Assembly (NCBI GenBank): GCA_010909165.1 | Contig: MU008160.1 | Span: forward strand, 62,001-126,000 | Direction of reading: 5' to 3' | Origin: Anthoceros angustus | Taxonomy: Eukaryota > Plantae > Anthocerotophyta | DNA: 64,000 nt | Notes under the pieces: model-generated | What the model was told of the DNA's origin: nothing | The model's input: only the letters and a program-made list of their open reading frames with translations | The model's database searches: none | In this document: positions 1 to 64,000 of the stretch, piece after piece | Numbering within the stretch: position 1 is the stretch's first letter | Layout of the letters: the number at the start of each line of letters is the position of its first letter | Translations under genes and position numbers: made by a program

Positions 1-2087
1 TTACCTTTAGAACAACCACTGCACCACCTCTATGTCTTTATTTCTTCATTACGGTATTACCTCTCTGTCCTTACTTTTTAACTATGGTGAATAAGCCCGA
101 TACCACTTCACGCCCGCAAGTGCGGCCTATCATACATGACACTTTTCAATTATAAAATAAGTACCACCTTTATGTCCTTGTTTTATGGCCCATCATACAT
201 GTCACTTTTCAATTATAAAATAAGCACCACCTCTATGTCCTTGTTTTTTCACTATGGTGAATAAGCACGGCACCACCTTCACGTCCACAAGTGCGGCCCA
301 TCATACATGATACTTTTCAATTGTAGATAAGTACCACTCTGGTTTTTTCTATTGTAGAACAAGCACGGCACCACAACACGACCTCCATTCTGTGCATATA
401 AATGTCACAATGCAATTGTCCGTGGATGGATCCTATGCACACTTGGTGATGGAAATATCATTGATATGCCATATGTTGGCATAATGCCAAAAATTTTAAA
501 GGTTGACTCTGGGTATCAACACCTGGAATGTTTTTGAAGGTCAAGTGGTTCAAACCAGTTTATAATGAAGATGCAAAGGATCGTCAAGGGCTTGAAGATA
601 GACACATCCTAATGCATATAGTGAACCCCAAATCTTTTGTATTCTCTACAAGAGTCAAGATGAACCCTTTACCCTTGTGTCACCAAACTAGTTTAGACTT
701 TTCTATGACAATCGATGGTTGCCTGGATTGGTGCATGAGGAAAATGATTTTTTAGAAGGAATAAGTACATTTTGTTAGTGGTTCCAGCTTTTAATAGCTT
801 GTTCATGTAACCCATAAACTCTCTTTCACTTGATCTCTTGTAAAATGTTTGTTTAAAACCTTAAAGTTCCTTAGTTAAGAAAAAGAAAGTGTTGTAAAAG
901 GACGCAACATTGCACTAGAAAACTATGTCCCACGATTTACAACGTGGTTTAGAATTGAAACTTTTTACCGATACTTGTTATAAAATGAATAATTTTACAA
1001 CATCTATATTTTACAATGCAAGTTATAAGGAGAAAAGCTCCTAAAGAGTGTCACGTTGTCAAAATACCCCACATTGTAAAACATCAAACCCATGTTGTAA
1101 AGTATTAAACCCTATATAAAATAATACATGAGCTGAAAACCACGTTGTAAAACGAATAGACGATAAAACCCCGCCTCTAGTTTTGAAGTAGTAAGTGTTG
1201 AGTTTCCCAGCCATTAATGGCTGGGAGAACATGTGTAGCTAGCGGAGGTGACTCCCCATTCATCCCCTGCACCAACGCCAAGAAAAGATATTCGTGAGGC
1301 AAAGGGAGAAGGGTCGAGGGAGGTACATCTTCCCAAAGAATGTGGGAAATGAGGAGGGCCTCGTTAAAGATGACATCACAAGCAAAGACGAGACGTGAGA
1401 GTCCTTCAAGTATATCCGATAGGCCTTGACGCCTTGCCATAGCCGAGGAGAATGGCTTCCTTGGACTTGAATTGAGCTCGCCGCAAGGGCTTGAAGATAG
1501 ACACATCCTAATGCATATAGTGAACCCCAAATCTTTGTATTCTCTACAAGAGTCAAGATGAACCCTTTACCCTCAGGTCACTCAAACTAGTTTAGACTTT
1601 TCTATGACAATCGATGGTTGTCGGATTGGTGCATGAGGAAAATGATTTTTTAGAAGGAATAAGTACATTTTGTTAGTGGTTCCAGCTTTTAATAGCTTGT
1701 TCATGTAACCCATAAACTCTCTTTCGCTTGATCTCTTGTAAAATGGTTTAAAACCTTAAAGTTCCTTAGTTAAGAAAAAGAAAGTGTTGTAAAAGGACGC
1801 AACATTGCACTAGAAAACTATGTCCCACGATTTACAACGTGGTTTAGAATTGAAACTTTTTACCGATACTTGTTATAAAATGAATAATTTTACAACATCT
1901 ATATTTTACAATGTTATAAGGAGAAAAGCTCCTAAAGAGTGTCACGCTGTCAAAATACCCCACATTGTAAAACATCAAACCCATGTTGTAAAGTATTAAA
2001 CCCTATATAAAATAATACATGAGCTGAAAACCACGTTGTAAAACGACAGACGATAAAACCCCGCCTCTAGTTTTGAAGTAGTAAGTG
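1..2087 (+). mobile_element. CACTA/EnSpm-like transposon right-end remnant (DUF4216-like transposase tail plus subterminal repeats), internally duplicated
   Basis: ~440-740 reads across frameshifts as MPYVGIMPKILKVDSG..LKVKWFKPVY..GLKIDTS..IVNPK..DEPF, resembling the CACTA transposase C-terminal domain. Many GTTGTAAA/TTTACAA subterminal motifs at 835-1150. Imperfect terminus TTTTGAAGTAGTAAGTG at ~1181-1197 and ~2071-2087. Confidence 0.55.
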
Positions 2088-2089
2088 TT

Positions 2090-3110
2090 GAGTTTCCCAG
2101 CCATTAATGGCTGGGAGAACATGTGTAGCTAGCGGAGGTGCGGACTTCATTCATCCTCCTCGCACCAACGCCAAGAAAAGATATTCTTGCGGAGGCAAAG
2201 GGAGAAGGGTCGAGGGGAGGTACATCTTCCCCAGCAACAGGGGAAATGAGGAGGGGCTCCTCGTTAAAGATGACATCACAAGCAAAGACGAGACGTCGAG
2301 AGTCCTTCAAGTATATCCGATAGGCCTTGACGGTCTTGCCATAGCCGAGGAGAATGGCTTCCTTGGACTTGGAATTGAGCTTCTGCCGCAAGGCCAAAGC
2401 AAGGTAGCCGCAAATACGGAGATGACTAAGGTCAGGCTTATGGGCAGTCCATGCTTCACAAGGGGTCTTCCCGTCAACAACCTTAGTGGGCGCGATTGAG
2501 AAGATAACTAGCTGTATTCAAAGCCTCAGCCCAAAAACGGTTAGAAAGAGAAGCATGGTGCAACATAGATCGGCCCATCTCCACTTGAGTGCGGTGGCTG
2601 CCGAACCTCGCTCGCCGGGGTATAAGGCACAATAGTTTTGACAGATGATCCCATATAGCGAAGGAGTGCCAAAAGTGGAGTTGAACTCCCCATCGCTCCA
2701 AGGATCTAGAGCTTGCGATCGTTGAATTTCCACCTCTAATTGCCAAGAGACAAAGCTGGAGAAAGTGTCGGACTTGGGCAACAAAAAATATACCCAACAA
2801 TGAAGCCAACTTGGTAGAGAGACCCCTGGAGAGAGGGTGTTTGCATAGGGCCTAGCAAATCGGTGTGGACTAGACCAAGGGGGTGAGGTCTTCTATGGGA
2901 GCCGACAGGGAACGGCTTACACTACTGCTTGCCAAAAGCACAGCTGCAACAAAAGAAAAGATTTTAGATAGATTTGAGAGGGACACCCAAAATGTAACCA
3001 TCTTGAGCCAAAGCCTTCATCCGTTGTATCCCGGCATGATCCAGCCTAAGGTGCCATAGATCTGCTAATGGGGAGGACACCAAGGTGAGAAGGAGGAGGT
3101 GAGTGCCCAC
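2090..3110 (-). mobile_element. Ty1/copia GAG-pre-integrase, integrase core and SH3 remnant
   Basis: Across frames: LVHTDLLGPMQTPSL, KSDTFSSF, EFNST, RSMLHHASLSNRFWAEALNTASYLLNR, KLNSKSKEAILLGYGKTVKAYRIYLKDSRRLVFACDVIFNE. Confidence 0.9.
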
Positions 3111-3728
3111 GCCCTCCCCAACCGCTCAAAGCCCAAGGGGCGCACCAGGCGCATAGTTGGAACCGCCTTGTCACTTAAGTGGGAACGGCGGTGACCCCCC
3201 GATGGAAAGCCGACGGGCCACTGATTCGCCGAACCGGCAGCGACCGGGTGCCCAACTTAGGGCACCGTCGGCGCCGGTTCGCCACCGCGCGTCGCCATTC
3301 GGCGTTTGTTTTGCCACCGGCGTTTGCCGCCATCGCGGCGCCGGTTCGCCACCGCGCCGGTTCGCCACCATGCGCCGACCGCTTACGCCGGTGACGGCGC
3401 GGCATGGATGCGGCGGCATGTGCTCCACGCCCGGAGATGGGCGCCAGCCCACGCTTGCGCGACACACAAACACCAGAATCCACCAAAGCCTATGAAAATG
3501 CGTTGGTCCGCGAGGTTAAAATCACTTGGTGCGCCAAAGATTTAATGGAGAATGTGGCGTCGACTCAATTGATCCTCGAACGATCCATGCTCCGATATCG
3601 GGGATAATTGCGGAAGACTTGGATCTTGACTTGGTGGCTCCTTCTCCTCCTCGCATAAGAGGTATCTCACCCCCCGATTCACCTCCCCAGATGGACCTCC
3701 GACTTGGCACTCGACTAGAGAGTGGACC

Positions 3729-4920
3729 TTAGTGGGCGCGATTGAGAAGATAACTATCAGATTCAAAGCCTCACCCAAAACGGTTAGAAAGAGAAGCATG
3801 GTGCAACATAGATCGCCCATCTCCACTTGAGTGCGGTGGCGCGCCAAGAACCTCGCTCGCTGGGGTATAAGGCACAATAGTTTGGATGATGATCCCATAT
3901 AGCCGGAAGGAGTGCCAAAAGTGGAGTTGAACTCCCCGCCATCGCCTCCGAAGGATCTAGAGCTTGCGATCGTTGAATTTCCACCCCTAATTGCCAAGAG
4001 ACAAAGCTGGAGAAAGTGTCGGACTTGGGCAACAAAAATATACCCAACAATGAAGCCAACTTGGTAGAGAGAGACCGGAGAGAGGGTGTCATAGGGCCTA
4101 GCAAATCGGTGTGGACTAGACCAAGGGGTGAGGTCTTCTATGGGAGCCGACAGGAACGGCTTACACTCATCGCACAAAAGAGCTGCAACAAAAGAAAAGA
4201 TTTTAGATAGATTTGAGAGGGACACCCAAAATGTAACCATCTTGAGCCAAAGCCTTCATCCGTTGTATCCCGGCATGATCCAAAGGTGCCATAGATCGCT
4301 AATGGGGAGGACACCAAGGTGAGAAGGAGGAGGTGAGTGCCCACGCCTCCCCAACCGCTCAAAGCCCAAGAAGGCGCGCCATCGACACGTTTGGAACCGC
4401 CTTGTCACTTAAGTGGGAACGGCGGTGACCCTACCGATGGAAAGCCGACGGGCCACTGACCGCCCCGCGAACCGGGTAAAATCTGCCCAACTTAGGCCCG
4501 TGGCCGTTCGCCACTGCGGCCGGTCACGCCACCGCGCTGGTTTGCCACCGGCGGCCGGCCGCCATCGGGCGCCGGTTACACCGTATCGCCACCATGCTAC
4601 CGCACATCATACCGAATGACGGGCATGGATGCGTGCGCGCATGTGCTCCACGCCCGGAGATGGGCGCCAGCCCACGCGCCATACACAAACACCAGCGAAT
4701 CCACCAAAGCCTATGAAAATGCTGGTCCGTCATGAGGTTAAAATCACTTGGTGCGCCAAAGATTTAATGGAGAATGTGGCGTCCGACCAATTGATCCTCG
4801 AACGATCCATGCTCCAAAGATATCGGGGATAATTGCGGAAGACTTGGATCTTGACTTCGGCTCCTTCTCCTCCGCATAAGAGGTATCTCACCCCGATTCA
4901 CCTCCCCAGATGGACCTCCA
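3729..4920. repeat. Tandem duplication (~1.2 kb) of 2482-3728: integrase fragment, GC-rich insert and linker
   Basis: Near-identical sequence restarts at CCTTAGTGGGCGCGATTGAG (~3727 vs ~2481). Confidence 0.85.
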
Positions 4921-6346
4921 AAGACTCGGCACTGACTAGAGAGTGGACCTCAGAAGGCACTTGAGAACCTTGAACAAACTCGGACTTCTAATAGACAGCG
5001 GTGGCCACATCTAGTCTTGTTTTGCATTCTACCTTAGAAATATTGGAGCCTACCACACTGCATGCTTTGTCGGGCCACAAACAGCCAAATGAAAGAAGGC
5101 CGTTGATGATGAGTTTCCGTCATTGCAAGATAACAAGATATGGCATCTCGCGATTTGCCACCCTCCGGCAGCCGGGCGCAAGTGGACTTTCAAGATCAAG
5201 TACACAGCCGACAAAGACCATTGACCATATAAGGCAAGATTTGTGCCACAAGGTTACACTCAACACGCAGGGACGACTATGATGCATAATCATTTCTCCC
5301 ATATCGTCTGCACTAGTTCACTACGTGTTGTTCTTGCTTGTGCTACTTTTCATGATTGGGAGGTGGTGCTTGATGTCAAGACGATTTCTATATGGGAAGG
5401 TGCAAGAGGAGATATACATGCGCCAACCAAGGTTATGAGGAAAAGAAAGTGAAAATCTCGTGTGTTTGTGCATGACATTTATGGCCTCAAGCAATCAGCT
5501 CGTAATAGGAATGTCACGTGACGACTTCCTCTTGCAATTGGCATGTGGATTCTCCAAGTGCCCATCCGACGGTAATGCGTACGTTCTCTGGTCGGGGGAT
5601 GCTCTTGTTATCCTCACCTTATACATGGATGACTGAATCCTTGCTAGCCATGATGAGCAAGGGTTGCTCGCTAAGACCATCATCATGCTCAAGTCTAAAT
5701 TCAGCATGGTTGACTTGGGTAATATTCATTATTGCATTGGGATGAAGGTCACTCGTGACCGCGCACTTAGAACCTTGCATCTCACTCAAATGCGATATTA
5801 AGGACACACTAACTCGCTAATATGCTACAATGCAACCAGCACCTACCCGCTGCCGGGGCACCCTTGTCCTCCGACAGGTCCAAGACCGATACAGTAAGTA
5901 CATGGAGGCCATCCCCATCAAGAAGCTACGCATTAATTAGATTTGCACCATTATCCGTCCGATATCGGGCATGCGCTCGTGTACTTGGCAAAACCTATGA
6001 CATACATTGGTCCCTTAAGCACACTTTGCGCTACCTTAAGAGGACTATATGACGGACTCAAATACCATGGATCTCATGCGGAAATGCAACTCACCTCCTT
6101 CCTCAACTTTCAGCCTATATCGGCGTGGATTGGGGAGAGCGTGGACTCAAGAAATCCACATCAAGATATGTTGGCCATGCGCATGAGGATGTTGAAGATA
6201 GCCCTCCACTAATCGACAAGGTTCATAACCTCGACGACACTCCCAAAGAAGATTGGTTTTGTGCACAATGCGCTACATGAGGTGCGCGACGTGTAGTCCT
6301 ATTAATGATAATGTTTTGACTAAGAGTCTCGCATTATCAGAGGGGA
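4900..6346 (+). mobile_element. Ty1/copia reverse transcriptase and degenerate RNase H remnant
   Basis: EPTT, KWTFKIK, KARFVPQGYTQ, LDVKT, YGLKQS, LTLYMDD, KSKFSMVDLGNIHYCIGMKVTRDR, LRYLKRT, NVLTKSL, followed by the purine tract AGAGGGGA. Confidence 0.9.
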
Positions 6347-9228
6347 TTGGTTTGCACCTATATTTGCATATTAGATTTGTTTTGCTTGGTCGCCCTGCTC
6401 GAAGTGCTTATATGAATGCAAGTGCTTACACTAATCTTGCATGGGTTTAGTACCTGATTAGCATTAATTAATCCAATTACTTATCTTTAAGTAATCGATT
6501 TATTAATCTAAAATATTTATGTTTATTAAGCATTGATTAGTGTTAATTAAACATGGTTAGCAATAACTAAGTGGATATGCACAAATAATATGCTTTAGCA
6601 TATTCCTTGCCTATTACAATGTATTCTTAGGATATTAGATATCATGCCACAGGATATCTCAAGAATATGCCGGCAAAGGGCTGTATATGTGACCATTTCA
6701 CAGAGGACAAGCTCGTTCATAACTTGTCTTCTAGATATGGAGTACAAGAGTGTTGTGAGGAGGCCAAAGCTATGACTCAGAGGGATGTGTGAGGAATTTG
6801 CATGTTGTTCTCGCATGGAGAGTGTGTTTGTGCCATGACGCAAGGCACTCCTTCTATTGTTATTGGTTTGCACCTATATTTGCATATTAAAATTTGTTTT
6901 GCTTGGTTGTCTGTTGAGGAAGTGCTCATATGAAAGCAAGTGCTTACTTCGTGTGATATTACTTTCATAGTGTAAATGATAATGCTAAATGTTTATAGGA
7001 TGATCTTTATGGTCATTTTCTTGTTTGGGGTATATTTATTGGGATTCCGAGCTAGTCTTGATCAAGAAGCTAATACAAGCCATGAAGATACAGAGCGCAG
7101 ACATGGCCATCTCGGCCTCTCAGGTGTTAAACGTTGCTAGGATCAAACCGAACGGGCAGGAACCAAGTAGCGTACCTCTTCCGTGAATAAGAAAATTAAA
7201 TAGTTATAGCTATATTCTTAGAAAAATAGACTATATGCTCGAAATAGATTATTTATAGATAAATTAAATAGTATTCTTAATAAATAGGACAAATAAAGTA
7301 AAATAAGATAAGTGCAGAGAAATGAGCGGGTAACATCCAACCAACCTACCCACCAAAATTGAACGGTCAAACGCCTAACCAACGCAAATACCTAACCAAC
7401 CCAAACACCGATAGAAACAAACACCAGACGCCTTCTTGGCTTGGACCAAGAGACCATGTACCAAGGATAGAGAAGTAAACGAGGTCCAATTCCTATGCTA
7501 CAAAATTCTGAAACGCGCCGTAGCAAAGACAATTTCAAATTTTTCCTGGTTCAAAAATCAGCATTTACTCAGCGAACATTTTTCGATGATGATAACTTTT
7601 CTTTGTTCATACATATTGCTTTACTATTCTTTTAAAACCTAACGTACTTGTAGACTACCGGACCCCGAGCAGTAGAAATTAATTGATTGGGCATTAATTA
7701 ATTAAAATTAGTAGAAATTAAAAATCCAGAAATTATTATACTTAAAATGCTGAATATGTAAAAATTTATGAGTTTAAGATCTGAAAACAAGGAAACTAGG
7801 GTTTTGTGAAAAATTAGGGCTGTTTAGGGAGGTCTATACATATCCATTAGTTCTATATATGTAGATACCTATGTATTTAATAAAATTTTGAAATTTGATT
7901 AAAATTATTTTCACAAATATTAAAATTTTCAAAATATGAATATTTATGTTTAATCTTATTTTTCAAAATTAAATATTTGGCGATATCCTGTTGAACCATC
8001 CTGTATGATACTAGGATTGGTATTTTTCCTCTCTTAGAAAGTAGTGGTACTACTTGACAAAAGCTAGATGGGTTACCACGAAGATCTGGGCGGTTGGAGA
8101 TGAGATTGTATGGAAGGAAGGGTTGAACTATGGAAAGCACATTCATATGTGTCTTGCATCAAACTCCAATGACGGATCAGGACCTATTGATCAAAATATT
8201 TGTAATCAATCATATGTGTGGTCCAATGCAAACTTGATTATTTCTATGCCCACTTGTTCATGTATCTTTGGAGATAAGGACGAAAGTACCGGAGCTAAGA
8301 CAATGTACATTTATGATCCACCCAAAGTTTAGGTGGATTCTTTTCTTTTTAAGTTAACTCTAGAATGACGAGGGGCTTTCCGCCATGTTTTTGCTCAAAT
8401 ATTAATTGTATTTTTGGAGGGCATGTTAATTTTTAATTTTTCTACTAATATTATAATTACGAGCGATGTCATTGGCTTCAAAATGTACCACAAATATGAG
8501 GCAGATAAGTGCCGGTTCTAAGTAACCCTACATGAACTCATCTATCGGAATCTCGAGGCATAGGTTGGATTTTGAGGTATTTATTTTAAAATTGTTTTTA
8601 AAACATGATATCGAAGGACCATGTGATCGGAATATATGCTCAAGGTCTGTAAGTTCAAAATATAAGTGAACATAAATGTATGGAGTGATATGTATCAAAG
8701 GCTCGTTTTGAGTAGATTAATATTCTGGATTAAAATGAAATATATTAACATATTTAATAAAATTATTATTTCGTGGATCTCGTCTTCTTGAGCCTTAATT
8801 GAGACGTTGTAGTTTCCTTTGTGGAGTCGTCAGGTCAATCAACTCTAACAGCTGTCATTGTTAGAGTCGATCGAGTAAGAAAGCTACCAGGTTCCGAAGA
8901 GAGAGCGCGATAGGGATCTTTTGTAGAAGATCCTCAAACGACGTACCCAATCCAAGAGGTGTGAACGGACACCACGAATCGTGAGGGAGAGAATGAAAGA
9001 AAGAAATTAGAATTACAGGAGCAGAAAGATGCTAACAAAACGGCCTGATGCTACTTATCAGCAGCTGCCCAGAGTGTGTGCGCAAGACATGACGGCAGCC
9101 AGCTGAAGCCTGCACTGTAGAGTGTAGAGGACATCTATTCCTATGACCTATCAATGTGGGTAGAGGATATCTATGAGCATGACTTATCATCGTGGGTAGA
9201 GATATCATCTACATATTCCAAAGACTTA

Positions 9229-9935
9229 TCAATGTGGGTAGAAGGCCTCCTGCTTCTTCTCGAGGGCCTTTACATGCTTGGCATTGATGCCAAACGTTTG
9301 TGACAAAACATCCACAGGAATGCCGAGGTGAAGAGGGCAGGGCGAAGTTGGAAGCCGGAGAGTACTGCGTGTTGAGAGCTGAGATGACCCAGGACGCACC
9401 ATCTGCTAAATTCTTCATGAAGATCAAGGATCCCCTCAGGAACACGAACACTTCACCCTGCTTCAGAACAGTGCTGTAGAGCTTGTTGGCTTGGGACGGC
9501 ACGAATCCCACCTCCAGCTCGCCTTCCACCAGGTAGATGATCTCAGTGGCCCTGGCGTGGTGGTGCGGCGGGTTGAGCCCACCCTTAGCGAAGTCGATCC
9601 TCTGCAAAGCGATGCCGAGGGTGTTCAGCCCAGGGAACACGTTCACGAATCCGCTGGTGACCACTGCTCCAAGAGGGTGCTTGCTGGTGTCGCCGGTGTA
9701 ACCAGGCCGGAGAACTTGAAGTCCTCGGCAGTCGTGTCGGCCACGGACTTGCAAGGGAATCCATTGATGTGGGGGTTTGGATTGCTAGTGTCCTTGGCGA
9801 CGCAGAAATCCTGCAACGGGTCGGCGTCGTTCGCCAGGATGAAGCCAGCGCAGACGCAAGGAACAAGAGCACAGCGGCTGCCACCATCACCGTGACCTGC
9901 ACCCCTGTTCCTGATTGCTTCGTGTGTGCCGCCAT
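9229..9935 (-). CDS. Germin-like protein (GLP-a), intronless, with apparent small frameshifts
   Basis: Signal peptide, DADPLQDFCVA, FPGLNTLGIALQRIDFAKGGLNPPHHHARATE, GEVFVF..GSLIFMKN, ending FYPH*. Split over ORFs 9643-10044 and 9209-9754. Confidence 0.88.
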
Positions 9936-11732
9936 CTCCAAAGGCCTTAGAACCTTCCACAGCTGCCTTGCAAAACGGGTATACGCAATAGGCTGACGAA
10001 GAGCCCAACAAATGAACTGTGGAGAGCGTCTGACAGGCCTTCAACGTGATTGAGCACTACTCCACTTCGATTGAAAGTGCGATTGCTGTTGCTGATGAGA
10101 CCGGAAAGACAGAAGTTGTGAGCAAGCCTGAATGTGTGAAGCAGCTAAAGCTTGTTGACATGCTCGGCTCTGGCTACCTGCTTTATAGTGGCCCCATTTG
10201 CTCAAAGACGCGTCTGCAGTTGCCGTCAACGTCCCAGCCTCCAGGTGCTTCACTAAAGAACTCATATCTTCAACGACTTGCGCCAGCTGCTGATTCAAGC
10301 TGGACACGCCATCTTTCCGACATTTGACTCCTCCAGGATGCATGCTACTCCCAGGCCCAACGGGCCCACAGTCCCACCTGGGGCCTACTATGCACGCAAC
10401 GAAGGACTGGTGTCAGCATCCCACGGAGAGCCTGACAGGACATACAGCACACGAATCCGGTAACTGCAATTGTTTAGTAGAGACTAGAGCCGTAATCATG
10501 TTGGCAACATCATATCCACATAGCTACAGGCTACAACCCGTCGTTGAGAGTAGAGACTTTATTATGAAAAAAAGATTGGAAAAACCCATCCACCCGAGAC
10601 AAAGGAAACAACCCTTAGGAGAGTACAAGACCATAGCACTAACCCCCGTTGTGGCCGATCTTGTAGCTACCGACCGCGCCAAGAATATCAAAATCGGGGA
10701 TAGGAATCTTCAAGATGTACATGTTTCAGCTTCATTGTGCAAGCTTGCCTCCCATTGGCAACGATATCGCATGCATTCAGCTATTGGAAGCAGCCAATTG
10801 AAGACCCTTGTTACATGTGTGAAGTTGACCCATTTCATACGATATCTGCATCCGGTGCTGAAATTCCGACCAGATGCGGTATCCTCGTCGAATGCCCCAG
10901 ATTCTACTAATCTGATGACTTTTGCATCGAAGGTGGATTGGCTCCATCCCGCATCCACTCTACCCATAGAAGGTTTGTGGCTACAGGCTACAGCTGCCCG
11001 CAGGAAGCATCCTTGGTGTTACAACGCGAAGGTGTGCAGGAAGCTGCCTGAGGTCACGAATGTCGTGTATTTGACTCCTTGCATTATTTTGCATAATTTT
11101 GAAAGTCTGCTGCCAATGCGTACCCGATCATAAACGACAACAAACAAGGTGGCCTCCGCTAACGTGTGTGGAGAGTGTCTTTCCTTTCTTAAGAATCGGC
11201 TGTTCTTGCACATCTCTTGGTCATGTGATCACATGTGAACCATTCCTAGATTGTTTGGCTACTATGCCTAGTTTTGTTTGTAGTGGAACTTTACGGAAGG
11301 ATCTGAGTACGGTTGTGATGAGAAGCCGTTCCAGAATACCAAATCATGAGATGCTTGGTGTATACTGCTTGCTTCCAGGAGGCCATGTGCAAGGTAGTTA
11401 TAGTACATGGAAAGAACATGATGTGCAAAAGCGCTGGAATTGCAGTACTGCACGGGTAGGTTGACAACTGGTACATTTGCGCTGAGAGAGTCCTGTACCG
11501 GTGGAGACCGAACGAGGCTTTGGATGCGTGTGCCATCGACGCAACTTGATACACCAAATTGAAGAATTGGAAATCATATTTGTATTGGAACGATGAGCCA
11601 CAACGACATCCATTGCTCTCACGAGGAGCTCGGTAGAATTCACTAGAGAACGACATCCACACATTTGCCGCAGCTTCCTACAAGCCTCAGGACGTGCACA
11701 GAGTATCGAAAAACATGTTACAGATAGCTATA

Positions 11733-12420
11733 TCAATGTGGGTAGAAGGCCTCCTGTGTCTTCTCGAGGGACTTCACGTACTTGGCACCCACGCCAAACG
11801 TTTGTGACAGAACATCCACAGGGATGCCTGAGGTGAAGAGGGCTGGGGCGAAGTTGGAAGCCGGAGAGTACTGCGTGTTGAGAGCTGAGATGACCCAGGA
11901 CGCACCATCTGCTAAATTCTTCATGAAGATCAAGGAACCCCTTGGGAACACAAACACCTCACCCTTCTTCAGCACGGTGGTGTAGAGCTTGTAGGCTTGG
12001 GACGGCACGAACCCCACCTCCAGCTCGCCTTCCACCAGGTAGATGATCTCCGTGGCCCTGGCGTGGTGGTGCGGTGGGTTGAGCCCACCCTTAGCGAAGT
12101 CGATCCGCTGTAAAGCGATGCCGAGCGTGTTGAGCCCCGGGAATACGTTCACGAATCCGCTGGTGACAACTGCTCCAAGAGGGTGCTTGCTGGTGTCGCC
12201 GGGTGTAACCAGGCCGGAGAACTTGAAGTCCTCGGCAGTCGTGTCGGCCACGGACTTGCACGGAATCCATTGATGTGGGGTTGGGGTTGCTGGTGTCCTT
12301 GGCGACGCAGAAATCCTGCAACGGGTCGGCGTCGTTCGCCAGGATGAAACCCGGCGTAGAAGCAAGGAAGCAGAGCACAGCAGCTGCCGCCACCACCGTG
12401 ATCTGGACCCTCGTTGCCAT
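11733..12420 (-). CDS. Germin-like protein (GLP-b), frameshifted near 12270-12290
   Basis: MATRVQITVVAAAAVLCFLASTPGFILANDADPLQDFCVA joined to ORF 11733-12467, which carries both germin boxes. Confidence 0.9.
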
Positions 12421-13419
12421 CTCCAACCTTGCTGGTGGAGAAACAAGTTCCAACTCTGCAAGTTCACGTCCGAATTCTAAGCTGGTGAAAGCGATGTGTG
12501 CAATCCACACCACTCACACCCACCAATTCCTCCGACTAAATGAAAGCCGATGGGCACTTCTACTGATGCAGGCCGTCAGCCTTGGCAGTGAAGATGTGAA
12601 CTGCAACCTTCTGGTGTCGATCAAAGGCAGATGTTGCCCAGCTCGATTGAAAGAAAGAAGAATATTTGCTGAGAACTGCTGAGAACTCCTGATGAGATAG
12701 ATGAGATATGGAGATCAGGAGGCAGCCTGCAGCTATATATGTGATCATGGCCCTCAGGAGCGTTTGGAGCGTTTGAACTTTGCAGACTCTGCACATGAGG
12801 TCAACTGAGTGCGGAAGGCACTCACTGCATCGTCATCGTTGCGCCGGCCTCTGTCAACGACTGGAGTCAAGCCTGACATGTCTTCAAGACTGACTAGTTT
12901 AATAAAACCACAGGCGGCGCAAGGCAGAGCCCACCTCCACCATGACCGACAAGAAGAGCCATAAAAATTCATCAGAGGAGTATGAACAGTACTGTACACT
13001 GCGTATACGTCAGCATCCTACTGATCTGACATAGATCTGCATTCCCATTACCCTAACGAATTCATAACCAAGTGATCAGATCCGCTTTGAGGCATTAGAA
13101 GATCCATCCATGAATCTACTTGCAAGCACGTGATCACCGACTGCAAGTGGCTGGATACGTCTACTTATAGCCCGAATCATACGACATCAAGAGGCTAGAG
13201 CCTGCCTGTAGTAAATTATGATTTCTGGTCTCATGAGATTTCAGGCAGCTCGGGATCGATCATGATTCTCCTGATCAGATCTACTGTGTATACCCATGAT
13301 GCATACAATGTAATGTATGTAAGCTTTCAAATGTAATACATGAAGCATGAAGCTGTGGAGGAAGCAGCGCCGTTGAATTGATGCTATTGGGGGTCATTCC
13401 TGGTCGCGCACATCACCTG

Positions 13420-13745
13420 CATCCCGGGAACACGTTCACGAATCCGCTGGTGACCACGGCTCCCAGAGGATGCTTGCTGGTGTCGCCCGGCGTCTGGAGA
13501 CCCAGGAATTTGAAGTCCTCGGCTGTGGTGTCGGACTCCGGCTTGCACGCGTAGCCGTTCACATTGGGGCTGGGGTCGGTGGTGTCCAGAGCCACGCACA
13601 AGTCCTGTAGTGGGTCGGAATCGGCAGCGAAAGTGACGCCCGGGGCGCCCGACATGAAAAGCAGAGCGTGCGCTGTCATGATCATGACGAGCAGCTGGAG
13701 CTTCGTGCTTGCTGATCCGGATCGGGATCGCCTCATGTAAGCCAT
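13420..13745 (-). pseudogene. 3'-truncated germin-like protein (GLP-c, copy 1)
   Basis: Matches the 5' half of 46937-47659 up to VNVFPG, then joins sequence matching ~46063 (deletion of ~1.27 kb). Confidence 0.85.
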
Positions 13746-14344
13746 GATTTCAGCCTTCAGGACGTGCCCTGCTCAGATCAGGTCAGCTTGTGACAAGGCC
13801 AGCTCGGTGCAGTCTCGATCTGGGATGGGTGATGCTGCAGCAGTCTAGGAAGTCCTCAATGACAACAGCCTTGAGAAGCAGGATTGTCAGAAGTAGATGG
13901 AACACATCGTAGGCATGTATGGATTTATACCACCCCACAGTCCACACGGCTTACACCTTTTCACGACTGGTCGTGTTTGTGCACAGCTTTCGAGCCCAAG
14001 ATCCTCAGCAAATCCACAAGATTTGAGGAACCAATCGACTGGCTGATACTAAAAGTCTGCTCTCCGATAGTCGAGCATTTCGGTGCATACGTTGTGCATA
14101 TGAGCCGCTGCCTGATATCTCTCTATCGGCAGATAATGGTACAGGTAGCTGAGATTGGTGATGGCATTTGTCTTGAATGCACCGCCAGGATGGGCCGGCC
14201 GACTATTGCTGAAAGCCTTGGGCGAAGAGCGATTGGTACTTTGGTTGATGCTAGCACTTTCTTCTTCGCAGTGTTTTTTTGGGGCCAAGGTAACCGGTTG
14301 CATCAACAAGGAAATCACAGCCAGAAACCCGGGCTTTGGGGCTG

Positions 14345-16690
14345 TGGCTGCTACAGTTTTGCACAGTGACTGGTCCTGGTGGCTGCTGGCTGGTGCCACT
14401 CACTGTCTAATTCCTACTTTGCATTCTTGTATTGGCGAGTGGTTACAGCCGAAAGATTTCCCGAGCGGAACTACATGCGGTCTTCCCCAAATTCTGCAGG
14501 CACATTTTCACCTAGCTCTCACAGGTTTATGGGCCCGGAACCCTAGATCCATGACTCGAGGTCCGCACGCTTGTGGAGACGACTGATGTTCAGGACTCAA
14601 GTCAAAGTTGATGAGCATGCTCATCAACAGATCCTACAAGGAAACAACCAGCGAAAGCTCGCCCAAGGCCAATGGAAAGTGGAGCGGGAACCGGGCCCAT
14701 CTGGGCCCAGGAGTGGGCTGCTCTCGATTGTCGTGAGCTTTCATCAGGTACATTAATCTTGTCAACTCCACAACCATAATTCAGCCTGTCTCTGACAGAC
14801 AACGAGCCAAGCCACAACAGAGCTCATTGGTGGGCAAAGATTGTCCCACAACAACGTTGTGTCAGGCTTGACCCTTTAAAACACTCGGACAACCGGAAAC
14901 CGGCATATTGTATGTTCAAATCCATCTGCCCAGCCGCACCGTATGTATGTACGCCGTGTGGCCGACGACTACAGCACAAGTCAATCTCACAGACGCGTAC
15001 TCATGCGATGGGGAAGGGTATACATGCTGGGTTTCCTCCTACGTTTCAAATCATCCTATCTTCCACCACTCCAACAGAATTTCAGGATCAGAACCAGTAC
15101 TCATTACTCACTAGCACTCGAGCAACTGCTACAGTTTTGCACAGTGACTGGTCCTGGTGGCTGCTGGCTGGTGCCACTCACTGTCTAATTCCTACTTTGC
15201 ATTCTTGTATTGGCGAGTGGTTACAGCCGAAAGATTTCCCGAGCGGAACTACATGCGGTCTTCCCCAAATTCTGCAGGCACATTTTCACCTAGCTCTCAC
15301 AGGTTTATGGGCCCGGAACCCTAGATCCATGACTCGAGGTCCGCACGCTTGTGGAGACGACTGATGTTCAGGACTCAAGTCAAAGTTGATGAGCATGCTC
15401 ATCAACAGATCCTGCAAGGAAACAACCAGCGAAAGCTCGCCCAAGGCCAATGGAAAGTGGAGCGGGAACCGGGCCCATCTGGGCCCAGGAGTGGGCTGCT
15501 CTCGATTGTCGTGAGCTTTCATCAGGTACATTAATCTTGTCAACTCCACAACCATAATTCAGCCTGTCTCTGACAGACAACGAGCCAAGCCACAACAGAG
15601 CTCATTGGTGGGCAAAGATTGTCCCACAACAACGTTGTGTCAGGCTTGACCCTTTAAAACACTCGGACAACCGGAAACCGGCATATTGTATGTTCAAATC
15701 CATCTGCCCAGCCGCACCGTATGTATGTACGCCGTGTGGCCGACGACTACAGCACAAGTCAATCTCACAGACGCGTACTCATGCGATGGGGAAGGGTATA
15801 CATGCTGGGTTTCCTCCTACGTTTCAAATCATCCTATCTTCCACCACTCCAACAGAATTTCAGGATCAGAACCAGTACTCATTACTCACTAGCACTCGAG
15901 CAACTGCTACAGTTTTGCACAGTGACTGGTCCTGGTGGCTGCTGGCTGGTGCCACTCACTGTCTAATTCCTACTTTGCATTCTTGTATTGGCGAGTGGTT
16001 ACAGCCGAAAGATTTCCCGAGCGGAACTACATGCGGTCTTCCCCAAATTCTGCAGGCACATTTTCACCTAGCTCTCACAGGTTTATGGGCCCGGAACCCT
16101 AGATCCATGACTCGAGGTCCGCACGCTTGTGGAGACGACTGATGTTCAGGACTCAAGTCAAAGTTGATGAGCATGCTCATCAACAGATCCTGCAAGGAAA
16201 CAACCAGCGAAAGCTCGCCCAAGGCCAATGGAAAGTGGGAGCGGGAACCGGGCCCATCTGGGCCCAGGAGGCTGCTCTCGATTGTCGTGAGCTTTCATCA
16301 GGTACATTAATCTTGTCAACTCCACAACCATAATTCAGCCTGTCTCTGACAGACAACGAGCCAAGCCACAACAGAGCTCATTGGTGGGCAAAGATTGTCC
16401 CACAACAACGTTGTGTCAGGCTTGACCCCTTTAAAACACTCGGACAACCGGAAACCGGCATATTGTATGTTCAAATCCATCTTCCCAGCCGCACCGTATG
16501 TATGTACGCCGTGTGGCCGACGACCACAGCACAAGTCAATCTCACAGACGCGTACTCATGCGATGGTGGAAGGGTATACATGCTGGGTTTCCTCCCACGT
16601 TTCAAATCATCCTATCTTCCACCACTCCAACAGAATTTCAGGATCAGAACCAGTACTCAGTACTCACTAGCACTCGGAGCAACTGCTACA
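14345..16690. repeat. Three tandem copies of a 778-bp unit
   Basis: Identical ORF sets offset by 778 bp (14571/15349/16127; 14908/15686). Confidence 0.95.
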
Positions 16691-17889
16691 AGGGAGCTTC
16701 GAATCCCGAGTCATCAAAACCGCTTGGTCGAGATCTCTTGTGAGGGACTTCACAAGTTCACACCACGACGTGATCACCCACAAGGTGGCTGCCAGCTGGA
16801 GCTCTGGGCTCTCCAAGCTGTTATAAGAAAAATCACCAACTGTTATAAGAAAAATTAGACGACATTCATCGAGATGACAAAATTCAAACCGTTGTAAACC
16901 TTTTCCTACCAAAAGTTCAAACCCGTATAAAAGCTATCGTTATAAAATAATAATATAAGTTATTCAAATACTACCTCTGGGACTAAACAAGGGTAGGGAT
17001 CTGCGAGTCATATCGTGAATATTTTCAATGATGGATACATTTGCCTAGTGCAGAACAACACGCCAAAACATCGAAGGCTCTTCTAAGAATTTGTAAGACA
17101 TCCACATCATAGTGAATGCAAGGGATAAATAAGCCTAGTGATGCTATGCGAGAAGCTGAGGTGTTAGCAGAAGTAGCTTGGGAAAGCAGCAAGCTGCAAC
17201 TACCAACAAGCCCCAATTTATGTGCTACCTTCAAATGCAAAGCGTTGAGTCCACAGTCTCCTATAATTGATGATGTCTAAGACATCAGCAGCCCATCAGC
17301 CCCACATCACCCTACGGCTTCATCCTTGCACCGATTCACGGTTTACCTAGTTCGGAAAAAGAAATCAGCGAGGTGTCTGGTAGCCCATACGATGCCCGGC
17401 ATCCGTCACTGCAATCGCTGGGCGTAGCGAGCTCGCCTCAAATCGGTGGAGACGTGCGGGCTGCAGACATTGCAACGCCCCGCACATCTTGCCTCATGTA
17501 GGCGGTCCTTCCCTCCCGCTCAAGCGAGCCTCTGAATAGCCATGGAAAATCAGCAGATACCTTCACCACCATCCCAAAATGCTAGACAATGCGAGCTCCT
17601 TGTAGCCCTTCCAGGCCACACCATGAGAGGAGTCCAACAAAGTACCACCCTTGCAGGCTGCTGAGGCATCGCCGTCGCATGCGATCCGCCATCTCCCTAA
17701 GCCGCCAAACCCTACCGTGCGGATGCTCCACACCCCTCCTCCAGCTCCGCCTCCACAGCCGCCGCGCCCGTGACGCGCCGATCCGGGCCTCGCACACAAG
17801 TCCAACGTCTGAGCGGATGAAAAGGAGAGCGTTTGTGATTTAAAACTTTAATAAAAACAATGAAAATTATCATGTCTTACGCAAATGAG

Positions 17890-19040
17890 TAAGTGGAGTG
17901 GTAGAGCTTCCTCTCGTACTACTCACGGTATTGCCTCGGCATGCGCTCTCGGGGCTTATCTGTGATGCATATTCAAGATATCAACCTCAAGAAGCGCCTA
18001 TTCAACTCTCTGGTCATCCCATCTACTATGTATGGCGCCGAACTCGGGGCCTTGATCTCCTGCCTTCTTCTTGGCCTAAGGTGGAAAAAGAACAGCTTCT
18101 TTTCTTCGTGCTCACATCGCCTGTAATCGCTCTACCTCTTCATGTCCTTCGCTCACGAGTTTGCCGCCTTTCCTTAGAACTTGATGATCTCTTAGTCTTC
18201 CTCTTTCTTTTACCGCCTCCACCTTCTTGACCAACAAAACCCTCACCTCCTCCTTACCTTCTCCTTGCTTTTCGGTCGTCTAGACCTCAGGCGAGATGGC
18301 TCTATTTTTGTTGGTATGCCAAAGCCTCCATGTGGCGGGCGATACCACTTTAGTCCTTGAGCTACTCTCCTGTTTTGGCCACCCTTCAATTAGCCGATCC
18401 CCCCCTCCACACCCTCCCTCTAACCACCTTATCCATAAGGCAATCAAATTTCGATACCTCCGCCTTACTTGGTACCCTATTCCCTCTGATTCCTCTTTCT
18501 ACCAAGCTTCTTTTACTATAAGGAGCACTTCGTGATCTCTCTCTCTAGCTTCCAAAACTGCCACGTTACCTTAATTCCCCATGTCTTTCAAGCTTTGCTC
18601 TTTAAGTCAATTTCGTGTCGGCTCCCATCGACTCGGGTTGAGGCCCGGCGTTGGCTAGAGCCCCTCCTCGAAGATCGCATTTGGGCTCTTCTTCTAATAC
18701 TGAATGCGAATGTACTTTCTCTTTATTTTGCTATTAACGACATCCGGCCAAATACTCTCTCCTTTTTAGTGTGCATGTTTTTCCTGGAGCTTTTTTCCTT
18801 TCATATTCCCAAGCTCTCGCTCTATGTCTTTCGAGATGCTTGATCACGAGCTATCCTTGCTTGGCCCCTGTAACTTTCTTGTCAATCCTCCACTTTTATT
18901 TTCCTATTTATTTTCTCTAGTTCGGACATATGTCGTACACCCTCTTTCATCCAAGTTATGGCTATACGGTTTCTATGCCATGGTGGTTTTTCCACCCATT
19001 GGACATAAATAAAAGTTGTTGTTGTTGTTGTTGTTGTTGT
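17890..19040 (+). mobile_element. 5'-truncated non-LTR retrotransposon (RTE/RTEX-like LINE 3' end)
   Basis: KKRLFNSLVIPSTMYGAE, QFRVGSHRL.VEARRWLEPLLEDRI (LINE ORF2 C-terminus). AATAAA at ~19008 immediately followed by a (GTT)n tail to 19040. Confidence 0.75.
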
Positions 19041-19099
19041 GCTCGCACACGAGGATGGGTGGTCGAATCCGCCTCCTCCGCGGGATTTTACGATTTTGG

Positions 19100-20492
19100 A
19101 AGCCTTTGTCCAAGCTAGCATTTGTGCACGATGTCATTTACTTAAGTATCATTTACTACTTGTTTTACCTTGTAGAACAACCACGGCACCACCTCTATGT
19201 CTTTATTTTTTCATTGCCTTTGTCCAAGCTAGCATTTATGCACCGATGTCATTTACTTTAAGTGTCATTTACTACTTATTTTACCTTTAGAACAACCACG
19301 GCACCACCTCTATGTCTTTATTTTTTCATTACGGTATTACCTCTCTGTCCTTATTTTCTAACTATGGTGAATAAGCCCGATACCACTTCACGCCCGCAAG
19401 TGCGGCCCATCATATATGACACTTTTCAATTATAAAATAAGTACCACCTTTATGTCCTTGTTTTTGCGGCCCATCATACATGTCACTTTTCAATTATAAA
19501 ATAAGCACCACCTCTATGTCCTTGTTTTTTCACTATGGTGAATAAGCACGGCACCACCTTCACGTCTACAAGTGCGGCCCATCATACATGATACTTTTCA
19601 GTTGTAGATAAGTACCACTCCGGTTTTTTCTATTGTAGAACAAGCACGACACCACTGCACGACCTCCATTCTGTGCATATAAATATCACAATGCAATTGT
19701 CCGTGGATGGATCCTATGCACACTTGGTGATGGAAATGTCATTGATATGCCATATGTTGGCATAATGCCAAAAATTTTAAAGGTTGACTCTGGGTATCAA
19801 CACCTGGAATGTTTTGAAGGTCAAGTGGTTCAAACCAGTTTATAATGAAGATGCAAAGGATCGTCGCAAGGGCTTGAAGATAGACACATCCGGAATGCAT
19901 ATAGTGAACCCCAAATCTTTGTATTCTCTACAAGAGTCGAAGATGAACCCTTTACCCTTGTGTCACCCAAACTAGTTTAGACTTTTCTCTATGACAATCA
20001 GATGGTTGTCGGGATTGGTGCATGAGGAAAATGATTTATTTTAGAAGGAATAAGTACATTTTGTTAGTGGTTCCAGCTTTAATAGCTTGTTCATGTAACC
20101 CATAAACTCTCTTTCAATTTGATCTCTTGTAAAACAGTTTGTTTAAAACCTTAAAGTTCCTTAGTTAAGAAAAAGAAAGTGTTGTAAAAGGACGCAACAT
20201 TGCACTAGAAAACTATGTCCCACGATTTACAACGTGGTTTAGAATTGAAACTTTTTACCGATACTTGTTATAAAATGAATAATTTTACAACATCTATATT
20301 TTACAATGCAAGTTATAAGGAGAAAAAGCTCTAAAGAGTGTCACGTTGTCAAAATACCCCACATTGTAAAACATCAAACCCATGTTGTAAAGTATTAAAC
20401 CCTATATAAAATAATACATGAGCTGAAAAACCACGTTGTAAAACGAATAGACGATAAAACCCCGCCTCTAGTTTTGAAGGGGTAGTAAAGTG
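19100..20492 (+). mobile_element. CACTA-like remnant, second copy
   Basis: From 19280 matches position 1 onward; ORF 19784-19975 LKVKWFKPVYNEDAKDRRKGLKIDTSG; same subterminal repeats. Confidence 0.55.
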
Positions 20493-21699
20493 TTGAGTTT
20501 CCCAGCCATTAATGGCTGGGAGAACATGTGTATTAGCGGTGCGGACTCCCATTCATCCTCCCCTTGCACCAACGTCGGCAAGATATTCGGTCGGAGGCAA
20601 AGGGAGAAGGGTCGGGGAGGTACATCTTCCCGAAGCGGAAATGAGGAGGGGCTCCTCGTTAAAGATGACATCACAAGCAAAGAGCGAGGCAGAGTCCTTC
20701 AAGTATATCCGATGGGCCAGCGGTCTTGCCATGGCCAGGAGAATGGCTTCCTTGGACTTGAACATGGTAATTACATGAGGTTTATATACGAACCCCTTTG
20801 CGAGAACCCCTTTGGCGAAAATCACTCGGTATCTAAATCATAAAGCCATCACGGTCTCGACAATGGACCATTCTTGGCCCCTGACTAAGTCATGAACAAC
20901 ACAATTGAGGCATACACACGACAGCAGTGCGAGCGGTGCTGGCGGCGCTGGATGGCCATGATGGAAGAGGGACGTTTTAAATGTGCACTTGCAAAATGGC
21001 ACCGATAGACACATGGCATAATGAAGTTTATGTCCGAATCCTAATACATTGGATCCGGTTACTCGTGCGGGCTATTCGGGTCTCAATGGGCCACCGAGCG
21101 GAATCTAAAACTACAGCTAGGTTTCGCATACGCTCCAGTTCTTCTTCGTCAAAGCCATCATGCCTCCGACAATGGACCATTCTTGGCCCCGACTAAGTCA
21201 TGAACAACACAATTGAGGCATACACAGACGGTGGTGGTGCTGCTGGCCGCTACCGGATGAAGCCATGACAAGGAAGAGGGACGTTTTAAATGTGCACTTC
21301 GCAAAATGGCACCGATAGACACATGGCATAATGAAGTTTATGTCTGGAATCCTAATACATTGGATCCTTACGTAAGGGCTATTCGGGTCTCAACCGGGCC
21401 AACAAGGAATCTAAAACTACAGCTAGGTTTCGATACGCCCAGTCAAAACTGCCATTCTCACCCAAAGCGTTGTCATCGTTGTTAACCTCCGCTTGGACAC
21501 ATCGACGTGGGAGGTTGCCATATGGTATCCGGCGTTCTTGTCCTTCCTCCAACAATTCGCCGTCGGTCTTCATCCTCCGGCACTCAAAGAAACAACTTGG
21601 GCCTTTGAACAATCCTTTTCACTTATACAAACCTCCTTTGCCCGAATGCGAAGGGCCTGCGATGGGGCTCAAGGTAAGCTCTTCTTCAGATCCGGAGAA

Positions 21700-22380
21700 C
21701 CTCGATCCGTGGATGCGCTGGGGATGTATCCAAAGACACCGTAAGTCCGCTCGATGGCGATACGCTTTCTTCCACAGCAAGGCTAATACCAGCTACCGAG
21801 CATGCGTCCACCACCCACCTTCTTTTGAGAAGGTCTTGATCAATTTCATCATCGCCCAAGAGGCCTTTGGTATGGGCATACCACCAACTTGTCATGGGAC
21901 AAGTACACCGCTTCTTTACCATGTCATGGCCTATGACGGACCTCCCATTGTTAAAAGTGCCATGCATGGCATTCGCATCATCGGAGCTCGATCCTTTGAA
22001 CACCCATCTTTCAAGCCCCATCCGGTCACATACTCCATCGCTTTCAAATCCCCCTATCATTGCTCATGTTAGTTTTATCCCACACGAAAGACACGTGCCA
22101 CCCTTCTTACACCACTGCATCGATTCCCGTCTTGTGTGGGCTTCCTCCACTCCATGCATGACAATCATGCGGAAGTCTTCGCTTGTAGTTTTCTCATGAA
22201 AACTGTTGAAAACTGTACTCAACATAGTGGCATCCATCCGTTTGTCCATAGGCCCAATATCAAAGCCTCTGGGTACATCCATGACTAACAGGGTGTACCT
22301 CCTCACCCGAAGGTAGCCCCGCATCTCCAAAATATCTCGCTTCTCCACTTGGTAATGAACCTCCTTCTCACAGAACAAGA
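21700..22380 (-). pseudogene. Beta-class N4/N6 (amino) DNA methyltransferase domain, frameshifted
   Basis: In reading order: YTLLVMDVPRG (motif IV position, 22265-22279), WDKTN (22068-22082), CPYQRP (21861-21878), MKLIKTFSKEGG, VDACS (motif I position, ~21798-21817), GRKRIAIER (~21750-21773). Confidence 0.7.
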
Positions 22381-22999
22381 AAATGTGCAGCCCTTCATGA
22401 AGATCTCAGACCGCCATACCGCTCGTCTTCCAAACTCTTCCAATTATTGATCTCGAAATGAAATTCTTAAAGTCCTCCGGCATTTTCGCAAGTTGTCTAT
22501 ATCCTTCAATTCGCAGGGCAAAACGAGTAAGTGCATATACACAGATGCGGAAACATTATGCACTCAGTAGGAGGAGGGCCAGGCCGGCCTGGGCCTCCTC
22601 CTTGAGTTCTATGGAGTGGATCTGGATGGGCGGCCGGTGCCCAACTCGGTCCCCACATCACATGTGGAAGTGGCCTCGGCCACCGCTACCGCAAGAACGT
22701 TAGGGTTTGTAATGACATATGAGAGAATTAGAAAACGATGGGTAGTATGGCACACCTTCCCAAATAATGCCGTCTGAACCGAGCTATCATTTCGTCGAAT
22801 GCAAAGGATATTCCACCTAACCTCTTGAATGATGAGCAGCCCAAGTGTTTTACCATAGCCACTTGTATAACATGAAACTTCTTCCGTAAGGTAATCTCCT
22901 CATCCATACCTTTTAGGTCGATAATACTGTCAACACCTTCTCCCTGATGAGTATCCGTGCACTCTCCATTGGAATCCCTTGAACGATTTCCACGGCTTT

Positions 23000-24550
23000 G
23001 CTAGCATATCCTTGACTTCACGTAACATGTCAACAACCGAGCCTCCTCTTGTACCTTCCGTTTGCCTTTGCCCTTCTTACTTGTTCGCAGAACATGTTTT
23101 TCCGCCCCGCAATTCTCCACCTCCCATTTTGAAAATATTCGATCCACGTTGTCCCAAACCTTCCTCTGTTCGCAATGCATAAGATGTGGGTCCGATTGTC
23201 CACCTTATTCGCTTGTAAACATCGTCTTCCGACCTCCGTCGTCCTCAATCAAGCCCAATACACGAGATAGGTTGAATTTCCAATTCATGGTCATCTGGAC
23301 ATCATCTCGCTGGCAATAAGCTTCGTCCTCAAGTACACGCTCAATGAAGGACATCTTCTTCCTTTGTCGACATCGACAGGGTCTGCGGATCGCATTTCCG
23401 CCACCGTCACCACAAGATACACATGAGCTTCCACATATTGGAAGCGTGTTTTCCTCGAGATATATCGCCAAATGTTTCATGGCTGCAAAGGTATGGTTCC
23501 CACCAAGAACGCCCATAACATATTTCTTCGCCCGAACCTTTCCACTCCAACTTGAGGTTGTCACACTCGGGTCGATCATGCAAAGGAGAGGCAACACGCC
23601 CTCCTCAATCCTTCCCTTCGATATTACACGAGCCAAATAATTTGCCCATGCCTCGTCCACTCTCCTTATCTGCGCATCGGTGTAATATGGGATCTTTGGT
23701 TTCAAATTCTCCACTTCACTAATCTTTTCTCGAACCACCTTCTTGGAGTAAGCCGAGTCCCGAATTGTCAAAGGGTCTCGTGATCTCGATAGCATCCTCC
23801 AGCCTTTCCTCGTCTGAGAACATGTTTTTCTGCTCGCAATTCTCCAACCTCCCATTTTGAAAATATTCGATCCACGTTGTCCCAAACCTTTCCCTCCTGT
23901 TTGCAATGCATAAGATGTGGGTCCGATTGTCCACCTTATTCGCTTGTAAACATCGTCTTCCGACCTCCGTCGTCCTCAATCAAGCCCAATACACGGTATA
24001 GGTTGAATTTCCAATTCATGGTCATCTGGACATCATCTCGCTGGCAATAAGCTTCGTCCCTCAAGTACACGCTCAATGAAGGACATCTTCTTCCTTTGTC
24101 GACATCGACAGGGTCTGCGGATCGCATTTCCGCCACCGTCACCACAAGATACACATGAGCTTCCACATATTGGAAGCGTGTTTTCCTCGAGATATATCGC
24201 CAAATGTTTCATGGCTGCAAAGGTATGGTTCCCACCAAGAACGCCCATAACATATTTCTTCGCCCGAACCTTTCCACTCCAACTTGAGGTTGTCACACTC
24301 GGGTCGATCATGCAAAGGAGAGGCAACACGCCCTCCTCAATCCTTCCCTTCGATATTACACGAGCCAAATAATTTGCCCATGCCTCGTCCACTCTCCTTA
24401 TCTGCGCATCGGTGTAATATGGGATCTTTGGTTTCAAATTCTCCACTTCACTAATCTTTTCTCGAACCACCTTCTTGGAGTAAGCCGAGTCAATTCGTCA
24501 AAGGTCCGTGATCTCGATAGCATCCTCCAGCCTTTCCTCGTCTGAGAACA
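23000..24550 (-). pseudogene. ParB/Srx-like domain protein region (present twice through a ~732-bp tandem duplication)
   Basis: ORFs 24033-24470 and 23205-23906: QIRRVDEAWANYLARVI...YVMGVLGGNHTFAAMKHL...MSFIERV. GGNH resembles the ParB/Srx GxHR nucleotide-binding motif. Confidence 0.55.
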
Positions 24551-26374
24551 TGAATGGCAATGTTTTCCGGATGGTCCCCTTTCCTCCATCTCTTCGACTT
24601 CTTCCCACTACCCGCCGCCACATCGCCATCGCTTCCGTCCGGCGAGACATCCGTAGGTGCTCTCCGCTTCCCACCTCGCCCACCACACCGCCTGGCTCCT
24701 CTTCGCTCCCAGGCGCCGCCGGCCGGCGCCCGCCTCCTCCTTCTTCGCCGAGTGCGAATGGGCAGGGCGCCGGCCGGCGCCTAGTCCATCTCCCCAACGG
24801 AAATCGGACAAACGGTTTGGGTTTGGGGTCATCAGTCTTCCCCATCCGCCCAGTCGGGCCGGCCGGCGCCTGATTGTCATCCGCATCGATGCGGACGGTA
24901 GGAACAAGGTCCGCAAAGTTCATGATGTCCTCGCATCCCTATCCTCGTCTTGGTCGCCGACCTTCTCCATCTGAATGACCCAAAGACATCGGATCGGGCC
25001 ATCATCCTCGTCGGATGGTCCGATTCACTATCTCTATCACTGCTATCTCGCATCATCCTCATTCTGTGCCTCTCGCTCTCCTCATAGACAATACGCGCCT
25101 GTGTGCTACAACAGTATCCGACACCTTTCCACACAACAGTCTGATAAGAGCTCTTCCTACCTGGGGTGGCTGCGAAACAGCAAACATGATGCAAATCGAG
25201 GAGAAAGCACATCAGCAGTGACACAAACTGAACAAAACAAAATTCACAGGTCCATGGCATATCTGTGCTTACACTCGGTTGCCGCATTGCTTCTCGAAAT
25301 ACCTCGACAAGCTCAGGAGGACCACATTTCTTAGCCTGAAACCCAAGACGAGCTCATACGCCCTATACATTTGAGGGTCTTGAATCATGCGTCAAACTCC
25401 GAGGCCTTGTTGTGCAAAACAACGTGAACAAGGGTTCTTCTCGTCCATGTCCGTGGTCGCCCATACTACCCATCCAGCCCTCGCTCTTTGGTTAGGCAAT
25501 GCTCCCCTATAACCCATGATCCACAATTTCAATAGTGGAGTCCGAGCGTTCTCATCCTCGCTCGCATCTGTGTCACCATCCAATCTTTCTCAAGCGATTG
25601 AGGATCCATCCGAGCATTCGACGCCGAATGATCACAGTCTCCTCGTAGGTGAAGGCGAAGGAATGGGCACAGCGCTCGAGGCTTTTGACTTCTCCACTCA
25701 GCCCCCTCTTTCCACCGCCAGTTGCCTTCGCAGACGCCGCCAGCTGGATTTCGCTTGCCCGATGCATGCCCACCCTTGGCTTGCTCACCACCTCCAGTCG
25801 CATCACGATGGTCGCTGCCTTTCCCAAGTCCCTCGGTGCACTAGCCCCGCTACTCCGCCCGGATTTCTGGGAGGAGGTCACCGGCACCATCCGCCAAATC
25901 CTTCTTGCTCCGTCGCCTTGAGTTCGCCGCAATTGCCCAAATTGAGCTACGCGAAACAAAGTTGCATCACTCACAAATTGGGCTTGGAATGGAAATTGTG
26001 GAGTTCTCGCCGCACAGGGATGCCTTGTGCACCGCTTGACACGGAACACGCTCTTTGCAAAGGCGCACACCGTAGGTCCCTCCTTCACACACGCCACATA
26101 CCGATGATGGAGGCCTCTCACCGTGGAGGCGCCCGAGCGCTTGAACAGTGTGGAACACCGCTACTAAAGGAACTCTTAACCCTGGACGATTAGGGTTACC
26201 GCTCACCACGTTAACCAAAGTTAGAAACCCCGATGTCGTGTGAAAGGCTGGTAGTTAAGTGGACCTTATTCTCCTATGCATGTATTTATGACATCGTGAC
26301 TTATCCATCGGTTCGGCTGTTATTCTTATCCGCGTGGCATCGCGATATCCGCCGCCTCATTGGATTTCCTCGCC

Positions 26375-28870
26375 GTTATGTGCAATGAAGTCGCGTCGTG
26401 GCGTGGGTACTAAGTCGGCTCGGCAAACCACACTTACCAACCATTTCTTTGCAAGGAGTCTACCAAGGTGACTTGTCGACGACTTGACTACCAATGTTGC
26501 GCACACATGCATTTATATGGAGGACGTGAGTGGAAAGTGCACCGATCGTGTCATGTCGATTCATTTGTGCTATCACCACTGTTAACCCGGCAAATGCACA
26601 TTTGCACGCAGCATCGGCTTATGTAGAAGAACCCTCCCGATACTTGAGGCCTGCAGCGGACTCCCAGAAAAGGGCGAGGAGGCTTGCTCTTTTGAACCCT
26701 CCGCCACCTCTGCCTCGCCATCCTCCGCAAGGTTAGTGTGTTATGGGGCTTGAGTGAAGAGTCCGTTATAGCACATTGTGGGAAGTCAGTAGTGGATGTC
26801 ACTTGTGCAGGGGAAAGACGCCGACGTCGGGAATTGTCTTCGCCAAGTATGCCGCATGGTGTTCCGATGACGCCAAGAAACCTGAACTTGTATGCAGCCA
26901 TAGACGGCAGCCTCCAAATGAGGAGAGTTGGGGTTGAAGGGCGCTGATGTTCGCATGATTGCCGCCGTGGCTTGTTCATGGCGATGGGTATGGGTAGGCA
27001 AAACATACCGGTCCCGAGGAGCTAGACGGTCGTCCGATAGAGGTCCCATCGAGCGATTTACTTCCAATCACCTCCGGAGGATGATGTGCAAAGATCGTTT
27101 CACGAAACCTTTGAGCGAGACATTGCAGACGCCAAAGGACTCGTCTGCGTTATGTGCAATGAAGTCGCGTCGTGGCGTGGGTACTAAGTCGGGCTCGACG
27201 CAAACCACACTTACCAACCATTTCTTTGCAAGGAGTCTACCAGCGGACTTGTCGGCGACTTGACTACCAATGTTGCGCGCGACACACACGATATGGAGGA
27301 CGTGAGTGGAAAGTGCACCGGTGTCATGTCGATTCATTTGTGCTATCACCAGTGCATAACCCAAATGCACATTTGCACGCATCGGCTTATGTAGAAGAAC
27401 CCTCCGATACTTGAGGCTGGCGGACTCCCGAAAAGGCGAGGAGGCTTGATCTTTTGAACCCTCCGCCACCTCCGCCTCGCCATCCTCCTCCAAGGTTAGT
27501 GTGTTAAGGGGCTTGGTGAAGAGTCCGTTATAGCACATTGTAGAATCGAGTGGATGTCACTTGTGCGGGGAAAGACGCCGACGTCGGAATTGTCTTCGCC
27601 AAGTATGCCGCATGGTGTTCCGATGGCGCCAAGAAATCTTGTATGCAGCCATAGACGGCAGCCTCCAAATGAGGAGAGTTGGGGTTGAAGGGGCCTGATG
27701 TTCGCATGATTGCCGCCGTGGCTTGTTCATGGCGATGGGTATGGGTAGGCAAAACATACCGGTCCCGAGGAGCTAGGCGTCCGATAGAGGTCCCATCGAG
27801 CGACGACTTCCAATCACCTCCGGAGGATGATGTGCGAAGATCATTTCACCTGAAACCTTTGAGCGAGACATTGTAGACGTCGAAGGACTCGTCTGCATTA
27901 TGTCAGCAAAGACGGGGAGCCGGCGTGTCGTTGAGGAAGAGTGAAGTGGACATTGTATCAGCTGACTACCGAAAACCTTGTTGCAATCGATGTGCTTGCG
28001 TGTGAAAGAAAGATTTCGTGAGCGCGTATAGATTCATAAGAATGTGCATAAGAGCGAGACATTCCTTCGCCTCTAGTCCATCGCGACACACCGACGATAT
28101 GGAGGACGTGAGTGGAAAGTGCACCCGATGTCATGTCGATTCATTTGTGCTATCACCGGTGCACAAGCAAATGCACATTTGCACGCATCGGCTTATGTAG
28201 AAGAACCCTCCGATACTTGAGGCTGTGCGGACTCCCGGAAAAGGCGAGGAGGCTTGATCTTTTGAACCCTCCGCCACCTCGCCTCGCCATCCTCCGCAAG
28301 GTTAGTGTGTTAAGGGGCTTGGTGAAGAGTCCGTTATAGCACATTGTGGGAATCGAGTGGATGTCACTTGTGCGGAAAGACGCCGACGGAATTGTCTTCG
28401 CCAAGTATGCATGGTGTTCCGATGGCGCCAAGAAATCAACTTGTATGCGACCATAGGCGGCGCCCTCCGTGAGGAGAGTTGGGGTTGAAGGGCGCTGATG
28501 TTCGCATGATTGCCGTGGCTTGTTCATGGCGATGGGTATGGGTAGGCAAAACATACCGGTCCCGAGGAGCTAGGCGGTCGTCCGATAGAGGTCCCATCGA
28601 GCGACGACTTCCAATCACCTCCGGAGGATGATGTGCAAAGATCGTTTCACCGAAACCTTTGAGCGAGACATTGCGTCAAAGGACTCGTCTGCGTTATGTC
28701 AAGACGGGCAGCGTGTCGTTGAGGAAGAGTGAAGTGGACATTGTCGGTGACTAAAACCTTGTTGCAATCGGATGTGCTTGCAGTGTGAAAGAAAGATTTC
28801 GGGAGCGGTATAGATTCATAAGAATGTGCGAGACAGAGCGGGACATTCCTTCATCTCTAGTCCATCGCGA
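26375..28870. repeat. Three imperfect tandem copies (~770-900 bp) inside the transposon
   Basis: GGAGGACGTGAGTGGAAAGTGCACC recurs at ~26519, ~27295 and ~28101; the peptide WRWVWVGKTYRSRG recurs. Confidence 0.9.
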
Positions 28871-31503
28871 CCGAGGGACCAATGATAAAGGAAAAGTTGT
28901 CACTCATGTTATGGGAGTGTTCCGACACGATGTTGTCTCAAGGCTTTCAAGGGTTTATTGTGTGGGACACATCCGATGAGGAGTTGAAGGCTAGAGTTCT
29001 TCGAACTCACCGTGGATGGTTTCGAACAAACCCCATGAGCCTCGCATGCGCTAGGGGCCATAGCTTGGATGGACAAGACTTTTATGTACATGGTGAGAGG
29101 CTCCCAAATGTGGAGGTTTTCAATCTTCCCGACACGCATACAAAATTAGAAATATGGTTGCTATACAAACGAGAGTGCGAAGGTCGTGGCTCGGATATGT
29201 CACCTACGCGTGGTTCTTAAAGCTATGGAAATGCAACTACAGGTGAAGATCCCAAAGTCAAACCGGTTCTCGACATGCTCGCTCAGTGGATTGAAGACAA
29301 CTATACGGAACTCAACACGAAGGTCGATCAAGGTCGGGCACTCTTGTTCCTCCGCATGCTGTCCTTTCTAACCTTTTTGTGTGAACTACTGCGGTTTGTC
29401 GTGGCCGACCGGGTCCTAGGTGTCGGTGCCGCATCGCTTGGAGGTTTGGGCCCATCGATGGATGGAGGTTTGGTTAAGCGGTCGGCGCCCCTTATATCAC
29501 AAGAGAGTGGCGGCCGCCCCTCTTCGCTTCACGAGGGCGTCCGACCTGCGGATGGTTAGTTGCCTGCACTCCCTCCCCTCCCCGCCTCCTCCTCCTCCTC
29601 CATTGGGTGGGCCGGCCGCCCACCCAATGTCATGACTAGTGGCGCCGGCCACCGGCACCACCAGTGAGGGTGCGGCCGGCGCCCCTATGTCCTGTACAGG
29701 AAACCCTTGGGTGGAACTCCATAAGCACCTTGGCTCCCACCTACACCAAAATCCGGCCCTCATGTGAAGTATATGTGTAATGATAAATGAGAGGGCATGA
29801 CTAGAGTGTTTGCAAAGAATGGATTTTGAAACTGACTCAAGTTCTTGTTTTGTAATGAATATCAAATCGCTACTGACGACATCGTGCGCCCGCACGAGGA
29901 ACGGAAAGATGGCCAAACACAGGAGCAAAAGTTCTGAGATCCGCATAAGTACATATTACATCTATAGATGGGATGGACGAAGAAAACCGAGGTACCACAC
30001 TTTTGAGGTGGTCAAGAACTGGATGAGGAGTCCCGCATCTCCATCACGTAGTTGGGTGTATGATTCACAACTACACGTAAAACGAGGGCCTTCTTGCATT
30101 ACGCAAATTTGAGAAATGACGCCAATTTTGACTATCATCATACACGTGATGTGATACACAACTACGAGGAGTATTACCGAAGGTTTTATACTTGCAATTG
30201 GACAACACTTGTCGGAGAACAAGAATCAACTTCTTTTGCATATCCGAACATGTTAGTGGATATGGGAACTTTTGAGAAAGTAAAGGTGGGGTTTCTTCTC
30301 GTTGGACATACTCATGATCAAATTGACCAAATGTTTTCATGTTTTCAAAGAGCTTGAAACAGGGAAGCTCATACTCTCCCGCATTGGCGGCAATTTTGAA
30401 AGAGGCGTACACTCCAACACGAGGTGAAGGTATTAACGGAGGTTCGGACTTCCGCTCCTATGTTTGGCCGTTCGACAAGGGGATGGACGCCAAGCATACG
30501 AGTATGTGCGAAATTGAACAACCTGTCATTCCAAAGACAAAAAATTACAAGAGAAGAAAACTCGACCGTGGCCTTGTGATCATTAGAAGCAAACAATATT
30601 CGACATCGCCACAATGGGAAACGGAAGCGGTTTGGAGTTTTTGAAGTTTGTCCCATCCACGTAACGCCGCGACGGTGACATCCCTTCGTGCCGTGATAAG
30701 AAAGGCACATCGTCGGGGTTATCCCCAACCGAGGTGTGGCTCACTTGAAGGAGGGCCTCTCGGCTTAGACCATATGTCACCGCAGAGGAATATAAATGGT
30801 GGGAAGAATTTTGGGTGGACCAAGAGGAGATCGTTATTGTGGAGAATAATATAGGGCTCGCACTCCAAGACGCATGGAAGTGGTTTTCGCGTGAAGTTGA
30901 AGAAAACGAGGTTCTTCACGTGCACGATGAGGCGTTGCTAGAGGAGGCTTTACTCGGGGACCTTCCCCAACGGGATATGTACCTTGGTGCATATCAAACC
31001 GTGTTAGACAAGAACAAGAAAACCGGTTGAATGGTGACATTTCGGAAATAAGGAAAGACATGTTCATTGCGTCCCTGCACCACGAGCAGGCCGTTTTGGA
31101 TTGGCGGTCATTGATGTTCACTTAGATGCACGGATCCTCACTTTGTCGTTCATTGGTACATGAGCACATGCGTATGAAGGAAGGTATGTTGAAGAATTTA
31201 TAATCCGACATGAAGGGACCCAGTGTGACGAAAGGGGGAAAAAGGAGGAAAGCTAATTTGCCCAAAAACGTACAAAAGGTTTTTGTGAACAAAACGGTGA
31301 TCTTATATTATGGTTTCAACTTGAATGCTCGCAAACATTTATATGCTGTGGACAAGAAGGCGATCAAACAAAAATTAAATGAATTGCGCGGCTTCATACA
31401 GACCGCTAGCCAAAGTGGCCCAGAAGATAGTGAAGATAGTGGTGGTGATGCAGAACCTTGCGATGATGACGGCGCGAATTCAGAAGACGACTGGAGTACA
31501 TGA
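28850..31503 (+). pseudogene. Sola1-like (DUF7869-type) DDD transposase, frameshifted, with a probable intron at ~29330-29760
   Basis: FNLPDTHTKLEIWLLY, WFLKLWK, VKIPKSNRFSTC, IDGMD (~29965), LPKVLYLQLDNTCR-NKNQ (~30175-30230), FEKVKVGFLLVGHTHDQIDQMFS (30270-30340), acidic tail ending at 31503. Confidence 0.75.
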
Positions 31504-32382
31504 ACATCTGTGCCAAGGTGTTTTGTCTTATGTGGACACGATTTTTCTTCCCTTCCTCTCCATAAGTTTCAATAGATTCTCCAAATTACATTGTCCGTGG
31601 AAGGCTATTTTTCCCACCCGCACTTAACGAGAAAACCGTTGTCTTCCGCCAAGTTTTGTCATTATTATGCAGTTACAAAGACCAGCGTGGAAACCAGCCT
31701 TCCTAAGCATAGCGACAAATCCATACGACGAGACATCGACAGAAGATGGTGTTCATGTGCAAGACGCATTGCAGACGAAGCGTTAACCAAACCAGAACGT
31801 TGTTTGTATGTCCATAGGCCAGTCCTCACTGACCTGTCTCAGTGTATGACTTCTCTGCATGTTACGGTTCACCCCAGCAAGTGGGGAATACTATTTCTCT
31901 TCCGCGTGTACAATGGGGGCCACAATTACACACGGTCAAAGGGTGTCCATGGACGAGGAGTGAAGAGGGCGGTCGGCCGCTACTGTAACAAGACATTAGA
32001 ATTGTGTTTTCCGAGCAGGGCGACATTGACCCTCGACCATTGTACTAACGGCGAGAGTTGTACTTAATGGAAAAGGACCCGCGCACCATGTTTTTCGAGT
32101 TGCGGGTTTTGCTCATCGGTCTTCATCATCACCGCACAAGCGGTCGTCCCATCCGGGTCCGAAATGGAGCCAAATGGATGTATGAGGGGTTATCAAAACC
32201 CTTTGCCTCCTACATCGATACACGAAATTTGTGTGCAGCGGATGAACACCCTATTTTTCCGAGGCATTTTGGACCACACGATTCAAAACCCTAAATGGAG
32301 ACCCATTGGAAACCCTCATTGCCGAATAAAAGGCAGAAAACCCCCATGGTGCATATTAACCTCCTTACAGAATTACCATGTT

Positions 32383-35300
32383 CTTGGAATTGAGCTTCTG
32401 CCGCAAGGCCAAAGCAAGGTAGCCGCAAATACGGAGATGACTAAGGTCAGGCTTATGGGCAGTCCATGCTTCACAAGGGGTCTTCCCGTCAACAACCTTA
32501 GTGGGTGCGATTGAGAAGATAACTAGCTGTATTCAAAGCCTCAGCCCAAAAACGGTTAGAAAGAGAAGCATGGTGCAACTTAGATCGGCCCATCTCCACT
32601 TGAGTGCGGTGGCGGCGCTCAGCAACCTCGTTCTGCTCGGGGGTATAAGGCACAATAGTTTGACAGATGATCCCATATAGCTTAAGTAGGAGTGCTGCCA
32701 AAGCGGTGGAGTTGAACTCCCCCGCCATCGCTCAAGGATCTAGAGCTTGCGATCAAGTTGAATTTCCACCTCTAATTGCCAAGAGACAAAGCTGGAGAAA
32801 GTGCCGGACTTGGGCAACAAAAATATACCCAACAATGAAGCCAACTTGGTAGAGAGACCCTTGGAGAGAGGGTGTTTGCATAGGGCCTAGCAAATCGGTG
32901 TGGACTAGACCAAGGGGTGAGGTCTTCTATGGGAGCCGATGTGGAACGGCTTACACCATCGCTGCCAAAAGCACAGTGCAACAAAGAAAGGTTTTAGATA
33001 GATTTGAGAGGGACACCCAAAATGTAACCATCTTGAGCCAAAGCCTTCATCCGTTGTATCCGGCATGATCCAAACCGCCATAGATGCGCTAATGGGAGGA
33101 CACCAAGGTGAGAAGGAGGAGGTGAGTGCCCACGCCTCCCTCCCCAACCAGCCTTCCTAAGCATAGCGACAAATCCATACGACGAGACATCGGTTTGGAA
33201 CCGCCTTGTCACTTAAGTGGGGAGGCGGGTGACCCCCCCGATGGGCGGCCGGGGGCCAAATTCGCCCATGAGCCGGCGAGCCAGGTGCCCAACTTAGCAC
33301 CGTCGCGCCACCGTCTTGATTCGCCACTGCGGCGCCGGTTCGCCACCGTCGCGGTTCGCCACCGTCGCGCCGGTTTGCCACCGTCGCCGGTTTGCCACCG
33401 TCTTGATTCGCCACCGTCTTGATTCGCCACCGTCGCGGTTACCGTCGCCGGTTCGCCACCGTCGCGGTTCGCCACCGTCTTGTTGGTTTGCCACCGTCGC
33501 CGGTTATCGCCGTCGCCGGTTTGCCACCGTCGGCGTTCGCCACCGTCTTGATTCGCCACCGTCGCGGTTCGCCACCGTCGCGGTTCGCCACCGTCTTGGC
33601 GGCATGCTCACGCCACGGAGATGGGCGTCAGCCCACGCTTGCGATCAAGTTGAATTTCCACCTCTAATTGCCAAGAGACAAAGCTGGAGAAAGTGTGGGA
33701 CTTGGGCAACAAAAATATACCCAACAATGAAGCCAACTTGGTAGAGACCCTTGGAGAGGGTGTTTGCATAGGGCCTAGCAAATCGGTGTGGACTAGACCA
33801 AGGGGTGAGGTCTTCTATGGGGCCAGCGAGGCAGCTTACACACTCGCTTGCCAAAAGCACAGTGCAACAAAGAAAGGTTTTAGATAGATTTGAGAGGACA
33901 CCCAAAATGTAACCATCTTGAGCCAAAGCCTTCATCCGTTGTATCCGGCATGATCCGGCCTAAGGTGCCATAGATACGCTAATGGGAGGACACCAAGGTG
34001 AGAAGGAGGAGGTGAGTGCCACGCCTCCCCAACCAGCTCAAAGCCCGGTGGGGGCGTCGCGCCACGCAGGCGCATCGTTTGGAACCGGCCTTGTCACTTA
34101 AGTGGGGAGGCGGGTGACCCCCCCGATGGGCGGCCGGGGGCCAAATTCGCCCATGAGCCGGCGAGCCAGGTGCCCAACTTAGCACCGTCGCGCCACCGTC
34201 TTGATTCGCCACTGCGGCGCCGGTTCGCCACCGTCGCGGTTCGCCACCGTCGCGCCGGTTTGCCACCGTCGCCGGTTTGCCACCGTCTTGATTCGCCACC
34301 GTCGCGGTTACCGTCGCGGTTCGCCATCGTCGCCGGTTCGCCACCGTCGCGGTTCGCCACCGTCTTGTTGGTTTGCCACCGTCGCCGGTTATCGCCGTCG
34401 CCGGTTTGCCACCGTCGGCGTTCGCCACCGTCGCGGTTCGCCACCGTCGCGGTTCGCCACCGTCGCGGTTCGCCACCGTCTTGGCGGCATGCTCACGCCA
34501 CGGAGATGGGCGTCAGCCCACGCTTGCGATCAAGTTGAATTTCCACCTCTAATTGCCAAGAGACAAAGCTGGAGAAAGTGTGGGACTTGGGCAACAAAAA
34601 TATACCCAACAATGAAGCCAACTTGGTAGAGACCCTTGGAGAGGGTGTTTGCATAGGGCCTAGCAAATCGGTGTGGACTAGACCAAGGGGTGAGGTCTTC
34701 TATGGGGCCAGCGAGGCAGCTTACACACTCGCTTGCCAAAAGCACAGTGCAACAAAGAAAGGTTTTAGATAGATTTGAGAGGACACCCAAAATGTAACCA
34801 TCTTGAGCCAAAGCCTTCATCCGTTGTATCCGGCATGATCCGGCCTAAGGTGCCATAGATACGCTAATGGGAGGACACCAAGGTGAGAAGGAGGAGGTGA
34901 GTGCCCGCCTCCCTCCCCAACCAGCTCAAAGCCCGGTGGGGGCGTCGCGCCACGCAGGCGCATCGTTTGGAACCGGCCTTGTCACTTAAGTGGGGAGGCG
35001 GGTGACCCCCCCGATGGGCGGCCGGGGGCCAAATTCGCCCATGAGCCGGCGAGCCAGGTGCCCAACTTAGCACCGTCGCGCCACCGTCTTGATTCGCCAC
35101 TGCGGCGCCGGTTCGCCACCGTCGCGGTTCGCCACCGTCGCGCCGGTTTGCCACCGTCGCCGGTTTGCCACCGTCTTGATTCGCCACCGTCGCGGTTACC
35201 GTCGCGGTTCGCCATCGTCGCCGGTTCGCCACCGTCGCGGTTCGCCACCGTCTTGTTGGTTTGCCACCGTCGCCGGTTATCGCCGTCGCCGGTTTGCCAC

Positions 35301-37600
35301 CGTCGGCGTTCGCCACCGTCGCGGTTCGCCACCGTCGCGGTTCGCCACCGTCGCGGTTCGCCACCGTCTTGGCGGCATGCTCACGCCACGGAGATGGGCG
35401 TCGGGCCTCACGCTTGCGCGACACAAACACCAGGTGAATCCACCAAAGCCTATGAAAATGCGTTGGTCCATGCGAGGTTAAAATCACGCAAAGATTTAAT
35501 GGAGAATGTGGCGGTGCGTCGACTCAATTGATCCTCGAACGATCCATGCTCGAGTATATCGGGGATAATTGCGGAAGACTTGGATCTTGACTTGGTGGCT
35601 CCCTTCTCCTCCACGCATAAGAGGTATCTCACCCCACGATTCACCTCCCCTACGGATGGACCTCCAAAGACTTGACTCGACTAGGGAGCGGACCCTTAGC
35701 AGGAAGGCACTTGAGAACCTTGAACAAACTCGGACTTCTAATAGGCAGGCTACCGGTGTGGCCACATCTAGTCTTGGTTTTGCATTCTACCTCAGAAATA
35801 TTGGAGCCTACCACACTCGCTTTGTCGGGCCACAAACAGCCAAATGAAAGAAGGCCGTTGATGATGAGTTTCCGTCATTGCAAGATAACAAGATATGGCA
35901 TCTCTGCGATTTGCCACCGTCGCGGTTCGCCACCGTCGGCGGCAAGTGGACTTTCAAGATCAAGTTACATTGACACCATTGACCATTACAAGGCAAGATT
36001 TGTGCCACAAGGTTACACTCAACACGCAGGGGACGACTATGATGCAGACAATCATTTCTCCCATATCGTCCAGACTTGTTCACTACGTGTTGTTCTTGCT
36101 TGTGCTACTTTTCATGATTGGGAGGTGGTACAGCTTGATGTCAAGACAGCATTTCTATATGGGAAGGTGCAAGAGGAGATATACATGCGTCAACCCGAAG
36201 GTTATGAGGAAAAAGAAAGTGAAAATCTCGTGTGTTTTTTGCGGTAGCATTTATGGCCTCAAGCAATCACTCATAATAGGAATGTCTCGTGGGCGACTTC
36301 CTCTTGCAATTGGCATGTGGATTCTCCAAGTGCCCATCCGACTCGTAATGTACGTTCTCGGTGGGGATGCTCTTGTTATCCTCACCTTATACATGGATGA
36401 TCCCATATAGCCGGCGTGAGTGCCAAAAGCGGTGGAGTTGAACTCCCCCGCCATCGCTCCGAAGGATCTAGAGCTTGCGATCAGTTGAATTTCCACCTCT
36501 AATTGCCAAGAGACAAAGCTGGAGAAAGTGTGGACTTGGGCAACAAAAATATACCCAACAATGAAGCCAACTTGGTAGAGACCCTTGGAGAGAGGGTGTT
36601 TGCATAGGGCCTAGCAAATCGGTGTGGACTAGACCAAGGGGTGAGGTCTTCTATGGGAGCCAGGAGGGCCACACTCTCTTGCCAAAAGCACAGTGCAACA
36701 AAAAAAGGTTTTAGATAGATTTGAGAGGGACACCCAAAATGTAACCATCTTGAGCCAAAGCCTTCATCCGTTGTATCCGGCATGATCCGGCCTAAGGTGC
36801 CATAGATGCGCTAATGGGAGGACACCAAGGTGAGAAGGAGGAGGTGAGTGCCCGCCTCCCTCCCCAACCAGCTCAAAGCCCGGTGGGGGCGTCGCGCCAC
36901 CGTCTTGGTTGGAACCGCCTTGTCACTTAAGTGGGGAGGCGGGTGACCCCCGATGGAAGCCCGGGGGCCATTCGCCTTGAGCCGGCGAGCCAGGTGCCCA
37001 ACTTAGCACCGTCGCGGTTCGCCACCGTCGATTCGCCACTGCGGCGCCGGTTTGCCACCGTCTTGATTCGCCACCGTCTTGATTCGCCACCGTCTTGATT
37101 CGCCACCGTCGCGGTTATACCGTCGATTCGCCACCGTGCGCCGGTTCGCCACCGTGCGCCGGTTCGCCATCGTGCGCCGGTTTGCCACCGTCGCGGTTCG
37201 CCACCGTCTTGGTTTGCCACCGTCGCGGTTCGCCACCGTCTTGATTCGCCACTGCGGCGCCGGTTTGCCACCGTCGCGGGCATGGCGGCGTCTGGCGGCA
37301 TGCTCCACGCCCTGGAGATGGGCGTCAGGCCTCCACGCTTGCGCGACACACAAACACCAGCGAATCCACCAAAAGCCTATGAAAAATGCGTTGGTCCGGC
37401 TGCGAGGTTAAAATCACTTGGTGCGGCAGCATTTAATGGAGAATGTGGCGGTGCGTCTGACTCCAATTGATCCTCGAACGATCCATGCTCGAGTATATCG
37501 GGGGATAATTGCGGAAGACTTGGATCTTGACTTCGGTGGCTCCCTTCTCCTCCCTGCATAAGAGGTATCTCACCCCCCTGATTCACCTCCCCCTACAGAT
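32383..37600 (-). mobile_element. Copia integrase and pre-integrase remnants in four tandem partial copies, interleaved with a GC-rich minisatellite and one truncated + strand RT (35800-36400)
   Basis: ORF 32498-32728 GIICQTIVPYTPEQNEVAERRHRT..FWAEALNTASYLLNR; ~885-bp periodicity (33645/34530); ORF 35672-36247 QLDVKTAFLYGKVQEEIYMRQPEG. Confidence 0.88.
33300..37280. repeat. Four blocks of a ~16-bp GC-rich minisatellite (CGCCACCGTCGCGGTT and variants)
   Basis: Blocks at ~33300-33597, 34185-34482, 35072-35370 and 37008-37278. Degenerate versions at ~3260-3400 and ~4500-4600. Confidence 0.9.
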
Positions 37601-39069
37601 GGACCTCCAAAGACTTGCACTCGACTAGAGTGGACCCTTAGCGAGGAAGGCACTTGAGAACCTTGAACAAACTCGGCGGACTTCTAATAGGCAGGCTACC
37701 GGTGTGGCCACATCTAGTCTGTTTTGCATTCTACCTTAGAAATATTGGAGCCTACCACACTCGCATTGCTTTTGCGGGCCACAAACAGCCAAATGAAAGG
37801 CCGTTGATGATGAGTTTCCGTCATTGCAAGATAACAAGATATGGCATCTCTGCGATTTGCCACCGGCGTCCGATCGGCAAGTGGACTTTCAAGATCAAGT
37901 ACGACCGAGCACCATTGACCATTACAAGGCAAGATTTGTGCCACAAGGTTACACTCAACACGCGAGGGCGACTATGATGCGAGACAATCATTTCTCCCAT
38001 ATCGTCCGGACTTGTTCACTACGTGTTGTTCTTGCTTGCTACTTTTCATGATTGGGAGGTGGCGACATGTCAAGACATTTCTATATGGGAAGGTGCAAGA
38101 GGAGATATACATGCGTCAACCCGAAGGTTATGAGGAAAAAGAAAGTGAAAATCTCGTGTGTTTGCTGCGCAGGCATTTATGGCCTCAAGCAATCGTGAAT
38201 AGGAGCGTCTCGTGGGCGACTTCCTCTTGCAATTGGCATGTGGATTCTCCAAGTGCCCATCCGATGATAATGTGTCGTTCTCGGTGGGGATGCTCTTGTT
38301 ATCCTCACCTTATACATGGATGAGTGAATCCTTGCTAGCCATGATGAGCAAGGGTTGCTCGCTAAGACCATCATCATGCTCAAGTCTAAATTCAGCATGG
38401 TTGACTTGGGTAATATTCATTATTGCATTGGGATGAAGGTCACTCGTGACCGCGCACTTAGAACCTTGCATCTCACTCAAATGCAGTATATTAAGGACAC
38501 ACTAACTCGCTTCAATATGCTACAATGCAAACCAGCACCTACCCCGCTCGCCGTCGGGCACCTTGTCCTCGACGGTCCAAGACCGATCTGGGCAAGTACA
38601 TGGAGGCCATCCCATCAAGAAGCGGTTAGGCGCATTAATTAGATTTGCACCATTATCCGTCACGATATCGGGCATGCGGTTCGTGTACTTGCTCAGCATT
38701 GGCAAACCTATGACCGTACATTGGTCCCTTAAGCACACTTTGCGCTACCTTAAGAGGACTATGGCGTATGGACTCAAATACCATGGATCTCATGTCGAAA
38801 TGCAACTCCAGCCTCCTTCCCTCAACTTTCAGCCTATATCGGCGTGGATTGGGGAGGCGTGGACTCCAAGAAATCCACATCAAGATATGTTGGCCATGCG
38901 CATGAGGATGTTGAAGATAGCCCTCCACTAATCGACAAGGTTCATAACCTCTGGACGACATTCCCAAAGAAGATTGGTTTTGTGCACAATGCGCTACATG
39001 AGGTGCGTACGTGTGTAGTCCTATTAATGATAATGTTTTGACTAAGAGTCTCGCATTATCAGAGGGGGA
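37600..39069 (+). mobile_element. Ty1/copia RT/RNase H remnant (copy 2) ending at a putative polypurine tract
   Basis: IGKWTFKIKY, KARFVPQGYTQ, EEIYMRQPEGYEE, KSKFSMVDLGNIHYCIGMKVTRDR..FNMLQCKPAPTP; AGAGGGGGA at 39061-39069 shortly before a TG. Confidence 0.88.
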
Positions 39070-41974
39070 TTGGTTTGCACCTATAGTTGCATATTAGATT
39101 TGTTTTGCTTGGTCGTCTGTTCAGGAAGTGCTTATATGAATGCAAGTGCTTACACTAATCTTTGCACTTGGGTTTAGTACCTGATTAGCATTAATTAATC
39201 CAATTACTTATCTTTAAGTAATCGATTTATTAATCTAAAATATTTATGTTTATTAAGCATTGATTAGTGTTAATTAAACATGGTTAGCAATAACTAAGTG
39301 GATATGCACAAATAATATGCTTTAGCATATTCCTTCTATTACAATGTATTCTTAGGATATTTCCGGCGTATCGATGCGATAGGATATCAAGAATATCACC
39401 GTCTGGTATTTGATATATATGAACCATTTCAGGAGGACAAGCTCGTTCATAACTTGTCTTCTAGATATGGAGTACAAGAGTGTTGTGAGGAGGCCAAAGC
39501 TATGACTCAGGAGGGATGTGTGAGGAATTTGCATGTTGTTCTCGTGCGGAGAGTGTGTTTGTGCCATGACGTGCAAGGCACTCCTTCTATTATTGGTTTG
39601 CACCTATATTTGCATATTAAATTTGTTTTGCTTGGTTGTCTGTTGAGGAAGTGCTCATATGAAAGCAAGTGCTTACTTCGTGTGATATTACTTTCATAGT
39701 GTAAATGATAATGCTAAATGTTTATAGGATGATCTTTATGGTCATTTTCTTGTTTGGGGTATATTTATTGGGATTCCGAGCTAGTCTTGATCAAGAAGCT
39801 AATACAAGCCATGAAGGGCGTCTGAGCCAGAGACCCATGGCCATCTCGCGCTCTCAGGTGTTAGAACAGGCATGTAGCGGATCAAAGCGAGCAGGGAACC
39901 AAGTAGCAGGTACCTCTTCCGTGAATAAGAAAATTAAATAGTTATAGCCATATTCTTAGAAAAATAGACTATATGCTCAGTAAATAGATTATTTATAGAT
40001 AAATTAAATAGTATTCTTAATAAATAGGACAAATACAGTAAAATAAGATAAGTCTGTAGAAATGAACGGGTAACACCCAACCAACCTACCCACTAAAATT
40101 GAATGGCCAAACGCCTAACCAACCCAAATACCTAACCAACCCAAACACGATAAGAAACAAACACATCTGACCTTCTTGGCTTGGACCAAGAGGCGCATAC
40201 GTGATAGAGAAGTAAAGCGAGGTCCAATTCCTATGCTACAAAATTAAACGCCTTGAGCAAAGACAATTTCAAATTTTTCCTAGTTCAAAAATCAGCAGTT
40301 ACTCAGCGAACATTTTTCGATGATGATCATTTTCTTTGTTCATACATATTGCTTTACTATTCTTTTAAAACCTAACGTACTTGTAGACTACCGAACCCCG
40401 AGCAATGATTCAGCGTTAATTAATCAAAATTAGTAGAAATTAAAAATCCAGAAATTATTATACTTAAAATACTGAATATGTAAAAATTTATGAGTTTAAG
40501 ATGCCGAAAACAAGGAAACTAGGGTTTGTGTGAAAAATTAGGGCCTGTTTAGGGGAGGTCTATACATATCCATTAGTTCTATATACGTAGATACCTATGT
40601 ATTTTAATAAATTTTGAAATTTGATTAAATTATTTTTCACAAATATTAAAATTTTCAAAAATATGAATATTTATGTTTAATCTTATTTTTTTCAAAAAAT
40701 AAATATTTGGCGATATCCTGTTGAACCATCCCTCGGGGTATGATACTAGGATTGGTATTTTTTTCCTCTCTTGTAGAAAGTAGCTGTGGTACTACTTGAC
40801 AAAAGCTAGATGGGTTACCACGAAGATCTGGGCGGTTGAAGATGAGATTGTATGGAAGGAAGGGTTGAACTATGGAAAGCACATTCATATGTGTCTTGCA
40901 TCAAACTCCAGTGACGGATCAGGACCTATTGATCAAAATATTTGTAATCAATCATTTGTCTAGTCCAATGCAAACTTGATTATTTCTATACCCACTTGGT
41001 CATGTATCTTTGGAGATAAGGACGAAAGTACCGGAGCTAAGACAATGTACATTTATGATCCACCCAAAGTTTAGGTGGATTCTTTTCTTTTTAAGTTAAC
41101 TCTAGAATGACGAGGGCTTTCCGCCATGTTTTTGCTCAAATATTAATTGTATTTTTGGAGGGCATGTTAATTTTTTAATTTTTCTACTAATATTATAATT
41201 ACGAGCGATGTCATTGGCTTCAAAATGTACTCACAAATATGAGGCAGATAAGTGCCCGGTTCTAAGTAACCCTACATGAACTCATCTATCGGAATCTCGA
41301 GGCATAGGTTGGATTTTGAGGTATTTATTTTAAAATTGTTTTTTAAAACATGATATCGAAGGACCATGTGATCGGAATATATGCTCAAGGTCTGTAAGTT
41401 CAAAATATAAGTGAACATAAATGTATGGAGTGATATGTATCAAAGGCTCGTTTTGAGTAGATTAATATTCTGGATTAAAATGAAATATATTAACATATTT
41501 AATAAAATTATTATTTCGTGGATCTCGTCTTCTTGAGCCTTAATTGAGACGTTGTAGTTTCCTTTGTGGAGTCGTCAGGTCAATCAACTCTAACAGCTGT
41601 CATTGTTAGAGTCGATCGAGTAAGAAAGCTACCAGGTTCCGAAGAGAGCGCGATAGGGATCTTTTGTAGAAGATCCTCAAACGACGTACCCAATCCAAGA
41701 GGTGTGAACGGACACCACGAATCGTGAGGAGAGAATGAAAGAAAGAAAGAAATTAGAATTACAGGAGCAGAAAGATGCTAACAAAACGGCCTGATGCTAC
41801 TTATCAGCAGCTGCCCAGAGTGTGTGCGCAAGACATGACGGCAGCCAGCTGAAGCCTGCACTGTAGAGTGTAGAGGACATCTATTCCTATGACCTATCAA
41901 TGTGGGTAGAGGATATCTATGAGCATGACTTATCATCGTGGGTAGAGATATCATCTACATATTCCAAAGACTTA

Positions 41975-42683
41975 TCAATGTGGGTAGAAGGCCTCCTGCT
42001 TCTTCTCGAGGGCCTTTACATGCTTGGCATTGATGCCAAACGTTTGTGACAAAACATCCACAGGAATGCCGAGGTGAAGAGGGCAGGGGCGAAGTTGGAA
42101 GCCGGAGAGTACTGCGTGTTGAGAGCTGAGATGACCCAGGACGCACCATCTGCTAAATTCTTCATGAAGATCAAGGATCCCCTCAGGAACACGAACACTT
42201 CACCCTGCTTCAGAACAGTGCTGTAGAGCTTGTTGGCTTGGGACGGCACGAATCCCACCTCCAGCTCGCCTTCCACCAGGTAGATGATCTCAGTGGCCCT
42301 GGCGTGGTGGTGCGGCGGGTTGAGCCCACCCTTAGCGAAGTCGATCCTCTGCAAAGCGATGCCGAGGGTGTTCAGCCCAGGGAACACGTTCACGAATCCG
42401 CTGGTGACCACTGCTCCAAGAGGGTGCTTGCTGGTGTCGCCGGGAGTAACCAGGCCGGAGAACTTGAAGTCCTCGGCAGTCGTGTCGGCCACGGACTTGC
42501 AAGGGAATCCATTGATGTGGGGGTTTGGATTGCTAGTGTCCTTGGCGACGCAGAAATCCTGCAACGGGTCGGCGTCGTTCGCCAGGATGAAGCCAGCGCA
42601 GACGCAAGGAACAAGAGCACAGCGGCTGCCACCATCACCGTGACCTGCACCCCTGTTCCTGATTGCTTCGTGTGTGCCGCCAT
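41975..42683 (-). CDS. Germin-like protein (GLP-a, copy 2), with apparent 1-bp frameshifts near both ends
   Basis: ORF 42016-43011 contains the germin core; near-identical to 9229-9935. Confidence 0.9.
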
Positions 42684-44394
42684 CTCCAAAGGCCTTAGAA
42701 CCTTCCACAGCTGCCTTGCAAAACGGGTATACGCAATAGGCTGACGAAGAGCCCAACAAATGAACTGTGGAGAGGTCTGACAGGCCTTCAACGTGATTGA
42801 GCACTACTCCACTTCGATTGAAAGTGCGATTGCTGTTGCTGATGAGACCGAAAGACAGAAGTTGTGAGCAAGCCTGAATGTGTGAAGCAGCTAAAGCTTG
42901 TTGACATGCTCGGCTCTGGCTACCTGCTTTATAGTGGCCCCATTTGCTCAAAGACGCGTCTGCAGTTGCCGTCAACGTCCCAGCCTCCAGGTGCTTCACT
43001 AAAGAACTCATATCTTCAACGACTTGCGCCAGCTGCAGTCAAGTCAAGCTGGACACGCCATCTTTCCGACATTTGACTCCTCCAGGATGCATGCTACTCC
43101 CAGGCCCAACGGGCCCACACAGTCCCCACCTGGGGCCTACTATGCAAGCAACGAAGGACTGGTGTCAGCATCCCACGGAGAGCCTGACAGGACATACAGC
43201 ACACGAATCCGGTAACTGCAATTGTTTAGTAGAGACTAGAGTCGTAATCATGTTGGCAACATCATATCCACATAGCTACAGGCTACAACCCGTCGTTGAG
43301 AATAGAGACTTTATTATGAAAAAAGATTGGAAAAACCCATCCACCGAGACAAAGGAAACAACCCTTAGAGTACAAGACCATAGCACTAACCCCGTTGTGG
43401 CCGATCTTGTAGCTACCGACCGCGCCAAGAATATCAAAATCGGGGATAGGAATCTTCAAGATGTACATGTTTCAGCTTCATTGTGCAAGCTTGCCTCTCA
43501 TTGGCAACGATATCGCATGCATTCAGCTATTGGAAGCAGCCAATTGAAGACCCTTGTTACATGTGTGAAGTTGACCCATTTCATACGATATCTGCATCCG
43601 GTGCTGAAATTCCGACCAGATGCGGTATCCTCGTCGAATGCCCCAGATTCTACTAATCTGATGACTTTTGCATCGAAGGTGGATTGGCTCCATCCCGCAT
43701 CCACTCTACCCATAGAAGGTTTGTGGCTACAGGCTACAGCTGCCCGCAGGAAGCATCCTTGGTGTTACAACGCGAAGGTGTGCAGGAAGCTGCCTGAGGT
43801 CACGAATGTCGTGTATTTGACTCCTTGCATTATTTTGCATAATTTTGAAAGTCTGCTGCCAATGCGTACCCGATCATAAACGACAACAAACAAGGTGGCC
43901 TCCGCTAACGTGTGTGGAGAGTGTCTTTCCTTTCTTAAGAATCGGCTGTTCTTGCACATCTCTTGGTCATGTGATCACATGTGAACCATTCCTAGATTGT
44001 TTGGCTACTATGCCTAGTTTTGTTTGTAGTGGAACTTTACGGAAGGATCTGAGTACGGTTGTGATGAGAAGCCGTTCCAGAATACCAAATCATGAGATGC
44101 TTGGTGTATACTGCTTGCTTCCAGGAGGCCATGTGCAAGGTAGTTATAGTACATGGAAAGAACATGATGTGCAAAAGCGCTGGAATTGCAGTACTGCACG
44201 GGTAGGTTGACAACTGGTACATTTGCGCTGAGAGAGTCCTGTACCGGTGGAGACCGAACGAGGCTTTGGATGCGTGTGCCATCGACGCAACTTGATACAC
44301 CAAATTGAAGAATTGGAAATCATATTTGTATTGGAACGATGAGCCACAACGACATCCATACAGAGTATCGAAAAACATGTTACAGATAGCTATA

Positions 44395-45082
44395 TCAATG
44401 TGGGTAGAAGGCCTCCTGTGTCTTCTCGAGGGACTTCACGTACTTGGCACCCACGCCAAACGTTTGTGACAGAACATCCACAGGGATGCCGAGGTGAAGA
44501 GGGCCGGGGCGAAGTTGGAAGCCGGAGAGTACTGCGTGTTGAGAGCTGAGATGACCCAGGACGCACCATCTGCTACATTCTTCATGAAGATCAAGGAACC
44601 CCTTGGGAACACAAACACCTCACCCTTCTTCAGCACGGTGGTGTAGAGCTTGTAGGCTTGGGACGGCACGAACCCCACCTCCAGCTCGCCTTCCACCAGG
44701 TAGATGATCTCCGTGGCCCTGGCGTGGTGGTGCGGTGGGTTGAGCCCACCCTTAGCGAAGTCGATCCGCTGTAAAGCGATGCCGAGCGTGTTGAGCCCCA
44801 GGAATACGTTCACGAATCCGCTGGTGACAACTGCTCCAAGAGGGTGCTTGCTGGTGTCGCCGGGTGTAACCAGGCCGGAGAACTTGAAGTCCTCGGCAGT
44901 CGTGTCGGCCACGGACTTGCACGGGAATCCATTGATGTGGGGTTGGGGTTGCTGGTGTCCTTGGCGACGCAGAAATCCTGCAACGGGTCGGCGTCGTTCG
45001 CCAGGATGAAACCCGGCGTAGAAGCAAGGAAGCAGAGCACAGCAGCTGCCGCCACCACCGTGATCTGGACCCTCGTTGCCAT
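44395..45082 (-). CDS. Germin-like protein (GLP-b, copy 2), apparent frameshifts
   Basis: ORFs 44810-45175 and 44436-44912; near-identical to 11733-12420. Confidence 0.88.
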
Positions 45083-46936
45083 CTCCAACCTTGCTGGTGG
45101 AGAAACAAGTTCCAACTCTGCAAGTTCACGTCCGAATTCTAAGCTGGTGCTAGCGATGTGTGCAATCCACACCACTCACACCCACCAATTCCTCCGACTA
45201 AATGAAAGCCGATGGGCACTTCTACTGATGCAGGCCGTCAGCCTTGGCAGTGAAGTTGTGAACTGCAACCTTCTGGTGTAGATCAAAGGCAGATGTTGCC
45301 CAGCTCGATTGAAAGAAAGAAGAATATTTGCTGAGAACTCCTGATGAGATAGATGAGATATGGAGATCAGGAGGCAGCCTGCAGCTATATATGTGATCAT
45401 GGCCCTCAGGAGCGTTTGGGGCGTTTGAACTTTGCAGACTCTGCACATCAGGTCAACTGAGTGCGGAAGGCACTCACTGCATCGTCATCGTTGCGCCGGC
45501 CTCTGTCAACGACTGGAGTCAAGCCTGACATGTCTTCAAGACTGACTAGTTTAATAAAACCACAGGCGGCGCAAGGCAGAGCCCACCTCCACCATGACCG
45601 ACAAGAAGAGCCATAAAAATTCATCAGAGGAGTATGAACAGTACTGTACACTGCGTATACGTCAGCATCCTACTGATCTGACATAGATCTGCATTCCATT
45701 ACCGTAACGAATTCATAACCAAGTGATCAGATCCGCTTTGAGGCATTAGAAGATCCATCCATGAATCTACTTGAAAGCACGCAATCACCGACTGCAAGTG
45801 GCTGCATTTGTCTACTTATAGCCCGAATCATACGACATCAAGAGGCTAGAGCCTGCCTGTAGTAAATTATGATTTCTGGTCTCATGAGATTTCAGGCAGC
45901 TCGGGATCGATCATGATTCTCCTGACCAGATCTACTGGGTATACCCATGATGCATACAATGTAATGTATGTAAGCTTTCAAATGTAATACATGAAGCTGT
46001 GGAGGAAGCAGCGCCGTTGAATTGACGCTATTGGGGGTCATTCCTGGTCGCGCACATCACCTGCTCATGCATTAGAATACGATGAAGAGCTACGTGGCTG
46101 CCGTGGCAGGTTCCACAAAGAGCAAGCAATTTGCAAAGGTGCCGGCTGTGCCGTCCATCGGTCCCGAGCTCGTCCCATAGATCTTTCCATGGGCTTTGTG
46201 TACATTTGCTCCAATTATGATTTTTCTCTGAAAAGGCCATCTTCAAAACCAGTTTAAAAATTCATGGTAGTGGATACATCACAACGACATGAGATTCGAA
46301 TACATGAATATTAGGAGGTACTTGTCATGGATATCCTCCAGTGGGTGCTTAGTCATATTGATGGTCCTCTTCAAGTACTTCCGGATCTTGGTGGTGGATG
46401 GTAACCAAGGTTTGTAATCACCACACCAGCACCTAATCGTATGCTCTCCAATCCCTCCTTTTATCCAATGCTTGAGATGCCTTCCACAAACCTTTTCAGG
46501 TTTGCTATTCCACTATAGCTGCAAATCTCTCTCTTGCCGACCACTCTGCCTGTGAAGTTGGACTTCGAGATCAAGTTAACGCTACCCATAATTCACTCTC
46601 ATCAGCCTAAGGACTCATCGCATGCTGTTCATAGGTATCATGAAGAGAACGAGATTGTTAGCGACACGAGATAGGAAGGAGGAGAATTTGAAGGGCATAA
46701 CCTTCGGCTACGTAAGCTTATTTTCAGAGTAAACAAACACTAGTACACACAATAGGACAGCTTCTGTTTTCTATTTATGTATAATGTGCTTTGTCAGTGG
46801 AGTTCATGTACTAGCAATGTTCAGAGGCTATGGGGTGGAGGTGATCTCTTTAAGGGACCCTCCAGCATATGTGACAAAACAGAGTACATTTGTAGTAAAC
46901 AAAACTGGGCATGATAGGTAGGAGGAATTCCAAATT

Positions 46937-47659
46937 CTACAGATGAAACAAGCGTTTCTGCGATTTGACGATGTGCTTGGCCTGCTTGTTGCTGATGCCG
47001 AAAGCCTGTGCCAGGACATCCAAAGGGATGTTAGAGCTCAGGAGCGCACTGCAAAGCTCTGAGGCGGGAGTACTGGGTGTTGAGCGCAGAGATGACCCAG
47101 GACGGGCCTGCTGCCACATTTTCATGAAGATCAAGGATCCCCGAGGAAACACGTACACCTCGCCCTTGAGGAGCGTGGTCTTGTACAGCTTGTGGCTTTG
47201 AGATGGCATGAATCCTACCTCCAGCTCTCCTTCCACCAGGTAGATGATCTCTGTAGCCCGCGCGTGATGATGCGGGGGGTTGAGCCCTCCCTCGGCGAAG
47301 TCGATTCTGTGCAATGCGATTCCCAGGGTGTTGAGCCCCGGGAACACGTTCACGAATCCGCTGGTCACCACGGCTCCCAGAGGATGCTTGCTGGTGTCGC
47401 CCGGCGTCTTGAGACCCAGGAATTTGAAGTCCTCGGCTGTGGTGTCGGCCTCCGGCTTGCACGCGTAGCCGTTCACATTGAGGCTGGGGTCGGTGGTGTC
47501 CAGAGCCACGCACAAGTCCTGTAGTGGGTCGGAATCGGCAGCGAAAGTGACGCCCGGGGCGCCCGACATGAAAAGCAGAGCGTGCGCTGTCATGATCATG
47601 ACGAGCAGCTGGAGCTTCGTGCTTGCTGATCCGGATCGGGATCGCCTCATGTAAGCCAT
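46937..47659 (-). CDS. Germin-like protein (GLP-c, full length)
   Basis: 240-aa ORF with signal peptide, DSDPLQDLCVA, GGLNPPHHHARATE, GEVYVFPRGSLIFMK; short compensated frameshift at ~47040-47120. Confidence 0.9.
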   Translation of the reverse strand: MAYMRRSRSGSASTKLQLLVMIMTAHALLFMSGAPGVTFAADSDPLQDLCVALDTTDPSLNVNGYACKPEADTTAEDFKFLGLKTPGDTSKHPLGAVVTSGFVNVFPGLNTLGIALHRIDFAEGGLNPPHHHARATEIIYLVEGELEVGFMPSQSHKLYKTTLLKGEVYVFPRGSLIFMKMWQQARPGSSLRSTPSTPASELCSALLSSNIPLDVLAQAFGISNKQAKHIVKSQKRLFHL

Positions 47660-48257
47660 GATTTCAGCCTTCAGGACGTGCCCTGCTCAGATCAGGTCAG
47701 CTTCTGACAAGGCCAGCTCGGTGCAGTCTCGATCTGGGATGGGTGATGCTGCAGCAGTCTAGGCAGTGCTCAATGACAACAGCCTTGAGAAGCAGGATTG
47801 TCAAGTAGATGGAACACATCGCAGGCATGTATGGAAATTTATACCACCCACAGTCCACACGGCTTACACCTTTTCACGACTGGTCGTGTTTGTGCACAGC
47901 TTTCGAGCCCAAGATCCTCAGCAAATCCAGATTTGAGGAACCAATCGACTGGCTGATACTAAAAAGTCTGCTCTCCGATAGTCGAGCATTTCGGTGCATA
48001 CGTTGTGCATATGAGCCGGTGCCTGATATCTCTCTATCGGCAGATAATGGTGCAGGTAGCTGAGATTGGTGATGGCAATTGTCTTGAATGCACCGCCAGG
48101 ATGGGCCGGCCGACCATCGCTGAAAGCCTTGGGCGAAGAGCGATTGGTACCTTGGTTGATGCTAGCACTTTCTTCTTCGCAGTGTTTTTTTGGGGCCAAG
48201 GTAACCGGTTGCATCAACAAGGAAATCACAGCCAGAAACCCGGGCTTTGGGGCTGTG

Positions 48258-49820
48258 GCTGCTACAATTTTGCACAGTGACTGGTCCTGGTGGCTGCTGG
48301 CTGGTGCCACTCACTGTCTAATTCCTACTTTGCATTCTTGTATTGGCGAGTGGTTACAGCCGAAAGATTTCCCGAGCGGAACTACATGCGTCTTCCCAAA
48401 TTCTGCAGGCACATTTTCACCTAGCTCTCACAGGTTTATGGGCCCGGAACCCTAGATCCATGACTCGAGGTCCGCACGCTTGTGGAGACGACTGCTGTTC
48501 AGGACTCAAGTCAAAGTTGATGAGCATGCTCATCAACAGATCCTGCAAGGAAACAACCAGCGAAAGCTCGCCCAAGGCCAATGGAAAGTGGGGAGGAACC
48601 GGGCCCATCTGGGCCCAGGAGTGGGCTGCTCTCGATTGTCGTGAGCTTTCATCAGGTACATTAATCTTGTCAACTCCACAACCATAATTCAGCCTGTCTC
48701 TGACAGACAACGAGCCAAGCCACAACAGAGCTCATTGGTGGGCAAAGATTGTCCCACAACAACGTTGTGTCAGGCTTGACCCCTTTAAAACACTCGGACA
48801 ACCGGAAACCGGCATATTGTATGTTCAAATCTATCTTCCCAGACGCACCGTATGTATCTACGCCGTGTGGCCCACGACTACAGCACAAGTCAATCTAACA
48901 GACGCGTACTCAGGCGATGGTGGAAGGTGATACATGCTGGGTTTCCTCCCACGTTTCAAATCATCCTATCTTCCACCACTCCAACAGAATTTCAGGATCA
49001 GAACCAGTACCAGTACTCACTAGCACTCGGAGCAACTGCTACAGTTTTGCACAGTGACTGGTCCTGGTGGCTGCTGGCTGGTGCCACTCACTGTCTAATT
49101 CCTACTTTGCATTCTTGTATTGGCGAGTGGTTACAGCCGAAAGATTTCCCGAGCGGAACTACATGCGGTCTTCCCTAAATTCTGCAGGCACATTTTCACC
49201 TAGCTCTCACAGGTTTATGGGCCCGGAACCCTAGATCCATGACTCGAGGTCCGCACGCTTGTGGAGACGACTGCTGTTCAGGACTCAAGTCAAAGTTGAT
49301 GAGCATGCTCATCAACAGATCCTGCAAGGAAACAACTAGCGAAGCTCGCCCAAGGCCAATGGAAAGTGGGAGCGGGAACCCAGCCCATCTGGGCCCAGGA
49401 GTGGGCTGCTCTCGATTGTCGTGAGCTTTCATCAGGTACATTAATTTTGTCAACTCCACAACCATAATTCAGCCTGTCTCTGACAGACAACGAGCCAAGC
49501 CACAACAGAGCTCATTGGTGGGCAAAGATTGTCCCACAACAACGTTGTGTCAGGCTTGACCCCTTTAAAACACTCGGACAACCGGAAACCGGCATATTGT
49601 ATGTTCAAATCTATCTTCCCAGACGCACCGTATGTATCTACGCCGTGTGGCCACGACTACACAAGTCAATCTAACAGACGCGTACTCAGGCGATGGTGGA
49701 AGGTGATACATGCTGGGTTTCCTCCCACGTTTCAAATCATCCTATCTTCCACCACTCCAACAGAATTTCAGGATCAGAACCAGTACCCAGTACTCACTAG
49801 CACTCGGAGCAACTGCTACA
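48258..49820. repeat. Two tandem copies of the same ~778-bp unit
   Basis: Matches 14345-16690; ORFs 48417-48725 and 49290-49505 share the same peptide. Confidence 0.92.
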
Positions 49821-49859
49821 AGGGAGCGTCGAATCCCGAGTCATCAAAACAGACTACTA

Positions 49860-50494
49860 CTGGCCAGCAGCGCGCCGACCTTCACCTCGGCGTCCGACGC
49901 CGACCCACTTCAGGATTTCTTCGTCGCCCTGGACACCAGCAATCCAAACCCCCATGTCAATGGATTTGTGTGCAAACCCGTGGCCGACACCACAGCCGAC
50001 GACTTCAAATTCTCCGGCCTGGTTACACCCAGCGACACGAGCAAGCACCCTCTTGGAGCAGTGGTCACCAGCGGATTCGTGAATGTGTTCCCCGGGCTCA
50101 ACACTCTGGGCTTCGCTTTGCAGCGGATCGATTTCGCAAAGGGCGGGCTGAACCCGCCGCACCACCACTCGCGGGCTACGGAGATCATCTATCTGGTGGA
50201 GGGCGAGCTGGAGGTGGGATTCGTGCCTTCCCAAGCCAACAAGCTCTACAGCTCAAGAAGGGAGAGGTGTACGTGTTCCCGAGGGGATCGCTCATTTTCA
50301 TGAAGAATGTGGCGGATGGTGCTGCCTGGGTTATCTCGGCGCTCAACACGCAGTTTTCCCCGGCTTCCAACTTCGCTCCTGCGCTCTTGACATCGGGCGT
50401 CCCTGTGGATGTCTTGGCACAATCCTTCGGCGTTAGCAACAAGTTCGTTTCCTCGCTGCAGAGGATTCAGCAAGGCTTGCTCCCTCATGCTTAG
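49860..50494 (+). pseudogene. 5'-truncated, frameshifted germin-like protein (GLP-d)
   Basis: ASDADPLQDFFVA (box A Cys changed to Phe), GGLNPPHHHSRATE, deletion frameshift at ~50252, no start codon or signal peptide. Confidence 0.85.
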
Positions 50495-51419
50495 ATTAGT
50501 TCTCCATGTACTTCAATCCTTGACAGTAAAACCATATCCTCCAGCTAGCACCATTTCCAACATCTTGAACGACAAAACACAGCAAGATTCCTGTGTCTAA
50601 AGATCGTCACCTCGGACTCCACACACCGTTATCTAACGGCCTGAAGGGGAATATCTGCCACACGCATCACTTTCTGCGTCCAAGAAAGGAATGCCAAAAG
50701 CTAAGACGCTCTCTCAGTCAACGATGTTACACCCAAAGTTATCGGTTGGATTGAGCAAGGCTTGCTCCCTATGCTTAGATTAGTTCTCCGTATACTTCAA
50801 TCCTTTACAATAAATCCATATCCTCTAGCACGATTTCCAATATATGTGTACAACAACATACAACAAGATTCATTGTGTCTAAAGTTTGTCACCTTCGATA
50901 TCACACGCAGTTATATGAATGGGGAGACGAGCCTCCTCCAATAAGAGAAAATGATCAAACTATCAGCCATATAGTAGATTTTATCGATATTTTATTTTGT
51001 AACCTATCGAGTTACAACTTTAAAACCTTACAAGGTTGGGGGATCGTTATTTTTAGTAAATATTTATTGAGATTTTTATTTTTTTAATATTTCTAGTGAA
51101 TAGATCTAGTATTTAAAAGGGTCAATTCCGCAGATCTTACAACAGCACAAATACCTACCCCGAACAATCTTACAACAACGGCCCATTAAAAGCAAATATT
51201 ATATATTAGGCAAGCCCCTAAGGGCTTCACAATAAGCAAGCCACCAAGAGCCAAAAGGAATTGGGGATGGATGACACCTCATGACACGAGCCTCCGCACC
51301 ACGCGTGCAGTGTGCGGTGTGCGGGGATCAATGATCCCCGTGCTCCTTCTTGTCCTGGTAGCAATACAGTATCGGAAGTTGTTTCCCAGACGGTGGACCG
51401 TGCTCGCTGTGCTTTGAAC

Positions 51420-51793
51420 TTGAGAATTTCTGTCCTGGTAATGACATTGTTGCACCATTTGTGGCTGCAAAGGAGTTTCTCAATAGGCTAGAGGTCAATG
51501 TGGTCGTTCCTCGAGCCTTCTGACTTGGAAAGGATCCTGGTAGGGAGAGCATATTGAGTATGACTTTTCACTCTATGAATGATTGCCTCCAGGTTATGAA
51601 GGCTAGGTCTATGTTATAAATAACTCAGTTATATATCAATGAGGATCTTACACCATTGCAATGGAAGACTAAGAAGGAGAAGTTACCCGCTTTTAGAGCA
51701 GCTCGTGCTGCAGGTCAAGTGGGTTTCTTTCGTGAGGATGAATTGGTGGTGTTTGGCCCTCGTTCATGCAATTTTATTGACACTATTGATTGA
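51420..51793 (+). mobile_element. Decayed LINE ORF1 (RRM and C-terminal domain) fragment
   Basis: VVVPRAF*LGKDPGRESILSMTFHSMNDCLQVMKARSML*ITQLYINEDLTPLQWKTKKEKLPAFRAARAAG, typical of a LINE ORF1p C-terminus, with in-frame stops. Confidence 0.65.
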
Positions 51794-52569
51794 TTGAAGA
51801 TTATTTGTCTTGTTTGAATTTTACCTTTACATTCGTCTAGGCGATTTTACCGCAATCTATGTAGTTATCATATTTCAGTCCCATGACGGAAATTCGTACT
51901 GAGTGAACTTAAATAAAATCCTTTTTCTTCTTCTTCCATCCTAGTAGTGACCGAGGTCGTTTAACCAAGAAGTTGCAATGAACTCATGGCTACCATGGGA
52001 CTCCGCGAGGAGGATACTCAAATATTTTACTAGGGCCCATTGGTGTGTTATTTATCTTCTGAAAATCATATGTCCTTAAGCATTGGATCCGAAGTGTTCC
52101 CTCAAATATCCCATGGATTTGAAGTTTCTGTTCTTGTAAAGTGTAAAGTGCTTTATAGATATATACATAAAGCCCTTTACAGGAACAGAAACACCAAATG
52201 AAGTCCACAAGTTCGCAAAGTGAAAGATGTGTTTGTGGGGAGATATCTTAACTCTGGCAAAGCTAGTCAAACCCAACTTGCTTTATTTTTGTCCCATGAG
52301 GTGCTTGGGCTCTACACAATTGAAGGAACATTTTTGGTCTTGAGAAATCTTTTTTAATTAAGAATTTTTTTTATACATTCATAAAAAATAAAAAGGCTTT
52401 ATGATAAACTTGGTATAGAGTATGATAAAATATGATATCGGGAAGTATATCTGAATTTTGGAACTTCATCAGTATATATTTAGAGAGATGTTCCTAGAAA
52501 TCATCAACTATTTGTTTGTTTCATCCTTTGTCATCCTAGAGTTAACTTCCGAGAATTGTTGTTGGTTAT

Positions 52570-53670
52570 TTTCATAGTGTAAACGATGATGCTCAGTGTT
52601 TATAGGATGATCTTTATCGTCATTTTCTTGCTTGGGGTATTTTCATGGGGATTCGGAGCTAGTCTTGAAGAAGCTAATACAAGCCATAAAGACAACTTCA
52701 AATTCTTCTTAGTTCAAAAATCAGCGGTTACTCAATGCACATTTTTTGTTGATGGTAACTTTTCTTTTTTCATTCATATTTTTTTATTATTCTTTTGCAA
52801 CCTAAAGTACTTGTGGACTAACACAATTGGTAATTTTTCTCCTCTCTTGCAGAAAGTAGCTGTTGGTACAACTTGACAAAAGTCGGATGGGTGATCACGC
52901 AGATCTGGGTTTGTATGGAAGGAAGGGTTGAATTGTGAAAAGCACATTCATATGTGTCATGCAAAAAACTCTAGTGATCGATCAAGGACCTGTTGATGGA
53001 AATATTTGTATTAAATCAACTCTTTTGGTCCCAATTATTGATCAAATAAATGCCAACCAATGGTGATTGTAACATTGCAAACTTGATTCTTTCTATGCCC
53101 ACTTGGTCCCGTGTCTTTGAAGACAAGGACGAAAGTACCGGTTAGGACCATGTCTTTGATGCACCCAAAACTTAGGTGGACTCTTTTATGTGTAGGTTAA
53201 AATTAAATATATTAATAGATTTAATAAAATTATTATTTTGTGAACCTTGTATGTTTTGAAAACTTATCATCTTGAGCCTTAAAAACGTTGACGTTGCAGT
53301 TTCCTTGTGGAGACAACTCTAATAGTTGAGTCATCTGAGAGTGGATCGAGTAAGAAAGCTACCACGTTCGGAAGGAAAAGAACGCGATAGGGATCTTTTT
53401 GTAGAAGATCCTCAGACGACGTACCCAACCCGAAAGGTGTGAACAGACACGAATCGTGAGGGAAAGACAAAAATAAAGAAAGAAAGGAAGAAAGAGAATT
53501 ACAGGAGCAGAAAGATGATAACAGCAACGGCCTGATGCTACTTGTCATCAGCTGACTCGAGATGCGTGCACAAGGCATGGCGGCTGCCAGCTGAAGGCTG
53601 CAGGTAGAGTGTAGAGGACATTCACTCCAATGACCTCTGATTGTGGGTAGAGGATCTAAGAGCATATGGC
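52570..53670. repeat. Older, diverged and shorter paralog of the spacer at 6963-9180 / 39693-41930
   Basis: Shared blocks TTCATAGTGTAAA..GTTTATAGGATGATCTTTAT, GTATGGAAGGAAGGGTTGAA and GATCGAGTAAGAAAGCTACC. Confidence 0.8.
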
Positions 53671-54040
53671 TGAGAGTTGGATGCGCAGCAGAGTGAATAC
53701 CCTGCACGGCGTCCAGAAGGTGGAAACAGATCCGCTTTCAGGTTCCCTTCTCTGTGAGGGTCCACCTAATCGCGAGAAATATGCAGATCAATCCCGGCCG
53801 CAGGCACATAGGCAGCCTCTGGACAGATAGGATCAGCCATGAACAGATTGAAACATCCTGGTACAATCATCGGTATGCTTCCAAAAATGAGGTTCAGCTT
53901 TTTGCCAAAACTTATTGTCATACAACCTCTGGCCACTGCTGACCGACAGAACTACATATTCGACTTCAAAAAAAGAGGCATCCCTGCTGGGATCAATCCG
54001 TCGAACTCTCAGCCCATGTTGCTGTTCAAAGGCTGTAGGC

Positions 54041-54779
54041 CTAAAGCCCAAGCTTAGTTCTCCTCCAGTGTCTCCTCTTGGCATTATACCTGCAATGCGA
54101 CAATGCAGACAGGTTACAAGGACGCACTCGTAATTTGGAGGCCAGGGTCATCCTCCAAGAAAACGATACACCAGGAGAACTGCGACATTGCGCAGTAAAA
54201 GCATCCAAGACCAGCCCAGCACAACTTGCATGAACACAAGGCACTCAGAACCCAGACCCAGACACCATTCGATTGATAAACAAGGGACACAATCAACCCT
54301 AACAGCTGGTTACACCTGCGGGTGAAGCAAGGACGAGCCTCGGGAAAACCCTAACAGCAAACTCCACGCTTGTGTGGGGCACGGTGACACACAAATCCAC
54401 CCAGCAACAGCAACTTGTGCTTGTACTGACAGGCAACCAGGATGCCTAAGCCGGTACGCTACCACGGTTGCCCAAGACATGAAATGGTAAGAGGGAAGAC
54501 ACACGTCACCTAATGGTGTTATCCGTTCGCATACGGATCCAGTGAGGAATAGGCCTGTTTTGCTTCATCTTCTTCGCCAGCTTCTTCTTGATCCTGAACG
54601 TCTTTTGGGAAGGCTGCACGGCAAGGTTGTGCGTCAGAGCTCAAAGCAAGCGGAAACATCAAAGCAAGCGCGACGAAGCTCAGCGTTGGCCTCCAAACAA
54701 AAGACGAGCCACAGCAAATCACAACCCGCCCTCACATCAGGAACCACCAGCCACAAGTCAGAATCTGAGAGCATACCAT
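54041..54779 (-). CDS. RPL39: 60S ribosomal protein L39 (3 exons: 54777-54779, 54510-54613, 54041-54089)
   Basis: Spliced product [51 protein letters not shown] (51 aa), GT-AG introns. Confidence 0.97.
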
Positions 54780-54869
54780 GATAACAGTAGCGCAAAAGCG
54801 CAGTCGCGAGAACCGTAGACAGGAGAAACTCGAAAAGAAACAGTAGGTCTGTTAGGTGCGTATGTAGCC

Positions 54870-54975
54870 GACTGATTTTTAGGGTTCACAAAGCCAGCTA
54901 GCTGCTACCTTTATAAAACCCTAGAGAGTAGGGCTACTACGTGTATAAAACCCCTAGATATCAGGGTTTAGGTAG
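54870..54975. promoter_or_regulatory. Telo-box-rich shared promoter between RPL39 and the YqgF gene
   Basis: AAACCCTA at ~54916, TTAGGGTT at ~54879, AGGGTTTA at ~54963 and TATAAAA-like motifs inside the 400-bp gap between the two start codons. Confidence 0.6.
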
Positions 54976-55178
54976 CGTCCTTCTTCTATGTCGGCCGATA
55001 GGTTGAGCGCGGGAAGGCTGGCGCCGTCTGCCGCCTTCTAGTCCCCAGCCTTTCGGTCTTCATTGATATTGTACTCTCGCGTGTTGCCATGGCTCGGATC
55101 TGCGATTTAGTGGATGTCTCTGGAGTTGGTTTTCGGCAGTCGTGCTGTTGATACACACGAGAGGACGTTCCAGGAGGA

Positions 55179-56546
55179 ATGAGGCGAGTATCGTCCAAGG
55201 AGCTTTTCCAGCTGATCCGCCCTGGTCAGCGCCTTTTAGGGATGGACGTGGGAGACCGTAATATCGGCTTGGCGATCTCAGATGCTGCCAATCGAGTCGC
55301 CTCTCCCCATAGGTTTGTCTTCCTGGTTGTTTGTTTCCTCTGCTCCAAAAGCACCTTGCATCCCCGGGCTTCGCTGACCAGTTTATGAGGTGAAATGCCC
55401 TATGCAGGTGCTAGATGCTGTGTGCGCTGTGTTGCATGCTAGATGCCCTATCATCTTCCATGTGTCTATAGTTGCACTACATTAAACTGCTTCCTTGAAT
55501 TGTGCTGGGTGCTCGGTTAGCAGACTAGGGTTCAATTATCCGAACCCTGTTTGTTTGACATGGTGATCTACCTTCCTGTCGAGCCAGCTTAGTGGGAGCA
55601 TCTTGATTCTTTTCTAATATTTAGAATATTGGGTCTCGACGCTTTGACTTCCTACTCTGTGTGAATTTCCTTTAATTTTTCTTTGTGTATTTGTGTAGCT
55701 CACTCGTGAAGGTCTGCCGTGTGGTGATCACTTCATAGTCCTTTGTGCATTTGCATCGCAGCAGTGGTTGTGTAAATCCATGAGTAGTCTATCTTTTCGT
55801 CTTCTTGCAGTGTCCTATACCGAAAGCAGTCAGCCCTGTCTGATAACATTCAGACACTACAAAGGATGGTACTTTTCCTTCCTACGTCGTGATACGTTCT
55901 TCAGTGTCCAGCCGTTTTCAGGATGATGCCTGGTTGACACATGTGCGCTGCCAGGTCACTCAACTTTCTGTCATTGGACTCGTGATTGGTTACCCTCTTG
56001 CCTTTTCTGGGCAGGAAGGTCCTCAGGTGCATAAGTATTAAGCCTCAGCCACCCAGTTGAGAACCAGTTCAGATTTGTTGTCAGCTCCCCGTATTGAATG
56101 CCTGTGCACTGCCTGGTTCGCAGAGTGTAAAAACTAGGGCCTTTGTGAAGGAATTACAGCTGTGTGGAAAACTTGATCAGCTATACTACGTTTTCTGGGA
56201 CGAGCGACTCACAACTGCGGTATGTCATGCTTGCGGAACCTCTTGCGTTCTCCCAATTTCAGTAGATGCTGCCTCTCCCCTTGCGGTACTGACAGAGTTG
56301 CCAACACAGACAGTGGAAAACGCCATAGGAGCTTTGGACTTAACGGGACGTCGTAGGAAAAGCATCATGGACAAGTTCTCAGCGCTCAGTATTCTTCAGG
56401 TTGTTTTCACTCCATTTAGCCTATCCATGTCCGCTGCCTTTGCCTTGGTGTGCCGCAGCATCTCGACGTTTTCCATCTGTTGCGTGTTGTAGGGTTGCCT
56501 CGATGAGCTACTACGACTCAAGATAGATGCACGTCCCTCAGCCTAA
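55179..56546 (+). CDS. YqgF/RuvX-family RNase H-fold nuclease (putative pre-16S rRNA nuclease / resolvase-like); exons 55179-55312, 55811-55868, 55955-56026, 56124-56219, 56310-56399, 56493-56546
   Basis: RLLGMDVGDRNIGLAISD, GLVIGYP, WDERLTT, MDKFSALSILQGCLD; all introns GT-AG and in phase. Confidence 0.92.
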
Positions 56547-56759
56547 ACGAGTTGCTCATCTCGTCCTCTCTCGGCTCTCAAGTCGTCTTCTAGACAGTTC
56601 CACTTAGGTACTTAAATGTCTGGAAGCGGTAGGTCGACGCACGAAGCAATTTAAGTTTTGTACAAGTGGAAAACCCCATCCCCCTTAGAGTGTGCCCTAC
56701 CATCTTCGTCTCCAAATCGGCATGCATCCTAAAGCTGAAGTAGTTGGTTATCGAGGCAC

Positions 56760-56966
56760 TTGGGTTTTTCTCTCTGGGCCTGCTCGGACCTACCTCAGTT
56801 TTCTCTGTGGGCTTGCCCGGAATCACCTCAGTTTTTTCTCTCTCTGGGCTTGCCCGGACTTGTTTTCTCTTTCTCTGGGCTTGCTCGGACTTGACTTAGT
56901 TTTTTCTTTCCCTGGGCTTGCTCGGCCTTAACTTAGTTTATCTTTCTCTCGGCTTGCTCGGACTGG
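56760..56966. repeat. About six imperfect ~35-bp tandem repeats (TTTTCTCTCTGGGCTTGCTCGGAC core)
   Basis: Seen directly in the sequence. Confidence 0.8.
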
Positions 56967-57737
56967 TTTGGCCCCGTCAATGAGGGTATGTGATGTGTCT
57001 CCATGTGGGGAACAGCTTGAGGACGACTTGGAGGCAACTTTCTCAGTTGTCTGTCTAAATTCCGCACACTCCCAAAGAACAGGAACAAGCCCTGCCGGCT
57101 AGGGCAGTCACCCAACGGGCACGGCCGCAACAGCTTAAAGCCGCTCTAAATGGTGCACGTTTGCCAAGTGCACACAGAAGCCACTCCAAGATGTGTAGGG
57201 CAATTGTAGGTGAAGCCTTGAAGGAGAAGGAGGAGTTCACTACAGTCCACTTTGGATGGCCTTTTCCCGTCATTAATCTGTAGGCAGCGAGCACTGAATT
57301 TTGTGGACATGAAAAACAGAGGCTTAAGAAGTTACTGTAGTTGGTTTGCATATTTCTCGAGCATTCCAAGGATGGGACGCTGGCCTGCGGCACAAAGCTC
57401 GGCATGCTTGCATTGTTGTTCCAGGCTCATAGCCTACGTGATTCCTAGCAGTCTAGAGCCGCACGAAGGCGGTGTCCAACTTCACTGGGACTTGAGGAAC
57501 AAGTGGGTCCGAATGCCACTTGGTGCGGCGCCAAGACAGCGCTCCTGTGGCCGACTGGCAGGCCCAACGCCAAGTCCAACTGCACTTGGGACATGTTTGC
57601 ATGTCCGTCCTCCTGGCCTCCCACTACATAAGCAGCGGATGGCGAGGGAGGAAAGCACCCATCTTCGAGTCTCTCTCCGTCTGTGACAGCAGCTATCGAA
57701 GAAACCTGTGCAGGCTAGCGGCATCCAATTGTGGGCG

Positions 57738-59427
57738 ATGGATTTCAAATGGGCGCTTGCCTTGGCCTTGGCCTTGTCCTGCGTGTGCGCCGCAGCAGGC
57801 CTCAGAGCCGAGCTGCAGCTGGAGGAGCCTCGGGAGGTTTTGCGCACCGACGGAGGCCGAGTCGAAGCTTGGTCCGACATCCGGTCTCTGAGAGACGCCA
57901 ATGTGGCCGCTGCCAGAATCACCATCAGGCAGCGCGGCCTTGTGCTACCAAAGTACTCCGACTCCGCGTGCATCGGCTACGTGGAGGACGGTGAGTCGAG
58001 ACTCTGGAACAGACGATCCTGCATCATTGGTCAAAGCTTGGTTGCTTGTTCGATTCCCTGATGAAGTTGGTGTGATCCTCTGCAGGTGAGGGATATGCGG
58101 GGATTCTGACCGGCTACTCCTTGGGAGAGGCGTCTGGTGTGAGGCGTGTGCGGCGCGGTGACATTGTGGCCTTCCCTCGGGGGGTTGCTTCTTGGTGGTA
58201 CAATTCCGGAAACTCCGAGCTCCGAATCCTCGGCCTTGCCGAGACTTCAGCAGGAGCTGAGGCTGGCGAGCCCAGGGTACGCATTGAGCTTGAGCTGTAT
58301 CGCTTTGCAAACTGTGCAAGTTTCTGTGCGATTCGGCGTGGCCTGGCTTACAGTACTCCGCATTGCATGTACAATGCAGAGCTTTTTCTTGATTGGTGGA
58401 GGCCAGGAGCAGGAGCATGAGCATGGGCGGCGCCGGGCAGGGCAGCAGGAGTTCCGTGGAATTCTGCACGGATTCAGGAGAGAGTTCTTGGCGGATGCCT
58501 GGGACGTGGATGAGAGGCAGGTGGACGACCTCCTCGACAGCCAGCGGGGCGTGGGCATCGTCCAGGCTGAGCGTGATGTGAGAATCGAAGAGAGCCGAGG
58601 TAACGGGCACCGGGCCAGCCAGACCGACTTGCGTGAGCATATTGCCAACGGCGAGTTCGCCTACAACATTCGGGAAGGTTCAGCTGATGTGAGAGTTCAC
58701 AGCGCTGGGCTCTACAACAGCGCCAACAGGTTCAAGCTCCCCATCCTCAAGAATGTCAACTTGGGTGCATCATACGGCCGCCTTGAGCCGGTAAGTACCT
58801 TCTTCCTCCCCCACTACCTCAGTCTGGATCAACAAGTTGCAGTCTGCAATGGGATTTTGTGATGGATGCACGACCTGATAAATGTGAACTCCTGTTATTC
58901 CAGAATGCAATTCTGGCCCCTCAGTGGAATCTCAACGGCCATGCCATTCTGCACGTCCTGAGAGGTTCTGCAAGACTGGAAATCGCTGGCAACAATGGAG
59001 AGCGGCTTGCGAGCCAGGACATCAACGAAGGTGATGCCTTCGTTGTCCCACGATTCTACCCTCACGGCTTCCAGGCTGGAGACGAAGGCTTGGAATGGGT
59101 TGCCTTCCACACCACAGATCAGTAAGCTGCATTCCATCCCAAACTCTCTTAGAACGCATCCCAAACTCATTCGAACATGTTAGCAATGCCAACCAGCTAA
59201 TGTTCCCTTCCATTTTCAGGCCTTTGGTTGAGGCTCTTGCAGGCAGGACGTCCGTCTACCGTAATCTTCCGGAAGAGGTGGCAGCTGCGGCTTTCAATGT
59301 GGATGTTGAGCAGATCAGAAAGATAAAGGAGCGCCGGGAGAGGGCAGCGCTTATCCTGCCAGGACGTGGCCGCGAGAGACACAACTTCGACAGCTCTTTC
59401 ATTCGCCACTTCAAGAGCAGCAAGTGA
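57738..59427 (+). CDS. Secreted 11S globulin/legumin-like bicupin storage protein; exons 57738-57990, 58086-58276, 58380-58790, 58904-59121, 59220-59427
   Basis: Signal peptide MDFKWALALALALSCVCAAAG, GLVLPKYSD, RRGDIVAFPRGVASWWYN, ILAPQWNLNGH, LAGRTSVYRNLPEEVAAAAFNV; GT-AG introns in phase. Confidence 0.9.
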
Positions 59428-59692
59428 AATGAGCATCGTAAAGGGGGTTCCAAATGTAGGTCACATGTAAATAGCGATCACAGTTTGTGAGTACCCAGTG
59501 GTTACCAACTTCTTCAAACTTGAAGTCTGTTATCCTGAGAAATAAATAAAGTCTGCGAGACAAACCTCTTTGATCAATTTGAACTTGCGAGCTTCGAATT
59601 CATGGGCTGGCTTTGCTGCTCTTCCCACCTCCCAGATGCTATAGTTCCATATGCATGATGTAGCTTCCAGCTGTGCTGCTGGAAAGCTCTTT

Positions 59693-59852
59693 AGGAATCG
59701 TGTGGAGTAATCCAGGTGCTGCTCAGCATGGTAAGAATCGTGTGGAGTAATCCAGATGCTGCTGAGCATGGTAGGAGTCGTGTGGAGTAATTCAGATGCT
59801 GATGAGTATGGTAGGAATCGTGTGGAGTAATCCAGATGGAACTGAGCACGGT
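59693..59852. repeat. Four tandem 40-bp repeats
   Basis: Consensus AGGAATCGTGTGGAGTAATCCAGATGCTGCTGAGCATGGT with few substitutions. Confidence 0.9.
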
Positions 59853-60159
59853 TGAAGATGTCCCTTGGTGTTGGCCTCTTTCCTATATGTATGCACAAAA
59901 AGGAATGCGCCGTCACAGAACAGTCCATCAAGCATAAGAATGCATAGGTACCAAAATTATACAAATCGAATTTATTCAACTTTGAAGTAGATTACACATC
60001 AAATTACACACAAGTTCAGCAGAAGTTTCTATATATAGACGGGAGTCTCCAGCGGATCTCATCGGTTCTAGCAAGGCATACATCCGATCTCTTCGATTGT
60101 AGCACGCAAATATCAAAGTGTTTGTTCGTACAGCCTGGTGGGTCGTGAAAGGAGAGAAG

Positions 60160-60870
60160 CTAGAGATGGAAGAGGCGTTTCTGCGCATCCAGGAGGTACT
60201 GGGTCTGCTTGGGCGTGATTCCGAACGCCTGCCCCAAAACATCCGAAGGGATGTCGGAACTCATGAGAGCACTCACAAAGTTCTGAGCAGGAGAGTACTG
60301 CGTGTTCAGAGCCGAGATGACCCAAGACAGACCGTCCGCCACATTCTTCATGAAAATCAAAGATCCCCGAGGAAACACAAACACTTCTCCCTTCTTCAGA
60401 ATGGTCTTGTACAGCTTGTGGCTCTGAGACGGCACGAACGCCACCTCCAGCTCTCCCTCCACCAAGTAGATGATCTCGGTGGCTCGTGCGTGGTGGTGAG
60501 GTGGGTTGAGCCCCCCCTTGCCGAAGTCGATCCTCTGCAATGCAATGCCCAGAGTGTTGAGCCCCGGGAAGACGTTCACAAACCCGCTGGTGATGACGCA
60601 GCCCAGAGGGTGCTTGCTGGTGTCGCCCGGCGTCACCAGGCCTGAGAATTTGAAGTCCTCGGCGGTGGTTTCGTCCACCGACTTGCAGATGAACCCGTTG
60701 ATGTGGGGATTGGGATTCTTGGTGTCCTTGGCCACGCAGAAATCCTGCAGCGGGTCGGGGTCGGATGCTGCCGTGAAGCTGGGCGCGCAAGCAACGAAGA
60801 AGAGCACAGCAGACGAGATCATGATCAGCTGCATCGTTGCGTCCAGGAGTGTGGTGTCGCAGCGGGCCAT
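60160..60870 (-). CDS. Germin-like protein (GLP-e), intact and intronless, 236 aa
   Basis: Uninterrupted ORF with signal peptide, DPDPLQDFCVA, GGLNPPHHHARATE, GEVFVFPRGSLIFMKN. Confidence 0.95.
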   Translation of the reverse strand: MARCDTTLLDATMQLIMISSAVLFFVACAPSFTAASDPDPLQDFCVAKDTKNPNPHINGFICKSVDETTAEDFKFSGLVTPGDTSKHPLGCVITSGFVNVFPGLNTLGIALQRIDFGKGGLNPPHHHARATEIIYLVEGELEVAFVPSQSHKLYKTILKKGEVFVFPRGSLIFMKNVADGLSWVISALNTQYSPAQNFVSALMSSDIPSDVLGQAFGITPKQTQYLLDAQKRLFHL

Positions 60871-61899
60871 TGCTGAGGAGTTCGGTCCACAAGACCTGAA
60901 TCCTTGAGCGATAGAATGCGAGTCTCAGAGGAGATAGAAGGTGAGTCTCGAGGAGATCGGAATATATGTGAGTCACAAAGGAGCTCGCAGACTAGATTGC
61001 AGCTGGAAGGCAGAGTGCTGCAGAAGGTGATGGTGATTAGGGGGCTTGCGGGGTTTTATACCATCGCCCACAAGGCCAGATCTTTCTGCCAGGCATGATC
61101 GTACGTATGCGCAGCCGTTAATCCGGTGTTCTGAGGTCCAGATGGTCTGCAACAAAAATCTGTGGAGGGGAAATTTTACGAGCACATGAATAGTCTGCAA
61201 ATGGACTAAGGGTGCGTGATGGCCTGCCGGGATGCAGGGCGCGAACACTGTGCGTCCGGACACCATTCTCGATGCCATCTGACGTCGGGTGGACAAGGAT
61301 TTTTGGGAAATGGTGCAGAGCTGAATTCAGCTTCCAGGCAATTGCTTAGGACTGTAACGGCAAAGCAAGTTGCGTTTCTGGAAGACAGCGTCAACCTCCA
61401 CTGTAGGCTGTAGGTACGCGCCAATGCCGCCCTAGCTTCAGATCCTCTCCTCGATTGAATAATGAGATCCATCTTGGAAGTTGCAACTTGCACCAATGCA
61501 CTTCCTGTTTTTAGGTCCCATTCATCGCGGACGATCCGGTCACCATCTCTTGTCAGGCTGCAGCTCCGGGAACTCGCCTTCTATCACAGGTTGCATTCAC
61601 TGCCTCGGTTTCTAGAAGCTGGGTGCGGATTCATGGCCCAACACAACTGAGACCCACAAATCAGAAACCGCCAGCCACACATCCCGCCAGCCACACATCC
61701 ATCTGTAACTACCCATGGCGGCATTAGCACGAAGGAAAGAACTCTGACTGGTTCCTAGAAACTTGGAAGGCGAAACTCGGAAGGAAGAACTCTGAGTGTG
61801 AACCCCAGAATGACGAGGGCCTTCCGGCCATTTTCTTGTCCGAAAATTCGAGGGAAATTAATTTTAGATTTCTTAGGGTCGAATTAAGTGGTCGAATTT

Positions 61900-62190
61900 G
61901 GATGGGGGATGAGGGGATGAGGGGCATGAGGGGATGAGGGGATGGTGGGGATGGGGGATGAGGGGATGGTGGGGATGAGGGGATGAGGGGATGGGGGGAT
62001 TGGGGGATCAGGGGGATTGGGGGATCAGGGGGATTGGGGGATCAGGGGGATTGGGGGATCAGGGGGATTGGGGGATCAGGGGGATCAGGGGATGGTGGGG
62101 ATCAGGGGATGGGGGATGGGGGATGGGGGAATGTGGGGAATGGGGGAATAGTGGGATGGAGGAGGGGATGTTTGATGGGGATGGGGGATG
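61900..62190 (+). repeat. G-rich minisatellite (GGGGATGAG and GGGGGATTGGGGGATCAG units)
   Basis: More than 25 runs of G4-G6 on the + strand. Confidence 0.9.
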
Positions 62191-62899
62191 TTTCACAGTA
62201 CAGGCCACGAAATGTTACGGAAGAGGGATGAAATCTTTTCTTGGAGGATGAGCAACAGAAAAAAAGATGCGACGAAGCCAAGGAGCAAGCAAAATTTAGC
62301 AGCTGTGAAGAGGAGGGAGAAACCGGATTATCTACCTCCAAATTGTATGACATAGCTGGCTTGCATGGCTTCGATGGCTGGTTCCACAAGACTAGGGGCA
62401 GAAATCCAAACGAGGGGGAGTCTGAATGGGGAAGACTAGCCAAAGGTTGCAATGATGCGAAAATGCCTTTGTTTTATGAAAAGAAAGGGATGCAGGAGCC
62501 ACCACGGGTGGACGCTGGTGAATTCGGCGAATACGAAGATGGAACTTCAAGCAAAGAAGATTAGGTGCCAATAGAGGTTTGTGGCTCAAAGCCAGAGGCA
62601 GAAGCAGAAGACGCATACCAGGCACTTATTTGACGACGGCTACCATGCAAGCCTTTTTTTTTTTCGGCTTACCGTGGTGAGTCCTGCTCACAGCTGACTT
62701 GTTTCATCATTCATCCTGTTTTAAAAACTGTTTCTGCGCAGTGATGGTGGTAAAAGGCCTAGTCGATGGCATGAGGGTGGACACTCGTGGCTGGATGGAC
62801 ACTTGTGAGGTCGAGTTCATGGAGAAAGGTATCTTGGTGGCTTCAAATTCAAAGCTACCTGTCTCATTTTCAAGTGTTCCTCACTATGCCTATTCAATT

Positions 62900-63911
62900 C
62901 TTGCAGATGCAAACCAGGGTTCTCAGAATTCAGCCCAAAATGCTGCAGCGTTCGAGATGAGAGGAGGTGAACCCCGTGGACAGAGGCAGGCTCAAGTCGC
63001 AGGCTGTTTGGTGAGACGGTCACTGAACCCTAGCATGCGACTGTAAGTTTTTTGAGGGTCGACGCTGTTGCTGACCATGGCTATTTTTGGCCGCGGGTGC
63101 AGCAGATGCAGCGGATGAGGATTTCAGCATGAGAAGACTAGACAGTAGCCGCCCGGTGGCTGCAAATAGCAGCCCAATTGAAAACAATCCGCCAGATGGT
63201 ACTCCTGAAGGTAATACAGGATGCATTTTGCCCCCCGATGAGATGGCTGATGGCTGATGGCTGATGTGCGTGAGCTGATAATTAAGGTGATGATGTGCAG
63301 TGCCTAGCAGGGATAGTGAAGAATCCCACCCGAGCGAGGGACAGGTGCCTTTACTCTTAGCTTGGACCAATCAATTGTGCACTGTGATGTGAGTTTTGCA
63401 CCAAAGTTATGGTGTCTTACCTAATGCTCGCCTTCTCTCGCTGTGTGCAGCAATTTCGCCCGTTTGCTCAGCCACTCCAATGCCTAGCAGTCGGGACAGG
63501 CGGATGGCATGGATGGAGAAAAGTAAAGCATACCATATAGAGGCATACTTGCGGAGGAGCCCACGGCCTCTAGTGAAGCTGTATCCTGGTGGATTGACTG
63601 ACAGGATGCTGAAGTTCAAAGCCCTGGACAAGATGAAGAAAAAGAGGGAGACAGAGCAGCTGGAGTATGATAAGCTTCAGGACATGCTTGGCATTCGTAA
63701 CACGTCTGACGCAGGGAGAACAAAGCAGGCCACTGGAGACAAATCAGGCAGAGTGCCTAGGGGAGGGGAGTCAGCATCTGAACTGCAGAGCATGGGTCTG
63801 GATTCTCAAGAAGTATGTCAGCCAAGCCTTCGAGGCAGCACATGCTTTGGCTGCCGAACGCTTGGCTGCACCGAGCAAGTCCGGGTGCAACAGCGGCAAG
63901 TTGCACGGTAG
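62900..63911 (+). CDS. Possible spliced gene of unknown function (partial)
   Basis: Exon-like segments flanked by AG/GT at ~62908-63010 and ~63103-63210, and from ~63451 (ORF 63396-63911, charged, coiled-coil-like). No recognisable family. Confidence 0.3.
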
Positions 63912-64000
63912 GTCATTAAAGCTCAGGGATAACACCTTCACCCGGGTTTTAGCTAAGGGTCAACATCACGCGAACCCATCCCTTATCGTAGGTAACACGA

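Follow-up and report, generated by a model that had tools for sequence, protein, structure and literature searches.

The Sola1 superfamily, described by Bao et al. 2009 (Repbase) and known here through PMC3845634, PMC9033089 and the supplement of PMC12477816, comprises elements with a DDE transposase, terminal inverted repeats (TIRs) and a 4-bp target-site duplication, and the same citing sources place one member, Sola1-1_PPa, in a land plant, the moss Physcomitrella. A preference for the AT-rich palindromic target AWWT is regarded as a hallmark of Sola1 (PMC3845634). Sola1-1_Ec32 from Ectocarpus is 21.5 kb long, with termini AACCG...CGGTT and a 4-bp target duplication that is "biased towards ending in A", and a gene on the strand opposite the transposase encodes a ParB-like domain together with an N4C/N6A methyltransferase (PMC12477816, Genome Biol 2025). 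ParB-fused DNA amino-methyltransferases have also been described in algae and chytrid fungi (Iyer et al., PMC4738411), and ParB-methylase loci in phages and plasmids.

Against this background, we analyzed a 64,000-nucleotide stretch of DNA (hereafter, the window), in which positions 20761-32382 very probably constitute one copy of a cut-and-paste DNA transposon of the Sola1 superfamily, 11.6 kb in length, with the chemistry, insertion timing and accessory gene proposed below (Table 1). If this segment and one CTTG are taken out of the filled copy, the remaining sequence is exactly that of the uninterrupted paralogous site at 2358-2385. The left TIR begins at the very point where homology to the empty site ends, and the junctions read ...GGACTTG/AACATGGTAATT on the left and AATTACCATGTT/CTTGGAATTG on the right (the slash marks the element border). 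When joined, the flanks of the filled site match the empty site seamlessly and are identical over ~40 bp to the left and ~170 bp to the right of the junction, while the 28-mer that spans the empty site occurs once in the window. The TIR 12-mer has two occurrences in the window, in opposite orientations and both at the element borders; a perfect 12-bp TIR located exactly at borders set by the empty site is expected by chance at ~4^-12.

Table 1. Features of the element and of its unoccupied paralogous site (positions refer to the window)
Feature	Position	Strand	Remarks
Lone CTTG, unoccupied paralogous site	2368-2371		Inside GGACTTGGAATTG, 2365-2377
Left target-site duplication copy, CTTG	20757-20760		Single CTTG at empty site
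Left terminal inverted repeat, AACATGGTAATT	20761-20772	+	Perfect 12-bp inverse of 32371-32382
Subterminal direct repeat, ~300 bp, two copies	20842-21443		87% identity
Methyltransferase-like remnant	21689-22405	-	Motif resemblance only: LLVMDVPRGF, VWDKTN (shifted frame), ERWVFKG, VVDACSVAGIS; three-frame reading
ParB/Srx-like region, KYVMGVLGGNHTFAAMKHL	23089-24552	-	Within 732-bp tandemly duplicated unit
Upstream open stretches, minus-strand accessory gene	24501-25353	-	No recognisable domain
Tandem array, three units of ~750-806 bp	26374-28871		~90% identical; between two divergent genes
Transposase gene region	28882-31503	+	Pfam DUF7869; comparison with Sola1-1_Ec32
DUF7869/Sola1 catalytic core	~29906-30620	+	Broken in the assembly by 10 or more frameshifts and 2 stops
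Right terminal inverted repeat	32371-32382	-	Perfect 12-bp inverse of 20761-20772
Right target-site duplication copy, CTTG	32383-32386		Joined flanks compared with empty site

These results agree with a previous sequence-only reading of this DNA, which had proposed perfect 12-bp TIRs, CTTG on both flanks as a 4-bp duplication (a length with precedent in Sola1) and an uninterrupted site carrying a single CTTG in the other duplicate. The imperfect extension of the TIRs to ~30 bp, put forward in the same reading, is weak beyond the perfect 12 bp, as ~11 of 17 further positions agree and the alignment needs a 3-nt gap. The window contains one copy of the element, and a scan of metagenomes for the termini AACATGGTAATTNNNTNAGG returned 119 loci, none with further similarity to the element, which indicates chance matches.

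The plus-strand gene matched the Pfam family DUF7869 with 51 bits (E 1.8e-13; cut-off 26 bits), and 13 DUF7869 fragments were found to be homologous. All three motifs named earlier are present: IDGMD at 29964, QLDN at 30195 followed by NKN at 30218 in another frame, and FLLVGHTHDQIDQ at ~30292-30330. A frameshift-aware reading aligned with the protein P0002 at 55% identity and covered the three catalytic motifs. Further, in a by-eye comparison with the text of the published supplement, the core LQLDNTC.ENKNQLL.AYPNMLVDMGTFEKVKVGFLLVGHTHDQIDQMFSCF was identical to the curated Sola1-1_Ec32 transposase at 26 of 50 residues without gaps, and the spacing of DGMD, QLDN..ENKN and VGHTHxQIDQxFSCF is common to both proteins. 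The profile match and the shared core thus bear out the classification as a Sola1/DUF7869-type TIR transposon. Taken together with the 4-bp duplications, the AAC...GTT termini and the opposite-strand ParB-methyltransferase gene of Sola1-1_Ec32, they support the Sola1 assignment as well as the 4-bp reading of the ends. The DDE-type transposase would bind the 12-bp TIRs and excise the element, and insertion through a staggered 4-bp cut followed by repair would generate the CTTG duplication.

Two copies of a distant DUF7869 element from another eukaryote, ~80% alike, were present in JGI sample 3300072920 (L001 and L002). They could be aligned with the element in the catalytic core only, and their upstream minus-strand gene formed a collinear chain of short matches with the ParB-like region, a marginal result since equally high scores were reached by 3 of 142 controls.

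The 2.5-kb tandem array separates the plus-strand transposase from a second gene region on the minus strand. Long open stretches run along that strand from 21689 to 25353, divergent from the transposase, in line with the earlier description of two genes pointing away from each other. The second gene had been interpreted as ParB/methyltransferase cargo, and neither domain was recognised in this copy by any profile or sequence search. On the minus strand, Pfam, NCBIfam and PHROGs searches, which took in every one of the 43 stop-to-stop pieces of at least 30 aa in three frames, found no ParB or methyltransferase domain, KorB_C (E 0.058) being the sole marginal match; the pieces were searched separately, with exons and frame pieces unjoined, and frame breaks may hide a domain. 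Nothing meaningful was returned by a PDB sequence search with three minus-strand pieces, by an exhaustive HMMER search with the 154-aa ParB-like piece (0 matches among 1.84 billion representatives), by a word search with the 125-aa methyltransferase-like piece or by tblastn of the accessory-gene pieces against plasmids. Atlas features placed the 154-aa piece near DUF3723 (0.94), ParB_N (0.90) and DUF6551 (0.89), all weak language-model matches, and remained under the recognition level when applied to the methyltransferase-like piece. AlphaFold2, run on the ParB-like piece as a single sequence, gave a model with a pLDDT of 46, too low for use. The two 732-bp units at the ParB/Srx-like region are 97.7% identical, and the motif GGNHTFAAMKHL is found there.

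Based on the published Sola1 precedent and these motif traces, the most likely identity of the second gene is an accessory gene of the ParB-like/N4C-N6A DNA-methyltransferase type that has decayed or been mis-assembled. The same precedent (PMC12477816) argues against the notion of captured cargo and points to a regular accessory gene of the Sola1 lineage. Catalysis by the methyltransferase-like region of this copy is doubtful, as motif IV, at the catalytic position, reads DVPRG instead of DPPY and motif I, at the cofactor position, reads CSVAG instead of FxGSG.

As assembled, the element lacks an uninterrupted transposase frame, and 440 bp of the core contain 10 or more frameshifts as well as 2 stops. 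It is quite possible that the copy is truly dead and non-autonomous, with transposase and accessory gene frameshifted before or soon after the move and the element mobilised in trans by an intact relative; the tandem duplication of the ParB-like exon and the degenerate methyltransferase motifs would fit such decay, as would the broken core itself. Against this, amino acids are well conserved inside each frame piece, and VGFLLVGHTHDQIDQMFS is identical in relatives from other organisms. Further, gap openings equalled or exceeded mismatches in every repeat pair of the window (189 vs. 129, 29 vs. 26, 29 vs. 25, 25 vs. 21, 17 vs. 16 and 9 vs. 5), a ratio atypical of natural divergence and indicative of consensus indel errors, with approximately the density of the frameshifts. 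This excess of indels over substitutions across the window suggests assembly noise, and the frame breaks of the transposase may therefore be an assembly artefact. A bolder version of this idea, unlikely as a whole, is that the frameshifts are assembly errors in a Sola1 element that is young, possibly still mobile and hosted by a green plant outside the angiosperms, and whose conserved partner gene would combine a ParB-like DNA binder with a methyltransferase-derived domain of altered catalytic motifs. If so, the marking or binding of its own DNA by a transposon-encoded protein would be a trait that brown algae share with the green lineage, perhaps in a non-catalytic form here. The window-wide indel excess is also a warning for all "pseudogene" calls on this assembly.

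Self-BLAST of the window revealed collinear duplicates (1-16720 vs. 19281-49850) lying in tandem ~2.5 kb apart, with the insertion in the second copy only. The target block is one of two duplicate copies of at least 17 kb that include germin-like genes, and the insertion site itself lies in a copia-like retroelement remnant, within the part that codes for the integrase. The germin-like protein of the window had its best relatives among angiosperm germin-like proteins, at no more than 48% identity. Since the element is missing from the paralogous copy, the simplest and most probable reading is that it inserted once the duplication had taken place, as the sequence-only reading had also concluded. 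The further claim of that reading, that the family was recently active, is unsupported or overstated, as it rests on a paralog divergence inflated by indel noise. In its assembled form, this copy lacks an open transposase frame.

Alternatively, the two blocks could be separate haplotypes, or sets of noisy reads, that the assembly placed next to each other, in which case the filled and empty sites would be heterozygous alleles. The short distance between the blocks and their very uneven identity (near 100% over 8.5-11.6 kb and ~90% with dense single-base indels elsewhere) would be compatible with such an origin. However, the blocks differ in their numbers of tandem units and by substitutions as well as indels, and tandem clusters of germin-like genes are common in plants, which makes this alternative improbable.

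With regard to the ends, the sequence-only reading had cautioned that they could also be read as a 13-bp TIR (G...C) with a 2-bp TT duplication, and the arithmetic of that caveat holds: the sequence permits GGAC[TT]GAACATGG...CCATGTTC[TT]GGAATTG. The geometry of integration would then be unlike that of Sola1, whose duplications are 4 bp long (PMC3845634), also in the element that has the same pair of genes (PMC12477816). The AAC...GTT termini of Sola1-1_Ec32 likewise agree with the 4-bp reading, and we consider G...C ends very unlikely.

Finally, an element older than the duplication and later lost from the first copy by precise excision or gene conversion, a logical alternative to post-duplication insertion with no direct support, is highly improbable, as the empty site is an exact, footprint-free single CTTG and the 210 bp around it equal the joined flanks, whereas after DDE cut-and-paste excision the duplication usually stays behind, with a few bases extra or missing.

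The preferred reading, insertion of a Sola1 element after the duplication, provides through its filled and empty sites base-exact ends, a TIR and a 4-bp duplication for a plant Sola1 family, which should aid in finding and delimiting other copies. It also stretches the pairing of Sola1 with a ParB-methyltransferase, published for a brown alga, in the direction of a green plant, where the accessory gene is putative, and this pairing is relevant to the question of an ancestral origin of these accessory genes in the Sola1 lineage.

Compared with the Sola1 superfamily of Bao et al. 2009, in the form in which it is cited by later sources, the element likewise has a DDE transposase, TIRs and a 4-bp duplication, whereas the AWWT/AWDT target preference is not evident at its single site; CTTG does not fit AWWT, and one insertion is too few to define a preference. 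With regard to the ParB-fused amino-methyltransferases (PMC4738411), the architecture proposed for the second gene would resemble theirs in placing a ParB-like domain at the N-terminus and methyltransferase motifs in beta-class order (IV before I) at the C-terminus, and it differs in that the similarity has no statistical support and that the DPPY and FxGSG motifs are replaced as described above. Several features set it apart from Sola1-1_Ec32: the latter is 21.5 kb rather than 11.6 kb long, its TIRs are imperfect over 282 bp instead of 12 bp (or perhaps ~30 bp imperfect), it resides in a brown alga and not in a green plant, and the final base of the duplicated CTTG is not A; further, profiles miss the accessory gene of the element studied here, in which the catalytic motifs are degenerate. 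On the other hand, both elements exceed 10 kb, make a 4-bp duplication, end in AAC...GTT, share the motifs and spacing of the transposase core (26 of 50 residues, gapless) and have a further gene that runs opposite to the transposase. The element is a further member of an already published kind of transposon.

The borders of the element are fixed by its two junctions as read from the window (left, ...CCTTGGACTTG|AACATGGTAATTACATG; right, ...GAATTACCATGTT|CTTGGAATTGAG) and, independently, by the uninterrupted site in the other of two duplicated blocks. Once positions 20761-32382 and a single CTTG are deleted, the filled copy aligns seamlessly with this empty site, with identity over approximately 40 bp on the left side of the joined junction and 170 bp on the right. 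The terminal 12-mer AACATGGTAATT occurs in the window only at the two ends, and the 28-mer across the empty site occurs once. Since a perfect 12-bp inverted repeat lies exactly on independently fixed borders, chance is no serious explanation of the ends. The filled/empty pair with CTTG on both flanks and 12-bp terminal inverted repeats, as proposed in a sequence-only reading, was thus borne out; the imperfect extension of the repeats to ~30 bp is weak, with just a loose likeness past position 12.

Coordinates of the element, the duplicated blocks and associated features
Feature	Position	Strand	Remarks
Collinear blocks (self-BLAST)	1-2371, 2368-3369, 4620-16720 vs 19281-20760, 32383-33399, 37277-49850		respective counterparts
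Empty site	2358-2385		...CCTTGGACTTGGAATTGAG; single CTTG at 2368-2371
CTTG flanks	20757-20760, 32383-32386
Terminal 12-mer	20761-20772, 32371-32382	+, -
AAACCC(T)-type motifs	20790-20825, 32300-32330	+	same direct orientation
Long open stretches, second gene	25353 down to 21689	-
Methyltransferase-like stretch	22405-21689	-	LLVMDVPRGF ... VWDKTN (shifted frame) ... ERWVFKG ... VVDACSVAGIS
ParB-like piece	24036-24497	-	contains ...LLCMIDPSVTTSSWSGKVRAKKYVMGVLGGNHTFAAMKHL..., resembles ParB/Srx core
Three tandem units	26374-28871		~750-806 bp each
Transposase motifs	~28882-31503	+	spread over different frames
Pfam DUF7869 match	30064-30354	+
Germin-like (Cupin_1) cluster	9200-16700, 42000-50500, 60100-61000		tandem and inverted copies
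Germin-like ORF	46940-47659	-	240 aa, apparently intact; reads PPHHHARATE

The likeness of the transposase to Sola1/DUF7869, also suggested by the sequence-only reading, was supported. One frame piece matched Pfam DUF7869 with 51 bits (cut-off 26), and a word search retrieved 13 DUF7869 fragments, which were aligned to the element DNA by a custom frameshift-aware procedure. The resulting reading, KYI.TSIDGMD.KKTEVPH ... LPKVLYLQLDNTC.ENKNQLL.AYPNMLVDMGTFEKVKVGFLLVGHTHDQIDQMFSCF, was 55% identical over 154 columns to P0002, one of these fragments. As DUF7869 was not mentioned in the literature searched, a curated Sola1 sequence was sought. According to the supplement of PMC12477816, Ectocarpus Sola1-1_Ec32 is a Sola-1 element of 21,549 bp that has the termini AACCG...CGGTT and makes a 4-bp duplication; its transposase contains ...MMDGANQSNFVVP... 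and ...VQVDNTVAENKNNYLMGILAAMVGRGIMRTVTLCFMMVGHTHIQIDQIFSCF..., and its top BLASTP match is Repbase Sola1-1_PPa. Compared by eye with this transposase, the 52 residues between the second catalytic D and SCF run without gaps, with 26 of the 50 comparable positions identical. Sola1 is also recorded in Physcomitrella in a review.

Read with a 4-bp duplication, the element begins with AAC and finishes with GTT, as does Sola1-1_Ec32. A 13-bp repeat with a 2-bp duplication would be compatible with the sequence alone, but the 4-bp duplications of Sola1 elements and the AAC...GTT ends of Sola1-1_Ec32 favour the 4-bp reading. The single insertion site examined, CTTG, does not fit the AWWT/AWDT target described as a Sola1 hallmark (PMC3845634), one site being too few to establish a preference. 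Overall, the element is a genuine Sola1-type transposon with well-defined limits, and it adds a member and a host record to a kind already known. Separately, AAACCC(T)-type motifs lie near both ends, possibly by chance, and AACCCTAAA near the right end resembles the plant telomere unit.

The window holds one copy of the element, and a metagenome scan for its termini gave chance matches only. Two contigs of JGI metagenome 3300072920, L001 and L002, carry distant DUF7869 relatives from another eukaryote that align with the element in the catalytic core only. As two copies of a DUF7869 transposon of an AT-rich eukaryote (L001 1-19724; L002 1-12829), they are ~80% alike, with a long acidic DEDFPPSEDFQGT repeat at the transposase N-terminus and, in L001, an adjoining copia-like element.

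The frameshift-aware reading of the transposase core needs 10 frameshifts and 2 stops in 440 bp, or about one frameshift every 44 bp, yet residues inside each frame piece are highly conserved. Gap openings equalled or exceeded substitutions in all repeat pairs of the window (e.g., 4620-11613 vs 37277-44359, and within 26374-28871): for the two blocks, 189 vs 129 over 7.2 kb (131 gaps single-base; 71 transitions to 58 transversions); for the internal 780-bp array, 29/26, 29/25 and 25/21; for the left subterminal repeat, 17/16; and for the ParB duplication, 9/5. The gaps are mostly single-base, and the density of differences is very uneven along the blocks. Natural divergence normally produces far fewer indels than substitutions; we therefore suspect consensus indel errors in the assembly, with a per-copy density similar to that of the frameshifts. 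The 94-97% block identity would then overstate block age, and pseudogene calls anywhere on this assembly would be undermined.

The insertion lies inside the minus-strand reading ...KPDLSHLRICGYLALALRQKLNSKSKEAILLGYGKTVKAYRIYL..., which we take to come from the C-terminal region of a Ty1/copia integrase. Both blocks carry germin-like genes; the apparently intact ORF has PPHHHARATE at the place of the usual germin box HTHPRATE, and its best relatives are angiosperm germin-like proteins (at most 48% identity). An exact look-up of this protein found no record, and the host therefore resembles a green plant from outside the angiosperms that are well annotated. With exactly one CTTG, the empty site speaks for an uninterrupted block that never held the element and for an insertion later than the duplication. 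Should the blocks be two haplotypes assembled as a false duplication, the insertion would be a heterozygous polymorphism; in both cases, the family had an active transposase after divergence of the blocks. Loss from the uninterrupted block via gene conversion or precise excision is an unlikely alternative.

The sequence-only reading had also proposed a ParB/methyltransferase cargo. An opposite-strand gene with such motif likenesses is indeed present. Its ParB-like piece sits in a tandemly duplicated 732-bp unit, and the methyltransferase-like stretch follows the IV to I motif order of beta-class amino-methyltransferases, with DVPRG and CSVAG where these have DPPY and FxGSG. Profile and homologue searches of individual frame pieces lent no support: neither domain gave a Pfam match in ten pieces, nor in any of the 43 pieces from the three minus-strand frames, and NCBIfam, PHROGs, PDB sequences, plasmid tblastn, a word search and an exhaustive search of 1.84 billion representatives were likewise negative for ParB or methyltransferase. 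A single-sequence AlphaFold2 model of the ParB-like piece was unusable. The sole positive signal for this piece, a lead rather than a test, came from an Atlas feature search (DUF3723 clusters, 0.93-0.94 with 163-180 shared features; ParB_N, 0.90; DUF6551, 0.89). The ParB/methyltransferase identity of the second gene in this copy is hence probable but unproven. The tandem units, which separate the divergent genes and lie where one would expect a shared promoter, gave no coding signal.

Upstream of the L001 transposase, a minus-strand gene contains KYYVIGGNYSTKVRREL, akin to the GGNHTFAAMKHL motif of the element. A collinear chain of short matches joins this gene to the ParB-like region (strongest, GQVWDLIDEIFTLWE vs GKVWDNVDRIFSKWE), at a marginal level reached by 3 of 142 controls. 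In protein-language-model features, the named clusters nearest the ParB-like piece consist of fungal DUF3723 proteins. Giant Starship transposons carry DUF3723 as a conserved auxiliary gene (PMC9156397), which hints, without alignment support, that giant transposons of unrelated kinds may have accessory genes in common. Sola1-1_Ec32 itself encodes a 1104-aa ParB-like and N4C/N6A methyltransferase protein on the strand opposite its transposase (PMC12477816). The second gene of the element fits this pattern, and we take it to be the accessory gene that this Sola1 lineage regularly carries, not cargo that was captured.
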